A model generated the notes under the pieces. The model was not told the origin of the DNA, ran no database searches, and worked only from the letters and a program-made list of their open reading frames with translations. Below are positions 1 to 64,000 of a stretch of DNA of 64,000 nucleotides, piece after piece. Within the stretch, counting starts at the first letter, position 1. Every line of letters starts with the position of its first letter. The stretch is taken from IMG/VR virus record IMGVR_UViG_2667527945_000002, positions 17,984 through 81,983 of that record; one strand, 5' to 3'. The position numbers and the translations under genes were made by a program. Origin of the DNA: a virus (lineage: Duplodnaviria; Caudoviricetes).

Positions 1-204
1 AACGCTGTTGGCCGTGTTCCAAGTTCGGTCATGGTCAATATCGGGCGCAATGTCGTGCTAAGTGGTTGTGTGATTGAAAGTATGTCAGCTCCTTTAGATG
101 GTCCTCGCAGCCGTGACGGCTACCTAATGAAAGTTGACGTTCAATTAATGATTCAGTCTGAGGCAATGCTAAATCGTTCTCAGATCCCTTCAACATACGG
201 TTAA
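1..204 (+). CDS. pmgG: 3' end of P1 PmgG-like tail/baseplate protein (partial)
   Basis: Frame 1 reads GRVPSSVMVNIGRNVVL...PLDGPRSRDGYLMK, resembling the P1 PmgG C-terminus; precedes bplB as in P1. Confidence 0.7.
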   Translation, partial: NAVGRVPSSVMVNIGRNVVLSGCVIESMSAPLDGPRSRDGYLMKVDVQLMIQSEAMLNRSQIPSTYG

Positions 205-217
205 TTGGAGCTAAACA

Positions 218-718
218 ATGGCTGTACCAAACGCAAAAGGGAACGTCGACTTACTGCGACAATCCCATAAGAAAAACGTCGCACTCGGTGAGCGTGCGGT
301 TGCATCGGATTTTACCGTCATAATCCGAGAGTATCCGGAACTCTCAGCACTTATTCGAACCGCTCAGCTGCCTGAAGAAAAGCGTGGTGAGCCGGTGGAA
401 GATCAAGGTCAATATGGTCAAGGCTTCCGTCAATATGGCGCAACAAAACGTGACGGCGACATGGCGGCTCAAATTGTTGAAATCAAACGTGGTGATGTCC
501 TAAAGACAATTGCCAAGATTGTGGACAACAAAGAGTACGTCAATATTGAAGTTCTTCTAGACGGTGAAGATATCGAGAAAAAGGGGTATCTACTCGAAGA
601 TGTAATGATAGCTGCAGACCCTGCAGATCTAGACACAGAGAATCGCACCGGAACCGTGCGCATTCCTGTTACCTTCCAATACAACTGGTTTGAACGCCTC
701 GGAGGTTATGCAGGATGA
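218..718 (+). CDS. bplB: P1 BplB-like tail tube protein
   Basis: KGN...GERAVASDF...RTAQLPE...YNW motifs match P1 BplB. Confidence 0.85.
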   Translation: MAVPNAKGNVDLLRQSHKKNVALGERAVASDFTVIIREYPELSALIRTAQLPEEKRGEPVEDQGQYGQGFRQYGATKRDGDMAAQIVEIKRGDVLKTIAKIVDNKEYVNIEVLLDGEDIEKKGYLLEDVMIAADPADLDTENRTGTVRIPVTFQYNWFERLGGYAG

Positions 719-1272
719 CGCCAAACGCCCTATTAGAGCGCGTCAAAGGGCAGTTCGTAACCCTTTACCATGACGAGCCAGATAAACTCGAAGCATTGCT
801 TATACAGGCGCTTAACGAGTATCAAGATAGGGCAGGTGTGATCCGGTCAGTTACGCTGACATTGGACCAACAAAAAGCAGGCGGTATTCCGGTACCGCCG
901 CACTTTATGACCGTTGCAACGGCTAATGATGTTGATCAAGTTTGGCATGAGGTTTCATCTTCTGAAGACACGCTAAACATAGTGACAACGGATTACAGTG
1001 TCGCACCGTTCAAGATCCAATATATGGAAGCGATTTGTCAGTACGACTTAGACAACGATGTTCTGCCGGCTCATATCACGGGGATGCTACAAAAGTACCT
1101 CAAAGCCCTTATCGACATTCCGAATACAGAGCGTGAACAATACTCTCGCAGCGCTGCAGGCTTACCTCTTGATGGTATGCCGCAATTGTCTGAGCTGCAC
1201 GAGCGTAAGCGCCAGTTAGAAGATGAAATGGAAGAGTCAGGCAATATGCTAATGCCTTCCATGTTGCTTTAG
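715..1272 (+). CDS. pmgC: P1 PmgC-like head-tail adaptor/morphogenetic protein
   Basis: MTP..LLE.VK..F, YQDRAG and LIDIPNT motifs as in P1 PmgC. Confidence 0.85.
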   Translation: MTPNALLERVKGQFVTLYHDEPDKLEALLIQALNEYQDRAGVIRSVTLTLDQQKAGGIPVPPHFMTVATANDVDQVWHEVSSSEDTLNIVTTDYSVAPFKIQYMEAICQYDLDNDVLPAHITGMLQKYLKALIDIPNTEREQYSRSAAGLPLDGMPQLSELHERKRQLEDEMEESGNMLMPSMLL

Positions 1273-1282
1273 GAGAGCGACC

Positions 1283-1639
1283 ATGCGCCACAATGACGTT
1301 TCAATTGGTACGCCTTTATATTTTTACCAGATCACCCCTGAAGGTCCGCTGGTGGGCGAGTGGCATACTTGCACCATAACAGGGGAGCACGGTCAGGTTT
1401 GGCTTGTTAGCCATGAAAATAAAGTCTATGCCGTTGATAAGGCGACCCTTGTTAGCGAGCGTATTGCTTTTTATGCCCAAAAAGCACCGGAGAACGAACC
1501 TAGAGGTTATTACGTACTTTCAGAATCATTACGTCAGTACTTTATCTCTAATAGACACCGGAAGATGCCGTACCCGTTGATTCGTCAGATCTACGATATG
1601 GTTAACGGCCATGTGGCGGAGACGTCTGATGGCCGCTGA
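1283..1639 (+). CDS. hypothetical protein
   Basis: 118-aa ORF with AGGAG RBS inside the tail operon. Confidence 0.6.
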   Translation: MRHNDVSIGTPLYFYQITPEGPLVGEWHTCTITGEHGQVWLVSHENKVYAVDKATLVSERIAFYAQKAPENEPRGYYVLSESLRQYFISNRHRKMPYPLIRQIYDMVNGHVAETSDGR

Positions 1640-2138
1640 TTTTAATCGTGAAAAAATGCTGGTTAAAAAGCAGGTCCACACACCATTTCAGCATCAATGG
1701 CAGTTTCGCCTTGAAATTGAAGAGCAACCCCTAGACTTCGAAATCTTCATTAAAGATGTGACCTATGGCCCTATTGAGCTGGAATATGAGCCAGTAAAAG
1801 TCGGTGTAAATCAACTGCAGTTCCCAACGGGTGTTATGCCCGTCTCAATATCCATGACAGTACGAGATCATGATGATGAACGCATCCATAAATGGTTTGC
1901 GGAATGGTCCAGTAAAGTTGCCAATGGTGACGGCACAGTCAACCCACCATTAAACCCTGAAACCAAATGGATTAGAGACTGGAATAAGTACACCTTGATC
2001 CACAAGGCCAAAGGGTTTGAGGAAATATTGTCTGAAACCTACCCAGTCGCCCCAGTACAGCTGGGGGATGTCACACAGAGCTACAGCGAACACTCATTTA
2101 AAGAATTTCCGCTGACTGTTATTCAATTTAGGAGTTAA
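1629..2138 (+). CDS. tub: P1 Tub-like tail tube/baseplate protein
   Basis: WQF, KDVTY, MTVRD, DGTVN, GDVT, FKEFPLT motifs as in P1 Tub; ATG at 1629. Confidence 0.85.
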   Translation: MAADFNREKMLVKKQVHTPFQHQWQFRLEIEEQPLDFEIFIKDVTYGPIELEYEPVKVGVNQLQFPTGVMPVSISMTVRDHDDERIHKWFAEWSSKVANGDGTVNPPLNPETKWIRDWNKYTLIHKAKGFEEILSETYPVAPVQLGDVTQSYSEHSFKEFPLTVIQFRS

Positions 2139-2140
2139 GC

Positions 2141-2938
2141 ATGTTTGCACCGTTTTCATTACCCAGTAAGCCTATCCAGCAAGTTCTTATCCGAGAAGCG
2201 AGCACTGCAGAAACACTAGATTTCTGTGATGTGTTACCTGAGCATGAAGAGTCGCTAACAACGAAGTTTCTCAATACGATTCAGGACAAAGAGGCTTTTA
2301 CCAATTGCCTTGATTGGACAGCAGAAGATCGCCGCTTGGCGTTATTCTGGTACTGGATACATACCACCGAAGATACTTATGTCTCTCTGGATTATGACTG
2401 CCCTCATTGTAAACAGACGCACACTCATGAATTTGACATGCGTGACTTAGCGGAGGGGTACGAAGAAATACAGGGACTCGCTAGTCGTGACCTCGAATTT
2501 GAAGGTAGAAAGCTCATCATATCCCCACGAACGGGGAAACACATGGAAGAGCTTGAGAATATGCGCCTTGCTTTAATGATTGAGCAAGAAGGTTCGCCGG
2601 CAGCAGTTCGTAAGCAAGCTGATATCCGCTTTCAAAAGCTCAAGTTTGCCTTACATATGGCGGATGACCACGAAGATAACGCCCGTAGACGGGAGGCTAA
2701 TCTTCATAATTGGCTACGAGAGCTTCCAGAAACAAAATATCAAGCTCTGCAAAACAAAGTGTGTGAGATCCTAGAAAGCATGACACATGGCTTGCCGAGT
2801 AAGATTATGGATGACGGCAAGATTATGTTGCGGTCGCCTAGTCATGTTTGCCCTACCATCAAAGCCAAAGAAAATAAGGAGGTGACAACTGAGTTGTTGC
2901 TTCCCTTTCGGAATTACAGCCGGATTCCGCGAGTATAG
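2141..2938 (+). CDS. pmgB: P1 PmgB-like tail/baseplate assembly chaperone
   Basis: WTAEDRRLALFW, CPHC, C-terminal PFR motif; directly upstream of the tape measure gene. Confidence 0.8.
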   Translation: MFAPFSLPSKPIQQVLIREASTAETLDFCDVLPEHEESLTTKFLNTIQDKEAFTNCLDWTAEDRRLALFWYWIHTTEDTYVSLDYDCPHCKQTHTHEFDMRDLAEGYEEIQGLASRDLEFEGRKLIISPRTGKHMEELENMRLALMIEQEGSPAAVRKQADIRFQKLKFALHMADDHEDNARRREANLHNWLRELPETKYQALQNKVCEILESMTHGLPSKIMDDGKIMLRSPSHVCPTIKAKENKEVTTELLLPFRNYSRIPRV

Positions 2939-3067
2939 CAGTCGTTCTTGGGACGTCATGCTCAATGAGTTGTCCCTTGATGCTGGTCAACCGATTGATA
3001 GCCTGCTTTGCTCCCCTAGAAGCCGTGTTTTGACCATGCATAAACGTTACAGAAAGGCGGGGCAGTC

Positions 3068-5761
3068 GTGACCATTAAAGAAACGCCACAATCAGAAATT
3101 GTTGTCGACCCAAACCAAATGTCACCTGTCGATCAGGTGACAGACAAAACACAACAAGACGAGGATTTACAGCCTAAAATCCTCGCTATTCTTGATAAAA
3201 TCGAGTCCAACACGTCAGCCTTATTACGACGTGAGCCACGGGCTTTAGCTTCCACTTCTCAGGCTGTTCCTGCGGAAAATAACAGCACTAAGTCAGTATT
3301 AAAAACACACCAAATTAATACCAATCAAGTATTAGTTAGCAGCACAAGCAAAACGCAAGTATCTAAGGTTAGTAAGGGCGGAGAGACTTCTCACTCTTCG
3401 CTCCAAGTGGATAAGCAGTCGTCTATTGCTGGTGGCAATGACCGGAGTCACGCAAGTACTGTTTCACAAACCCAATACCGTGAAAAACAATCGGAATTGG
3501 TTCAAGAGAAAAACAGTCAAGCCCACGATGCAACCGTAAGCAATGCCAAATCAGAAAGCCATTTGGTAGCGCAGACTCGTCCTAATGGCTCAACAGGAAG
3601 TCACGCTGAGCAGCCTACAGAGAAGCGAGTATCAACGCCTAGAGTAGCGAAAGCCAATAAAGATACGGCGCAAAGCATTAATGAACCAGCAGCTGTCAAG
3701 CCAAAGGAAGAGAGACAGGAAACACCGCCTCAAGAAGCGCCGACTTCGACAGATGCAGTTAGCTCCAAAAAGCCAGCGTCAAACCGAAATAAGACACGCA
3801 AAAATAAAGCAAACACACCCAATCCAGATCAGGCTAATCATGGTGATAAGTCAACGCCAGATGAAAGTTCATCAACCACGGCCAGCCAGCAAGCGCAACA
3901 GGACCAAAAAGAAAAACGTGATCGCTCAAGCCTATTTAAAACAGTAGGGGATGTATTCAAACGAGCTACAGAAGAACGAGAAGAACTTGAAGCTGGGGAT
4001 ACTGCGACAGATGCCGCTGGTTCTGTTGTGGGTGGTTCACTGTGGGAAGCCGCAAAAGAAGTTAAAGAAGCCGTTGATGACGTAAAAGGTAGTTCGCTTG
4101 GGCAGAAGGTCATTGAAAAGGTAACTGGTAATAAAGAAGATGATGGATCCAGTGACGACTCATCACCTGCAGAGGCGGTTGCCAAAGACAAGCCTAAAGG
4201 TCCTGTCAGGGATGAAAACGGGCGCTTCATCAAGCGTTCTGAAGTCGATACCTCAAACCAAGACGTGCAGAACTCAAAGCAGGTCGTGGTATCAAGTGAG
4301 CAACAGCATGATAGCCAAGAGAATGTCAGGTCTTCTGATACTCGCAATATTGATACCAATACAACACTAGATAAGTATCAACTAAATACTAACAAAAAAC
4401 CAAAAGCCCCCGTTAACTCTAAAGATGATGCAAAAGTAGCGCTCGCATCAACCCACTCTGTCCGAGAAGGTAAGAGCCGAGAAAGCAATAGACACAAAAC
4501 CAGTACTACCTCTGCCAATGTCGTAAAAGAAAGAGAGAAAGTTAAAAGTAATGAAGCTATCGCTGACCGTCTTGATGAGCAAGCTGAACTATCACAAAGT
4601 CAGCACAAAGAGCTTATTAAGACCATAGAGAAAAAAGAGTCCGGTGGTGAGTCTGGTGGATCTCTCATGGATAGCGTGAGCGACCTAACCGATATGTTTG
4701 GGGGCGAAGGCAAAGAGAAAGGTGGTAAGCGAAGAAGAGGTAGAGGGCGAAAAGGCCGACTAGGCTCGTTACTCGACCGATTTAAAGGCAGTAAAGCATC
4801 CGTAGCGAGTCGCAACGCCACTGCTCTTAAATCCGCGCCTACGACCAAGCTTGGACGAGTCGCACAAGGGGTTAAAACGGCCACGGGTTCACTTGCAAAC
4901 ACTGGTGTAGGAAAAGCCGCTGGTGGCGCACTAAAAACGGTAGGCTCTGTCGCTAGTCGCGCAGCCGCGCCTGTTGCTGCTCTCGCAACAGGGTATTTCA
5001 AGTACAACGAAGTCAAAGACAGAGAAGATCTCACAGGCTCACAGAAGGCGGTTCAAGTTGGAGCAACAACCGCTGGCTCCCTTGGTGGTGCCAGTGCTGG
5101 TGCTGCCATGGGCGCCGCAATGGGTTCTGTCGTTCCTGTTGTCGGTACTTTAATAGGCGGGTTACTTGGTGCTGCAGTCGGTGGCTGGTTAGGTGGTAAA
5201 GGTGGAGACATCGTTGGCGAGGCGGTTAGTGACAAAATGGAAGGCACTGACGGTAAGACTCGCGCTGAACGTGAGTTGGAGTCTGCTAAAACAACCCACC
5301 AATCAAAAGAAACGACAACCGAGAACAGCGATAAAACCGAGCTTTCAAAGCAACAGAATGCATCGGTTCAGGCAACAGCAACAGCAAAAGAAAACCAATC
5401 CCAACGAAAAGACAGCTCAACGTCGACTCAAACGGTTCAGGCTTCTGAAGCGTCTGTATTACCAGAGCAGCTAAAAGCAACGCTACCAGAAATCAGCCCG
5501 TCTAAATCAGCTTTAAACAAGGTGAACACCAAAGAAACGCGATCAGAAAAAATAGAGACTGTCGCAAAGATTGATGAAAAGAAACTGGGTAAAGCCATTG
5601 TCGATGCTATGGACAAGTCTAAACAACAAAGCGGTGTTAGTGCGTCCTCATCAGGGCCTCGCTATGCTGCCTCTCAATCGAAAGCCCCTTCGGTACCCGC
5701 ACCGATTAAAACGGAATTCGAAGACAAAACACTTGTGTTGATGGCACATGACAGGATTTAA
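3068..5761 (+). CDS. sit: tape measure protein (P1 Sit position)
   Basis: 897 aa, low complexity, RDENGRF motif, Gly/Ala-rich hydrophobic glycine-zipper segment; synteny with P1. Confidence 0.8.
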   Translation: MTIKETPQSEIVVDPNQMSPVDQVTDKTQQDEDLQPKILAILDKIESNTSALLRREPRALASTSQAVPAENNSTKSVLKTHQINTNQVLVSSTSKTQVSKVSKGGETSHSSLQVDKQSSIAGGNDRSHASTVSQTQYREKQSELVQEKNSQAHDATVSNAKSESHLVAQTRPNGSTGSHAEQPTEKRVSTPRVAKANKDTAQSINEPAAVKPKEERQETPPQEAPTSTDAVSSKKPASNRNKTRKNKANTPNPDQANHGDKSTPDESSSTTASQQAQQDQKEKRDRSSLFKTVGDVFKRATEEREELEAGDTATDAAGSVVGGSLWEAAKEVKEAVDDVKGSSLGQKVIEKVTGNKEDDGSSDDSSPAEAVAKDKPKGPVRDENGRFIKRSEVDTSNQDVQNSKQVVVSSEQQHDSQENVRSSDTRNIDTNTTLDKYQLNTNKKPKAPVNSKDDAKVALASTHSVREGKSRESNRHKTSTTSANVVKEREKVKSNEAIADRLDEQAELSQSQHKELIKTIEKKESGGESGGSLMDSVSDLTDMFGGEGKEKGGKRRRGRGRKGRLGSLLDRFKGSKASVASRNATALKSAPTTKLGRVAQGVKTATGSLANTGVGKAAGGALKTVGSVASRAAAPVAALATGYFKYNEVKDREDLTGSQKAVQVGATTAGSLGGASAGAAMGAAMGSVVPVVGTLIGGLLGAAVGGWLGGKGGDIVGEAVSDKMEGTDGKTRAERELESAKTTHQSKETTTENSDKTELSKQQNASVQATATAKENQSQRKDSSTSTQTVQASEASVLPEQLKATLPEISPSKSALNKVNTKETRSEKIETVAKIDEKKLGKAIVDAMDKSKQQSGVSASSSGPRYAASQSKAPSVPAPIKTEFEDKTLVLMAHDRI

Positions 5762-5763
5762 GA

Positions 5764-6105
5764 ATGGAAGAGCTTAATCACCTACTCAATGTTAACAGTA
5801 CTGGCCTTGCCGTTTCATTTGATGGCAAAGCCCTGAACAACAACATAGAAGAATGGTTTGATAATCCAGAGCATACAATTGCAGATAACCCAGCTTGGGG
5901 CCATAACTTGGCGCCTTTCCAGTTCTGTGCGCAAACAGAAGATGATGCAGTGATGATGGAAATGGCAATCGTGGGAAAGTTACCCCGTGACGTTCAAGGG
6001 GTAGTGATCAAAGGAGTCCGTGTGACTTTTCCTGAGATTGACCTCTGTCGCATTCTCATAAGCCATCAATACGGCCTATTCGATAACAATATTCCACTGA
6101 GGTAG
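5764..6105 (+). CDS. pmgA: PmgA-like (gp25-type) baseplate protein
   Basis: EW...P......P.WG motif; lies between sit and bplA. Confidence 0.75.
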   Translation: MEELNHLLNVNSTGLAVSFDGKALNNNIEEWFDNPEHTIADNPAWGHNLAPFQFCAQTEDDAVMMEMAIVGKLPRDVQGVVIKGVRVTFPEIDLCRILISHQYGLFDNNIPLR

Positions 6106-6108
6106 CCC

Positions 6109-7533
6109 ATGAGCAATCTTGATAACAAGGCAGAAGCACGCGCTTCCTTTACCGACATTATTCGTAAAAAGCCGGTACTTGAGCCATTGGCGGATAGTCA
6201 GGTTATGCAAGGGATCAACACCTTTCAAAATCTCGCTTTGGAATACGCTGTTCACAAATTAGAACGCGCAAGTCAAGAAGGCTACCTGAGTACGGCTTAT
6301 AACCGAGGTTCCATCTTGGCGCTAGCAGAAGATAGGCAGTACTTGCCTCGCAAAGCCGCACCAAGCCGTGGTCAAATTCGGATCCTGAATAAGCAAAACC
6401 GCGACCGTAGCGTTATGGCCTATTTCCCTATCGTTTCAGAAGATCAGGTTTACTACATGGTCAATGAAAGTGTGCGGGTGGCAGCTGGTGGCGAAGTCGT
6501 TGTTGATGGTTGTCAGGTGAAGCGTCATGAATTGTCATTTTTGGTAGAAAAAGAGCAGCCCTTTCTTGAGTTTGAGTTTGGCAGAGAGATCAGTGTTAGC
6601 CTGCATAAATTCAGAGTATTCATTGATATGGGGGATGGGTACGAGGAATGGCAACCAACAAGCCGATTCCGTAACGCTCGCGCTGATAAAGTCTTTGATG
6701 AATTCTATTCTCATACCGATCAGGTTGGGATCCGCTTTGGTAACAATATCTTTGGTCTCATTCCGTCAAAAGACGCCAAGATTAAGGTTGAGCTTTGGCT
6801 AACTGAAGGGGATACAAAGCTGATGCCAAGCCAGCCACTTACCCCTGTCGATGACAATGCCGAAGAAATAGAATTTGAGACCGCTTCTGTCTTTACTGGT
6901 GGTGCGGCCCGTGAAGAAACGGATGAGTTACGCCGTAATGCTTTGTATTACCCGCTCTACGATGACAATCACGTTTGGGATGACGATTACCTCTTCTTCA
7001 TTAAACAGCATTTTCCAGAGGTTATTTGGGGTAATGTGTGGGGGGAGGCCGAACAAGAAAAGATGGACGGAGAGCTGAAGATGGAGAACGTAAATAAAAT
7101 ATTTCTCTGCGTCTACGCGCCTGACAACGCCAATATTGGCAATGAAATTGAAGCGTATATGAAAGAGCATATTCCTCAGTTTAATCGCCGCTACCAGAAC
7201 GTCCCTGTCGAGGCTCATGCATTTACCGCTAAGATTTCGGGCAATATCTTACGAAGCGTGACATTGACCGACGCCAAGAAGCTGATCAGCGATACGCTTT
7301 GGAATAGTTACGGTAAAGATGCGACGAAACGAAAAGCCAAGGCATTAAAGCGCGACTTATACCGCTTAATGAATAACTTAAACATCTTCGAAAGCGAAGA
7401 TGATATTGAGATAGAAGTATTAGGACAAGCAGAGCCAGAAAACCTCAAGCAAATGATATACATCGACCTTGACGCCTCGATGGCAATGCTCGATATAGAT
7501 TTCACTAACAGTGCTAAGTTAAGTATTTATTGA
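6109..7533 (+). CDS. bplA: BplA-like baseplate wedge protein
   Basis: STAYNRGSILALAE, IRFGNNIFGLIP, GGAAREETDELR, VWGEAEQE motifs. Confidence 0.85.
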   Translation: MSNLDNKAEARASFTDIIRKKPVLEPLADSQVMQGINTFQNLALEYAVHKLERASQEGYLSTAYNRGSILALAEDRQYLPRKAAPSRGQIRILNKQNRDRSVMAYFPIVSEDQVYYMVNESVRVAAGGEVVVDGCQVKRHELSFLVEKEQPFLEFEFGREISVSLHKFRVFIDMGDGYEEWQPTSRFRNARADKVFDEFYSHTDQVGIRFGNNIFGLIPSKDAKIKVELWLTEGDTKLMPSQPLTPVDDNAEEIEFETASVFTGGAAREETDELRRNALYYPLYDDNHVWDDDYLFFIKQHFPEVIWGNVWGEAEQEKMDGELKMENVNKIFLCVYAPDNANIGNEIEAYMKEHIPQFNRRYQNVPVEAHAFTAKISGNILRSVTLTDAKKLISDTLWNSYGKDATKRKAKALKRDLYRLMNNLNIFESEDDIEIEVLGQAEPENLKQMIYIDLDASMAMLDIDFTNSAKLSIY

Positions 7534-7644
7534 GTATCAATTAAACCCTAACTAAACACCTATCACTGGTAAAAAATCTTTTTGTCGTGGCGGGTTCTTG
7601 CTTGAGACCGTACCCTCATTCGAGATTTAGAGTGAGGTTTCCCT

Positions 7645-9066
7645 GTGGCTGAAAAATGGTTAGTTGAGCGTCTGACAAAGAGCAAGCAAAGCTCTCCCCA
7701 GTGGGTAGCGCTGGCTGAAGCATTGGAAGAGTACTGGGATACTAATTTTTTTAGCGACCTTCAAACCTTCGAAGACAGCAAAAACATCTTCACAGCCAAT
7801 GACGATCACTTAAACAAAAAGATCGCTGAGTTCGGTGATTACTTTGATACAGCTTTACCTATCGACTCGTCCGGCAAGCGCCTATCTATCTCATGGCAAC
7901 GCGCTAACATCCACGAAAAAGACACCATTGTTCCCTTTGTTAATGCCTTGTGCGTTAACTTTGCCGGCCTTGGTGTAACGTGGGAGCCGTTATACGCAAA
8001 TCAAAGCCAACCATACGCAAAAGATAACCTTTTCACAGAGCAAGAGATCCAACTCAAGCAGTGGGAACTCAATGATTTCTGGATGACGTCTCGTGGGAAG
8101 ATAGCTGTTGATTTAACCCATCTTCATCAACTGGGGATGGCAAAAGAAACCTTTGTTGTAATCGCTCGACGAGAGATTGAACGTTTACGCCCGTCTCACA
8201 TCGTTTATGACGGTGAATACTTCATTCTAACCATTAATTTCAACTATGAACCTTTGGGCTACCACGTTGAGCGACAAACCATAGGAGAGAAAGGCGGTAG
8301 CATGTTCTATCGACTTACTGCTTCTTTTGATGATCGTCCTGCCGATGTTCCTTGGCTTGATGAAAGTCCACTTTATGTTGAGCACCAGCGCGGTACCACA
8401 TCCAGTCAAACTGACTTTGTACTGGGTGGGATGTCATGGTCCTTAGACTTATTTGTTGATATTGGTGGCCGTCGCGTGCCGTTGGCGGGAAAGGAAGGGG
8501 ATGTTTTAGGCGCATTGCAGGAAATATCTAGCATTGAGCGTTATATACCCATTCAACACGGCAATATGCCCATGTCTGGTGCGTCATTGTCTGCAACCCG
8601 CTATCCCTGCATGACTTTCAATATGCATTATCAATTTGACGTAATGCCGGCAGACAGTGTGCCGACAAATGACCCTCTTCACGGTCAAAGTCGGATCACC
8701 GAAAGGCCATCCTTGATGAGTTATCAGTTAGGTGCGGATTGGTCTCTCGACCTTTTTATTACTACGAAGTCCGCCGCGATCCCCGTCTCAGGAAAAGAAG
8801 GGGACAAACTACCACCAATGAAGCAGCACAGTGCTCAACTGCGTTCGTTTCAGGTGCCAGTGAAACCGCATAGCACCACTCAAACCAAACAAACACAGTC
8901 ATTCTGCTCAATAGCCTACAGCGCCAAAGCAGATTGCATAGTTAGAGAGTATCCGTCTCTTCCTTTTGAGTTAAAACAACCAACAGATATAAACCAAAAC
9001 CCGTGGCTGGGGTTTGACGAGATCCCAGCTGACTTTGCACCATTAGACACACCACTTTGGAATTAG
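7645..9066 (+). CDS. P1 gp16-like baseplate/tail protein with internal repeats
   Basis: WL..RLT..KQ.S..W N-terminus, W.PLYA, MTSRG; FDxxPAD x3 and WSLDLF...GKEGD x2 repeats. Confidence 0.75.
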   Translation: MAEKWLVERLTKSKQSSPQWVALAEALEEYWDTNFFSDLQTFEDSKNIFTANDDHLNKKIAEFGDYFDTALPIDSSGKRLSISWQRANIHEKDTIVPFVNALCVNFAGLGVTWEPLYANQSQPYAKDNLFTEQEIQLKQWELNDFWMTSRGKIAVDLTHLHQLGMAKETFVVIARREIERLRPSHIVYDGEYFILTINFNYEPLGYHVERQTIGEKGGSMFYRLTASFDDRPADVPWLDESPLYVEHQRGTTSSQTDFVLGGMSWSLDLFVDIGGRRVPLAGKEGDVLGALQEISSIERYIPIQHGNMPMSGASLSATRYPCMTFNMHYQFDVMPADSVPTNDPLHGQSRITERPSLMSYQLGADWSLDLFITTKSAAIPVSGKEGDKLPPMKQHSAQLRSFQVPVKPHSTTQTKQTQSFCSIAYSAKADCIVREYPSLPFELKQPTDINQNPWLGFDEIPADFAPLDTPLWN

Positions 9067-9070
9067 CGCT

Positions 9071-9508
9071 ATGTCGACAAATCAACCTTGGCAGATTGCA
9101 GAGCTACTGCCCCGTTTTTACGAAAAAAATGCTCTATCAATTGCTGGATTGGCAAAACAATTCAAGATCGTAAAGTTTAAATTCGGTCATGATCCGTTGC
9201 TGGTGGATGACAGCCAAACCCCGCCAGCACTATCCCCGTTCAAACCAGCGGAAAACGACATCAAAAACGTTTTCTATGAAGGCACTATTAACCCTGCAGA
9301 AGATATTGTTTGGGCTAATGGTCGCTTATTGTTTCGCTGTATCATGCCTGAAAACACGCTGTCTGAACCAAAACAATATAGTCAGACGGGCCTTTATGAT
9401 GATGATGGCGATCTGGTGGCTGTCAGTATTGACCTGCCAGATTGGGTAACACCAGAAGAAGGCGTAAATACGCACCCATACGTCAACTTCCCGATCTCTG
9501 GAGAGTAA
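9071..9508 (+). CDS. P1 gpR-like tail fibre/baseplate attachment protein
   Basis: GLYDDDGDLVAV motif typical of tail-fibre N-terminal/collar proteins; synteny. Confidence 0.65.
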   Translation: MSTNQPWQIAELLPRFYEKNALSIAGLAKQFKIVKFKFGHDPLLVDDSQTPPALSPFKPAENDIKNVFYEGTINPAEDIVWANGRLLFRCIMPENTLSEPKQYSQTGLYDDDGDLVAVSIDLPDWVTPEEGVNTHPYVNFPISGE

Positions 9509-9511
9509 TGA

Positions 9512-10069
9512 ATGAACACATACCCACAACAACCGATTGACGATCTGAGAGTTGACACGGCGTGGCGTGAGAATTATTCAGGCGCTTCAATGAACCAAAA
9601 GCTCCATGGTTTGTTACCTAAAGGGGTGTACTCAGGCTTTGCGGTCAAACCAAAAACTGGTCTGACGGTTGAAATATCGGGAGGCAGTGAGCAAAACATT
9701 GCTGTACTGGAAGTTGGTACCTATTCACTGACGGCCAGAATGCCAAACGATGTGCTCAAGCAAGTCACTCTAACTGCCGGCAAAACCCAATACGTTGTTT
9801 TAGAAGCCCAATACGCGATGAATCAAGCATCCACTGTTGGGATCTTCGTGCGTGACGCTGTACCAAGTAACGCCATTATGCTTGCAAAAGTAACACTAGC
9901 GTCTGGGGCGACGTCTGTACCCGTAGACAGTATCGAGCTGGCCCTTCCATCTAAACCCGTTACCGCTGCCGATTATGCCGAACTCGCGGCATACACGATC
10001 GACAACGGACGTCGAACCTTAGAGTTACAAGAAGAAGTCAATCAGCTCAAGAAGCATCTAGGATTGTAA
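9512..10069 (+). CDS. short protein matching the constant N-terminal part of P1 tail fibre S
   Basis: YP..., W/Y.E.Y....N.K..G....G.Y.GF..KP..G motif of the P1 Sc N-terminus; only 185 aa. Confidence 0.65.
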   Translation: MNTYPQQPIDDLRVDTAWRENYSGASMNQKLHGLLPKGVYSGFAVKPKTGLTVEISGGSEQNIAVLEVGTYSLTARMPNDVLKQVTLTAGKTQYVVLEAQYAMNQASTVGIFVRDAVPSNAIMLAKVTLASGATSVPVDSIELALPSKPVTAADYAELAAYTIDNGRRTLELQEEVNQLKKHLGL

Positions 10070-10179
10070 TTATTGCTCCCTCATGTCTTGAGGGAGTAAA
10101 TTTTCCTGTTGATGCGAACCCAATCCCTGCGCTCTACCATCGGACTGTTAACAACACAATCACAGTGTGGAGCGTTCCC

Positions 10180-10782
10180 GTGAGTTACTTATCTTTCGAC
10201 TATGCCCAATTCAATGAAAAGGGCCTGAAGAAAGTCATTGACGAATTCAAACGTCAAAAACTTCAGGTTACAAGCGTTGAGGCGGACAACAAAGCCAAAC
10301 GACAGTCTGGTGTTCAGACTAAAAAAGCCATTCTCCATTTTGCCGACGGACAGAAACTCATGTTTCAAGCCACGGCGCAAGGAGCTATTTTCCAAGTTCG
10401 CCTCAATACGAGAGTGATCCCCATTAAGCATGTTGATGATCTGAAAAAAGCCGTTGCTGAAATCGCTGGCAAAATCAGCGCGAACAGCAAGCAATTTCAA
10501 CAAACCTTAAAAAAACGGGCATCCAGAGCCAGCAGTTCGAGCAAGGACGCATCTAGCCGAGCTAAAACATCACTCAAGGCCCAATTGGCCCTCGCCAATT
10601 CAGACAAGCAAGAGTTGGAGTCCTCCGTGGAGGAAAAGCGCCAACAAAAGCAAGCCTTAGAAGAAGCGCTCCCCGTTAAAGAGCAAAACAAGTCAGACAT
10701 TAGCGCTCAAATAACACAAGAGTATTCCGTTTCTGAGCAACTGGAATCAGAGTTAAAACAATTAGAGGAGTCCGCCGCATGA
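10180..10782 (+). CDS. hdf: Hdf (DarA-homologous antirestriction/head protein)
   Basis: FNEKGLK...DGQ...RLN..IP...NSKQFQ as in P1 Hdf; GTG start with GGAG RBS. Confidence 0.85.
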   Translation: MSYLSFDYAQFNEKGLKKVIDEFKRQKLQVTSVEADNKAKRQSGVQTKKAILHFADGQKLMFQATAQGAIFQVRLNTRVIPIKHVDDLKKAVAEIAGKISANSKQFQQTLKKRASRASSSSKDASSRAKTSLKAQLALANSDKQELESSVEEKRQQKQALEEALPVKEQNKSDISAQITQEYSVSEQLESELKQLEESAA

Positions 10783-12295
10783 ACCCAGCAAAAGGATTAA
10801 AAGTATTTGCCATGCCGGACCCATTGGCAAAAGGTTTCACTCGCTCACAAGTCAGCGAAGCTATGTATCAGCTAACAGCCGATCCAGAACAAGCCGCATT
10901 GATGATGGAAGTTGAGCCTTTATCTGTCATGGACGCCGCTTATATCGAGGGTGAGCTGGTAGAAAAACAAGATGGGTTTGTGCTGGATGCAGTAACAACC
11001 AGCTATGCTGTATTTCCTCGCACCATGAAAGCACTCGCCAGAGCACTTAACCGAGCGTTATCAAGCAGCGATGTCACCGTAACCGGCCATGAGGTTGGTC
11101 AGCCAAAGAAAAACAACCTGTTTGCTACCGTGGCCGCGCAATTTACGCTAAGCGATGGGCAGGCGATTAGTGTTGTATTTCACGCCCCTGACGAAGATCC
11201 AAAGATATTCAAACCAGACGATATTGTTATTGCTTTTCGATGGTTGCTGAATAAACGAGACATTACACCCGTTGTTGCCCCTGAAATGAGTAAGGGGAAA
11301 ATGCGAGAAGTATCTCTAACTACGATCGGGAAGCGCATTGGCCATTTAGCCGCTGAAAACTCCAAAGCGTTCCAAGCCAAGCAAAAAGAGGTGACGGCAG
11401 CAAGAGAGCAGCTCGCCAGCTTGGAAGAATCCGCAAACAGCTTACTGGATGAGCTTAATAAGCTGACCACTGAAGTGTCTCAACTTGAAGGCCGCGATCA
11501 AGAGCTTGAGCACATGGTCACGGTCAAGTCCGAAGAGCTAGCAACTCGTAAAAGTTACAATGATAGTCTACGTGAAAAATCGCCGCTCTGAAAGCTGCAG
11601 CGCCCGAACCAACTCCAGAGCCAACAACTGAACAGGGTGAAGGCGAACCGCAACCAGAAGAAAATGCCGCATTAGAGCGTTTTCAGCTGGTGGATCCGTC
11701 ATTGTATAACGATGTGCTTTCATCAATGAGCACGATCACGGCTATTGACCGTGGGGAAGAGAAAGGGTTAACTCGCTCACTCTTTGTCAATTCCATTGTT
11801 AACAAGTTAAAGACTCGACATAACAATGGTCAGTCTGAAGTCGTTGATGCCGCATTAGATTTTATCTCTGAAGCACAAAAAACGCTTGATAAACCAATCA
11901 TTTCAGCTCGAAATGGCGTTTGGGCTTTGCATAGCAATGCTACTGGCAGCAAGGAAGAGAAGGATGAACAGGCCACGCCGGAACCGGATGCACCTGAAGC
12001 GTCGCCAACGTCTGCAGATACGCCGTCACCAGTGGAACCTGATACACCTGCAGAATCCCAAGAAGGGGAAAGTAGTGAAATGAATGAGCAATCTATAGGT
12101 GATAAGCCTCAAGCCGTACTAACATTAGAGAATATTGTTAATGGTGTACATGATGATGTTGCTGCAGATGATGTGCTTGAAATGATAGAAGAAGCCAGCG
12201 AAGAGTTAGAAAAACTAGAACTGGTGGAGCAATATGACGCCCTAATCGGCTCAGCGGTAGAAAGATACGCAGAGTTAGATGAGAAGCAGGAGTAA
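10779..12295 (+). CDS. darA: DarA antirestriction protein (split by a 1-nt deletion in the A-run at ~11575)
   Basis: RTMKALARALN, LSDGQAISVVFH.P, LLNKRDIT..VAP motifs; adding one A joins the 10779 and 11690 ORFs via REKIAALKAAAPEPTPEP. Confidence 0.85.
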
Positions 12296-12300
12296 TAGGC

Positions 12301-12612
12301 ATGTTATCTGGTGTAGAGAAACTCAAGCTGGCAAAAGAAATCCGTCAGCTTAGAAAGCAAATAAGAAGCACATCAATCAAAGGTATTGAAAAGTTAAAAA
12401 TTGCCAAACAAATCAAAGCAGTTCGTGCTCAGATTGTGGGTGGAGCTAAAAAACTCGCGTCTCGACTCGAAGAGCTGATAAGTGGCAAGTTTGACAACTT
12501 AGAGCCGGTAAAATTCATCACTATTGTGCGCGAAGTATCTGAAGAGTCGGGCGAATTTGAGTCCGTTAAGCAACCAGTAATTAACTATGTCGAAAAAAGA
12601 CTCCCAGCCTAA
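12301..12612 (+). CDS. ddrA: DdrA-like protein
   Basis: Tandem GxEKLKxA repeat, size and position after darA as in P1. Confidence 0.6.
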   Translation: MLSGVEKLKLAKEIRQLRKQIRSTSIKGIEKLKIAKQIKAVRAQIVGGAKKLASRLEELISGKFDNLEPVKFITIVREVSEESGEFESVKQPVINYVEKRLPA

Positions 12613-14356
12613 AAAGAAGGCTGTCATTTCAGCCATTCAAGCGTCCAGCAAGATAGACGGTCTATGTGCCGTCTTCCTTGGCGCCTTTGGTGAAGTGATG
12701 AGTGCTCAAACGCATCAAGCTAAAGCACTCAAACAAAAATTGATCGACACCGAGGATGATTTAGAAAAATTCCAAGTTTGGCGAGACATTGTTTCGCTGC
12801 AAGTGGAGCTTAGCCGCTACGATGATAATCGTTTAGAAGCAATCGCTGAGCAAGGTGCAGACCTTAACAGTTTGCGACAGGCTTACATTGTGCCTGATGA
12901 TCTTGACGAACGTCAGCGCCAATTCTGGCAACAGCAAGGCGACAGCTTTCTCAATGAGGTGATTTCCCCAGAGAAATCAAAGTTACTCAAAGAGGTGGCG
13001 AGTAGCATCAATGAGTTACTCCGAAGTAATCCTGATATCAATGAAAGAATTGAACGTCTCGAAGATGAATACATATCGCCATTGGCAGAAAAAGCCAGAG
13101 GGGTGATAGGTAAGATCCATGAGCAAGGGCAAAGCGAAGTGCTTATGTCTGAGTTTGAAATGATACGTTCAGCCATTGAATCTGCTCACAGAACTCAAAT
13201 TGACCCTGTTCTTATGGCCTCAAGTGAAGAGTTGGACCACGTAGCGCGAGAGCAGCTTCAATCACTGCAGGAACAAAAAAAGCGCCTTGGTACCGAGTTG
13301 ATGTCAGATGTCTACGACTCTCTGTTGGAGCATTCAAGCATTTCTTCAGAAGAAGCAGACCTATGGGCCAAAACTCAAGAGATCAGCGCTTCAGCGGTCA
13401 CTAGGATGCGAAAGTCGGGCTATCCTGAGTCAGAAGTTAGACGCGACATGGCAACGTACTATCGCTTGATTAATGGACGTCTGGATAATGTTCGCCTTGT
13501 AACTACAGGGAGTAAGCGTGCAAGCGCCATTATCAATACGGCGACCATTGATATTGACCATGATTTTGACCGTCGAACCTTGTTTCACGAAATGAGCCAC
13601 TTGTTAGAGTCGGATGAGTCGGTCAAGTTGGCCAATCAACGATTTATTCAAAAACGCGCTTCTGGTACCCCTCAGCGCCTTAGTGAGCTGACCAATAACC
13701 GATCCTACAAAAGTGATGAAGTCGCTATCCCTGATAACTTCTACTCACCATATGTCGGTAAAGTCTATGAAAGTGGCGCAACTGAAGTGGCTTCCATGGG
13801 GATCCAACAGTTCTCATCACTAGAAAGCATGTATGCGCTTTATGACAGTGATGATGAAATGTTTACTCTGATGGTCGGTATGATGACAGGGGTTAATGAC
13901 ACGCTCATTCAGCGTCAAAAGAAACAGTTCGACAAACAAGTCAATGGCGCTGGATTTAACGTTGCAGTGAAAAAGCTCATCAACCAGCTATCTTGGCAAG
14001 ATGGTCATAGGATGACGTCTGATGAAGCTTGGCAGCAAGCATTGACAGGGAAAGGAAAAACTAACGCACACAATAAAAAGTGGGGCTGGAAACGCACACT
14101 AGGCAGTTGTGAGCTTTTCCCCGCTAAAGCACCACGCCAGAGAAAGCAGATTTATGGAGTGACAGTGGCTGGTGGCGATAGCGAACAGTCGAAACGCCAC
14201 TTTTTTAGAGAAAGATTGCAGGCTGATATCTTCGTGTATATTCACGAGTTGTCGGTTCGAGGTATTAAGCCATTACCTCAAAGCGCTTTCTATCTTGCCT
14301 GCAACAATCAAGCACCTGATTGGTATCAACCTGATACTGAATTACCACTTATTTAA
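12587..14356 (+). CDS. ddrB: DdrB-like protein with zincin (HExxH) metallopeptidase-like domain
   Basis: YRLINGR, LFHEMSHLLE, Y.GKVY, ATEVASM match the P1 DdrB C-terminal half. Confidence 0.75.
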   Translation: MSKKDSQPKKKAVISAIQASSKIDGLCAVFLGAFGEVMSAQTHQAKALKQKLIDTEDDLEKFQVWRDIVSLQVELSRYDDNRLEAIAEQGADLNSLRQAYIVPDDLDERQRQFWQQQGDSFLNEVISPEKSKLLKEVASSINELLRSNPDINERIERLEDEYISPLAEKARGVIGKIHEQGQSEVLMSEFEMIRSAIESAHRTQIDPVLMASSEELDHVAREQLQSLQEQKKRLGTELMSDVYDSLLEHSSISSEEADLWAKTQEISASAVTRMRKSGYPESEVRRDMATYYRLINGRLDNVRLVTTGSKRASAIINTATIDIDHDFDRRTLFHEMSHLLESDESVKLANQRFIQKRASGTPQRLSELTNNRSYKSDEVAIPDNFYSPYVGKVYESGATEVASMGIQQFSSLESMYALYDSDDEMFTLMVGMMTGVNDTLIQRQKKQFDKQVNGAGFNVAVKKLINQLSWQDGHRMTSDEAWQQALTGKGKTNAHNKKWGWKRTLGSCELFPAKAPRQRKQIYGVTVAGGDSEQSKRHFFRERLQADIFVYIHELSVRGIKPLPQSAFYLACNNQAPDWYQPDTELPLI

Positions 14357-14401
14357 TACTCTTTAGTTTAGCCGACTCCCTATCAACAGGGAGCCGGTTC
14401 A

Positions 14402-14968
14402 TTATTCGCATCCTAAAATCCTCGTCATGCCTTCAACCACGTTTAATCGGATCCGTGCTAACGAAAGTTTTAGCTTAGCTTGCGCTACGCCTTCCTCTGC
14501 TTGCTCCTTTGCCGTGGGTGATACCTTTGCTTCGCTGTGAAGTACAGGTAAGTCTCTATGAGAGAAAAAATCCAACACATGAGGCTGAAACAGTTCAACG
14601 GGCGGTGTTGAATACCCTTGATGTACTGCTCGTTCGTAAATCCGCTCAAACTGAGCATGATTTGCGTGCTTGCAGTAAGTTAAAAAGCGATCCCGCATGG
14701 TACGGTCTGCCACACCAATCATCATTGCTGCATCATGGATGCGTGCTCCGAGAAAGATAGACAATATCGCCTTTTGTGTTTCGTCAGTGTATAGGAAGTT
14801 AGTCTTTTCCTCTGACGATACTGGTGAGGTCGCCGACTCCTGAACGACCTCGTTTGGATAGTTCGTGACATCCATTTCTTTTCTGCGTCCTGCTGACTCA
14901 AGATAGCCTGTCCCAAAGTCCGTTTTTTCAATATGAGTTATCACAGTATGAAAGTAGTCACCTAGCAC
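14402..14968 (-). CDS. LexA-regulated HTH-like protein, paralogue of 31887..32303
   Basis: GTG start with GGAGA RBS; GA....A...GV......YC..AN.....ERI...A.HQ shared with the 31887 ORF. Confidence 0.7.
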   Translation of the reverse strand: MLGDYFHTVITHIEKTDFGTGYLESAGRRKEMDVTNYPNEVVQESATSPVSSEEKTNFLYTDETQKAILSIFLGARIHDAAMMIGVADRTMRDRFLTYCKHANHAQFERIYERAVHQGYSTPPVELFQPHVLDFFSHRDLPVLHSEAKVSPTAKEQAEEGVAQAKLKLSLARIRLNVVEGMTRILGCE

Positions 14969-15020
14969 TACGTCTTCTCCTTTTCTTATTATGGAAGTGC
15001 AACCTTTGCACTAACATAGA

Positions 15021-15040
15021 TACTGTTTAAATATACAGTA
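15021..15040. promoter_or_regulatory. LexA (SOS) box
   Basis: TACTGTTTAAATATACAGTA = CTGT-N8-ACAG with TA flanks, ~50 bp upstream of the 14968 start. Confidence 0.85.
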
Positions 15041-15132
15041 TCTTACATCTTTTTTATATAAATCAAAGACTCAATAAGGGCGAGTATGCATAAGAAGAGA
15101 TATGTTGTATGTAGACAAAAAAGTCCACAAAA

Positions 15133-15882
15133 CTAACGAACTCTGAATGAGTCCGCCTTTGTGATTACTTTGAGTGATGAATGACTAGACAATAAAGTAC
15201 GGAGTTCAAACACGCTATAGCCCGTCTTCTCTCGAATTCGAGCCTTCATCGAACGCACGGTAGAGGGCTTAATCCCTAGCCTTTCTGCGGATTCTTTATC
15301 GGATAACCCCATTCTTTTGCAAAAATAAGACGAGACTCAGCCATGCTGAGCGGGTTTGAAAGGTCGGCAAAGTCAGGCACCTTCACATGCCTAGAATCAC
15401 TGACTCGAAAAAATCATTTATTAAAAATGCGGTACCAATCAAGTTTCCATTCAGGTCAATCAACGGGTATTTCTGCGTTTCAACGGTATGCAATTTGACA
15501 CGATCACCAAAAAGTAATCGCAATCTGCAAAAACCATCGCTTGGCGCTCTTCCATAATGAGCTGATCTTGCATTGCATACCCTTTGGCAACCTCATCACT
15601 CACACAAGTTGGCATTTCTTCTAGTCTCTTGCCGTAAAAACTGTACCCACAAGGCAAATCAACCAGCTCCCGATAATGGCAATTCATTACAAGGTATTCA
15701 GAGTTAACCCCTTTGATACCAGCGGGACCCGGATATCGCATCAGTTCAGCGACAAGGCAGTCACAAAGCACGAACTGTCCTGAGTGGATGCCATGATGAA
15801 TGGACGTGTCCTTTCGTGGATAGCATCGCCGGCACAGGTGTTTATTTTTATTTAAGCAATCGTTATAGCTCTTTGCGGTCAT
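15133..15882 (-). CDS. VqmA-like PAS + LuxR-type HTH transcription factor (three 1-nt homopolymer deletions in this assembly)
   Basis: PGPAGIKGVNSEY..MN..YREL...G....EMP...QD...KYPLIDLNGNLIGT (PAS) then LSMAE...GLSDKESAERLGIKPSTVRSMKARIREKTG (LuxR HTH) after restoring one T at ~15510, ~15410 and ~15322. Confidence 0.75.
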
Positions 15883-16079
15883 TCTATCCTCGAAAATATC
15901 TGTTAGACCGCCAACTGTAAAACGTAATTTATATATTAATTATTATGTTAATTCTTATTGTAGAACAAATTTTGACAAATTTATGTGGATGCCTGTATTC
16001 ATGTGGCTTGTTACCCTCCAAATGAACATTAATGTTTGCCCATCAACAGGAGGATGGCGAGCCTCCCGCCATAAGCTGA

Positions 16080-19000
16080 ATGTACAAATTCTTAATAACA
16101 ACCCCTTTTAAATCAGAAGTTTCCATTCTGATTAGTTCCGAGTGGGACCAAAAATCGAACGTCGAAATGGAAGGTTCAGACGATGACAAAAAGATGATAG
16201 AAAATTTCATCCGTTTTCATGGTATGACTCCCGACGGTCGCTTAGCTGGCCTACCAGAAATAGCACCAATGAGCGCTCATTATTCATTTACAACTAAAGC
16301 CGCTGTAGAACAGGGCTTTTCTATTACGTTTATTCAAGGTGAGCAAAAACCATACCCACACCGTGATGTGATCTTTGATAGCGCCAGTGATGACGCCCCA
16401 TCGTTCACCACCAAACCACAGTCCTTTAAACTGCAAGACCGTTACCAATTTCAAAACTTACCCATTTCGATTGAGAACAAAGCTGGCACGAAACGCTCTG
16501 GCGTCGATCCGGATGGTAGCGAATGGTCCGTCTCAATGCATTATGACTACGGATACATAAGGTCAACCAAAGGCACCGATCAGGAAGGTATCGACTGTTA
16601 CGTTGGACCAAACCGAAAAGCCGATCACGTCTACATCGTAAAACAACATGCGATCGAAAAAGTAAAGCAGTGGTCGTCTAAGTATTGCCCTCAATGCAAA
16701 GAACACACGCACGACTGTGCATGTCCTGAATTCTTTGATGAAGACAAAGTAATGCTGGGCTTTGATAATAAAGAACAAGCAAAAGCAGCCTATCTGAAGC
16801 AGTACGATTCCGATCTGTTCTTAGGACCGATCTCTACCATGCGCATAGAAGACTTCAAGAAAGCGATCGCTGATGCTGATGGAGAGGAATTAGACCTGCC
16901 GTTACAGTTTGTTCATGATCATGCCGTGCTGGATAGCGCAACGAACGAAGAAATCAAAGCGCTACAAAACGCAAAAGATATCAACGAATTAGAAAGCGTT
17001 TTCAATCAATTATTTACTCCTACCAATTATGCTGATGAGCGCGATTTCGGTCTAAAAGCAAGCGGGGTAAAAACAAGAGAAGCGATCAATAACAAGGTAA
17101 AAGCGATCGTTGATCGAATTAAGGCGGCAAACTGGGATACCAGCAGCTTGAGCGCCGAAGATTATGATCTGCTTGTACAGTACTCTGGTCGTGGGGGACT
17201 AAGTGAAAACAGCCAGTACGAGTACTACACACCAACTTACATCGCAGAAGGGTGTTGGGACTTATTGAACGCTAACGGCTTTGATAATGGTAACGTGCTA
17301 GAACCTTCAGCGGGTGCCGGTGTGTTTAATGCGACTAAGCATCAAGGCGTGAAAATGACGGCAACAGAAATCGATCCGATCAGTTCTGCCGTAAATAAAA
17401 TCCTTCACCCTGAAGACAACGTATTTAATCAGTCATTTGAAACGATGGCCGTTGAATCTCCCGACAATCACTTTGATTCCGTTATTGGCAATATTCCATT
17501 TGGTAGCGCTCGTGGCGCGTCGGCCCACGACGATCCTGACCATAAAAATGAAAAACTGATTGAACGTTACTTTATCAACCGTCTCATCGACAAAGTGAAG
17601 CCGAGCGGATTACTGGTGCTCGTGGTTCCCGTCAATATTGTCCGTGAGCGTGGTAAGGCGTGGCAAAAATGGCGAGCTAAAATCAGTAAGAAAGCGGAAT
17701 TTCTTGGTGCTCATAAACTCCCAAGCAAAACATTTGGTAAACAAGGGACTGGTGTTGTCACCGATATTATCGTTCTTCGTAAGCACTCAAAGAATGGCGC
17801 TGAGAAAATAGCTCAACTCCCAATGGCACAACTGCAGGAATCTAACGTGCTCTGGGATACCTTTATTGAAGGTAAATGGTGGGACCGCGATGGCAAACCG
17901 TTCATTCACGGTAAGTTCGTCGCCAAAGATGCGAGCAAAATCCGTGATGATGACAAAGTTATCCGTGATTCAAGCGTAACTGATGTAGCGCTCAAACGAA
18001 AACTAGCCGCTAAGTTCCACTCTCGCATAGATTGGGAAGCTCTTGATACGGCAGAGCCTGTGATTCATAACTATGTTGAAGGCGATCGTCGAGTGATTGA
18101 TGAACGCACCTACGAGTTCACTCGTGGTAACTGGGAACCAGCAGACAGCCTGCAGGGAATGACAACCGCCATAGACAAAAATAAGTATGGGGTATCTTCG
18201 CTTGAAGCACTGCAGGGGCTGCTTGAAAGTAATCATGGGTTAATGTCGCTTTCGGTTAAGCAAGCCTTTGCTGCGATGAAAGCATGGGGCCATTTATTCA
18301 GTAAGCCCCAAAAACAAGCGATTGAGTTTGCAATGACTCAACCAAGTGATGAATACCGAGAGCAAATTTTCAGAGGCTCACTTATTGGCGCGGATCTCGC
18401 TCGTTTCCAAAATGACACCAACCAAGGCGAATGGAATGCGACAGAACAAATGCGCCTTCAAGAGCTGGTGGCGAATGAAATCAATAAATATGGGCATCCA
18501 AAACAAAACAAGGGATTGATCCTCGCTGGTGAAAGCTCTCGCTACTTTGGTGTATTTTCTAACGCCATGGATGAAAACGGAGATTACTCCACTCTACTAA
18601 CCGGTGATGTGAGCACAAAAGGACTGGCATTTGACGATACCAATCCACATGCCATCGTTGAGCACCTGTATCTACGAGAGGGCATGACTCATATTACGCT
18701 AGAAGACATACAGCAGCTGTACAAGGGTAAAACACCTATCCAATCGCTGTCTGATCTGGCCGACAACAAAAACCTTGCCATTCACCCTGACGGGCTTGTA
18801 ATGCCAATGACTCGCTTTTGTTCAGGAGACGTTTACCAAAAAGTGCTAACACTAAGCCATGCACTTAATCTTGAGACGGATCCAAAGCTAAAAGCCAAGT
18901 ATCAGCAACAGCTTGAAGAGATAGAGCAGCGACGCTTCAAAACAGAATCAGAAAACATTGCTTTCTCAATGCGCCACAAGTGGATTGACCGCAAATATGT

Positions 19001-22000
19001 TCTCGAATTCATGCACGAAAAAGGGTATTCCAACTTGGATTACCTCGTGGATAAAAAGCAGGTCGCACAAGATGATGATACTGGCAGTAGCTATGTAGAG
19101 AACGTTAAGATTCGTGATACCAGATCTCCTTTTGGTGAGTTCGTGGGTTATGACGATACTCAAGGCTTTCACAAGCAACTTAATAACTGGCTGAATGGCG
19201 GTAACGTCACCAGTTCAAAGCAAGAATATATCGAAGAATACAAAGAGCGCGTCTCTCGTTTAGATGAAGAGTTCCGCCTTTGGATGCAGCAACACAAGGA
19301 CATTGACGATCTCTCTGAACTATATAATCAAAAATTCAACTCATACATTCCATTTGAGCACTCTGATTCAGATTTAGGCTTAGAAGGCGTCAGCGCCATG
19401 GTTAAACCTCATGGTTATCAATGTGCCGCCGTTCGTCGCTTGTCAGAAGATGGTTCCGGTATTCTTGGTTTTGATGTTGGTCTTGGCAAAACCTTCAGTG
19501 CTTTAGCGCTGGCCGCATATAACAAGCAAATGGGCCGAGCGAGCAAGACGTTGATTGTCGTTCCTAACTCTGTTCTAGCGAACTGGTATCACGAAGCTAA
19601 GATGTTCCACGGCAAGCTGGATAACGCTTTATTTGTTGGCTTTAAGCCCAAGCAGGACAAAGAAGGACAAATTCAGAGAGAGCCAGTCAAAGACGAGAAG
19701 GGCAATCCTAAGAAAAACAAACACACAGGCGAAGTTGAGTATCAAGACATCTTGATCAAAGAATCCGCTGAAGAAGTGTTTGATAAGATGCACCAAATAC
19801 CACAAACGTCTAAATCGTTAGTGGTCATGACCTTTGAAAAGTACAAAGAAATTCAGATGCGCCCCGTCAACAAGCACAAGTATGCGGACAAGTGGGTAGA
19901 AAAATCACTAATTTCTGATCAAATGGCAGCAAGTACTGTTGCGGGTGATGATTTCAGCCTTGGTAAAGGCAAAGATAAGATCAGCTATAAAGAAGCGGTA
20001 CGAAAAGAAGCCCTGCAACAACGATTCCTTGAAGATGGTGGTCATAAGAAGGGCGAATACCCTTACTTTGAAGATATGGGGATCCAATCGGTAATCATTG
20101 ATGAAGCCCACGCATTTAAAAATAGCTTCAAAGCCGGCGACAAAACCGCAAATATCGCATACCTCCCTAATCCAACGGAATCACAGCGTGCTATCGACAT
20201 GGCAATGAAGATGGCTTACCTGCGTGACCAAAACGAAGGGCGCGGTCCGGTTCTATTGTCAGCAACACCTGTCACCAACTCGCCACTAGAAATATTCAAC
20301 ATGCTGTCACTGGTCCTGCCGGTAGAAGAGTTTGAAAAATTCGGCGTTTATACTGCAGACGATTTTGTACGTGTATTCGGCAAGGTCGACAATATAGAAA
20401 AAATGACCGTGCGCGGTGACATCGTTCAAAAAGACGGACTGGTTGGCTTCCAAAACTTAGATGGACTGCGAAACCTTTTCCACCGTTACACTCTCATGCG
20501 AAATGCTGAAGACGTTAACCTAGCGTTACCTGATGCGCCAGAATCTCATGAAAATGTTGATATGACCGACGATCAGAATTCGGCCTATGAGACACTGCGT
20601 GAAGAAGCTAAAGAAGCCAGCAAACCAGCAAGACAACGTAGCCCTAACGCTCGTGCTTTATTTGCTGTTATGCGCGATATGGACAAAGTAACCACGGACA
20701 TGGATTTGTACAATCAAACCATGACCTTTACTTTCCCTGCAGCAAAGGCAAAAGCTGTCGATCAATTAATTGCCGCACTACCACCGTCTATCGAAGCTGA
20801 GCGTATTGAGCAGACAGAAGATGGGGAAGAGGTAAAGCGCAAAGTTTCTATTGAGCTTGAATACCAACGCAGTGAAGAATCCGAGTCTATTGTGCTGGTG
20901 GTTCCTGATGTTTACGAACAAGCCGTTCTTGATCGTCTAAATGACGCTCTTATCAAGTCGTCAGATGTTAGTCACCCATTACCACCAAAATACGCGAAAT
21001 TGATTGCCAACTTAACAGCAGAGCTGGAAGTGAAAGGTAAGCAAATCATCTTTACGGAAGAGAAAACGCAGCATCACAAACTCAAGCGCATTATCGTTAA
21101 TCAGCTTGGCCTTGATGAGAAACAAATCGGCATTATTAATGGCGCCGACGCTGCAGGAGCGAAGCTTCAACGTATTGCTGATGCGTATAATGCTGGTGAT
21201 ATCAAAATCGTTATCTGTAACAAGAAAGCGGAAGTGGGCGTAAACCTCCAAAAAGGAACAAGCGCAATCCACCACTTAACGCTCCCATGGACTCCTGCTT
21301 CAATCCAGCAGCGTAATGGCCGTGGTGTAAGGCAAGGCAATACTGCCTCAAAAGTCAGTTTGTACTACTACCTTGGTAAAGGGTCGTTTGATGGGTACCG
21401 CCTTGATCTGCTTAATAAGAAAAAGAGCTGGATGCGTGACTTATTCAACGGCACTGAGTCTGAGGCCGTCAATGGTAACGCCATTGATAACGACGACTAC
21501 CTTGATATGTTTGAAGCGGATCCTGAAGCAGCTAAAGCTAAGCGAATGGAACGCTTGGCACAAAAGCAAGCTGAACGTAAACGCAAGTCAGATCTAAAGT
21601 GTGCCGTAGACTTGTCTCAAGTGATTGGTCTACGCAGCCAGCTATCGAATTGGGAAACCAACAAAGCCGAAGACTACAACCGCCTCATTGAGCGTAAAAA
21701 CAAAGCGCAAGCTTCGCTATCGAGAGTCAAAGAAAAAAGCGAAGACAGCGGTAAAGCTGAACAAGCACTGGCTCGTGTGAATAAATCTATTCAAGATCAC
21801 GATGAAAAATGGCAAGAAGACAAACGAAAGCTTGAATCTAGACTGTCACAACGTGTGACGTTCCTGAAACAGAAAGCCAGTGCCGGTGAATTGCCGTTTA
21901 ATGGTGAAATCATAGAAAACCCAGAAACCGCCATCGTAGCGCGTGATGGTACTGTGCTCACTATTGGGGATCATCTTGAGACGGACTTTGGTGCCATTCT

Positions 22001-23129
22001 TCGCATTGAACAAGTAGAGCAGGAGTCTCGTAGTGTGCATTACTCTGTACCTGTCGGGGATGTCTCTTACTACTGGTGGGGACGTCGCAATGGGGAGCAC
22101 ATGAAAGCGGACCTTGATTCGATGCCTGAAGGTTTAAAGCGTGTTTCTTTGTCAGATGATGAGGTGAGAGTAAAACAAATACTGTCTATCACTTACAGCT
22201 ACAGTACGCTTCCAAAACTGAAAAAAGATCAGTTCACTAAATATCGTGATGACATCAACCTACAAAGCTACGGTAATTTCCTATTCCGTGCGGACGGTCA
22301 ACTGGCGATTGCCAGCATTGACCAATACCAGCGAGACCAGCTTGTTTTCCCAGATACCAGTGATAACGCGCTAAAACGCGAAATAGCACTGCATTACTTA
22401 AAGTTACGCCGAGAAGGTAAGCCAGCTTTTGCATGGCGCGACATCGTTAAGCCGTTTTTTGGTGCTCACTACGATCAAGAAATTGCAGAGTATGGTGATA
22501 AAGCGTCTCAAGGGGAGGTCTTAGCCGTTTGTGATCGGGCTTGGAATGATTACCAGCCAACGCTCATGGAGGGTATTCAATTGTCCTCTTCGCTGAAAGC
22601 CTTACCTGAAGCCATTGCGAAGCATCAAGCTTACCGATTGGCTCGCCAAGACTTCCAAGAAAACGCAGAAGACAAAGCCGCTGAGCTGGGTGATAACCGT
22701 GCTGAAATCAATCGCTGGGTGCGTGAATACATTGCCGGATTGGAGAGTAAACTACTTGATGATGCAGAAACGGCTAAACGCCTCGCTGCCGATGCTGAGC
22801 TAGAAGAGTTAAAAACGAATCCGGCATTCAAAGAACTTGCAGCAGAGGTTAAAAAAGGCTTTGACGATATCGGTATTATTGCTCGTTACAATTACAAAGA
22901 TGTGCCTATCCCTCGCAACGGGCGCTACCGTGCGCGTACATTGCCTGCATTCCAGCATTTCTTTTTGCAGGACAAAAACGGCAAAGCAGGGAAGCTATTT
23001 TCAGCGAAAGATATTCTGAAGAATCGCTTTGGTGCTAAATTCTGTGCGGCGGAAGGAGATTGGGAGGGCAGTTGGTGGTACTTCCCTGCTAGCGTTGATG
23101 TCGCTGAGATATTTGAAATAATCGCCTAA
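16080..23129 (+). CDS. darB: DarB: N6-adenine methyltransferase + SF2 helicase antirestriction protein with N-terminal pyrophosphatase-like domain
   Basis: EYYTP, VLEPSAGAG, GNIPF, GFDVGLGKT, IDEAH, SATPVTN, QRNGRGVRQG; N-terminal ISIEN..G..RSGVD.DG..W...YDYGYI...FDEDKVMLGF. Confidence 0.92.
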   Translation: MYKFLITTPFKSEVSILISSEWDQKSNVEMEGSDDDKKMIENFIRFHGMTPDGRLAGLPEIAPMSAHYSFTTKAAVEQGFSITFIQGEQKPYPHRDVIFDSASDDAPSFTTKPQSFKLQDRYQFQNLPISIENKAGTKRSGVDPDGSEWSVSMHYDYGYIRSTKGTDQEGIDCYVGPNRKADHVYIVKQHAIEKVKQWSSKYCPQCKEHTHDCACPEFFDEDKVMLGFDNKEQAKAAYLKQYDSDLFLGPISTMRIEDFKKAIADADGEELDLPLQFVHDHAVLDSATNEEIKALQNAKDINELESVFNQLFTPTNYADERDFGLKASGVKTREAINNKVKAIVDRIKAANWDTSSLSAEDYDLLVQYSGRGGLSENSQYEYYTPTYIAEGCWDLLNANGFDNGNVLEPSAGAGVFNATKHQGVKMTATEIDPISSAVNKILHPEDNVFNQSFETMAVESPDNHFDSVIGNIPFGSARGASAHDDPDHKNEKLIERYFINRLIDKVKPSGLLVLVVPVNIVRERGKAWQKWRAKISKKAEFLGAHKLPSKTFGKQGTGVVTDIIVLRKHSKNGAEKIAQLPMAQLQESNVLWDTFIEGKWWDRDGKPFIHGKFVAKDASKIRDDDKVIRDSSVTDVALKRKLAAKFHSRIDWEALDTAEPVIHNYVEGDRRVIDERTYEFTRGNWEPADSLQGMTTAIDKNKYGVSSLEALQGLLESNHGLMSLSVKQAFAAMKAWGHLFSKPQKQAIEFAMTQPSDEYREQIFRGSLIGADLARFQNDTNQGEWNATEQMRLQELVANEINKYGHPKQNKGLILAGESSRYFGVFSNAMDENGDYSTLLTGDVSTKGLAFDDTNPHAIVEHLYLREGMTHITLEDIQQLYKGKTPIQSLSDLADNKNLAIHPDGLVMPMTRFCSGDVYQKVLTLSHALNLETDPKLKAKYQQQLEEIEQRRFKTESENIAFSMRHKWIDRKYVLEFMHEKGYSNLDYLVDKKQVAQDDDTGSSYVENVKIRDTRSPFGEFVGYDDTQGFHKQLNNWLNGGNVTSSKQEYIEEYKERVSRLDEEFRLWMQQHKDIDDLSELYNQKFNSYIPFEHSDSDLGLEGVSAMVKPHGYQCAAVRRLSEDGSGILGFDVGLGKTFSALALAAYNKQMGRASKTLIVVPNSVLANWYHEAKMFHGKLDNALFVGFKPKQDKEGQIQREPVKDEKGNPKKNKHTGEVEYQDILIKESAEEVFDKMHQIPQTSKSLVVMTFEKYKEIQMRPVNKHKYADKWVEKSLISDQMAASTVAGDDFSLGKGKDKISYKEAVRKEALQQRFLEDGGHKKGEYPYFEDMGIQSVIIDEAHAFKNSFKAGDKTANIAYLPNPTESQRAIDMAMKMAYLRDQNEGRGPVLLSATPVTNSPLEIFNMLSLVLPVEEFEKFGVYTADDFVRVFGKVDNIEKMTVRGDIVQKDGLVGFQNLDGLRNLFHRYTLMRNAEDVNLALPDAPESHENVDMTDDQNSAYETLREEAKEASKPARQRSPNARALFAVMRDMDKVTTDMDLYNQTMTFTFPAAKAKAVDQLIAALPPSIEAERIEQTEDGEEVKRKVSIELEYQRSEESESIVLVVPDVYEQAVLDRLNDALIKSSDVSHPLPPKYAKLIANLTAELEVKGKQIIFTEEKTQHHKLKRIIVNQLGLDEKQIGIINGADAAGAKLQRIADAYNAGDIKIVICNKKAEVGVNLQKGTSAIHHLTLPWTPASIQQRNGRGVRQGNTASKVSLYYYLGKGSFDGYRLDLLNKKKSWMRDLFNGTESEAVNGNAIDNDDYLDMFEADPEAAKAKRMERLAQKQAERKRKSDLKCAVDLSQVIGLRSQLSNWETNKAEDYNRLIERKNKAQASLSRVKEKSEDSGKAEQALARVNKSIQDHDEKWQEDKRKLESRLSQRVTFLKQKASAGELPFNGEIIENPETAIVARDGTVLTIGDHLETDFGAILRIEQVEQESRSVHYSVPVGDVSYYWWGRRNGEHMKADLDSMPEGLKRVSLSDDEVRVKQILSITYSYSTLPKLKKDQFTKYRDDINLQSYGNFLFRADGQLAIASIDQYQRDQLVFPDTSDNALKREIALHYLKLRREGKPAFAWRDIVKPFFGAHYDQEIAEYGDKASQGEVLAVCDRAWNDYQPTLMEGIQLSSSLKALPEAIAKHQAYRLARQDFQENAEDKAAELGDNRAEINRWVREYIAGLESKLLDDAETAKRLAADAELEELKTNPAFKELAAEVKKGFDDIGIIARYNYKDVPIPRNGRYRARTLPAFQHFFLQDKNGKAGKLFSAKDILKNRFGAKFCAAEGDWEGSWWYFPASVDVAEIFEIIA

Positions 23130-23210
23130 CACTTAACAGGTATCTAATAAATACTTATTTAACACTCTTAGGGTATCTGCTATATTGTAGATACCCTACG
23201 GCAAGGAACC

Positions 23211-23633
23211 ATGAAAATGAAAATAAAATTTCCAACACAGGCAGAGTTGAAGCCTCTCTACGATGAGGCAATCGACGGCCAAACAGAAGAGCAGTGGATG
23301 GAGAAGTTTCTCGCAACTGTCACTACGATGTTACGCAAAAATCCGCTCTGGTATCGCGCATACGGGGTGTACTGGTGGGGCGTAAAGCAGATGCTGATTG
23401 AACGTAATTTAATAGCATTCGATTTCGTTGATGCCGAATGGGTTGAAAAAATTCAATACGAAAAGCCGGCTTATCACTTACTGGCTGCATTTGCTTACCA
23501 CGATGAACGGCAAGACATTGGTGCTCTTGAAGATGATACTCACGTCATTGAGCTGGATGATGGCTCAATTGATAGCTACATTTTGATAGATGAAGACTTT
23601 GAGCTACACGCTGTCGCTAATACCCTGTCTTAA
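23211..23633 (+). CDS. ulx: Ulx-like DarB packaging helper
   Basis: LRKNPLWYRAYGVYW..VK..L.ER motif of P1 Ulx, directly after darB. Confidence 0.8.
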   Translation: MKMKIKFPTQAELKPLYDEAIDGQTEEQWMEKFLATVTTMLRKNPLWYRAYGVYWWGVKQMLIERNLIAFDFVDAEWVEKIQYEKPAYHLLAAFAYHDERQDIGALEDDTHVIELDDGSIDSYILIDEDFELHAVANTLS

Positions 23634-23772
23634 TTGCACTAAAAGGGTATCAATTCGATACCCTTTAAACCCCAAGTAAATACCTTCCTTATTTTTTCAA
23701 ACAAATCTGTGTTGATGCGCCCCTTATAGCAGCTGGTTACTCTCTCGATGTTAATTAACAGGCGAGAGAATC

Positions 23773-25434
23773 ATGGCTGAGAACAAAAAGAAAAGGAGTC
23801 TGCTCTCACGATTATTCCGAGGTCAGCAAGAAGAGGACCACAGCGGTCACTTGGAGCTAGCAGAATCCGGATTTGATTACGAAGACGCAGGCAAGATTGA
23901 CGAGCTACTTGGAAAAGAAAGCGCCCAATCTGAGTCAGAAACTGAAAAGCTGATTGAACCTTTTCCTCGTAATCGTCGTGCTGGCTACTTACGTTTTGAA
24001 GAAATGGCCGTTGATCCTACGATCGACAGCGCCCTTAAAATGCACGTCGCCAACGCTCTATCTGCGAAGACGGATACAGGAGAGATCTTGTTCATTGCTT
24101 CAACCAAAGAGGGCGAGGGTGACAAGATAGTCAAAGACCTGAGAAACACAATTGGTCGATGGCTCAATGAAAACGCAGAAGCTATAGCCTTTCAAGCAGC
24201 CAAGTATGGGCTGAGCTATGTTCGTCCATACATTGAAAAGCAGAAAGGGATCACTCATATCCGCTTTGACCACTACACACATCCTGCACACATTCGCTGT
24301 TACGAACGTGCCGGATTGCTGTGTGGCTACACCTCTAAGTACCAACGAAGCCTTGAAAAGAAGGGGTTAGTTGAACTCATGGAGCCATGGAAGTTTATTC
24401 CATTCAAAATCCCCAAGTGGGACGGTCATGGAAGCACTCTGTTAGAGCCTGTGCGCCTAAACCCAATGGCATTTGATATCAATGACGACGACTACCTAAA
24501 CGAAGAACCCGTTGAAACACAAGACTACGGTTCAAGCCTGTTACGGTCAGCCTACGATCCATGGGTTGATTTAAACGAAGCTATCCTGTCGCTCAATTCA
24601 GCGAGAAAAAATGCCGCGAAAAGGGACCGTTTCATTACCATTCAAACGGGTAAGAAAAATCCCGCATTAGCTGCTCAGTACTACAACACGATATTGGGTG
24701 CGTTAAAGCGCAAGCTTAACTTATCAGCTAAGCGCTCAGCCAAGCGTGGTCATATTTCAACAATTGATAATCACATTCTACCGGTTACCGCTGACGGGTC
24801 TGGTCAAGTCAACATTCAAACCGAACAATCAGACGTCAATATTAGCCACATTGAAGACGTCAACTTTCACGTTAATCGTCTCTGCAGTGCGCTGGGCGTT
24901 GATAAGTCATTGGTTGGTTTTACAGAAGACATGGCCGGCGGTCTTGGTGAGGGTGGCTGGTGGACTCAATCAATGGTTGCCGCAATCAAAGCAAACCTGA
25001 TCCGACGAGCTATTAAAGCTGGTGCTGAAAGGCTGTGTGAAATCCACGTACTAATGAAATGGGGCAAGGTTTACACCGAAACGGACAAACCTTGGCGCAT
25101 TGAGTTCAACAGCTTAAATAATGTATTAGAGCGTGAAGAGGCAACCGCGAGAGAGTCCCGTATTAACTTTGCCACTTCAGTAGTTACGCTTATGCAGATA
25201 CTGGATCCGGACCTCAACAAATTCAATTTTAACCATACTTCAAACTGGCTTTTCACTGACGTTCTTCGTGTTAATGAAGAAACGTTTAAGCAGCTTATTG
25301 AAGCTGCGAAAGAAGGTGATGAGGATGAAGTAAACAACGTTCTGGACTCGGTTTCTGATCCAGAAAGCCACAATCAACTGAAAACCATGATTTACAGCTG
25401 CATTGCAGAGCTGATGGGAGAGGAAAATGTCTAA
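23773..25434 (+). CDS. prt: portal protein (P1 Prt-like)
   Basis: EEMAVDPTIDSAL..H..AL, ETQDYGSSLL, GGLGEGGW, W.IEFNS motifs. Confidence 0.88.
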   Translation: MAENKKKRSLLSRLFRGQQEEDHSGHLELAESGFDYEDAGKIDELLGKESAQSESETEKLIEPFPRNRRAGYLRFEEMAVDPTIDSALKMHVANALSAKTDTGEILFIASTKEGEGDKIVKDLRNTIGRWLNENAEAIAFQAAKYGLSYVRPYIEKQKGITHIRFDHYTHPAHIRCYERAGLLCGYTSKYQRSLEKKGLVELMEPWKFIPFKIPKWDGHGSTLLEPVRLNPMAFDINDDDYLNEEPVETQDYGSSLLRSAYDPWVDLNEAILSLNSARKNAAKRDRFITIQTGKKNPALAAQYYNTILGALKRKLNLSAKRSAKRGHISTIDNHILPVTADGSGQVNIQTEQSDVNISHIEDVNFHVNRLCSALGVDKSLVGFTEDMAGGLGEGGWWTQSMVAAIKANLIRRAIKAGAERLCEIHVLMKWGKVYTETDKPWRIEFNSLNNVLEREEATARESRINFATSVVTLMQILDPDLNKFNFNHTSNWLFTDVLRVNEETFKQLIEAAKEGDEDEVNNVLDSVSDPESHNQLKTMIYSCIAELMGEENV

Positions 25435-26457
25435 AACGATCCTGCAAAGAATCACATGTACCTTCAATATTTTTGATACAGGTAGAAAGTACACCGGCAA
25501 ACAGCGCGGTTACATACTGAATAATGTTAAATCTGTCCTGAACTCACCAGAAGTACAGGAGCGGCTAAGATTACGTGAGCTGGTTGGCTATGTGTCACAT
25601 GGGTTGCGTGAAATGGCGGGTAAGCTGACATTGGGTGAAACTTTGCCAGTACAGTTGCCTAACGGCCAAATGACCGTGGTTAACGCCATTCCAGCAAATG
25701 TGACCGTTGAGCTATCAATCGACGATGACGGCAATTTAACTCACACTCAAGAAGTGCTCGATAATGACGAAGGACGTAAGCTACTTGGTTTGCATAATTC
25801 ACGTATTGGCGGCTTTTCATGGGCCTGTGGTGGTGGGAAGCTGGGTGGTAACACGTTAATCAATGGCTTTTTTGGTTTTGATTATGTTCATAACCCTTTA
25901 TTTGCTGCTAACCGTGGTTACGTGTTGGATTCTGAATCAGGAGAAGAAGAATTTGACCGTCAGGCTATTCTGGATAACTTGAGCAGTGCTGGGGTGCCTG
26001 ATGAAAATAGAGAGATGGTTTTAGATGCTTTTAATGCTTCTATTGCATTTGAGTCAGCTCAATACAAAGGGATGCTTCTTGACGCTCAGCAAGTTATTGC
26101 CGATCAAGATGAAAAAACACAAGAGCTTCAACAGCTCTTAGATAGTGCTTCAGAAGAAACTGAAGCTTTAAAATCTGAAAAAACAAGTCGAGAGCAGTTT
26201 TTCAAGCAACTTCAAGAACGTAGTCACATTGTAATTACTGATCAGGTGCTTGACGCATTGGTTAGCGCTGATAGTGAAGAAGGCATGGAACTTATCATGC
26301 AGATGGTTATGGATGCCGCTAATATCAGCACTCAGCATTTGCCGTTATCTCAAAAAAGAAAACCTTTGTAAAGCAATTCCCAGAGCTAGATTCCGAAAGC
26401 GATTCAGATGATCCGTTCAGCATTAAAGCTTCTATGGATGCAGGGTTCTATGATTAA
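25427..26457 (+). CDS. pro: prohead protease (P1 Pro-like); C-terminus probably extends to 26457 after an A-run repair
   Basis: GYVSHG.R, GGFSWACGG, GFDYVHNP motifs; follows the portal gene. Confidence 0.85.
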
Positions 26458-26507
26458 GCCTTGCTAGGCCAATGCTGGCGAAGCCAGTGTGTTGAGTAAA
26501 TAAGCAT

Positions 26508-26524
26508 TAGGCACATTGTTCCTA
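26508..26524. promoter_or_regulatory. KorC-type operator
   Basis: TAGGCACATTGTTCCTA; one of three copies of TAGG.AC-N3-G..CCTA. Confidence 0.55.
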
Positions 26525-26550
26525 TGTTAATAGTAAGGTTAATGTGAAAG

Positions 26551-26577
26551 AAAAAGGAGCCAAACGGCTCCTTTTTT
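26551..26577. terminator. bidirectional intrinsic terminator
   Basis: AAAAAGGAGCC-AAAC-GGCTCCTTTTTT between convergent pro and par genes. Confidence 0.8.
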
Positions 26578-26920
26578 ATGCTTCTTTTTTCTTCTGCTCT
26601 TTGAGCGTTTTCTCTATCAGCTTGTTCATGCCGTCAGCAATTAACACTTGGCAAAGGTGTTTACGATTCGCAAACTGTGGGTCCAATTCTGCCAGTTTGG
26701 TACCCCATTCACGGTAATACTCGTTTAAATTGATGTGAACTGGCTTTTCAGATGTTTTTGTTTTATCGGTTGACTCTAAAGCGTCATACCATGCAACTGT
26801 AGGTTCTGATTTTGCTTCTTCAGGTGTACTGCCTTTTCCATTGATGAAAGCGTCTGTTTCTTCTTCAGATATTTGTTTTTTTCGAACAGGTTCTCTGAAT
26901 CGTTTATCTTTATCAACCAT
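26576..26920 (-). CDS. small type Ib partition (ParG/centromere-binding-like) protein
   Basis: Overlaps the parA stop; 'DAFING' N-terminal tail and RHH-like C-terminus. Confidence 0.65.
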   Translation of the reverse strand: MVDKDKRFREPVRKKQISEEETDAFINGKGSTPEEAKSEPTVAWYDALESTDKTKTSEKPVHINLNEYYREWGTKLAELDPQFANRKHLCQVLIADGMNKLIEKTLKEQKKKEA

Positions 26921-27572
26921 TAGCCTTCTCCAATAGTTCATTAACCAAGTTGTTCATTTCAGCCTTGGCTTTTGGATCGTTCATTTCTCTAACGCCTCTG
27001 CCTGTTGCATAAGCGTCACTATAAACCACTCGTGTATAAGCCACAGTTTCCAGTATTTCCATAGAGCTGTGCTTTTTGAGTTGTTCCTTTGTAAATTCGA
27101 TGTCTTGTTCTCTCGCATTGTGGGTCGGGGCAATCGAGATCATGCAAAACGGTTTGAGTTTGGTATTAAAGTCTTTAGCTGTATCTACAAGGTCTTGTAC
27201 TTCTAAAATACTATCCCTATGGTCCTGAGTTGGACGGAAAGGAGCTAATGCAATATCAGCTGCGAGTAAACCGCTTCGCATTTCTTGTGTACGGGTTGGA
27301 TCAGTATTCCCTTGAACATCTACGATGACAAAATCATAGTTAGTATCTAGTTCCTGCAGGGTTTTAGTGATCTTACCTCTCTTTTGAACGCAGAAGATTG
27401 TAGGTTCTAGCCCTTCCTCTTCTCGATAGGCGCCAAAGTTAGCAGTTGTACCACCTGGGTCTGCATCAACTAAACAAACAGTGTGTTGACGGTGTGCGAG
27501 TTCTACGGCCAAGTTTTGGGAGCAAATAGACTTCATTGCTCCACCTCTTTGCCCAAAAACCAAGATAATCAT
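26913..27572 (-). CDS. parA: ParA family partition ATPase (type Ib)
   Basis: GQRGGAMKS Walker-A-like, LVDADP, YDFVIVD, R.VYSDAY..GRGV motifs. Confidence 0.88.
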   Translation of the reverse strand: MIILVFGQRGGAMKSICSQNLAVELAHRQHTVCLVDADPGGTTANFGAYREEEGLEPTIFCVQKRGKITKTLQELDTNYDFVIVDVQGNTDPTRTQEMRSGLLAADIALAPFRPTQDHRDSILEVQDLVDTAKDFNTKLKPFCMISIAPTHNAREQDIEFTKEQLKKHSSMEILETVAYTRVVYSDAYATGRGVREMNDPKAKAEMNNLVNELLEKANG

Positions 27573-27771
27573 GAGCCTCTCCTTCTTTTGTGTTCGCACA
27601 TCATAACATACAAAAACTTATTTGATACCCATACGACACCACAAAAACACCTAATAGGTATCAGCTAGATACTTATTAGTTTGTTTTGCTAGTTTAGAAC
27701 AATAAGAAAGGATATTAATTATTGATTTAGGCGAAGCCGATCATGTGGAGTTGGTGGGTAACTGCTTGTAG

Positions 27772-28016
27772 TTATCCACAAATCCACACTTATATATAAC
27801 AGTTATATTATCTCTATGAAGATCTATAATGATCTATAAAGATATATAGACCATGGAAATGTCTTTAAAATCAATTGCATACATGATTTACTATTACTGT
27901 TTACTCCGGTAACTAGATCGCTTTACTCCGGTAACTGTTACCTTTTACTCCGGTAACTAGATCGCTTTACTCCTATAGCTAGATCACTTTACTCCGGTAA
28001 CTATTACCTTTTACTC
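27772..28016. repeat. plasmid replication origin: DnaA box, AT/GATC-rich repeats and six 22-bp-period iterons
   Basis: TTATCCACA at 27772; GATCTATAA repeats at 27821-27850; TTTACTCC core at 27900, 27922, 27944, 27966, 27988, 28010. Confidence 0.9.
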
Positions 28017-28080
28017 CTTTGAAAAATAACAACTTGTTAGTAATTCACTGTTCTCTAACCTAGTTTATTCGTTACCTCTT

Positions 28081-28281
28081 AACTATTACCGTTCACTCCG
28101 GTTAATCACTCAAAAATAGCTAAACCCCTTTACTATTACTACTTACTCCGGTATTAAGTGGGGGAAATGCTAAAACATTACTCATTACTCCGCCTAATCA
28201 CGAGTAAGAGGTAATAGTTAAGAGGTTCGCCACAGCAGAACGTCATAATTGGTGAGAGCACCGGAGTAAAAGGTAATAGTT
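28081..28281. repeat. additional direct and inverted iterons in the repA promoter/leader
   Basis: AACTATTAC...ACTCCG copies at ~28081, 28132, 28175; inverted ACCGGAGTAAAAGGTAATAGTT abuts the repA ATG. Confidence 0.75.
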
Positions 28282-29321
28282 ATGAATGAAAATGAAGCCC
28301 CTGACCTTAAATCACAACTAAAAGAGAGAACTATTACCAGTGCGGTGTCTACCGACATTCATAGTGATTTCTTCAAAAAGTCCCATGCACTTGTCTTTTC
28401 GCGCCTATCATTATCGCCAGTCGAGCATGATATTTTCGCTCTTTTGCTATCAAGGTTACATAAGGACCAGTGGGAAGACTTTATGGCAGGAAAGACTCCT
28501 ATATCTCCTAGCTATGAGTTTAAAAGCAAAGTACTTTGTGATTGGTTTTGCGCTGGAAGGGATGATCTATATAACATCCTTTACAAACCCTCAGAGCGAC
28601 TAGCTGGAAAGAAAATAGGGGTGACACAAGAAGGGAATTCTTTTGATTTCATCCCATTATTTAAAAGAGTGAAGTATAAAAATGGCACCCTTACCATCAA
28701 ACCTAATGATGAGTTGATTACAGAGTATTTAGGTATATCTCAAGGTCATGCTCAGATCCCGCACAAGTCATTCCGTCAAATTAAAACAGAGCATGGGAAA
28801 CGCCTGTACACAATGCTTTGTCGTTTCAAATCCCCACATACCGAGCTTCATGCACAATCAATAGAAGAGCTACATGGCTTTTTTGGACTGTTAGATAAGC
28901 AAGGCACCCTTCTCAAAAAGACATACGCAGTCAATGCCAATTTTATTAAAAGGATTATAAAACCAGCAATTCAGGAGATTGGCGAAAAAGAGGATGATAT
29001 TCGATTTTTGATTGATGAAAAACAGGGAACCATGGATTCTCATACATAAAGGAAGGTAGAAAGGTTGTGGGAATTAAGTTTCTCTTCCAGTGGAAACAGC
29101 GTGAATTCATCGCAAAAGACAAAGAGAGCAAAGAGGATCTAACTTACGATGATGCGCTTACCACTTATATCGATGTCGTAGAAAGAAGGCGCATTCCCTC
29201 TATCAATGAAATAAAAAACCTGAAAGAAAATCTTATCCAGATTGGTACTGATGGTCACGATCTAGGAGGGGATTTCTTCTTGAAACTAAGTGAATCAGAG
29301 GAAGCAAGTTTAAGCTTGTAG
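28282..29321 (+). CDS. repA: Rep3-family plasmid replication initiator (split by an A-run deletion at ~29020)
   Basis: KKSHALVFSR, RLYTML, KRIIKPAIQEI; repair gives KEGRKVVGIKF; adjacent to iterons. Confidence 0.88.
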
Positions 29322-29373
29322 AAAATAAACCGTGAAGAACATAAACGTTATTCACGGTTTATAGGGGACATCA

Positions 29374-30216
29374 TTAGGCGGTTATCAGCTTTGGGTAGTA
29401 AGGTAGAAGTCCATCCATATAGCGCCTGAACTGTTTCTTTGAGAAACCTCTAAGGGCGATCATTTCAAACGTATTGCCACGACCGCTCCCTTTGCAGCTA
29501 ATTGAGCGCCTCACAGGCGTTTTGTAGACGGTGAACCCTTCTTCTCGATATATATGGGTTAATTCTGGCAAAAGCGTGTTAGTGGCGATAACAGCGCCGT
29601 CATAGCCGCTCAGCATTTGGACTATACGATCTTGTAGGTTCTCATTTTTATCTTTGGTGTATGCATTAAAGGTCTTTTCATAAGGTGGATCTATAAGAAC
29701 CAGTTGAGCGTCTGATATATCCACCTCAGAGAAACACCCACAGTTAAACGTCCAATTCTTAGCGACGCGCATGAACTCTTTTGTGTCTGGTGGAGTAGCA
29801 ATGCCGTCATACTGACCGAAAGGCATATTAAAGTTCCCTTTGCGTTGACCTTGCCTAACTAAGCCATTGTAAGAGTGTTTGCATAAATACCAAAAAAGCG
29901 ATGCTTCTCGCTCCCCCAACTCTTTCCCTGAATGAAGTGCTTCGTTCAACTCTTCACGGGCAGCATAGAAAAAGTCTTTTTCAAGCAAAAAGTCATTTGG
30001 ATTGATCTCGTATCCATTTGCTAAATGCTTGTAGAGATTGATGAGTGCAGGATTGGCATCATTTAGAGTGACGTCTTTAAATTCGTAGAAAAGTGAAAAT
30101 GCAGCAGAACCAGCAAAGGGTTCAATTACCCGCTCAGGGGCAATGTCATTAACAATGCGCTCTGCGCGTTTAGCTAGCCAAGTCTTACCGCCGGCCCATT
30201 TTATTAGAGGTTTCAT
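29374..30216 (-). CDS. dam: Dam-family DNA adenine methyltransferase
   Basis: KWAGGK, EPFAGS, FNMPFG, DPPY motifs. Confidence 0.92.
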   Translation of the reverse strand: MKPLIKWAGGKTWLAKRAERIVNDIAPERVIEPFAGSAAFSLFYEFKDVTLNDANPALINLYKHLANGYEINPNDFLLEKDFFYAAREELNEALHSGKELGEREASLFWYLCKHSYNGLVRQGQRKGNFNMPFGQYDGIATPPDTKEFMRVAKNWTFNCGCFSEVDISDAQLVLIDPPYEKTFNAYTKDKNENLQDRIVQMLSGYDGAVIATNTLLPELTHIYREEGFTVYKTPVRRSISCKGSGRGNTFEMIALRGFSKKQFRRYMDGLLPYYPKLITA

Positions 30217-30217
30217 G

Positions 30218-30478
30218 CTATCCCTTTTTGCTATCAGTTTTCCCAAACTGCGAATGAAATATGATGGCCGTAGCTGCTTTTTGTGTGTCTAACTCAGGAA
30301 TGTCACGCTGAAGGCAAGCAACCTCCTGATTAATATTGGCGCCCTGATTGATAGAAATGGCGTGCAGCCCTGCCAAAAAATGAAGTTTGTATCGAGAAGA
30401 GAAGTGAAGTAGCAGGTCATGAAAGCCTAGCGTTTTAATACGCTGCAATCGTCGATAGCGCTGTTGGTTATCTGACAT
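30218..30478 (-). CDS. hypothetical protein
   Basis: ORF with GGAGG RBS in the leftward operon. Confidence 0.5.
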   Translation of the reverse strand: MSDNQQRYRRLQRIKTLGFHDLLLHFSSRYKLHFLAGLHAISINQGANINQEVACLQRDIPELDTQKAATAIIFHSQFGKTDSKKG

Positions 30479-30495
30479 TTCGCCTCCATTCACGG

Positions 30496-30858
30496 CTAGT
30501 CAAACCGCGATCTGTACTTCTCGTTAGTTTCTTGTTCAAAGTGCTCTTTCATTTTCTCTTCCCAATCTGGGTAGAGAGTTTTAAGCACTTCGTTCTCTCG
30601 TCTTAGTCCGCTGCAGTGCGTACCAAGCTGTTTAATTTTGTCGGACCGTTGAATCAGGGCTTCTCTAAACCATTTAGCAATTGCAATTGGATCGCCAACA
30701 TACCCAAGCCCATCACAGTGCAGGCAATCCCACATTCTAGAAAATAAACCCTCAGTTTCACCTTTTCCGTTGCACTTGGTGCAGGTTTCGGGTGCTTGGT
30801 TTGATTGGGTGCTGGCAAGCTCTATCGCTGCATCAACTAATGAGCGCTTATTCTTCAT
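30496..30858 (-). CDS. DnaJ-type zinc-finger protein
   Basis: CTKCNGKG and CLHCDGLG repeats. Confidence 0.65.
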   Translation of the reverse strand: MKNKRSLVDAAIELASTQSNQAPETCTKCNGKGETEGLFSRMWDCLHCDGLGYVGDPIAIAKWFREALIQRSDKIKQLGTHCSGLRRENEVLKTLYPDWEEKMKEHFEQETNEKYRSRFD

Positions 30859-31213
30859 CTATGAGCATTAACCCAAGAGAGTGCGCGGCGAATACTTCTG
30901 CTAACGCTCCCTTTGATTCCATCCATCCACATAAACGAATCACAGCATTTGAGACAAAGAGATCAGAAAAACTCAACCTCATGTATTGGTCGTAAGTTAG
31001 CCCTTTGGGGTTTCTTGCTGGGTTTAGTGGGATGTGTCCGGCTTCTTGAATCAACTCTTCAATGCGGAAAAACTCCGGATGATTGAAATGTCGATGCCCC
31101 GTCATAGGTCCGCTGATATAAATTGTGAGCTTTCCCGCATCTTCTTTTAATTGCTTCAAACTTTTTAAAGTCAATTCAGCGCGACATGTGACGTGGGCCA
31201 TTTCCGGTGACAT
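30848..31213 (-). CDS. DUF4406-like (nucleoside deoxyribosyltransferase-fold) protein
   Basis: IYISGPMTG...FN...LNPA...GW..SKGA..E motif. Confidence 0.8.
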   Translation of the reverse strand: MSPEMAHVTCRAELTLKSLKQLKEDAGKLTIYISGPMTGHRHFNHPEFFRIEELIQEAGHIPLNPARNPKGLTYDQYMRLSFSDLFVSNAVIRLCGWMESKGALAEVFAAHSLGLMLIDEE

Positions 31214-31418
31214 TCAATATCCCTTTAAAACAAAGTGGTGGACAGAAATTAACACTTTGATGTATGTTAATCAATAGCGTAATTAAAAACGTAATTATTG
31301 AGTTAATTTAATGCGTTTTAACTAACGGTGAAGAGTAAGTTGGTGATTGGTAAGTGTGCATCCTTCATGTAGCATGGCGATAATCGTCAACTAGATAATA
31401 AAATTGATGGATATCAAC

Positions 31419-31699
31419 ATGCTAAAAAATGCTGAGGTACGTGTTCTAGTCATACTCAAAAAGAGAAAAAGAACACGATTGCCATGACCGATCTCACTCG
31501 ACGCCTTAATGTCAATGCTGGTATCAAAGCTGCAGAGAAAAACCAGATACTTGAATCACTAAAATCACAAGGCTTGGTCGCTGTTGAACGAAAACAGATC
31601 CCTGCCATGCGTCGGACTCCTACCCTGATCACGTTGACCGAAAAAGGTAAGCAAGTGCTCAAAGGTGTTGAGTCTGGTGATATTGAGTTTGAAACCTGA
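31419..31699 (+). CDS. small winged-helix regulator (5' end restored by an A-run repair at ~31457)
   Basis: L...GLV...ITLTEKG motif of MarR-like wHTH proteins. Confidence 0.55.
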
Positions 31700-31886
31700 A
31701 TGATCTGAGAAGTTTTGATCCAGTCGATAAAAGATGAAACAACATTTTTTTGTTGTTTCTCGCCAACGCTAAAAACGGTAAATAATGCACAACAAAAAGA
31801 TAAAAAATTGTTGTGGCAACCAAAAGCGCTTTTGAAGTAAGCGCGGTACCACTACTTAGCGGTGACGTTGGAAGGCTGAAATTGAA

Positions 31887-32303
31887 ATGGAAAAGACCAA
31901 TACAAATCAAGAACGTGGAATATCACTCCAAAAAGAAGAGAAAATTGCGTGTGCCATCTTAAAAGGTGCAAAAACCGCAGATGTTGCGGCAGTTAATGGC
32001 GTTAAGTACGCTGCCTGCCGTGAAATCCTTCATAAGTATTGCCGTCGTGCTAACCCTCAAGCCTATGAGCGGATTAATATCGACGCAGCCCACCAAGACT
32101 GTCATAGCCCTTTCCTAGATCAGCTCCGTGAGAACTCAAACTTGTTTATTTCTCAAGATGAGCCTCGTGATGCTGAACAGCTTCGCCGCGAAATCGAACA
32201 GCAAAGTGAGCGCTTAAACAGTGCTCAAATAACGCTGCGCTCAGAACGCACCATTCTAAGCCAGTTGGAAGCAGAGCTTGCAGCTGCGACTCAAAGCAAG
32301 TAA
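31887..32303 (+). CDS. HTH-like protein with C-terminal coiled coil; paralogue of 14402..14968
   Basis: ILKGAKTADVAAVNGVKY...YCRRANP..YERI...AHQ. Confidence 0.7.
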   Translation: MEKTNTNQERGISLQKEEKIACAILKGAKTADVAAVNGVKYAACREILHKYCRRANPQAYERINIDAAHQDCHSPFLDQLRENSNLFISQDEPRDAEQLRREIEQQSERLNSAQITLRSERTILSQLEAELAAATQSK

Positions 32304-32330
32304 CACCAAAAGAAAGAAGGATCCCAGAGT

Positions 32331-33242
32331 ATGAAGCCTAAAAATATCATGGCTTATCGCTTTTCTCGGACAGTTCAACTCACTCCCGACCAATTAAGTG
32401 AGCAATTATCTGAATTTGCGTTCGTTCCGTGCGGTGAGCAAGACAAACGAAAGTTTGGGTGGGCACCAGTCATGGGTAAACATAGTGAGCAATTACTGCA
32501 TGTTGGTGGTGACTGGTTGCTAATTGCTGCCCGTCAACAAGAAAAGATGCTTCCCGCTTCTGTCATTAAGGATGAAGTGAGTGAGCGTGTTGATGCTCTT
32601 GAAGCCAAAGAAGGGCGACCGTTAAAGAAAAAAGAAAAAGACAACATCAAAGAGGATGTTGTTATTGATTTGCTACCTCGTGCATTCAAGCGAGCTAATA
32701 CAACGTATGTTTGGATCTGCCCCAAGAAAGAGCTGCTTTTTGTTGATACCAGTAGCTTTAAGAAGGCAGAGGATGTCCTCGCTCTTCTCAGAAAAACAAT
32801 TGGCTCTCTGCCTGTTGTACCAGTTACCTTCGAATCAGCTATTGACGTCACCTTAACTGAATGGCTTAAAACTGGAGAAGTTCCTAGTGGATTTTCGCTA
32901 CTTGAAGAGGCAGAGCTGAAATCTGTTCTAGAAGATGGCGGCCAGATCCGTTGTAAGCAGCAAGAGTTAACTTCTGAAGAAATCCAAATTCATATCGAAG
33001 CAAACAAAGTCGTCACCAAGTTAGCAATCAACTGGCAGGACCGTGTGGATTTTGTTTTGTCGGATGATGGTAGCCTGAATCGTCTCAAGTTTTCAGATGA
33101 GCTGGTGGATCAGAATGATGATATTGCCCGTGAAGATGTAGCTCAGAGATTTGATGCCGACATGGTTCTTTTTGCTGGTGAGTTTGATGCTTTCCTCCCT
33201 GAACTGTTTGATGCTCTAGGTGGGGTGGTGAAATGTCAGTAG
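32331..33242 (+). CDS. rdgC: recombination-associated protein RdgC (P1 HrdC equivalent)
   Basis: F.PCG.QD...[30 protein letters not shown] motifs. Confidence 0.95.
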
Positions 33243-34024
33243 TGAAGCTAATTGAAAAGCCGTGGGCAAAGGCAGTTAGATGCCTACCAAATGAATTAGC
33301 TCGATATGCTCTATTCACCGTTGGGACATCACAGGAACGTCGTTATTATACCAAGCCAATTTTATTAGGCTTGATTGATGGCAGTCATACTCCCATGGAG
33401 TTGCAGTTTGTAGGGCCAGAACTAAGGCAAGATGATTTAGATGTTTTTTTAGAGTTGCTTCATTATGCGCGTGATGCGGATTTGTCCGGTCGTCTAACAT
33501 TTAAACGTGCAGATTTAATGAGAGCGTTAGGATGGTCAAGAACCCCATTTTATTACGATAGATTGCTGCAGTGTATGCGTCGGTTGAGTCAGTCAAATGT
33601 TGAAGGTCTGATCACTCGTCGTGAAGAAGGCGATCTAATTCAACATCGTTTTAACTTTAATTTGGTAGACTCGTTCGAATATAAGGACGTGAATGGTGCA
33701 ATGGCGCGTTTTTGGCATTATCGTTTACCTGTTGAGATGGTGAAGTTTTTCACCTCTTCTGGTTTTGCAAGAATCGATCTAAAGCGCCGACAGGCATTAA
33801 AGAATAACCATATTGCTAAGTGGCTGCAGTTTTACTTTGCCAGTCACAAGGCCAATAACAAATATGCGGTCTCTGTAGAAAAGGTTATGCATAGTTGTGG
33901 CTCTAAGGCGAGTGATTTGAAAACGTTTCGTCAAAAATTGAAAGCGGCGCTTAAATTGCTCAAAGCAACTGGTATTGTAGATGCCTACATAGATACAGGC
34001 TCAGATCGGATTTTGCGTAAGTAA
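33233..34024 (+). CDS. TrfA-family replication initiator
   Basis: [33 protein letters not shown]...FRQ.L..AL motifs of RK2 TrfA-type proteins. Confidence 0.8.
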
Positions 34025-34044
34025 CGCTCACGCTATTCGGATAC

Positions 34045-34069
34045 AACGCCCCAAAAAAGGGGCGTTTTT
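34045..34069 (+). terminator. intrinsic terminator
   Basis: AACGCCCC-loop-GGGGCGTTTTT. Confidence 0.75.
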
Positions 34070-34086
34070 ATTGTTAAGGTCATATT

Positions 34087-34437
34087 GTGAATTGGATATT
34101 CATTGTTTTTAACCTGATCCCTTTGTTGCTTGGCTGGTTTGGATTCTCAACCGGTGAGCCGGAATTGGTTACTTTTGCTATTACTATTATCGCTATCCGT
34201 GCAGCGCTAGTGCTGTTTACGGTGCCTAAGATGTACATTAAGTTCCAAAAAGCAGATCAATTGACACGACGTTACCACCGAAGACAGCTGAAGAAGCCAG
34301 CCTTGGTTTTTATCGTATCTTTTATAACACTCTGGTCACTGGTGGTGTGGGGCGAGGTTCTTGTTTTATCTATGGTGGTGCTAAGCACTTCCATGTATCA
34401 CGGAATGAGAAGTCACATAGTTAGGCATTCTTACTAA
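34087..34437 (+). CDS. small membrane protein (about 4 TM segments)
   Basis: Hydrophobic 116-aa ORF flanked by terminators. Confidence 0.6.
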   Translation: MNWIFIVFNLIPLLLGWFGFSTGEPELVTFAITIIAIRAALVLFTVPKMYIKFQKADQLTRRYHRRQLKKPALVFIVSFITLWSLVVWGEVLVLSMVVLSTSMYHGMRSHIVRHSY

Positions 34438-34456
34438 ACCGCATCATTAACAAACG

Positions 34457-34489
34457 AACGGCATTCTCGTATGAGGGTGCCGTTTTTTT
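34457..34489 (+). terminator. intrinsic terminator
   Basis: AACGGCATTCTC-GTAT-GAGGGTGCCGTT-T run. Confidence 0.75.
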
Positions 34490-34514
34490 ATGTCTTGTGT
34501 ATGCTGAGGTTTGA

Positions 34515-34900
34515 GTTACCCACTTGTGGAAAACCTGTTTATATACAGTGGTATAAGTACTGTATATACAGTGGAATTTAGCAGATTTTAAGCATAAGTT
34601 GAGATACCAAAATGCATAAATAGAGATACCCGTTTGCATAAGTTGAGATACCAAAACGCATAAATAGAGATACCCGTTTGCATAAGTTGAGATACTAGCA
34701 AAGCATAAGTTGAGATACCATTTTTAATATTTAACCCTTTTAAAACATACGCTTGCATTTGTTGCTTGGTGATGTTTTGGGAGGCAACAACCATCTTATA
34801 ACCATATATAACCATTTAATAAACCATCTTATAACCTATTAAATAAAGAAATAATAAAAGGAAAAATTCTTTTTGATTTATCTAAGAAGAAAGAAAAAGG
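34515..34900. repeat. second iteron origin: six 17-bp iterons, DnaA-box-like sites, AT-rich tract
   Basis: GCATAA(G/A)T(T/A)GAGATAC at 34592, 34614, 34636, 34658, 34680, 34703; TGTGGAAAA upstream; AACCAT repeats and AT-rich region downstream. Confidence 0.85.
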
Positions 34901-35068
34901 GCAATTAAACACTTAGGATCCTTATTGATCTATTGTTTCTAATGGTGATTTCTCGCTTACCAGAGCCTCTCTGCTTGCGTTTGAATGGTAGTTGAATGCC
35001 ATTGCATGAATTATTAATTACGGCGCTCTATGAGCTTTTAAGGCGCTTTTAGTCGATAGCTGACTAAT

Positions 35069-35085
35069 TAGGAACTATGTGCCTA
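35069..35085. promoter_or_regulatory. KorC-type operator overlapping a TATAAT -10 box
   Basis: TAGGAACTATGTGCCTA-TAAT directly upstream of the KorC-like gene. Confidence 0.65.
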
Positions 35086-35114
35086 TAATGTGAGCGTTAA
35101 GGGAGGGCTATGCC

Positions 35115-35654
35115 ATGAGTAAACCATTTCAAGTTTATTGGAGTGAAGACGGCCATATAACAAACGAGGCAAATTGGTTGGACTACGTTGAAACCGATGA
35201 TCCTGTTAGAGCTGAGCAAATGTACTTCAAGCTGTGTAAAAAGATGCTTAGTAAGCAGGGCTATGTGTTTTTGCAATCGACAGATCCAGAATCGGTCCCA
35301 TACGGACGATTTAATACCTGTTCTGGTATTTGCTGGAATGTCGACCGTGAAGAACAAGAGATCCGACGATGGATGACTTGGGCTATGCCTCAAGAAATCC
35401 CCTATAAACGCTGGAAAGCTCCCACCACTCATATGGTTAAGGGGTTAAAAGCCGCTATTTTGATGCGTTCTGGCGAAAAGATAGGATGTGAGATCTCTGG
35501 TGAAACGATAGGTAGGGTGCTTGGTCGTAGTTCTCGTGGTGTCCGGTATTGGATTGCTGAGGACGGTGAAAGTCGAAGTATTGATTACGCTAATTGGCGT
35601 TGTTTGTTGGAAATGGCCGGATTCAAGAATAAACCGATAGAAACCTATCTGTAG
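35115..35654 (+). CDS. KorC/ArdK-like HTH repressor with an extra N-terminal domain
   Basis: W..P....SG..IGRVLG...RGVRYW......IDYANWRCLLEMAG resembles IncP KorC. Confidence 0.7.
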   Translation: MSKPFQVYWSEDGHITNEANWLDYVETDDPVRAEQMYFKLCKKMLSKQGYVFLQSTDPESVPYGRFNTCSGICWNVDREEQEIRRWMTWAMPQEIPYKRWKAPTTHMVKGLKAAILMRSGEKIGCEISGETIGRVLGRSSRGVRYWIAEDGESRSIDYANWRCLLEMAGFKNKPIETYL

Positions 35655-35665
35655 AATTGGATCTT

Positions 35666-36196
35666 ATGACTGAAACACAACTGGAAAACATGGCAAAGGC
35701 TGGCAATATTTTGGCTGGTCAAGCGCTGAGGCAGTATAGAAAGGCAAAGCAACCGAAAATAACCAACGGAAAGCCACTTAAAACGGTTCCTGCAAAGCGT
35801 AAAGGGGATAAGGGTCCTAGTGGGTTAGAAATGTCTTTTGCTATGCAGGTGAAGCAATCAGGGCTTCCTATGCCTTTGTGGGGGAAGGACGAGTTAAAGT
35901 TTCATCCTAAGCGCCGCTGGCGTTTTGATTTTGCATGGGAAGAACACAAAATTGCCGTAGAGATCGAAGGGGGAACATACAACCATGGTAGAGAGCAAAT
36001 AGATTCTAGATCGGGTAAAAAAGTTACTCAGAAATCACGGCATCTAACGCCAACAGGTTTTCACGAGGATTGTGTGAAGTACGGAGAGGCCGCAATATTG
36101 GGGTGGTGTGTGCTTAGGGTGGATGCCAAGATGGTTAAGGACGGCTCAGCGCTTGCTATGCTTGAAAGGGCGATTCAGGATAAAACACTAGATTAG
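35666..36196 (+). CDS. PD-(D/E)XK endonuclease (DUF559-like)
   Basis: FHPKRRWRFDFAW...AVEIEGG...D..KY..A...GW.VLR. Confidence 0.8.
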   Translation: MTETQLENMAKAGNILAGQALRQYRKAKQPKITNGKPLKTVPAKRKGDKGPSGLEMSFAMQVKQSGLPMPLWGKDELKFHPKRRWRFDFAWEEHKIAVEIEGGTYNHGREQIDSRSGKKVTQKSRHLTPTGFHEDCVKYGEAAILGWCVLRVDAKMVKDGSALAMLERAIQDKTLD

Positions 36197-36243
36197 TATT
36201 TAGATAGTATCTATCGGGTATTTACTTGGTACCCGATAGATAC

Positions 36244-36489
36244 TTATTTGGTGTCGTCGATAAGGATGTTTTCAAGCTCTGATTCATCGGCAATATGTTT
36301 ATTTTTGACTAGCCAGTTAACTAAAAGCGCGAACTCACCATCATTCATAGTTCTGAAACGAGCGCTATCGGGAGTGGTTCTCCAAGCCCAAATGGTATTC
36401 ACGCTCGTCTTGTAACAAATATCTGCTACTTGTTGCGCTTTCAACTTGAAATGCTTCTGAATTATCTTGAGTTTTTCGTTATTGGTCAT
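36244..36489 (-). CDS. small HTH-like protein
   Basis: NNEKL......L....VA.IC...VNTI.AW pattern. Confidence 0.55.
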   Translation of the reverse strand: MTNNEKLKIIQKHFKLKAQQVADICYKTSVNTIWAWRTTPDSARFRTMNDGEFALLVNWLVKNKHIADESELENILIDDTK

Positions 36490-36546
36490 TAAAACGTTCC
36501 GTCAGTGTTTCGTAAAAAATAACACTCAGGCGGTACAAAGTACAGG

Positions 36547-36870
36547 TTAACGCTGAATGGCTGTCATTTTTCCACAGTGCTGGCACTTACAGCGTATTTT
36601 GTTGCGTGTTTTCTCGGCTTTCTCCTGCATTTCCTGCCATCGCCAGTAGAGCTGTGAGTTTTTATTGGCCAGAAGCTTTAAAACCCACATAGGGCTTAAT
36701 ACTTCTCGGCAAAGGCCGCACTCCACAGTGTCGTTGGACTCATTTATTTTGAAATCCCCGTGTTGGCATTTAAGGCTATGGCGGTATGTTTGAGTCTCTT
36801 TGAAAATAGGCTTATCTGAAGAAGATTGTTTGATTTGCTTAAATTCAACAATGTTGTCGTTATCTTCCAT
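36547..36870 (-). CDS. zinc-binding phage protein
   Basis: CQH, CGLC, CQHC motifs. Confidence 0.6.
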   Translation of the reverse strand: MEDNDNIVEFKQIKQSSSDKPIFKETQTYRHSLKCQHGDFKINESNDTVECGLCREVLSPMWVLKLLANKNSQLYWRWQEMQEKAEKTRNKIRCKCQHCGKMTAIQR

Positions 36871-36945
36871 TATGGCTCCCGTTGAATTGGTACCCTCATC
36901 AATGAAGGTACCAACGACAGGCGGCAGTTGCCGCGCTGTAAAAGG

Positions 36946-37770
36946 TTATTGGCAAGCGCAGGCGCAAGGCTCAGCTTCGCCACTGTGAAGCGCTTTGCGG
37001 TTGAATTCGACCTCTGCTAGCAAATCAACCAGCTCTTTGCTTGAGTCGGTTGTGTAGCCAAGAGCTTTGAGAAGAGAGCTTCGGAGCATGTTTTGCTGAT
37101 CGCTTTCCATATCGACAACGTTGTGTGATTTGGTGACAGCGGTGATCAGTGCTGAAATAATTTCGATGAAGTATTCAGCTTCGTGCAAGGCGTCATAAAG
37201 TGCATGGTGCAGTGGGCCTTCTCTTTTGAGGGTGTATTTCGGGTCGATACCAAGTAGTAAGCGTCCAAGAAGACAAGCTGTGCGTAGTGATTGGTTGCCT
37301 CTAAACTTCCAAGGTTGCTCGATACCTGCTTCTTCATAAGCGTGTGACAGGATCACGTTATCAAATTCAGGGCCGTTACCCATTACTTGGGCTTTGGTGC
37401 CTTCTGGTGTGTTTTCTTCAATGTAATACGCGATTTGGTGAAGAGCTTCAGGAAGAGACAGGCGCTCATCACTTTTATCTGAAGAAAATAGTTCAGCATA
37501 AGCTTCTGGTGACTCTGTTTCTTGGCGCATCCAGAATGCCATTGTGCTATCTGGCTGGTTGATGTCATCTTTGACTCGGTTCTCTTGGCCTTCATTGCTG
37601 ATCAGCATGTATGTTTGGTTAATGATGCGACGCTGATACACGTCTACAGTTACCACTGAAGCTGAAAAGATATGAGCATCAGGACCTTTAGAGCCTGTTT
37701 CAATGTCTGTTACGTGGATGATTGGGCTTGATTTAATGCTTTTTAGGTAATCAAGTGTTGGTAAAGTCAT
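36946..37770 (-). CDS. 3'-5' exonuclease (DEDDh, DUF5051-like)
   Basis: DIET, GNGPEFD..IL, HHALYDA motifs. Confidence 0.85.
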   Translation of the reverse strand: MTLPTLDYLKSIKSSPIIHVTDIETGSKGPDAHIFSASVVTVDVYQRRIINQTYMLISNEGQENRVKDDINQPDSTMAFWMRQETESPEAYAELFSSDKSDERLSLPEALHQIAYYIEENTPEGTKAQVMGNGPEFDNVILSHAYEEAGIEQPWKFRGNQSLRTACLLGRLLLGIDPKYTLKREGPLHHALYDALHEAEYFIEIISALITAVTKSHNVVDMESDQQNMLRSSLLKALGYTTDSSKELVDLLAEVEFNRKALHSGEAEPCACACQ

Positions 37771-38006
37771 AGTGATTGTCTCTCTTGAATTTTCAATATT
37801 TCTAGTTTGGAATTAACAGGTACGATTTTAGATTTTGAAAAGTCCCTGTGCGGGTACTTTTTAGTGTCAATGGTTAGCCTTCTTTTAGCAGCACCTTTGC
37901 TTTTAAAAACCTGAGCGCTTTCAATGACTAGCGTTCTACAAGGGTCTCCATCGCCTTGAGAGAACCAGCACCCATCGAACCATTCAATGATGTATCCAGT
38001 GCTCAT
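37767..38006 (-). CDS. hypothetical protein
   Basis: ORF with overlapping start/stop in the leftward operon. Confidence 0.55.
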   Translation of the reverse strand: MSTGYIIEWFDGCWFSQGDGDPCRTLVIESAQVFKSKGAAKRRLTIDTKKYPHRDFSKSKIVPVNSKLEILKIQERQSL

Positions 38007-38599
38007 TGTTCGGTCTCCAGAGAATCTAAAGTTACTCTCTCCCCCACGACCGTGGTTGTGTATGTGACGGAATATTCAATTTCTAACTCATATTCGCCGC
38101 CGCAGATATCACACGTTTCTTTTCCATTGCTAGGTTCGTCTGGCTCGTAGCTGGTACCGCAGTGAGGGCAAACAATCTCATCGTTGTGCTTGTAGTCCCA
38201 CTCGTCGTAATCGTTACTCGCAACCTTTTCCAGAGCTTCACGTTTTAGCTTCTGGTCAAGGGCGGTTTGACATGGGTCGCATCTAAACCCTTCTCTCGTT
38301 CCCCAGACCGTCCCTATGATTTCAGATCTATGCTTGCGGCAGCCCACGCAAACATTGTGTTCGTCACAAACAAAGTAGTCCCAGCCATTTGTGCTTCCTA
38401 AGCATTTTTCACAGCCAACAACCCAGTACCATGCGCCGTCAATGAACTCTGATTTGAGGCCCTTTTGTGGTGGAGTAAGCTCTAATGTCGGCAAGTCTTT
38501 GTTATTGCTGTTCCATACTGATTTCATTGGACCGTTATGAATACGATCAGTCCATTCTGGCAATGCTTCAGGGATGAGTATTTTGATATTTTTATCCAT
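38003..38599 (-). CDS. Cys-rich zinc-ribbon protein
   Basis: Multiple CxxC motifs; ATG 38599 with GGAG RBS. Confidence 0.6.
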   Translation of the reverse strand: MDKNIKILIPEALPEWTDRIHNGPMKSVWNSNNKDLPTLELTPPQKGLKSEFIDGAWYWVVGCEKCLGSTNGWDYFVCDEHNVCVGCRKHRSEIIGTVWGTREGFRCDPCQTALDQKLKREALEKVASNDYDEWDYKHNDEIVCPHCGTSYEPDEPSNGKETCDICGGEYELEIEYSVTYTTTVVGERVTLDSLETEQ

Positions 38600-38648
38600 G
38601 GAGATCTCCTGCTGGTGGCTGCGACGCATGGCCACAGCCTGTTATTGG

Positions 38649-39838
38649 TTAAGCTGCTTTAGGCTGGCGGCTTAGGTCTGACCAACTATTGTGTTGGTGT
38701 TGCCATTGCTCGACCAATTTTTCCAGTTTGGAGTAGATTTGCTTCACAGCTGCTTCACCAAATCCCTTTGAGGCTTTGCCTGCTTTATTTTTAACGATGG
38801 CAAGTAAGCGGTGTGGTGGTATGTGCAGAACGCTGTAGAGACTTTGGAATCCTGCATTGTTCAGAGTGTCTAAATGCTTAGGGTCAATCTCAGCATCTTC
38901 TAAATACGTTTCTTTGGCCCATTCCATGCGCTCAATAAGGTGTGGGTGCGTTACTTCAATGCGATTGATGATGAGTTCATGTAGTGCATCATGGATGTCT
39001 GTCGGCCAGCGATCGGCTAAGTAATCACATGGAGGGTAAAAAGGCTGTAACCAGTCAGTCACAGAGACGGTGATATTTAATCCGTGATTGGATTTAACTT
39101 CGTAATACCAATCTAGATCGTTAATGATTTTAATGGTGTCCGCTTCTGGTCGGAAAGATAGGCCGTATTCAAAAACATGGATGTAGCATTTCAGTTTCCC
39201 GTCGGTCCCAAGAAATACTTTGTTTATTACGTCGCCGTCTTTGTGCATAAGACGAGCACGGGCCTCATTAAGTTCTTCAGAAAGCTGGGTGTTGGTTTGG
39301 ACCATCACGTTCTTTTTGGTTTCAGCATCCACCAGCTGGCTTTTAAGCTCACGGATCTTGGTGCGTTGTTCTTCGAGCAGTTTTTGCTTTTCATCGCTCT
39401 TTTTACGCTGTGCAGCAATGCGGCTTTTCATTTGATCAGGCTGCATATCCTGCAGGCGTTTGAGTTCAGCTAGCTTGTCTTTGACATTTGATTGAGAAAC
39501 TTTGGCTTGTGCTTTCTCTCTTTCGGCTTCAGATATGGTTTTTTTGCTTCTAGCTCAAGATCATCAAGGTTGGCGCGTAGCTCTGATAACTCATTCTCTG
39601 TACGAGATAGATCACCTTGGGTCTTTTCAAGTTCGTCACAAAGCGTGTTGAAATCATCAACTTCAGCATTGTACTGTTCAATGACAAGCTGCTCAGTCTG
39701 GTCGACCATGGCGATCGCAGCATTAACGGATGTATGAGCAATGCCTTCGGTTTTGTCTGCAGCAATGCCTAGCTGAAAACGAGCAGGGTTAAGGGCGGAC
39801 TGCAGGGCAGTTGCTACGTTACTTTTTTCGGTTGTCAT
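38649..39838 (-). CDS. coiled-coil protein with C-terminal helix-hairpin-helix/alpha-CTD-like domain (split at ~39543)
   Basis: One added A joins the 39838 and 39446 ORFs; LEDAEID...L..AG......L...GFG....QI. Confidence 0.6.
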
Positions 39839-39887
39839 TATACTTCTCCTTCAATCTTTAAACTCGGTATTGGTAAGCGGGTGTTAG

Positions 39888-40085
39888 CTATGGCTGCATG
39901 GAACGGTTCAAGAAGTCCCAGATCTTGTCGACATAAACCTCTAACTTCTGGTCAATGCGCGTGAGCTTTGCTTGCAGCGACCTTTTGAGGCGCATAGAAT
40001 AGGGAACTGGTTTACGCATTAAATAACAGTGAGCAGCTAACAGACGCTCTGAATGTTCCATTCTGGATAACTGTTGATTGTCCAT
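39888..40085 (-). CDS. hypothetical protein
   Basis: 65-aa ORF with AAGGA RBS. Confidence 0.5.
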   Translation of the reverse strand: MDNQQLSRMEHSERLLAAHCYLMRKPVPYSMRLKRSLQAKLTRIDQKLEVYVDKIWDFLNRSMQP

Positions 40086-40118
40086 TGTTGGGATCCTTCT
40101 TCCTGTGTGGTGTGTGGA

Positions 40119-40469
40119 CTATGGCGTATCAATCTTTGGTCGGGGCGATACGCCAACCTTTCTAAACTTCGGCTTAACTCTTAGCTTGAATCTCTTTCCA
40201 TCGGCATTTTTGCCGGTCAAATTAAACTCACTATCTATGTCATCAGCCAGCCTTTGAGCATCATCGTGGAAATCCGCGAACTGTTGCTGTGTCAGGTTGT
40301 TTGCTGTGTTTCCCTGAAATCGCGCTGAAAGCACTGTCACCTTGTGCCTCCCGTCTCCGTTCGCATGTCTTCGTGGTGTTGTCATCAACATTTTCCTGTC
40401 GTCGATAGAAATAATATTGGGTGTTAACGTCACTGTGACAGTTAGCTCCCTTCGAGCTAATGACGCCAA
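40119..40469 (-). CDS. hypothetical protein (true start probably ~40391 or downstream)
   Basis: First ORF of the leftward operon; AGGA RBS near 40395. Confidence 0.45.
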   Translation of the reverse strand: MASLARRELTVTVTLTPNIISIDDRKMLMTTPRRHANGDGRHKVTVLSARFQGNTANNLTQQQFADFHDDAQRLADDIDSEFNLTGKNADGKRFKLRVKPKFRKVGVSPRPKIDTP

Positions 40470-40477
40470 TATATATC

Positions 40478-40504
40478 TAAATCCTGTACAATGTACAGGA
40501 TTTT
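40478..40504. promoter_or_regulatory. 27-bp palindromic operator, copy 1
   Basis: TAAATCCTGTACAATGTACAGGATTTT, identical to 41761..41787. Confidence 0.75.
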
Positions 40505-40556
40505 TTTAAAAAGGTTGAGGCAGAGGCAAAAATCACTCAGCCAATTGGGACTCTCG

Positions 40557-41732
40557 ATGCAGACACATACAGTTAGTTTTTCTGAATCATCCGTTAAGCG
40601 AGCGCTAAAGAACGTGCAAGGTTGCGAAATTAAAGTTTCGTCACGCCCCACGGTTTTGTTGCGTCCGCATAAAGGTTCAGAGACGGGGACTTGGTATCTG
40701 CGTAAAGGGAAGAAATATCATCCACTTGGTGGGTATCCGGCAGTTTCTACGGCGGTCGTTAAAGAGCGCTTACCTCATATCGTGCTTGAATTGACGATGA
40801 ACCCAGATGCAAAGGTTGAGATCAGTAGCTTCCAGAAAGTAGCCGATCTCCTTAACTGGTATTGCGAACGTTCGCAAAATGACAGAGAGCTGTCTAAAAA
40901 GCGTAAAGCAACGGTGAAGTCAGTGATCAACAAGCACCTAATTCCGATGCTGGGTGATAAGGCTATTGATGAGCTAAATCATGCATGTATTGATGATGTG
41001 CTTATCTGGCCGCTTCAAAGTAAATACTCCCTCTCTAACGTAAGGCTGATTTTCTCAGCGTTAAAAGCGGCCTTTAAGATAGCTGCCAAGCAGAACCGGA
41101 TTGACTCTAATCCGCTTGCTGGTCTGTTGTTTACCGACTTTATTCAAAAACGTATCAATCCCAAAGACGCCCAAATCAGATCTGCTGATATTCCTTCGGT
41201 GTTTGCTTCGCTGGTGGAATGCCATTACAGCACTAGGATGCTGATCTTAATGATGCTCCTGTTTGGTACCCGTATAGGTGAAACCCGTCAGGCGAAATGG
41301 TCCCACATTGATAATGAATACTGGCACCTGCCAGCTGAACACACGAAAACCAAGCAGTCGCACCGTTTGCCATTGACTCCTTTTGCAAAGTCCCTGTTTG
41401 AATTGCATCGAAATACCCAGAAGTCGAAAGGCTATACAGGGCAGTTTCTTTTTCCTAACGATGATCGCAGTGGTCATTGTGTGCCAGCCAATACGGCGAG
41501 CATTCAGGTAAGGCGCGTGTCTGCTGGTAATTGGACCGCGCATGATTTGAGAAAAGTCGCTCGTACAGTGTGGGCAGACTTAGGTGTGGATTACATGGTC
41601 GGTGAAATGCTACTGAACCACGCCCTTAGCAAACTTGATAAGACTTACATCCATACTCACGTCGAACACAAGATGAAAGAAGCTCTTAACCAGTACCACG
41701 ATTGGCTGAAAGAGCAGGGCCTTTCGTTCTAA
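40557..41732 (+). CDS. tyrosine recombinase/integrase family protein
   Basis: GTRIGE, HTKT, HDLR, LLNH, TY catalytic residues. Confidence 0.9.
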   Translation: MQTHTVSFSESSVKRALKNVQGCEIKVSSRPTVLLRPHKGSETGTWYLRKGKKYHPLGGYPAVSTAVVKERLPHIVLELTMNPDAKVEISSFQKVADLLNWYCERSQNDRELSKKRKATVKSVINKHLIPMLGDKAIDELNHACIDDVLIWPLQSKYSLSNVRLIFSALKAAFKIAAKQNRIDSNPLAGLLFTDFIQKRINPKDAQIRSADIPSVFASLVECHYSTRMLILMMLLFGTRIGETRQAKWSHIDNEYWHLPAEHTKTKQSHRLPLTPFAKSLFELHRNTQKSKGYTGQFLFPNDDRSGHCVPANTASIQVRRVSAGNWTAHDLRKVARTVWADLGVDYMVGEMLLNHALSKLDKTYIHTHVEHKMKEALNQYHDWLKEQGLSF

Positions 41733-41760
41733 CCCTCTCAAAAATCCCAATCAATTAAAA

Positions 41761-41787
41761 TAAATCCTGTACAATGTACAGGATTTT
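41761..41787. promoter_or_regulatory. 27-bp palindromic operator, copy 2
   Basis: Identical to 40478..40504; overlaps the likely promoter of the aphA-like operon. Confidence 0.75.
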
Positions 41788-41826
41788 GTTATATGGTGTT
41801 TCCACTTTCAAAAAAGGAGTGTCGAA

Positions 41827-42339
41827 ATGCTGTTAAACGAATTGAATATTCACCTACTTTCTCTGCTATCTGAGCACAAAAAAGCAACGGGTTATGGCCT
41901 AACAAAAATGATGAGCACTAGCCATGTATGGCGTGCGTCTCATCAACAAATCTATCGTTCACTGAACAAGCTAGCCGACGATGGCTTTCTTGCTTGTCAG
42001 GACGAGCCGCAAAAAGGTAAGCCTGATCGTAAGCATTATTCACTCACTGAGGTGGGTATCAAAAAGCTGAATGAGGCAGTAGAAAGCGCCCTTCCTTCAA
42101 TCAAATCACTGCACAGCATTCGCACTGTCATGTTGAATGTGGGTAATCAAAATTACTTTGAAGAGCTACTGGAACAGTTAAGAGCTGAGATCCAGAAAAC
42201 AGAGCTGTTACTTGAAAAAGCTGAAACCCCGTCAGAACGTATTTCTATGCAGCGTGAGATTTACATTAATCGCGCTGAAGAAAGCTATTGCGTAGAGGCT
42301 TTGGAGTACCTTCAAAGCGCGAAACAAATAGCTGCTTAA
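41827..42339 (+). CDS. AphA-like PadR-family transcription regulator
   Basis: ATGY.LTK....W.ASHQQIYR.LNK......C..EPQ.GKPDRK.YS.T..G closely follows the Vibrio AphA winged helix. Confidence 0.85.
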   Translation: MLLNELNIHLLSLLSEHKKATGYGLTKMMSTSHVWRASHQQIYRSLNKLADDGFLACQDEPQKGKPDRKHYSLTEVGIKKLNEAVESALPSIKSLHSIRTVMLNVGNQNYFEELLEQLRAEIQKTELLLEKAETPSERISMQREIYINRAEESYCVEALEYLQSAKQIAA

Positions 42340-42354
42340 AACAGGGAGCTAACC

Positions 42355-42900
42355 ATGAGCATGTCAACAACAAGTCACGATATAAAAGCAGAAGTGAAGC
42401 ACCTTAATGCTAAGGGGTTATCCGTTGATGTTATCGCTTTTACATTAGGTCTATCACCTTTGTCTGTTAAGGGGTTTCTGAAAAAGCCTTTAACCATTTG
42501 GTCTGATGAAGACAAGCAATCTCTAAAGAATAACGCCGGAAAGATGAGTGCCGATGACATTGCCAGCCTTGTAAATAAAACAAAAAGACAAGTACAGGCA
42601 AAAGCCCAGAAAATGGGCATTTCGTTGGCATTTAAAAATGCAAAGCCTAAGCCGTGGACGTTAAATGACGAACGTTTCATTAAGCGTAATGCGGGGCTGA
42701 TATCCGGTGTAGAAATCGCTAAGAGTTTGGGACGAAAAGTTGAACATGTTTATCGAAAAGCATACCTGATGGAGCTTTCTCTTTACGTTCGTGGAGAGAA
42801 CAGCCATGCCGCAATTTACCCCGACCATGAAATTGAACTGTGCCGTCAGCTCGCTGATGAAGGACTGAAGGCGCCAACAATTGCAAAAAAATGGAGATGA
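42355..42900 (+). CDS. multi-HTH DNA-binding protein (C-terminus probably frameshifted at the A-run ~42885)
   Basis: Repeated W...E...L......IA..L units. Confidence 0.65.
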   Translation: MSMSTTSHDIKAEVKHLNAKGLSVDVIAFTLGLSPLSVKGFLKKPLTIWSDEDKQSLKNNAGKMSADDIASLVNKTKRQVQAKAQKMGISLAFKNAKPKPWTLNDERFIKRNAGLISGVEIAKSLGRKVEHVYRKAYLMELSLYVRGENSHAAIYPDHEIELCRQLADEGLKAPTIAKKWR

Positions 42901-42974
42901 GCCGTAGCTTTGTTCATCAAGTGATCAAGCACGAGCGCAGAACCTATTGCTAACAACACAAAGAAGGAAACCCA

Positions 42975-43981
42975 ATGAGTATTTCATTGAATGCAGTTGC
43001 TCTACACCAATTGGTAAAAATGAACAAGAGGAATTAGTTGTTCATTTTGGTAATCATCACCAACCTATCCAGCCAGCATATGAGGCACTTGTAGAAGAGC
43101 TTCACCGTGCTTACGCAGGCAAAGCCAAAGGCTATGGTCAGTTCCAGTCTGACAGTGATTTTCAACAATGGCTGACAGATTGCCGTAAAGGAAACGCACC
43201 GTTTTATGAATTCTCTAAAACCAGCGCCGTTCGCCTTAAAGATGAACTTAGTAAGTACCCTTTTGCTGATGCAGGGACGTTAGTTTTTGCTGAGTACCAG
43301 TCGTTAGCTACTGACTACTTGCTAGTTGGCTTAGTGTCTTCTAACTCTGGCATGACCGTAATGGACAACCTTAGCCTGAGTGCAACGGCTTACCTTGATA
43401 TTGCCAAGATGGATCTTGCTGCAGTTATTGACCTTTCTACCTTTGAAACCGATTCAGATTCAAACCGTTACTTGTCATTCATTAAAGGGCGAGTGGGCCG
43501 TAAGGTGTCTGACTTCTTCCTTGATTTCTTACAAGCTGAAGTGGGCTTTGATGCGAAGCAGCAAAACCAAGTGTTAATGCAGGCTGTTGAGGACTTTTGT
43601 TCCGATGCGAAGCTAGACAAAGAAGAAAAGGTTTCGTTTAAAAAGTCGGTGCATGACTACTGTAATGATCAGAAGAAGTGTGGTGAAGAAGTTAATGTCA
43701 AAGAGCTATCAGGTGAGCTTCCAGAGTTTGGCGACGTAGGGACCTTTATTAATTACACAGAAGAGCAGGGTTATGAGTTGGAAGATAGTTTTCCTGCTGA
43801 TGCTGGTTGCGTTCGTAAGCTTACAAAGTTTATTGGTGCTGGTGGCGGTCTGAACCTGTCTTTTGATGCTCTACTACTAGGTGAGCGCGTTTTCTATGAT
43901 GCCGAAACCGACACTCTTACCATCAAGGGAACACCGCCTAACCTACGCGATCAGTTAACTCGCCAAGGGGGTGCAAAATGA
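42975..43981 (+). CDS. yejK: nucleoid-associated protein YejK/NdpA (5' end restored by an A-run repair at ~43018)
   Basis: MSISLNAVALHQLVK start; SNRYLSFIKGRVGRKVSDFF and IKGTPPNLRDQL motifs. Confidence 0.9.
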
Positions 43982-44706
43982 ACCCTCTATTCAATGCCAA
44001 AGGTGAGCAAGTCCCACCACGTCCAGAACTGACCGACGAAATGAAAAAAGCCGGTGCATTAAAAGCGGTTCAAAGCGGTCACTTAGCTCGTGTTAATGAA
44101 GATGAAGCCGAGCAGTTTTTCGTAGATATTGCCAAGCATTACTACTGTGGTGTTGATGCTTATGACCTAGCCAAAGACATGGATAACTATGGTGGTTGGA
44201 ACGTTGACTCGATGTTTGTTGATGATATGGAGCAGGTAGATAGCCATATCCAAGACATCCACCGCAATGCGATTAAAGATTGGGCTGATGCTTACCAGCC
44301 TGTACCGCCTTTTGAATTGGGAGTAGAGCTTCACCTTCATTCCTTTGATGGTCCTAGCAATGGTGTTATAGACCGCATCTATGAATACGACCCAGCAAAG
44401 TACTGCGTAAGAATGGCAGGAACTGCCGAGGGCGACACTTCACGCCGTTTAATCAAGTTTGAAGAGGCGAGACTTCGCAAAGTGACTGTTGGTGATGTTG
44501 TCGAGCCGATAAAGCCTGACTATCAGCTAGCTAGTGGTTGCAGCCGTTACGATAACGCTGTGGTTGTGTCCGTTGAACCATTTGTACTGGTGTCCCATGG
44601 TGCTGATATGCGTTGGCAATCAACCGTTAAGCGCGAGCAATTCAAAATTGTAGGCAAGGTAGAGGGTGAAGCCCTTGAAGCCTGTATGAAGCGTTCGGAG
44701 GCTTAA
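43978..44706 (+). CDS. hypothetical phage protein
   Basis: 242-aa ORF in the rightward operon. Confidence 0.6.
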   Translation: MNPLFNAKGEQVPPRPELTDEMKKAGALKAVQSGHLARVNEDEAEQFFVDIAKHYYCGVDAYDLAKDMDNYGGWNVDSMFVDDMEQVDSHIQDIHRNAIKDWADAYQPVPPFELGVELHLHSFDGPSNGVIDRIYEYDPAKYCVRMAGTAEGDTSRRLIKFEEARLRKVTVGDVVEPIKPDYQLASGCSRYDNAVVVSVEPFVLVSHGADMRWQSTVKREQFKIVGKVEGEALEACMKRSEA

Positions 44707-44708
44707 CC

Positions 44709-45194
44709 ATGGCAAAGCAACTGACTAAATTAGACGCGATACGCTTATTTGAGCAAGCAACTTATCAAGAAAATCTCTGGGAACATTTGATGGATGATTT
44801 TTATGATGAAAAAACAAACTCGTTTCCAACCATTTATGACGTCATGGTTGCCCTTGGGGTAAGTAAGGAAGAGTACGTACAGGCGACAAGCTCAGAAAAT
44901 GTTGATTGGCCTGAAGAAACACAGATTAAAAATGTGCTCTTAGAAACCTCTGTTGAGGTTAAAGGTCCCGTCGAGTATGGAATGACACTCGCGGCTTACC
45001 TGATAGCTGGTGCAAACGTATGGCCGTGGCATAAGGGCTATAAACCTCTCGATACTGAAGAGTGCTCACACCACCTATATGGGTGGGAAGAATGCGGATT
45101 CCTGAAACATGCCGGTGTTGGGGAGTTAGCGTCTGGTGATTTTAAGTCTCCTTTGGAGTTAATTGATGCTGTTAAAAAGGCCAAGGGGGCTTAA
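44709..45194 (+). CDS. hypothetical protein
   Basis: ORF with GGAGG RBS. Confidence 0.6.
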   Translation: MAKQLTKLDAIRLFEQATYQENLWEHLMDDFYDEKTNSFPTIYDVMVALGVSKEEYVQATSSENVDWPEETQIKNVLLETSVEVKGPVEYGMTLAAYLIAGANVWPWHKGYKPLDTEECSHHLYGWEECGFLKHAGVGELASGDFKSPLELIDAVKKAKGA

Positions 45195-45196
45195 CC

Positions 45197-45679
45197 ATGC
45201 ATGATCCTATTTCTATCGACCAAATGAGCGTGGTTAATGCCATCAATGCAGAGCTATCGCGCCAATGCCCTAACATGCCTTTCTGTCCGAGCATCTTCAA
45301 TACGGTGATCAAAGCTGCCAATTTGGTAGTTGAAGAATGCGGTCGAGAGCCGGTGAAAGTTAGAGAAGGTATGTCTATCTCTGAATGGTTTGAATGTGAT
45401 GATACAGGAACTAGCTCAAAGTATATGGCTTATGCCATTGATGGTGGCACTACACGCTTGCCTATACAGAGTTATTCATACCCTCATGATGCTGATGATT
45501 TCGGTCGCTGCCTTCGTATGGTCCGAGCGTTGGGTTTTGATAAGAAAGTAGTTGTGATGATAACCGCTGGCGATGAGTGGAGAGAGATTGCTACTCACTG
45601 GGATGAGCTGGTGGCTCATTATGACAATGAAAACTGGGAAGGGCTTTACAGCTTCTTGTCCGGCTTGAGCAAAAGCTAA
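45197..45679 (+). CDS. hypothetical phage protein
   Basis: W...DTGTSSK and YPHDADDFGRC motifs common in phage proteins. Confidence 0.6.
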   Translation: MHDPISIDQMSVVNAINAELSRQCPNMPFCPSIFNTVIKAANLVVEECGREPVKVREGMSISEWFECDDTGTSSKYMAYAIDGGTTRLPIQSYSYPHDADDFGRCLRMVRALGFDKKVVVMITAGDEWREIATHWDELVAHYDNENWEGLYSFLSGLSKS

Positions 45680-45691
45680 GGAGTCGGGACT

Positions 45692-46093
45692 ATGCAAAAT
45701 AAAGTGGGGGCAGATTCAATCTGCCTCAACGATAAGCTGGAAGCCCTGATCGCCATACTTCGCAAGGGTAAGTATGAGTTTGCTGATGAAAAGGTATGCC
45801 AAGAGTACCTAGAAGAGCACTTTACAAACCTTGGGCTTCGCTTTGAACGTGAGTACCGCCTATCTGATGGCCGCAGCATCATAGATTTTTATTTTCCTAA
45901 TTCCGGTATAGGGCTGGAAGTTAAAGCGTCAAAGGCGTGGAACAAAATGGGCGTATATCGCCAGTGTGAGCGTTATTGCCTTAATCCTGAAGTCAACGGT
46001 TTGATACTGGCAACCGCTAAGCCACAGGGGCTACCAGAGAAAATTGAAGGCAAACCAACGCGCTTTTATCACTTAGGGGAGAACGGGCTATGA
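45692..46093 (+). CDS. PD-(D/E)XK nuclease-like protein
   Basis: FEREYRL...IDF.....GLEVK...Q..RY. Confidence 0.65.
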   Translation: MQNKVGADSICLNDKLEALIAILRKGKYEFADEKVCQEYLEEHFTNLGLRFEREYRLSDGRSIIDFYFPNSGIGLEVKASKAWNKMGVYRQCERYCLNPEVNGLILATAKPQGLPEKIEGKPTRFYHLGENGL

Positions 46094-47840
46094 GCAAGCT
46101 TGTTGTTAACAGAACGTTTGGCGAGCTACACCGCACTGAATCTGGTTGGGATCTGGTGGATATAGAGCCTCATGTGGCAATTCGCCTAAAACAGCTTTTC
46201 CCTAAGATACCTAAGCACAAAGCAAAATTGTTTTCTTTGCAGGACTCACAGGAAGTCGCAGCGGATCTTCTTTGGTTTACTCAGCGTTACGCATTAAAGG
46301 CGTCTGATAAAGATTTACGGTACCTGAAAAAGCGTAGCCGCGAGTATCACAAGAAGCAGGAAGAGGCGCATTCAATTCTACTTCCTGATTATATGCCGGC
46401 GGTACGTGTTGGATTGATGCCTAATCAGTCCCTTCGTGATTACCAGCTGGTGGGGTTGGACCTACTGGAGTCGGTTAAAAGGCTTCTGGTTATTGATGAT
46501 GTTGGTTTGGGTAAAACCTATCTTGGTTTGGGTGTAGGACTACTCCCTAACGCTTTACCAATGGTTATTGTTGTTGAACCTCACCTGCAGGAGCAATGGT
46601 GCGAGAAAGCGGCAGAGTTCATCAATCTGTCAGTGCATAAAGCAAAAGGGAATAAACCCTACAAGCTACCGCAAGCCGATATCTATGTTTTCAAATATAG
46701 CCAGCTTTCCTCATGGGTAGATGTGCTTACCGCTGGATGGGTGAAAGCGATTATCTATGACGAAATCCAACAGCTTAGACGTGGTGGAGAGAGTCAACGT
46801 GGTATGGCTGCGTTAGCCATTAATCAAACCGTTCCTATTGTCGTAGGGCTTACAGCAACGCTTATCTACAACTACGGGATAGAAGCTTTCAATATCTGCA
46901 ATATGGTCAGACATGAAGTGCTAGGAAGCCGTGATGAGTTTTTGCGTGAGTGGTGTACTCGTGATTACGGTCAAGCTAATGATAAAGGCATTGTTGCCGA
47001 TCCTGATGCGCTAGGTTCATACCTTCGAGAATCAAGAGTACTTATCCGTCGTACTAAGGCTGATGTTGGTCAAGTGGCGAAACAGTTAGAGCCGCATATT
47101 GAGTGGGTGGCGCCAAACATGAAGAAAGTGGCTGATATGGAAGTCTTAGCTGAGCAGTTGGCGGTTAAAACTCTATCCGGTTCTTATGTGGAACGAGGGC
47201 AGGCAGCGCGAGACTTTGACCTCAAGATGCGCGAAATGACAGGTATAGCAAAAGCTCACAGCGTTGCTGCTTATGTTCGTATGTTTATTGAGTCTGGTAC
47301 CCTGTGGTTCTTTTCGGTTGGCATAGGGCTGTTTACGACATTTGGGCCAAAGAATTAGCCGATCTTAACCCGCTCTTTTATACCGGCTCTGAAAGCCAAG
47401 TACAGAAGGAACGCAATAAGAAAGCGTTTGTTAACGGTGAGTCTGAGCTGCTAATCATGAGTTTGCGCTCTGGTGCGGGTACCGATGGCATTCAGCATCG
47501 ATGTTCAACCGTTATTTTCGGGGAAGAGGATTGGAGTCCGCAGGTAATGACTCAGTGCATTGGTCGATTGGACCGTGACGGTCAAGCCGACTCTGTTTTT
47601 GTGTTCCATGCAGTCACCCAGTACGGCAGTGATCCAGAAATGCTCTCTATCTTGGGTGTGAAGTCTTCACAGGCACGAGGCATTCAAGACCCAGGTTCTA
47701 AGGTCGTTGGAAAGCAGGTAGATACGGACCGTATCAAGAAGCTTGCAGAGAGCTACCTTGCAGGGCGTGGTGTGAAAGTGCCAGAAAAAGTGAAATCACT
47801 CAAGGATGCAGACGTAGAGCTGCTTAGAGAAGTTATTTAG
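46090..47840 (+). CDS. SNF2-family helicase (split by a C-run deletion at ~47301)
   Basis: LRDYQ, DDVGLGKT, YDEIQ, LTATLIYN; C-terminal W.P....Q.IGRL.R.GQ. Confidence 0.85.
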
Positions 47841-47846
47841 GGGTTA

Positions 47847-48074
47847 TTGATTATGACAAGCACAATTAAACACATACATATTCCGGTTGAAAGCCTTTTG
47901 GCTATGGAAGAGCAAGAGTTTAGCGAAACAGTGACGCATCCAGATGGAATGGAAGCAGCGAAAAAAGAGTTGATGGAAATGCTTGATGAGGGGGTTACTT
48001 GTCTGGTGTTGGATTCGACTTGTGACAATAGAAAATCAGACGGTTCGTGCGCTGGGCACCCTGTAGAAGATTAA
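47847..48074 (+). CDS. hypothetical protein
   Basis: Small ORF ending in CDN...DG.C.GH. Confidence 0.55.
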   Translation: MIMTSTIKHIHIPVESLLAMEEQEFSETVTHPDGMEAAKKELMEMLDEGVTCLVLDSTCDNRKSDGSCAGHPVED

Positions 48075-48078
48075 GGAT

Positions 48079-48849
48079 TTGATGATGAAAGAAACATACC
48101 TTCCATTTACTGCAGATATGGTCAAAGCGTTGTTAGATGGCCGCAAACTTGTTACCCGTCGCCCTCTGGTTATTCCAGAGGGCTGGGAGTTACACGACCG
48201 CAAACCATCCAAGATCACCAGCTCTCACCCTAAAAAGGGTAAATGGGGCGCATTAATAAGGCGTGGTGTTGGCACTGACTTCCCTCAGTCAAACCTTGTC
48301 ACTGCTCCTTGTTTTGTGGGCGATTTAGTCTGGGTTCGTGAAACGTGGGGAGTTATTAGTCACTATTTTGATGAAAACGGCAATTTTGTTGACTGGACGC
48401 CAGATAGACCAGCACTGCCAGTAAAAGAGCTGAAATACGGGAAAGGCTACTATTCTGGTCATGTCATTTTCCGCGCTGATGGTGAAATGAATTGGTGTGA
48501 TGATTTTGGAGAGGAAAAGTCTGCATGGCACCCTTCCATTCATATGCCAAAGGCAACGAGTCGAATCACATTAAAAGTAACTGATGTTCGTATTGAACGT
48601 GTGCAAGAAATCACGGAAGAGCAAGCCATTCTTGAAGGAATGCCGACAAATGAAGAATGTCAGCGTATGGCGGTTGAGTCCGGTTTGAGTTGGTACCAAA
48701 AGCCAGTTACTTGGTTTAAGAGCCTATGGGACAGTATTTACAACGATTGGAATAATAACCCGTATGTCTGGGCTATTGAGTTTGAGGTCGTTAATAAGAA
48801 CATTTCAGAGGTTGTCGAAGATCTAAAGCAACAGGAGAGTGCAGCATGA
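48079..48849 (+). CDS. ASCH-domain protein
   Basis: F...MV.ALLDGRK..TRR, GD.VWVRETW, W.PSIHMP...SRI.L.VT.VR.ER, NPYVW.IEF. Confidence 0.85.
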   Translation: MMMKETYLPFTADMVKALLDGRKLVTRRPLVIPEGWELHDRKPSKITSSHPKKGKWGALIRRGVGTDFPQSNLVTAPCFVGDLVWVRETWGVISHYFDENGNFVDWTPDRPALPVKELKYGKGYYSGHVIFRADGEMNWCDDFGEEKSAWHPSIHMPKATSRITLKVTDVRIERVQEITEEQAILEGMPTNEECQRMAVESGLSWYQKPVTWFKSLWDSIYNDWNNNPYVWAIEFEVVNKNISEVVEDLKQQESAA

Positions 48850-49157
48850 AAAACTACTTTGCAGAAATAATGAAATTGGTTACACGTCCTGATTTCCGTT
48901 CAAGTAGCGCTGTCACTCAGGCTATGCATGAAGAGTTTGCGGACGCTCAGTTGCTGATTGGCGCTCAGGCGCACATGGGCGACAAGTTGGTCCTTCACCG
49001 TCTTAAAGGCCGTTATGGCTGGTGGAATGAAGAAGTTTGCACCATAGATGAGCTGTATGCTTACCGCCAAAAAGCCCTTGATGATAATGATCATATCAGC
49101 GTATTGATATTTACCAGCATGATTGCGGCTAGAGAAGCGCATAAGGACTCGTTATGA
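48846..49157 (+). CDS. hypothetical protein
   Basis: ORF in operon with ATGA overlap. Confidence 0.55.
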   Translation: MKNYFAEIMKLVTRPDFRSSSAVTQAMHEEFADAQLLIGAQAHMGDKLVLHRLKGRYGWWNEEVCTIDELYAYRQKALDDNDHISVLIFTSMIAAREAHKDSL

Positions 49158-49486
49158 GTTGGGCTGATTGCGGATTTGATAGTGCCGGAAGGCCAATAGG
49201 CTATGTTCACGCTGCGGTTTGTGATCATGAAGGCTGTGAGAAGAAAATTGATAGGGGGCTTTCTTATGCTTGCGGTGGTATGCATGGGACCGATGAACAT
49301 GGGTGTGAAAAGTACTTCTGCCAAGACCACCTAAGCGAAACACTCTCTGAATATGGACGATTCTATAACGTCTGTGATTCATGCGCCAAAGAGCTTGTAG
49401 AGAGTGGTGAGTGGGAAATGGATCACAGTGAAGGCTGTTTGGTTCGTGTCCCTGTTGAGTGGACTGAAGACGAACTGTATGAGTGA
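49154..49486 (+). CDS. Cys/His-rich zinc-binding phage protein
   Basis: GRPIGY...A.CDH.GC...IDRGLSY.CGG motif. Confidence 0.6.
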   Translation: MSWADCGFDSAGRPIGYVHAAVCDHEGCEKKIDRGLSYACGGMHGTDEHGCEKYFCQDHLSETLSEYGRFYNVCDSCAKELVESGEWEMDHSEGCLVRVPVEWTEDELYE

Positions 49487-49489
49487 ACT

Positions 49490-49939
49490 ATGAATTATGG
49501 TCAATGTGTCCATTGTGGCACTGATGTGTATCAAAGTGATGAGCGCGTCAACTTGTCAATTGGTGTTTCGCATTTTACATGTGATCAGGAATATAAGCTT
49601 TCTTGTGATCTTGAAATGAAAGAAATGATGGAGCAAGAGAAAGTTCAGGCTAAGCGTGAAAATAAGCTTCTTGCACGTCTCAAGCGCACTTTAAAGCCGA
49701 AAATCTACAGTTTTATTGAGAACCAGTTTGAAGAGCACAGGGTGAACAGTATTGACGTTGTTGGCTTTGATAAAATATCCGGCAATAGAGAGCGAGCAAG
49801 GGATTGGTACGGTGAGAGTGTTGCGGTTCGTTATATCTACGATGACACGAGTACTGATTATTGGGGTGACGGTTACGGTGGTTTTATTTGGATTCCCATT
49901 GGTAAGGCTCGTTATCTTCAAATGCATATATGGGGTTAG
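49490..49939 (+). CDS. hypothetical protein
   Basis: 149-aa ORF, last of the operon. Confidence 0.55.
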   Translation: MNYGQCVHCGTDVYQSDERVNLSIGVSHFTCDQEYKLSCDLEMKEMMEQEKVQAKRENKLLARLKRTLKPKIYSFIENQFEEHRVNSIDVVGFDKISGNRERARDWYGESVAVRYIYDDTSTDYWGDGYGGFIWIPIGKARYLQMHIWG

Positions 49940-49976
49940 GTGACTATGTTACGTTAAATCGCGCCCATACGATTAA

Positions 49977-50002
49977 AGACCAGCCTTAGCGCTGGTTTTT
50001 TT
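49977..50002 (+). terminator. intrinsic terminator
   Basis: AGACCAGC-loop-GCTGGTTTTTTT. Confidence 0.75.
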
Positions 50003-50248
50003 GTGTCTGAATTTCACAGAAAAGCCGGATAAAAAGTGAGACTGGCGCGTAATCTCTGGTTTGCCTCTTGTTTTCTCAATCCCTTGTTATACGTGGCCTC
50101 ACAGTGCCTAAGTGAATCTATTGCATAGGAGGATTCACGGTATAGGTCGCCACACCTCGATAAAAGTGTGTTGATGCGATAAATCCCCCTTCGAAACACA
50201 CTACAGGCTCAGCTAACGCTGTCTTTTTGTTAATAAATCGGAGGGCTT

Positions 50249-50497
50249 ATGCCTGAATCAATCAATCTAACCGCGATGGGTTTCACAGCTCTGACCGGTG
50301 TCGGTATGAAGTTAGTGTTTTTGTGCCTTGCTTTGGTCGTTATGACCATGATGCGCAAGGTTATTTTTGGTGAAGACGGGGTGAAAAATGACTGGATTGC
50401 AAAAGCTAAAGAAAAGGGCGATTTCCGCTCTGTTGCTATTTACCAGTGCGTTATGTTCGGTAGTACCTGTTTCCTCCTTGGCAGCGTCCTTTCCTGA
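50249..50497 (+). CDS. putative holin (2 TM)
   Basis: 82-aa hydrophobic ORF at the head of the lysis cassette. Confidence 0.6.
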   Translation: MPESINLTAMGFTALTGVGMKLVFLCLALVVMTMMRKVIFGEDGVKNDWIAKAKEKGDFRSVAIYQCVMFGSTCFLLGSVLS

Positions 50498-50996
50498 CAA
50501 ATATGACACTCAAATCAAGAAGTCAGCAAAACGCTGGCTTCCTGCTTATGAGGCGGTCTATGGGATGGAGATTTTAAAGGCTCAACTGTATCAGGAGAGC
50601 CTTCTCGACCCGCAGGCCGTCAGTTATGTCGGGGCGGCAGGGTTAGGGCAGTTCATGCCAGCAACGTGGGCCGAAGTATCGGGCCAGCTTGGCTTTAGTG
50701 GTGTGTCAGTGCATAGCCCTGAACACAATATTGAAGCTGCTGCTTTCTACATGGCCAGTCGGCTTAATGTGTGGCAGTCCCCCCGTCCTATGTCAGACCG
50801 TTTATCGCTTGCTTGGGCTTGCTATAACGCTGGGTGTGGTTGGGTTATCAAGGCGCAGAAGCGCTGTGGTAATCCGTCACCTTACAAAGACATTATTCAG
50901 TGTCTTCCGCAAATAACAGGTAATCACTCGAAAGAGACCATTACCTATGTTGAGCGGATTTGGCGGTACTGGATGCAGATGAGGATGCTCAAATGA
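50388..50996 (+). CDS. SLT-domain lytic transglycosylase endolysin with N-terminal signal sequence
   Basis: AQLYQES, GAAGLGQFMPATW, YNAG, ET..YV motifs. Confidence 0.88.
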   Translation: MTGLQKLKKRAISALLLFTSALCSVVPVSSLAASFPDKYDTQIKKSAKRWLPAYEAVYGMEILKAQLYQESLLDPQAVSYVGAAGLGQFMPATWAEVSGQLGFSGVSVHSPEHNIEAAAFYMASRLNVWQSPRPMSDRLSLAWACYNAGCGWVIKAQKRCGNPSPYKDIIQCLPQITGNHSKETITYVERIWRYWMQMRMLK

Positions 50997-51391
50997 ACCC
51001 TGTTTTTATGGCGGGTGGTCTCATTGGAGCATTGCTACTGGGCGTCATTGGCGTCCAGTACAACACCATCGACAACCTAGAGGTTGCTATTGAAGCCAAA
51101 ACGCAAGAAAACGCTCGGCTGGTGCAAACCAATGCTCAGTTTAAGCAGGAATTGCAAGGGGCTAACGATCGTATCAGTCAGCAACAAGAAACGATTGATA
51201 AGGAACGTCGGATAGCAGCAAGCCGCGAACGCGAATTATCGCAGAGCAATAGCGAACTTAGCGACAAACTAGCTCAACTCGAAAAGGAGAGTGCCAATGA
51301 GGGGGAAGAGGCTGCATGTTTGCGTACTCGGATGCCTAACAGTGTTGTCCGGTTGCTCGGCGGTACCGCCGCAAACGGTAACGGTGATTAA
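50993..51391 (+). CDS. Rz-like i-spanin
   Basis: N-terminal TM, coiled coil, C...MP..V..L C-terminus. Confidence 0.75.
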   Translation: MNPVFMAGGLIGALLLGVIGVQYNTIDNLEVAIEAKTQENARLVQTNAQFKQELQGANDRISQQQETIDKERRIAASRERELSQSNSELSDKLAQLEKESANEGEEAACLRTRMPNSVVRLLGGTAANGNGD

Positions 51392-51587
51392 AACCGTTGT
51401 GGAAAAACAGTATCCACCACAAGAGTGGCTTAAAGACTGCCCTGATGCTCAGTTGAAGGGGGAAAGTTTTAAGGATGCAATCGCCCAGAGCGTTGAGCGT
51501 GAAGCAGCCATTAAAGCCTGCAATGTTGATAAGAAGTCTCTGCGTGAGTGGGTAGAGGATGAGGATTCACAGGATGACGGGGACTGA
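51297..51587 (+). CDS. Rz1-like o-spanin lipoprotein
   Basis: Lipobox LSGC; PP..WL.DC and CN.DK..LR.W; overlaps Rz. Confidence 0.78.
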   Translation: MRGKRLHVCVLGCLTVLSGCSAVPPQTVTVIKTVVEKQYPPQEWLKDCPDAQLKGESFKDAIAQSVEREAAIKACNVDKKSLREWVEDEDSQDDGD

Positions 51588-52005
51588 GATTAAAGACGTT
51601 GTAGTTCCGGTGATCACCGCCATTCTTGGTGCTGGTTTCTGGGGTTTTATGCGGAAGCGGCAGGAAAAGTCTCTTGATGAGGCCAAAGCAGTAACCGAAG
51701 AGAAACGGGCTGATGAGGTCATGATTCAGGGGGCGACGTCCGTTGTGGAGTTACAGCAAAAAGTGATGAATCAGCTACAGGAAGACCTTGATAGACGAGT
51801 TAAGTCCATTGAGGACCTGTATTCAAAACAATTGGAAAGTGAACGCAGAGAATGGGAACGAGAGCGCCGTAACTTGGAAAGCCAAGTTTCTGAAATGTCT
51901 CAGCGATTAGGGAAATTGGAGAACATAAACAAGAGGTTACTGCGAGAAAACGAGTTATTAGTAAAGTGCGATCACTGTATTGCTGAAGCAGCGGCAGTGC
52001 AGTAG
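51574..52005 (+). CDS. single-TM coiled-coil protein (lysis-associated)
   Basis: N-terminal TM then a long coiled coil. Confidence 0.55.
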   Translation: MTGTEIKDVVVPVITAILGAGFWGFMRKRQEKSLDEAKAVTEEKRADEVMIQGATSVVELQQKVMNQLQEDLDRRVKSIEDLYSKQLESERREWERERRNLESQVSEMSQRLGKLENINKRLLRENELLVKCDHCIAEAAAVQ

Positions 52006-52017
52006 TAGAGGTTAGCT

Positions 52018-53184
52018 ATGGCTAGAAAATCCACCTACGATTGGTCGAGTCTACTGGCGCTGTTGTTTCAGCGCCAGAAGGATGATCCTAAGTATAAAAA
52101 CAAAGACTTTGCACAGGACGAAGGGGTGCCGCTTGGCTCGCTTACCCGTGCGCTTACCCAGTACCGAAAAGGTAAGATTGATGTATCGAATAATGCCCCT
52201 ATTGACCATGAAAGTGATCGAAAAAACGATCTTAATAATGATCGTTTAAGTGATCGTAAAGCCAATAAAAACGCATCAAAAAAAGGTAGTAAAGCCAATA
52301 ACAAACAACAACTTAAAGGTAATAGCGATCACTCTGACGGGGAGCGCGCGCGCAATAGTGATCGATCGTTTACGCAGTCTGGTGCAAAACGAAATAGAGG
52401 TGGTCAGGCTGGAAATGCCAATGCGAGAAAGCACGGGCTTTACTCACAGCACTTAACTGGTGAAATCGCTGAAGCTTATGAGGCTGCGTTTTCTGCTGCA
52501 GGTGGTATTGATCATGAACTGGCTTTAGCGCGAGCCAAGTTAGCTGAAGCTTTCCGATTGAAAGGAGAGCAAGAGTATATTGAAAGGCGTATCGCTGAAG
52601 AGCAGGCCAGAAAAGCTGAAGAGGTTGTAACTGCCCCACCGCCAAGTGGTGATCCTGATGATGATGGTGTGCCTAATTTCCAGAAGCCGGACTATTTTAA
52701 TCATGCAGCAATGCGAGCAGAAGCCTTTGAGGACAATATAGGTCCGTTGGGTACCACGATTAAGATGAAGCGCGTTGACTGGGATGCGGTTATAGATCGT
52801 TGGATGGGGCGCGTTGCTAACTTGGAATCATTGCGTCAGAAGCTTCTGCAGGGAAGCACACTGACATACAGCGAGCAGCTGGCTATTAAGACGACTGTGT
52901 TTAATCAGTTGGCAAATGAAGAGATAGATGCTTTAACCGCTGGACACATGTTAAGTGCGAATGGTCTAGATATTCCGCCTAACCTACTTGCTCAGATCCG
53001 CTTTGAGCTTGGTGAAGGTGAAGACGATGATTCAGAGTTGCCTACAGGTGCTGTTACGCCTCAGTTGGTAGAAGAGCGTGAGAAGCAGCTGCAGCTTGGC
53101 AATCAGCAAAGCTCTGAAGAGTTCTTATCGTCGCGTATGGCTGAGTTGGATGCGTTAAACGCAGAGGACCAGCATGGCAGCTAG
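52018..53184 (+). CDS. pacA: terminase small subunit PacA-like
   Basis: GGQAGNANARKHGLYS motif, embedded pac site, overlaps pacB. Confidence 0.85.
   Translation: MARKSTYDWSSLLALLFQRQKDDPKYKNKDFAQDEGVPLGSLTRALTQYRKGKIDVSNNAPIDHESDRKNDLNNDRLSDRKANKNASKKGSKANNKQQLKGNSDHSDGERARNSDRSFTQSGAKRNRGGQAGNANARKHGLYSQHLTGEIAEAYEAAFSAAGGIDHELALARAKLAEAFRLKGEQEYIERRIAEEQARKAEEVVTAPPPSGDPDDDGVPNFQKPDYFNHAAMRAEAFEDNIGPLGTTIKMKRVDWDAVIDRWMGRVANLESLRQKLLQGSTLTYSEQLAIKTTVFNQLANEEIDALTAGHMLSANGLDIPPNLLAQIRFELGEGEDDDSELPTGAVTPQLVEEREKQLQLGNQQSSEEFLSSRMAELDALNAEDQHGS
52215..52368. other. pac site (Dam-dependent packaging initiation)
   Basis: GATC at 52216, 52228, 52240, 52252 (12-bp period) and 52327, 52360, 52364 around an A-rich spacer; same 4+3 layout inside pacA as P1 pac. 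Confidence 0.8.
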
Positions 53185-54892
53185 GAACAGAAGTCGGAAG
53201 AAGCATAAGCACGCTGCAATAACACTGGATCCTCGTTATCTAGACTTTGCAGCGAGCTATCGAAGTCGACCACTGGCTTTTATCTACGATGTTATCGGGA
53301 TGAAACCATCGTTTCAGCAAATAGAAGTCATTAACGGGCTTACACCTATCGGGGCGCGTGTGTCTGTGGCCTCTGGTCACGGTACTGGTAAGTCACACCT
53401 TACCGCTGCCCTTTGTCTGCACTTCATCATTACGCACCCAGAATCGTTATGTATGTTGACCGCGAACTCGTTAGATCAGGTGACTAACGTTGTCTTCTCG
53501 TACATCAAACGTTGTTGGGTGAAGATCTGCCAGCGTCAACCATGGTTAGAGCAGTACTTTGTTATTACGGCCAAATCTTTTTACGCAAAAGGTTACAAGG
53601 GTGTATGGCAAATCTTTGGTAAAACCTGTTCTAAGGGCAATGAAGAAGGTTTGGCTGGTCAGCACCGTAGAGACTATATGGTGGTTGTCGATGAAGCGTC
53701 AGGGGTTTCAGATCGTGCGTTTGAAGTTCTTCGTGGTGCATTGACCGAAGACAATAACAAAATGCTGCTCATTAGCCAGTTCACAAGGCCAACCGGTCAC
53801 TTTGCTGATTCTCAGTTGGAGTTAGCAGATCAAGGGCTATACACGGCAATCACTCTTAACAGTGAAGTGAGTCCGTTTGTTAACCTCAAATTCATTCGAG
53901 AGAAACGAATTGAGTATGGAGGGGTGAATAGTCCTGAGTATGGTATTCGTGTGTTGGGCGTGTGTCCTGATGATGCAAGCGGATTCTTGATCTCTCGTAG
54001 CATGGTTGATAAAGGCTTTGAGGCTGTTATTGAGTTTGCGGACGAATGGGGCTGGGTAGCTGTTGCCGATGTCGCCGGTGGTGAAGGTCGAGATAGCTCT
54101 GTGCTCAAGATTGGTAAGGTATGCGGGTTTGGTAGCGAAAGACAAGTTGATATTGTCAAAGCGATTGAAGCACCTGCAGACATGGATGGTGTTCAGTTTG
54201 CTCGCTTTATCCATCAAGAAACGTCCGGCTACACCAATATTACTGTCGGTATAGATGCGGACGGGTACGGTTTAACAACCGCGCAAGAGTGTGAAAAGTT
54301 GGGTGTAAACGTCACACGTATTCACTGGGGCCGACCTCCACACTCTAATTCTGTTAAGCGTCGTTTCCCGAAAGAGAAAGACTTTGCATGTGTCATGGTC
54401 AAAGAGGCGCTTGATACTGGGCGTCTGAGCTTGCATAAAGGTGAGACGAAACAGTTTGAGAAGAAGCTACAGAAGCAGTTCGTTAAGATCCCATATGAAT
54501 TTGACGAGTTAGGCCGCTGGCGTTTGCTTTCGAAGAAGCAGTTGCGTAGTGAAGGTATCAAGTCTCCTGATATTTTTGATGCAACAGCGTTCTTCTGGTT
54601 GGTTGATTATATTCCTGCCGGCGAAGAAAGCGACGGTCAGTCTGATAATGCCATTACTAAAGCTATGGCATTGCTGGGTGAAGAGGATGCAAGCGCTGCA
54701 GAACAGGCTATCGCTGCAATAGAAGGTGGTCGTGTAGTCGAGTGTTATGCAGAGGATTACCCAGAAGTCAGGGAAGCTATTCAGTTGGCTTGTGGTGAAT
54801 GGATAGAGGATGGACTGGAAGAGTACGCACAGATAGGGCTTATGGAAATAGACCGATTGGATGAGTTCTTTAAGTTTTATCAGCGAGCATAA
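53174..54892 (+). CDS. pacB: terminase large subunit PacB-like
   Basis: SGHGTGKS Walker A, VVVDEASG Walker B, DVAGGEGRDSS, KSPD..D nuclease motifs. Confidence 0.93.
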   Translation: MAARNRSRKKHKHAAITLDPRYLDFAASYRSRPLAFIYDVIGMKPSFQQIEVINGLTPIGARVSVASGHGTGKSHLTAALCLHFIITHPESLCMLTANSLDQVTNVVFSYIKRCWVKICQRQPWLEQYFVITAKSFYAKGYKGVWQIFGKTCSKGNEEGLAGQHRRDYMVVVDEASGVSDRAFEVLRGALTEDNNKMLLISQFTRPTGHFADSQLELADQGLYTAITLNSEVSPFVNLKFIREKRIEYGGVNSPEYGIRVLGVCPDDASGFLISRSMVDKGFEAVIEFADEWGWVAVADVAGGEGRDSSVLKIGKVCGFGSERQVDIVKAIEAPADMDGVQFARFIHQETSGYTNITVGIDADGYGLTTAQECEKLGVNVTRIHWGRPPHSNSVKRRFPKEKDFACVMVKEALDTGRLSLHKGETKQFEKKLQKQFVKIPYEFDELGRWRLLSKKQLRSEGIKSPDIFDATAFFWLVDYIPAGEESDGQSDNAITKAMALLGEEDASAAEQAIAAIEGGRVVECYAEDYPEVREAIQLACGEWIEDGLEEYAQIGLMEIDRLDEFFKFYQRA

Positions 54893-54950
54893 ACGGTTAT
54901 CCCCAAAATAAGGGGATAACCCTGTGTAAAAAATACTCACACTATATACA

Positions 54951-54967
54951 TAGGAACAATGGTCCTA
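54951..54967. promoter_or_regulatory. KorC-type operator
   Basis: TAGGAACAATGGTCCTA. Confidence 0.55.
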
Positions 54968-55110
54968 ACTGGCTAAATTACGGGCAATGGCTGCGCCATT
55001 TTTGGTCTAGCAAGGCGGCGAGGATAACAAGAAAATGTTGTAGAGCCAGCGCATTAGCGTCCGTACTATCGTTGGTGAAAGGTTATCCTTCTTTCAACTC
55101 GGTGTAAGAC

Positions 55111-55143
55111 AAAGCCCGCTCCTATGAGTGGGCTTTCTTGTTT
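55111..55143 (+). terminator. intrinsic terminator
   Basis: AAAGCCCGCTC-CTAT-GAGTGGGCTTTCTTGTTT. Confidence 0.75.
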
Positions 55144-55185
55144 CTAACATTTTTTTGTTGTGGTTGGTTAAATGGCTGTCGAACT

Positions 55186-55375
55186 AAGATGGTCGGGCAT
55201 TGTTTGCAATGGCGTAGCTTCCCTTAGCTACAAATCGGGGTTCGGTAAGCGGTGATTAGCCACACTGGCTGTCGACCCCAAGCCCATGCCAAGAGCGAAC
55301 TTGCTATCCCAATGTATAGATTGCACTACCAGTAGGGTATTAGGGTGGCCTCGCAAGGATGCGGGGCATTTTTTA
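55186..55375 (+). ncRNA. candidate structured non-coding RNA
   Basis: ORF-free stretch with nested stems containing G-U pairs, ending in a CCTCGCA/TGCGGGG-T6 terminator. Confidence 0.35.
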
Positions 55376-55431
55376 TGCAGTTTGTTCTTTTTGTGGAATC
55401 AATTAATCAATTAATCAATCAGGAGCTTCAC

Positions 55432-55668
55432 ATGTTCACGTTAAAATTCTTTATGGGTGATACACACCACGTATTATCAGCCTCGCATTACGGAGTCTCT
55501 AGCCTAAAAGAGCATGTAGAGATAACGATATATCCTACCATGACAACACAGAACGGTATCACATACCGAGTAGGAACTTCGCTTGAGTACCCTCACTTCG
55601 ATACGTGCTATATAGAAAATAGTGCAGGAAAGACTATCGATCGCTATGGCGTGGGTTGTTCTGGGTGA
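55432..55668 (+). CDS. hypothetical phage protein
   Basis: AGGAG RBS; MFTLKF...YIENSAGKTIDRY. Confidence 0.6.
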   Translation: MFTLKFFMGDTHHVLSASHYGVSSLKEHVEITIYPTMTTQNGITYRVGTSLEYPHFDTCYIENSAGKTIDRYGVGCSG

Positions 55669-55859
55669 AGTTTAGATGTTTGTAACCGGTAGTAAGGCCC
55701 GCCACTGTGCGGGCTTTTTTAATCTCCCTAATTGCTAAAAGCACGTTTTAGCAATTAGAAAACCCCTGTCACTACTCACATTTCTCTGTTCTACCCTTGA
55801 CTGATTTACATAATCTTATTATATTCTCGTTATAGCAATTAGAAACGAGGTGAAATCCA

Positions 55860-56135
55860 ATGGCTAGATTGACTGTAAATTTGATTCTAAAAACCATTAG
55901 TGAAAAGCATGACATCAAAAGAGAGTACCTTGAAATGTTAAGGTCCTCTGAAGGCTATTACTTCTCTGGCAAATTCCCTTGCCTTCTTTCAGCTGAACTT
56001 TGTACTCATATCGAAAAACTAAGTGATTGGGACTTGGAACGATGGGTTGAGCATTTCGACGGTATGGTTAAAGGAGAGGGTTTTAGCTCAACTGACTATA
56101 ACGCCATGGTCGAGTCGATAGATTGGAGCCTTTAG
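55860..56135 (+). CDS. hypothetical protein
   Basis: GAGGTG RBS; follows a TTGACT-N17-TATTCT-like promoter. Confidence 0.6.
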   Translation: MARLTVNLILKTISEKHDIKREYLEMLRSSEGYYFSGKFPCLLSAELCTHIEKLSDWDLERWVEHFDGMVKGEGFSSTDYNAMVESIDWSL

Positions 56136-56208
56136 TGGGGTTATTTACACAATGTTCATTCTTTAGGTAGTGAGCATTAGTAAGTAACCCCGACCAAAGG
56201 AAAACATC

Positions 56209-56759
56209 ATGGAAATTGAACAAAGCACAGCGATTAAGTTACGCATCACTGAGATTGAATCTCTCGACCCTATCACCGTATTTTGGAAGACCATGACGCG
56301 GGGAAAGGCAAGATCATTATTGAATGCTATGGCAAATCATGGTCTGCGTACTGGGGTGGCATGGGTAGTAAGCTTGCGGACTTCTTTGTTTCTTGTAATC
56401 ACGAGTACCTAATAAACAACCTCGCCCCTCAGATGGATAAATACGAGCCGGATTTCGACACTTTCAAAGATGAAATGCGCCAAAAGATATGTGAAATGAG
56501 AACAGATTCTTATATCAGTAAAGACTTGGCGAGAGAGTTGTATGATGTAGAGGATTGGAGTCAGTACGTTACTGCGAATCCTTACGGGCCATTGAAAAAC
56601 CCTTGTTTCATTTGCAGTGAAGAGTTTAAAGAGCTGGATTTCGATGTGTTTGATGTCCCTGAGCGAATCACCACTGATTACCGCTACCTGACGCGAATTG
56701 TTAAAGCTGTTCAGGGCGCCCTTGTTGAATCAGGTTTGATGAGCAAGGAGGCGGCATGA
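56209..56759 (+). CDS. conserved phage protein (split by a T-run deletion at ~56282); paralogue of 58106..58651
   Basis: Repair gives LDPITVFLED..GKG.I.I.CYG.SW.AYWGGMG. Confidence 0.65.
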
Positions 56760-57442
56760 ATCCCAAGCATTTAGATAAGATCAAGAAATGCTTTGATCTC
56801 TCCAAGTCCAGCAATCCCAATGAGGCGGCTAATGCTTTGGCGATGGCTCGTAAACTGATGCGCAAGTATGGCCTTAGTGATGAAGACATCGAGTTCATTG
56901 AAATGGGTGAGACTACTAGCAAAAGCCGTATCCAACGCAAGCCTGTTGTCTATGTGGGTGTGTTGGTTTCAGAAATAGCCAAGGCGTTTCAGGTTATTCC
57001 TATGCTTGAGACTAACTTTGAAGGCTCTTTTCCTCAGTTCATCGGACGTAAAGACGCCGCCATGATGGCTGCATATGCATTTGATGTGCTCTACCGTCAG
57101 TTGATGAATGCAAGAAAGCAGTATTTGTCGACATTAAATCCCCGTATGCGCAAACAAAACAAGACTGTTCGTGCTGACCGGTACTGCGAAGGCTGGGTGA
57201 TCTCTGTTACCGAAAACCTGAAGGCAGAGAAATTGCCCGAAGAGGAAGAGACCCGCATTAAGTCATTCATGAAGCATCAAAGCCAAGGCGGGGAAGAACC
57301 GGAGCAGGCGAAGAGTATGCGCCGTAAAGGTGGCAGTCGTGACGATTATCACTCTGGTGTGTTGGATGGAAGCAATGTTCAGGTGAATACACCAGTACAT
57401 GGCACCGAGCAAGCCAAATTGTCCCATAGTGTAGCGCCATAA
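56756..57442 (+). CDS. DUF2786-domain protein
   Basis: LDKIKKC..LS.S.NPNEAA.AL..A.KLM.KY. Confidence 0.8.
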   Translation: MNPKHLDKIKKCFDLSKSSNPNEAANALAMARKLMRKYGLSDEDIEFIEMGETTSKSRIQRKPVVYVGVLVSEIAKAFQVIPMLETNFEGSFPQFIGRKDAAMMAAYAFDVLYRQLMNARKQYLSTLNPRMRKQNKTVRADRYCEGWVISVTENLKAEKLPEEEETRIKSFMKHQSQGGEEPEQAKSMRRKGGSRDDYHSGVLDGSNVQVNTPVHGTEQAKLSHSVAP

Positions 57443-57503
57443 AGGCGGAAAGATGATCAAGTGCGGTGAGTTTCGATTTACTGCACCACCAGAGAGAAAG
57501 AAT

Positions 57504-58094
57504 ATGAAACAAGTCGACCCAATCAAAGATCTGGATGACGTTCGAGCCATCTATAACCGCCTTAAAAAGTGGGGGAATCACAGAGAGTCTGAGCTGGTTA
57601 TGCTTGGCTGTAATGTGGCATTGCGTATCAGTGACCTGCTAAAGCTGAAGTTTGAAGACATCAAAACTATGCAGTTGGAAGGTGAAGATATTGGTTACGT
57701 GGAGCTGGAAGAGAAAAAGACCGGCAAACCAAAGCGTCTAACCCTGAATCGCACAGCCATACAGTGTGTAGAACGCCTAAAAGCGCATAACCCAGAGGCT
57801 ATTTATCTGTTTCAAGCAACAGGAAACCGTGTAAAGGGCGATCCTAAGCCTGTTAGTCGTCAGTGGGTGTCCACTAAGTTGATTGATGTGAAAGAGAGCT
57901 TAGGGCTTGATTACAGTTTGAATACTCACTCACTGCGTAAGACATTCGGTTATCACGCTTACAAGCGCGGCACTGACATTAACGTATTGCAAAAGTTATT
58001 CAATCACTCCAGCGTCACGGAGACGTTTAAATACATCGGTATCACGGATGAGCGCGTACGTGATGTTTACCTGAGCATTGAGATCGGACTGTAA
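57504..58094 (+). CDS. small tyrosine recombinase (catalytic domain only)
   Basis: V.PIK, LRISDLL, EKKTGK, HSLRKTFGY, FNHSS, YIG. Confidence 0.9.
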   Translation: MKQVDPIKDLDDVRAIYNRLKKWGNHRESELVMLGCNVALRISDLLKLKFEDIKTMQLEGEDIGYVELEEKKTGKPKRLTLNRTAIQCVERLKAHNPEAIYLFQATGNRVKGDPKPVSRQWVSTKLIDVKESLGLDYSLNTHSLRKTFGYHAYKRGTDINVLQKLFNHSSVTETFKYIGITDERVRDVYLSIEIGL

Positions 58095-58105
58095 GGATAA
58101 AAGTC

Positions 58106-58651
58106 ATGACAAAAGTAATCAAAACGCAATCTGAGCTATATCAAGTCCGTCACGATACCTGCGAAGGGTGGGGTGACATCTTCTTAATCTGTGGGAAAGA
58201 GTCTGTTAGGGTTGCAATCAACTCTGATTATGGCACGTATTCTCATAACTGGACCCATTGCGGCGGAGATCCAAAGGAGTTCTTAACTCAAATGGATTTT
58301 GACTACTGCATGAAGAAGCTCACCAACTATAAGCATTACATTGCGGATCCTGAGCAATACCCCACTGAAGTGAAAAAATGCATCCTAGAGTCTCGTCAGG
58401 CGGAGCGCTTGACCAAAGACGACGCGAGGGAAGCATGGGAAGATATGTTATGTACTGAGCACAATGAAGGCGACCTTTACTACAAAGAACTTGTTGACCA
58501 TCCATTGTTTAATAATGTATTTGGTGACTATGAATACCTCCCTTCAGCAAAGAAAGTAGATCCTTGTTGTCAGGATTTCTGGGATAAAGTCTGGGTTCCA
58601 TTTGTTGGCCAGTTGAAAGAAGAGTTATCAGAATCAAGCGAGGCTGCATGA
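58106..58651 (+). CDS. conserved phage protein, paralogue of 56209..56759
   Basis: SDYGTYS..W...G.....FL......Y...KL pattern. Confidence 0.6.
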   Translation: MTKVIKTQSELYQVRHDTCEGWGDIFLICGKESVRVAINSDYGTYSHNWTHCGGDPKEFLTQMDFDYCMKKLTNYKHYIADPEQYPTEVKKCILESRQAERLTKDDAREAWEDMLCTEHNEGDLYYKELVDHPLFNNVFGDYEYLPSAKKVDPCCQDFWDKVWVPFVGQLKEELSESSEAA

Positions 58652-58652
58652 T

Positions 58653-59336
58653 ATGAAAGGTAATCAGTACACGCATATTATTGTTGACGAGTGCCAGCAT
58701 ATGGACCAAAGGTTTAAACGTTCCCGTATTAGCAGTGCAATGAGTGGTCAAATGGAAATGTCGTATGACACCTCAATGAAAAGAGCAGCCATAGAGGCAG
58801 GAAGAGATACAGGCAAGCCTTTATTGAGAAGGGCCATGCTTGATATTGAGTTTGCAAAGGCGCCTGAGTCACCGCTCTTTGATTTTAACCTTGCTCAAGA
58901 GTCTATGAAGCAGCAAATTTACGACGCCATGGGTGTTCCAGAGAGGCTTCTTGGTCAAACGACAGCTTCAGGGGGGAGCGATGTGTTTACACGCTTGGAG
59001 CTTGGAAAAGAAAAGGAGTGGGAGTTTAACTATGACTCAATAGCAAAGGTGAGCCTTGATATTGAGCACAGTATGAACCACACAGAAGCTGTAAAGTTTA
59101 TAACATGGCTTACATGCAGCATCCGACAGTTTGGGTTCACCTCTTTAGAAGAAGCGAGAGAAGCTGGCTACAAGTTTTTAACGCTTGAGAGTTTGGCGTT
59201 TCGTAATCCATTTGATACGAAAAAAGAGAAAGAAGTTGTTATTTTAACGCCAATGGGAGACAAATTTGATAGCTATGTCATTACAGAACGAGCTTTGCTG
59301 GCTGCGAATGCGCTTTTTGATAAGGAGGTTGATTGA
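58653..59336 (+). CDS. hypothetical protein carrying terminase-Walker-B-like and portal-like peptides
   Basis: GNQYTHIIVDECQH and QQIYDAMGVPERLLG. Confidence 0.55.
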   Translation: MKGNQYTHIIVDECQHMDQRFKRSRISSAMSGQMEMSYDTSMKRAAIEAGRDTGKPLLRRAMLDIEFAKAPESPLFDFNLAQESMKQQIYDAMGVPERLLGQTTASGGSDVFTRLELGKEKEWEFNYDSIAKVSLDIEHSMNHTEAVKFITWLTCSIRQFGFTSLEEAREAGYKFLTLESLAFRNPFDTKKEKEVVILTPMGDKFDSYVITERALLAANALFDKEVD

Positions 59337-59662
59337 TGGATATAGGACGGATGGCTTTTCTTCTTAAACACCAAACCTTTGCGTTGCGCTACCAAGTTCT
59401 ACGTAAGATGAAAAAATTGAAAATAGACTGGCTAATGACGAAGGGGGAGGTGAAAGTGAAGGGATTACGTTATCAAAAAAGAATTAAACTCCTACCTTTT
59501 CTTTGGGTGAATATTTCCAAGTCTAACTTTTCAATTACCATTGGAAACCGATTTATTAAATTTAATATAGGTCGTCGTGGTATTTGGTTTAGTGGCTCAT
59601 TGGTTGGGACAGGCTTGTCTTTTAGAAAGAAAGTGCCAATAAAGAGCAATAATAAAACGTAA
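59333..59662 (+). CDS. DUF4236-like protein
   Basis: LRYQKRIKLLP...NISKS..S.TIG....N.G..G......GTGLS.R. Confidence 0.7.
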   Translation: MMDIGRMAFLLKHQTFALRYQVLRKMKKLKIDWLMTKGEVKVKGLRYQKRIKLLPFLWVNISKSNFSITIGNRFIKFNIGRRGIWFSGSLVGTGLSFRKKVPIKSNNKT

Positions 59663-59745
59663 ATAGAAAGAATTAAAACAAATACCCACCTAATACCAAA
59701 AGGGTATCAAGTGGGTATTAAATAAAAGCCCATTAAGGATATGAT

Positions 59746-60135
59746 ATGTCAGTAAAACAAGCAGAGAAAAACAAACGCAGACAAGCGAGAAAGAAAGCAA
59801 AGGCAAAGGTTGTTAAGTCGGCAGCGCCAGCACCAGAGCAGAGCGTTATAGATAGCGTCCGTCCTCGTTTGATCGAGTACATTCAAAGTGAGCAGAAATA
59901 TCTGGATGTATTTGCGTCTCTTGAGCGAGGACAGGTTTATCTAGTAGCGACAGAAGGGCCGGACACTAAGCACATGGCGCTAACAGAGCAGGAATACCTT
60001 AGCTTAATGCCTAAAGGTGACAGAGAAGCGTTGGCGACACAGTTTGCATTGTTGACCACTGAAAAGGTTGTCGGGTACACAGAAGACGATACAGGCTTTA
60101 TGACCTACTGCTTCACGGAAGATGAAGTGCTATAA
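59746..60135 (+). CDS. hypothetical protein
   Basis: AAGGA RBS, basic N-terminus. Confidence 0.6.
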   Translation: MSVKQAEKNKRRQARKKAKAKVVKSAAPAPEQSVIDSVRPRLIEYIQSEQKYLDVFASLERGQVYLVATEGPDTKHMALTEQEYLSLMPKGDREALATQFALLTTEKVVGYTEDDTGFMTYCFTEDEVL

Positions 60136-60215
60136 CCTCTGATATTTTTGTATAGATGCTTGCTGGATGGCAGCGGTGAATAATGACACCGTTCACTTAA
60201 CATTCAGGAGCATCT

Positions 60216-60692
60216 ATGAACACCTTCCTCGCCTCATTAAAGGCAAAACTCAGCAAGTGCTGGTTCTTCGTCCGCTACACCGATAAGCTGCCGTCTTGGC
60301 AAGCGGGTAACGCTCGTCTCTTCTTGATCACCATCCGCAACACCAAATCCCATGATGTTGGGATCCTTGAGCATGAAAAATGTCACGTTAAGCAGTGGTG
60401 GGCACTCTTCTTACTCATGTCTGTTATCGGCTGGCCTGCGCTGTACTTCTTCTACACCGATCCGGTGCTCATGATTGTCAGTGCTGCGATCGTCGGATTG
60501 GCGCCAGCGCTCCATGCGTTTTTGTATCTGTTGGTGCGACCGTACCGCCAATGGGCCGAAGTTCAGGCGTACCGCATTCAGATTGAGCGGGGTGGTTATA
60601 GCGACAATCGCTTTGCCATTCGGGCGTTGATGAACCCTAAATATCGACTAAAACTCACAGAGTCAAAAGCTGCAGCGTTGCTGGGCCTCTGA
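60216..60692 (+). CDS. membrane protein with HExxH zincin-like motif
   Basis: LEHEKCHVKQW, two TM segments, EVQAY. Confidence 0.65.
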   Translation: MNTFLASLKAKLSKCWFFVRYTDKLPSWQAGNARLFLITIRNTKSHDVGILEHEKCHVKQWWALFLLMSVIGWPALYFFYTDPVLMIVSAAIVGLAPALHAFLYLLVRPYRQWAEVQAYRIQIERGGYSDNRFAIRALMNPKYRLKLTESKAAALLGL

Positions 60693-60769
60693 CAACAAAC
60701 TTGTGTTGTGCTGATAGGCGGGGAAACCGCCTATATTGGCTAAGTTATCGTCATGTATAGGGAATCACA

Positions 60770-61420
60770 ATGAGTACAATTCAGGTAATTATGTTCTGCT
60801 TAATGTCATGGTTTTTTATGACGTTGGGTGTTTATTTATGTGTGGGTTTATTTGGCAAGAAAGAGCAAGTTAAAACCCTTCGACCGTTTAAAGAGTTCAG
60901 TATTTCTTATTTATTGGTCATGCTGGTTATCTTATTTCTAACGCCAGAAAGAGACGTGTTAAAACAATTACTATGGAGTCCGACACAGGGCTATGAAGCA
61001 ATAGGAACGCTATCGGTTCTCTTTATGCTTTTTTATTCCATTACATTAATTATAAGTCATTTGGTGGGCCATTCTCCCACGGCTAATAATATTCAACTTC
61101 GTTCTGGTGAAGCCTTTCTGTTATTTCGTGGTGGTAACAATGAAAAGCGATATCTATCCATTGATGTGCGAGATATGGCGTCGGTATTACGTTCTAAGCG
61201 GTCGTTACTTGCCGAAATACAGGGGAGTGAAACCCTGCTCGATGCGACCTGCCGGATTCAAGATCAGTACGAACAGGGCGGTTATGATTTGGTGATCGTC
61301 GATACCACTGGAGCTGGGTATGCCTTGCGTGAAACACTGAAAACCCATTTGACCCGTATTCCGGTTGTGGGAGCACTGCCTTCTGGTCCCGTGTCGGATT
61401 ATCACGTTCTCCCCGCTTAA
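60770..61420 (+). CDS. 3-TM membrane protein with C-terminal RNase H/terminase-nuclease-like segment
   Basis: Hydrophobic N-terminus; LSIDV...DLVIVDTTGAGY. Confidence 0.55.
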   Translation: MSTIQVIMFCLMSWFFMTLGVYLCVGLFGKKEQVKTLRPFKEFSISYLLVMLVILFLTPERDVLKQLLWSPTQGYEAIGTLSVLFMLFYSITLIISHLVGHSPTANNIQLRSGEAFLLFRGGNNEKRYLSIDVRDMASVLRSKRSLLAEIQGSETLLDATCRIQDQYEQGGYDLVIVDTTGAGYALRETLKTHLTRIPVVGALPSGPVSDYHVLPA

Positions 61421-61435
61421 TCCTCATTATTGAAC

Positions 61436-61461
61436 AAAAAGCCGCCTACGGGCGGTTTTTT
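61436..61461. terminator. intrinsic terminator
   Basis: AAAAAGCCGCC-TACG-GGCGGTTTTTT. Confidence 0.8.
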
Positions 61462-61550
61462 ATTGTCACCAATAAATACCCGAACAAAACCACAAAATAA
61501 AACAGTTACCACGTCACTTTGTGGGTGAGTGAAAATCACCTCCTTACCTC

Positions 61551-61584
61551 TCAATTTCTGAGAAGTGTCATTCTCGGAAATTGA
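61551..61584. other. VloxP-type recombination site (13-8-13)
   Basis: TCAATTTCTGAGA-AGTGTCAT-TCTCGGAAATTGA; arms match the published VloxP as recalled. Confidence 0.9.
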
Positions 61585-61639
61585 CAAATTAACCTTTTTC
61601 AATCAATATGGTTGCATATTGTAAGAAGGACCCCGACCG

Positions 61640-62229
61640 ATGGCACAATCCGAAAGCCCTAAAATTGACAGCAAGCTCATCAATAGCGATTGGTTTATGA
61701 ACCCAGTAGATTTGCCTACCTACAAATCCGAGTACACAAAATGGTTGTCTCAAGTTTTGAAGAGAACCACCAAAACACACATTTGTCGATTGGTGGGTTT
61801 GAGCATACTGATTGTTGCACCATTCATGCAGTTTCTGACTTAACAGGCTATTCAATACCCAACATTATTTATCGGCTAAAGCGAAAAAAAGAACATGAGA
61901 CTTGGCTCGTTGTGACGGGAGAAAAGAGCATACCTGTGTTTTCAAAGTCTCAGGTTGTGAAGGTTGTTAAAAAGGAGGCGTTTGCTAAGGAGTCTTCAGT
62001 AACCATAGCTAAGGCTGAGGTTCTAATGGGCATACCTCTCGCTAAGTTAAAGAGAATCTTCTATAACCCTGAACAGTACTCCAAAGATAACATGGAGAAG
62101 TATGAAACCCTTTTGCCTTTGGTCTACCTCCCACTTTCAGGAAAGTGGCAAGTTGATCTTAGCAAAATTGAGCTGTATCTGAAGAATTACGGTGATGAGA
62201 AAAAGTTATTATCTAGTGAGCATGAGTAA
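61640..62229 (+). CDS. hypothetical HTH-like protein between lox and cre (probably split at the T-run ~61755)
   Basis: AAGGA RBS at 61627; one added T joins the 61640 and 61690 frames. Confidence 0.5.
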
Positions 62230-62234
62230 TTTAG

Positions 62235-63377
62235 ATGACTGAAAATCAGCTTTCCCTGCTTGGCGACTTTTCCGGTGTAAGGCCGGATGACGTTAAAACC
62301 GCCATACAGGCAGCACAAAAGAAAGGGATTAATGTTGCAGAGAACGAACAGTTCAAAGCGGCGTTCGAGCACCTGCTTAATGAGTTTAAGAAACGGGAAG
62401 AGCGTTATTCTCCTAACACATTGCGTCGGCTTGAAAGTGCATGGACCTGCTTCGTTGACTGGTGCCTTAGCCACCAACGACACTCATTGCCGGCGACGCC
62501 TGATACGGTTGAAACATTCTTTATAGAACGGGCAGAAACGCTGCACCGGAACACGCTATCTATCTACCGTTGGGCGATCTCCCGTGTTCACCGTGTGGCG
62601 GGTTGTCCAGATCCTTGCCTTGATATTTATGTGGAAGACAGGTTAAAAGCCATTTCACGCAAGAAGGTGAGAGAGGGTGAGACCATCAAGCAGGCTTCCC
62701 CATTCAATGAAGAGCACTTATTGAAACTAAGCACGTTTTGGTATCGCAGTGACAAGTTACTGCAGCGTCGTAACTTGGCTTTGTTGTCCGTGGCCTATGA
62801 GTCCATGTTGCGAGCCTCTGAGCTGGCAAATATTCGTGTTAGCGATTTAGAGTTAGCAGGGGATGGCACCGCGATACTGACTATTCCAATCACTAAAACT
62901 AACCATAGCGGCGAGCCGGATACCTGTATTCTCAGTCAAGATGTGGTCAGTTTGCTGATGGATTACACCGAAGCTGGCAAGCTTGATATGAGTGGCGAAG
63001 GCTTTTTGTTTGTGGGTATTTCTAAACACAACACCTGCATTAAACCTAAGCAGGATAAGGAAATGGGCGACGTTATTAATAAGCCTATCTCTACCAAAAC
63101 AGTAGAGGGCGTGTTCTATGCAGCGTGGCTAACTCTTGACTTAGAGCGTCAAGGAGTCAAACCGTTTACCGCACATAGCGCTCGCGTGGGTGCTGCTCAG
63201 GACCTGCTTAAAAAAGGCTATAACACATTACAGATCCAACAGTCTGGCCGCTGGTCCAGTGGGACCATGGTAGCGCGGTATGGTCGAGCTATTTTGGCGC
63301 GTGATGGTGCAATGGCGCACAGTCGTGTCAAAACACGCACTGCACCGATGCGCTGGGGTTCAGATGATTCAAGTTAG
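62235..63377 (+). CDS. cre: VCre-type site-specific recombinase
   Basis: ENQLSLLGDFSGVRPDDVK N-terminus and LRASEL, HSARVG, GRW, MVARY motifs nearly identical to VCre of Vibrio plasmid p0908. Confidence 0.95.
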   Translation: MTENQLSLLGDFSGVRPDDVKTAIQAAQKKGINVAENEQFKAAFEHLLNEFKKREERYSPNTLRRLESAWTCFVDWCLSHQRHSLPATPDTVETFFIERAETLHRNTLSIYRWAISRVHRVAGCPDPCLDIYVEDRLKAISRKKVREGETIKQASPFNEEHLLKLSTFWYRSDKLLQRRNLALLSVAYESMLRASELANIRVSDLELAGDGTAILTIPITKTNHSGEPDTCILSQDVVSLLMDYTEAGKLDMSGEGFLFVGISKHNTCIKPKQDKEMGDVINKPISTKTVEGVFYAAWLTLDLERQGVKPFTAHSARVGAAQDLLKKGYNTLQIQQSGRWSSGTMVARYGRAILARDGAMAHSRVKTRTAPMRWGSDDSS

Positions 63378-63549
63378 TATTGATTGAGTATCTAAGAGGT
63401 ATTTATTTGATATTGGTCAGGTATTGGCTTTATTTTTGACCGAACAAACGAACGCTGTTCGTTCGTGTATTGTGTTTGTTCGGAATGGTGCTTATACTTT
63501 AATCAGTTTTTAAGGGGAGCTAAACAATGACAACGACGACTTTAGCAAT

Positions 63550-64000
63550 TTCGCCGTAAACCCTCGCCCGATGAGGGCGGGGATATAAGGCGTAAGACGC
63601 GATAGCGTCTTAATCTGGGGTTGATTGACTTTCCACATAAGCTTTTAATGTTTCAATAGTCGCACCGCCAGCAGTGCAAGCAAAGTATGAACGAGACCAC
63701 AGGGCGGAGCTTTTGCTCTGCCTTGTAAGGTGCGTGTTTTGTAGTCGTAGCATACGAGATGAAACTGCTTTTAAGTTGTTAACCATTACGCTGATTGAAA
63801 GTTTTGGAGGGTATGAGATCAGTAAATGAACGTGATCCTGTTCACCATCCATTTCTATCAATTCGCATTCGAGTTTTACACACGCTGACTCAAAAACTTC
63901 CCTTAACTGTTCGATCATAACTCCAGTAAACAACTTGCGTCTGTACTTCGTTGTAAATACCAGATGAACAACCAATTTGCTCACGCTGTGCCTTTTTCTG
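63550..64000 (-). mobile_element. IS200/IS605-family element (partial)
   Basis: Subterminal hairpin CCCTCGCCC-GATGA-GGGCGGGG at ~63561 and tnpA gene. Confidence 0.8.
63610..64000 (-). CDS. tnpA: IS200/IS605 Y1 transposase TnpA (start beyond the window)
   Basis: HLVFTTKYRR, DHVH (HUH), LWSRSYF, Y..SQ motifs. Confidence 0.92.
   Translation of the reverse strand, partial: RKRHSVSKLVVHLVFTTKYRRKLFTGVMIEQLREVFESACVKLECELIEMDGEQDHVHLLISYPPKLSISVMVNNLKAVSSRMLRLQNTHLTRQSKSSALWSRSYFACTAGGATIETLKAYVESQSTPD

Follow-up and report, generated by a model that had tools for sequence, protein, structure and literature searches.

The minus strand of the window (the whole stretch of 64,000 nucleotides that was analysed) was found to contain, at 15133..15882, a gene for a 250-residue regulator with a PAS domain followed by a LuxR-type helix-turn-helix (HTH) domain, present in the record as four ORF pieces. 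The gene is whole in its relatives and in near-identical copies and is under purifying selection, and the regulator is a distant homologue of VqmA over both domains. Taken together, the results are probably best explained by an intact 250-residue transcription factor of Vibrio mobile elements that was split in this record by undercalled bases and that would provide its carrier with an operator-driven induction input.

The four ORF pieces were located at 15460-15882 (140 aa), 15383-15523 (46 aa), 15276-15386 (36 aa) and 15133-15312 (59 aa) of the minus strand, and their ends modulo 3 (0, 1, 2, 0) correspond to three successive one-base shifts after which the first frame is regained. Read in successive frames, the pieces were found to match an uninterrupted ORF of 250 codons from end to end in all six Vibrio plasmid relatives that were fetched, the seventh listed record (H6) being left out of this count. 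In the DNA alignment of seven sequences, exactly three one-base gaps and zero insertions were found within the gene of the window as compared to the relatives. The first gap (codon 125) was located in the A5 run of the plus strand, a T-run in the gene, at 15509..15513, followed by the second gap (codon 160) in the A6 run at 15408..15413 and the third gap (codon 187) in the A5 run at 15321..15325, behind which the original frame continues. Over 1201 nt, the contigs of the runs X6, X3 and X8 were found to have 1-4 substitutions relative to the window, and each run contained one added A behind 15320, 15407 and 15508; the X8 contig comes from an RNA library, which is no proof of transcription. The gene was also open in the viral contigs L009, L012 and L010, and in L011, which was read by eye only. 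The original prediction had proposed a hidden protein of about 250 aa, to be restored by one additional T in each of the T-runs near 15510, 15410 and 15322; the length and the three sites agree with the present alignment, the six open relatives are of the p0908-like plasmid type in which it had suggested looking for an intact ORF, the repair is the actual state of the independent near-identical copies X6, X3 and X8, and the peptide strings it quoted were all found in the four ORF pieces. The hidden ORF of 250 aa is considered real because the relatives read through and the independent near-identical copies carry the extra bases.

When the window was read in the frame of the relatives with the three gap codons dropped, 0 stops were found in 247 codons and dN/dS was 0.03-0.12, the two frame-shifted segments of the gene giving 0.03-0.07 and 0.07-0.12. 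The dN/dS of the whole gene was 0.00-0.12 among the relatives, where 12 of 21 pairs were computable. The homologue search with the 140-aa piece gave only the known 250-aa clusters at 82-87% identity and not the allele of the window itself. An exact 45-nt word of the gene had no match in genome, viral or metagenome contigs, and blastn of the gene region against the phage collection gave no match. Members of the regulator family are few and were met with only in P1-like phage-plasmids of Vibrio and in another kind of phage, which has contractile-tail genes. The relatives include elements of V. cholerae, V. vulnificus, V. parahaemolyticus and V. campbellii, and intact proteins are encoded by pVv01 and by an element of V. 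owensii.

The carrier was found to be syntenic with the plasmid p0908, most p0908 ORFs of at least 100 aa having colinear matches of 70-97% identity over the 82-kb record, and the plasmid relatives are circular records. The p0908/pVv01 group, whose marks are synteny with p0908 and P1-type genes (DarB, Cre-type recombinase, ParA and myovirus structural genes), has been described as P1-like, and pVv01 is inducible by mitomycin C (PMC4132613). A DarB-like antirestriction gene of 2349 aa (16080..23129, plus strand; PHROG 'DarB-like antirestriction'), which combines a methyltransferase with an SNF2 helicase and contained the Pfam domains SNF2-rel_dom, Eco57I and Helicase_C, is divergent from the regulator gene, and its product shares 90% identity with that of p0908 across the entire 2349 residues. 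The P1-like nature of the element, which had been read from the window beforehand, is thus upheld by synteny with p0908, protein similarity and the DarB-like gene, and the predicted divergence of the regulator gene from darB holds as well. The two genes are separated by a highly conserved divergent control region of 197 nt (15883..16079) that contained an AT-rich palindrome at 15925-15953 and two promoter-like sites of the minus strand at 15978-15951 and 15921-15893, no more than were found in shuffled sequences. The ORFs of this spacer are of 30-55 aa only.

The regulator was found to contain a family-specific N-terminal extension (residues 1-47; 15742..15882, minus strand) with conserved C9, C17-x2-C20, H29 and C40-x-C42 residues, followed by the presence of a PAS ligand-binding domain at about residues 48-160 (15405..15741, minus strand, approximate limits), which spans the first and second breaks, and a LuxR/GerE-type HTH DNA-binding domain at about residues 178-232 (15190..15353, minus strand, approximate limits), which aligns to the DNA-binding domain of VqmA. 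Pfam PAS_4 was matched by the relatives at E 2.4e-5 to 3.1e-4, above the gathering score in two of four; the PAS core of the predicted structure had pLDDT of about 80-93, and its structural matches to PAS domains had Z of 11-13 and rmsd of 2-3 A. The HTH region gave weak Pfam matches to GerE, Sigma70_r4_2 and HTH_23, all under the gathering score, and the modelled helices of this region were 181-191, 196-203, 207-221 and 225-232. Pfam, the model and the alignment therefore bear out the order that had been proposed, namely a Cys/His-rich leader, a PAS domain and a LuxR-type HTH.

The homology to VqmA was found by sequence as well as by predicted fold. With phmmer and the family profile against the PDB, VqmA of V. 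cholerae and of phage VP882 were matched over residues 29-223 at E 1e-4 and 4e-6, and the four matches of the family profile at 0.01 or better were all VqmA (E 4e-6 to 1e-5). In hhalign against an alignment of 21 VqmA-family proteins, a set that itself matches VqmA structures at E 1e-50, a probability of 99.8% was obtained (E 2.6e-28, 186 columns). Foldseek ranks 1-8 were all VqmA (E 2e-11 to 5e-9), followed by EL222 at 5e-5, and VIA-align gave Z of 16.1 for 7DWM (185 residues aligned) and 14.2-14.3 for 6IDE, 6UGL and 6KJU. The structural ranks come from a second AlphaFold model, built on an alignment that included VqmA-family sequences, so that a VqmA-like fold was partly expected; a first, family-only model was poor (pLDDT 55) and was set aside. 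NCBIfam contains no VqmA-specific model and gave no informative matches. The claim that VqmA is the closest characterised relative, together with the profile and AlphaFold comparison proposed for it, was hence supported by the PDB profile, by hhalign and by top structural ranks occupied entirely by VqmA, and a PAS fold is present. The identity to VqmA is merely 20-25%, because of which the family is regarded as a distant VqmA branch; in a search of 1.84 billion proteins, the members of the family itself were found at 1e-26 or better and VqmA-like proteins at 1.8e-9 or weaker. Among the papers searched, none was found to link the regulator family to VqmA, a result that does not take in the lists of screened phage genomes and modules accompanying the 2023 Nature and 2025 mBio papers.

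Like VqmA, the regulator contains one PAS domain and then a LuxR-type HTH in about 250 residues, and the equivalents of K23, Y36, Q70, D71, D85 and K101 are kept in it. Unlike VqmA, it contains Tyr in place of F67, Thr in place of F99 and Asp in place of H87, it adds an N-terminus of about 45 residues rich in Cys and His and four further conserved cysteines, no GG-N6-CC site of the PvqmR type was found near its gene, and the gene is borne by a phage or plasmid instead of a chromosome. VP882 VqmA (PDB 7DWM), the best VIA-align match, is likewise a phage-encoded VqmA homologue on an element replicating as a plasmid in Vibrio, and in both cases the gene is located near elements of the lysis-lysogeny switch. 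In the literature searched, receptors of the VP882 type are found only in linear, telomerase-bearing plasmid phages and activate the counter-oriented qtip, whereas in the present case the gene is borne by circular P1-like elements or by a phage that has contractile-tail genes, the downstream neighbour is co-oriented, encodes 188 aa and has a LexA box, no Pqtip-type site was found, and the sequences are distantly related. The VP882 module has a counter-oriented antirepressor between repA and telN, in contrast to the divergent 2349-aa DarB-like neighbour. The modules of linear plasmid-like phages, as described in 10.1101/2022.09.16.508337, consist of a transcription factor and a small ORF and provide an induction route independent of SOS. 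The same logic is proposed here as for the modules of Silpe et al. (Nature 2023), in which a phage transcription factor activates an adjacent gene, but the earlier modules are located in linear phages, between repA and telN or close to the par genes, and have counter-oriented small ORFs, whereas the putative target in the present element has the same orientation as the regulator gene, is larger and also has a LexA box in front of it. EL222 and other one-component regulators with PAS/LOV and LuxR-HTH domains share the two-domain plan (Foldseek E 5e-5 to 1e-4), but the identity is 12%, the match is much weaker than that of VqmA and a flavin chromophore is needed.

The N-terminal extension has no counterpart in VqmA. 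Its cysteines were found as Cys in 7/7 covering family members and in 0/21 VqmA-like sequences, and in total C9, C17, C20, C40, C42, C68, C78, C93 and C189 were conserved in all covering members, none of these positions being Cys in the 21 VqmA-family sequences. Disulfide formation affects the activity of V. cholerae VqmA, and in some PAS domains an Fe-S cluster is held by four cysteines. A regulator acting as a redox or metal sensor instead of a signal receptor, in which the N-terminal CxxC...CxC and three to four PAS cysteines would be ligands of zinc or of an iron-sulfur cluster or would pair in disulfides and would report oxygen, oxidative stress or metal status, is rather unlikely, though these nine family-specific cysteines speak for it, as does the strong purifying selection on the N-terminal segment (dN/dS 0.00-0.05, 12 computable pairs). 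The N-terminus, however, matched no metal-binding family, a search of Pfam (E up to 10) and Atlas gave nothing usable for the segment, its model is of low confidence (pLDDT <50 for residues 1-23), and the polar residues that VqmA uses around DPO stay invariant. From this invariance of the VqmA-type polar pocket in the family it is argued that a small ligand is still bound. The metal- or redox-sensing N-terminus that was part of the original prediction may be suggested from the conserved Cys and His residues, and redox or metal input and small-ligand input are not mutually exclusive.

The residue map of the original prediction was reproduced in the HMMER alignment to 6UGL, in which K23, Q70, D71, D85 and K101 were kept, F67 was replaced by Tyr and F99 by Thr; in addition, the Y36 equivalent was kept and the H87 equivalent was Asp. 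The K101 position was occupied by Lys, the F67 position by Tyr and the F99 position by Thr in 9/9 family members, and a Tyr at the F67 position was also found in 4/21 VqmA-family sequences. F67, F99 and K101 are the three main DPO contacts of VqmA; F67A and K101R abolished binding, and F99A cut the binding of DPO by about 10-fold (10.1101/2019.12.19.881847). A bona fide DPO receptor like VP882 VqmA, by which host DPO at high density would lead through an antirepressor to lysis, is a distinctly doubtful reading. The homology to VqmA over both domains, the retention in 9/9 members of the K101 equivalent and, as Tyr, of the F67 equivalent, i.e. of the two positions at which substitution abolished binding, and the origin of all named records from Vibrio are consistent with it. 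The changes of F99 to Thr and of the H87 equivalent to Asp argue against it, as does the identity of 20-25% to either VqmA as compared to about 43% between the two DPO-binding VqmAs (PMC8284805). With the PvqmR (GG-N6-CC) and Pqtip (GG-N9-CC) patterns as quoted in PMC8284805, no 18-nt site of either type was matched in the 64-kb window at up to 3 mismatches, and a small counter-oriented antirepressor gene of the qtip kind was not identified beside the regulator. The nine conserved cysteines absent from the VqmA relatives also point to a different or additional input. A VqmR-like sRNA was not detected, as the Rfam search of 14300-16300 (E up to 1) gave no RNA family.

The three breaks are most likely homopolymer sequencing errors, i.e. 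one-base undercalls in T-runs, a reading held with considerable confidence. At least six other conserved genes of the 82-kb record, including the replication initiator and the helicase, were found to switch frame at single-base gaps, four of these six gaps adjoining A or T runs; the other suspected breaks lie at 11579, 26344, 29022, 39539, 47301 and 56285 of the window. The record contains about ten single-base frame breaks in total, many at homopolymer runs, so that its ORF track hides real genes. The undercalling is not systematic, as 67 A/T runs of 6 and 17 of 7 nucleotides are still present in the record. A true pseudogene, in which the three one-base deletions would be real in the strain, the regulator would be lost and the product would be at most an N-terminal fragment of 125 residues followed by 15 out-of-frame residues, appears improbable. 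The contigs of X1, the likely source sample and the deepest of the runs, were alone identical to the window at all three sites, at a depth of 75.8 with no alternative contig listed, which speaks for a real strain-specific triple frameshift. Three of the roughly ten breaks also lie within one gene of 750 nt as against about one break per 10 kb in the remaining record, a clustering that a uniform error rate does not predict, and p0908-type elements have been described as defective (PMC4132613). On the other hand, the X1 contigs are short and come with alternative one-base-deleted forms at 14923, 15245, 15252 and 15893, which marks the reads as indel-prone; X3 has three indels but a single substitution relative to the window in 1201 nt, a ratio that natural divergence would hardly give; each of the three changes removes one base from a run of 5-6 identical bases; the shifted segments contain no stops and no raised dN/dS; and the replication initiator and helicase of the same record are similarly broken. 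Programmed frameshifting or phase variation, with slippery or hypervariable T-runs switching the gene on and off, is scarcely credible, for although the three breaks all lie in homopolymer runs and jointly restore the frame, the runs are merely 5-6 bases long, a shift is unneeded in 13/13 other copies (6 plasmids, 4 viral contigs and 3 read sets), no length variants at the three sites were found in the runs X6, X3 and X8, and three consecutive programmed shifts are without precedent to our knowledge.

Downstream of the regulator gene, the inverted repeat TGTGGAC-N6-GTCTACA (gene strand) was found at 15110..15129, starting 4 nt past the stop codon. Both arms were invariant in 7/7 P1-like sequences, and the repeat was matched a single time in the 64-kb window and once also in L010, each directly past the stop codon of the gene. 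In L010, which is of the different phage type, a related repeat at 10744-10763 follows the homologous gene at the corresponding position. The sequences used to build the operator pattern also served for counting its matches; if only the P1-like elements are used to build it, the L010 site is reached at 3 mismatches, a level at which about one match is expected somewhere in 20.7 kb. A third genomic context for the repeat was sought through the divergent 205-aa member P0014, which was not located in viral or metagenome contigs. The repeat may serve as the operator to which the regulator binds, or else it may form a hairpin in the 3' end of the mRNA; as RNA it folds with z = -3.4.

The repeat was followed by the presence of a candidate -10-like hexamer CATACT (15083..15088, minus strand) at 31.5 nt from the centre of the repeat, from which the repeat would sit at about -43.5. 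The hexamer was conserved at fixed spacing to the repeat, and the block TTATGCATACTC containing it was conserved in 7/7 P1-like sequences and aligned with CATAAT in L010; a simple promoter scan missed this candidate because it has no -35 element. A LexA (SOS) box, TACTGTATATTTAAACAGTA, was found at 15021..15040 as the sole match of the pattern in the window (two rows for the two strands of one site; 0.05 expected), and its CTGT-N8-ACAG core was conserved in 7/7 relatives. This box precedes the co-oriented 188-aa gene (14402..14968, minus strand; phrog_25672) immediately downstream of the regulator, which accords with the placement upstream of a LexA-controlled gene that had been noted from the sequence. 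The 188-aa gene is likely the regulated output of the regulator. Near the regulator homologue of L010, another LexA box was found together with a gene of a repressor family.

In the favoured reading of an intact transcription factor, a small molecule (a DPO-like pyrazinone or other), the redox state or a metal sensed by the cysteines would set the activity of the regulator, which would act as a dimer and bind the candidate 7-6-7 inverted repeat just past its own stop codon. From about -43.5 it would then fire the candidate promoter reading into the LexA-boxed 188-aa gene, and in the second phage type the same candidate promoter would read antisense into the repressor gene. The prophage would thereby gain an induction input apart from DNA damage that converges with LexA on the same output, and the regulator may give a plasmid-like phage a chemical or redox input to the decision on killing the host. 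A more far-reaching reading, which is put forward tentatively, is that the family represents a second class of VqmA-derived phage sensory receptors, one that evolved independently, with a remodelled pocket (Tyr/Thr for Phe/Phe) and a cysteine-rich metal or redox module, with circular P1-like and contractile-tailed carriers, and with prophage induction driven from an operator past its own gene, so that a chemical or redox cue and SOS would converge on one effector. If so, the VqmA scaffold would have been recruited more than once by vibriophages, i.e. by P1-like phage-plasmids and by an unrelated tailed phage, and, with its altered pocket and additional cysteine-rich module, the regulator may read a different cue; VqmA-based eavesdropping by phages is known, in the literature searched, only from linear plasmid phages like VP882. 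The idea is directly testable, since the relatives include an inducible phage.

Some further matches around the gene were set aside. A terminator-like match at 15157-15135 was disregarded, being located within the 3' end of the gene. The stretch from the repeat to the hexamer was found to resemble the 17-nt iterons of the record at 13/17 positions, a likeness that was taken as chance because the matching part is not conserved among the relatives. The 188-aa protein had no Pfam or NCBIfam match, and its candidacy as an HTH protein was rejected, as the Atlas leads scored at most 0.83, which is chance level. The 188-aa gene was found to be a paralogue of the ORF at 31887-32303 (E 1e-9, 28% identity).

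The regulator gene was found on the minus strand at 15133-15882, where the ORF list contains four pieces of 140, 46, 36 and 59 residues; the window is taken from a virus record that consists of one contig of 81,983 bases. The frames of the four pieces were found to differ by one base at each step, with the first frame regained after the third step, and all the peptides quoted in the original prediction were found in these pieces. The plasmid blastn search returned 7 records, all from Vibrio, with 77-82% identity and at least 98% of the query covered, and the blastn search of the phage collection with this region returned no match. Six of the 7 plasmid records were compared at the locus, and all six were found to contain a single open frame of 250 codons; a shorter CDS with an internal start was annotated for the homologue in two plasmid records. 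The alignment of the window with all six relatives contained three one-base gaps and no insertions, the gaps being located in the plus-strand A-runs 15509-15513 (codon 125), 15408-15413 (codon 160) and 15321-15325 (codon 187). When the three gap codons were removed and the frame of the relatives was applied, the 247 codons of the window's copy contained no stop, and dN/dS between this copy and the relatives was 0.03-0.12 in each computable segment, among them both segments that the record places out of frame.

The regulator stretch, or part of it, was found in public sequencing runs (20 rows from 12 studies), and four runs from four studies (X1, X3, X6 and X8) were compared in detail. The full 1201 nt was found in a single contig in X6, X3 and X8, with 3, 1 and 4 substitutions, respectively, relative to the window, and each of the three contained one additional A behind 15320, 15407 and 15508. 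X8 is an RNA-seq library under a different organism label, whose 3.5-kb contig spans window 14900-16100 with the gene intact and may reflect transcription or carried-over DNA. In comparison with p0908, at least six further conserved ORFs were found to change frame at gaps of one base (11579, 26344, 29022, 39539, 47301 and 56285), including the replication initiator (345 aa) at 29022 and the DEAD/DEAH helicase (583 aa) at 47301; A or T runs adjoin four of these six gaps, and one more frame break was found outside the window at genome position 13033. The ORF track of the record is unreliable at such gaps. Two facts, however, argue that the breaks are real. The run that covers the stretch best, X1, which is probably the record's own sample, contained the same sequence as the window at the breaks at a depth of 75.8, and three of about ten frame breaks fall in one gene, though the record keeps 84 A/T runs of 6-7 bases. 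The contigs of X1 were very short (longest piece over the stretch 630 nt) and were accompanied by alternative one-base-deleted contigs at four places other than the breaks, a pattern typical of indel-prone reads. From the run contigs, the absence of stops, the low dN/dS and the other broken conserved ORFs, sequencing error was judged the most likely origin of the breaks, and we hold with considerable confidence that all three are errors.

The PAS fold was detected by Pfam in the relatives with E-values of 2.4e-5 to 3.1e-4, above the gathering score in two of four, and the HTH matches were all sub-threshold; the PHROGs family was phrog_27555, 'transcriptional regulator'. Among 5.8 billion proteins, the members of the regulator family fall into 8 clusters (90% identity), and the family was found in one of 185,579 species genomes, on a 79-kb contig of Vibrio owensii LMG 25443; it is confined to phages of Vibrio. 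When 1.84 billion representatives were searched with the family profile, four matches below 1e-10 were returned, all of the family's own kind, followed by proteins of about 230 residues with E-values of 1.8e-9 to 1e-3. From the 53 profile matches, 22 proteins that were 205-252 residues long and matched over one long stretch were taken and 31 long multidomain or short proteins were omitted. The alignment of 21 of the 22 matched VqmA structures at E 1e-50, and these were therefore assigned to the VqmA family. The regulator family profile matched this 21-protein set over residues 44-231 with 99.8% probability, E 2.6e-28 and 22% identity, and among PDB sequences only the four VqmA entries were matched at 0.01 or below. 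The AlphaFold model built on the joint alignment had a mean pLDDT of 73, with about 80-93 in the PAS core. VqmA occupied ranks 1-8 in Foldseek, and VIA-align gave Z 16.1 for the VqmA of phage VP882 and Z 14.2-14.3 for that of V. cholerae, followed by generic PAS domains at Z 11-13; the model is not independent of VqmA homology, since the joint alignment included VqmA relatives. The original observation was confirmed, and the regulator is a distant, structurally elaborated VqmA homologue.

The HMMER alignment to the VqmA structure 6UGL agreed with the map of pocket residues in the original prediction and paired K23 with K57, Y36 with Y70, F67 with Y102, Q70 with Q105, D71 with D106, D85 with D120, H87 with D122, F99 with T136 and K101 with K138 of the regulator; the equivalent of H97 differed in position between the two alignments. 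These residues were found to be invariant in all nine family members and were also present in the window's own pieces. The study 10.1101/2019.12.19.881847 gives F67, F99 and K101 as the main DPO contacts of VqmA, with binding abolished by F67A and K101R and about tenfold weaker with F99A, so part of the pocket is retained and part is altered. A role as a putative autoinducer sensor or lysis controller is plausible. Residues 1-47 of the regulator have no counterpart in VqmA and gave no match to known families (Pfam, Atlas). This extension contained conserved C9, C17, C20, H29, C40 and C42 and was found under strong purifying selection (dN/dS 0.00-0.05, 12 computable pairs), followed by conserved C68, C78, C93 and C189 outside it; none of the 21 VqmA-family sequences contained Cys at the conserved Cys positions.

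The regulator gene was found to be followed by the inverted repeat TGTGGAC-N6-GTCTACA (15110-15129), beginning 4 nt past the stop codon, a conserved block with CATACT (15083-15088), the sole LexA box in the window (15021-15040) and the 188-aa gene (14402-14968, minus strand), to which family searches assigned no function. All four features were conserved in 7 of 7 P1-like sequences. The 188-aa gene and ORF 31887-32303 (plus strand) were found to be paralogues (28% identity, E 1e-9). Upstream, a highly conserved 197-nt spacer is followed by the divergent DarB-like gene (16080-23129, plus strand), the protein of which contained an N-terminal match to Pfam InPase (PF18823, E 2.4e-34) at residues 119-191, ahead of the methyltransferase and SNF2 helicase parts.

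The regulator family was also found in a different kind of phage, on two viral contigs that are almost identical to each other (L010 and L011). There the gene is flanked by contractile-tail genes on one side and by a repressor-family gene on the other, beyond which lie a LexA box and an ORF of 76 aa. The first approximately 75 nt past the stop codon of L010 could be aligned with the P1-like sequence and contained a related repeat at 10744-10763, with CATAAT at the corresponding spacing. The repeat was the sole match in L010, as in the window. Against the P1-like-only pattern the L010 repeat had 3 mismatches; at this tolerance roughly one match is to be expected in every 20.7 kb, so the position right behind the gene is the informative part. 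The distance from the repeat centre to the CATACT hexamer was 31.5 nt, which would place the repeat near -43.5, a usual site for LuxR-type activators, and on this ground we propose that the regulator may activate a promoter behind its own gene. In the P1-like element, transcription from such a promoter would run into the LexA-boxed 188-aa gene; in the second phage type it would enter the repressor gene in the antisense direction. Against an activator site, the repeat can fold into a hairpin as RNA, too, and the proposed promoter was not called by a simple promoter scan. The LexA box of L010 (CTGT-N8-ACAG, 11364-11383) lies just upstream of the 76-aa ORF (11408-11638), as in L011; this ORF had no PHROG match and is divergent from the 109-aa repressor-family gene, an arrangement that looks like an SOS-controlled small antirepressor.

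In the papers searched, the only phage VqmA homologues described come from VP882-like linear plasmid phages, in which they switch on the counter-oriented qtip gene, and no paper found mentions the regulator gene. The binding sites of the two known VqmAs, as given in PMC8284805, had no match in the window with up to 3 mismatches allowed. The relative pVv01 is a mitomycin C-inducible, P1-like plasmid prophage (PMC4132613).

A diversity-generating retroelement (reverse transcriptase, Avd and SUMF1-like target) is annotated at 49890-52805 of p0908. The part of this record compared with it lies at genome positions of about 9018-10035, before the window; the 409-aa target protein was matched over residues 1-42 alone, and the reverse transcriptase ORF had no match in this record, from which the cassette seems, by sequence comparison, to be missing. 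Six 17-nt iterons with 22-nt spacing and two alternating variants were found at 34592-34720; a look-alike at 15087-15103 (13/17) showed no conservation among the relatives and probably arose by chance. The region 41827-42339 (plus strand) was found to encode a 170-aa PadR-family protein, the second protein of this element to resemble a host regulator, with the Vibrio cholerae activator AphA as its best solved relative (1YG2, E 2e-20, residues 10-124).
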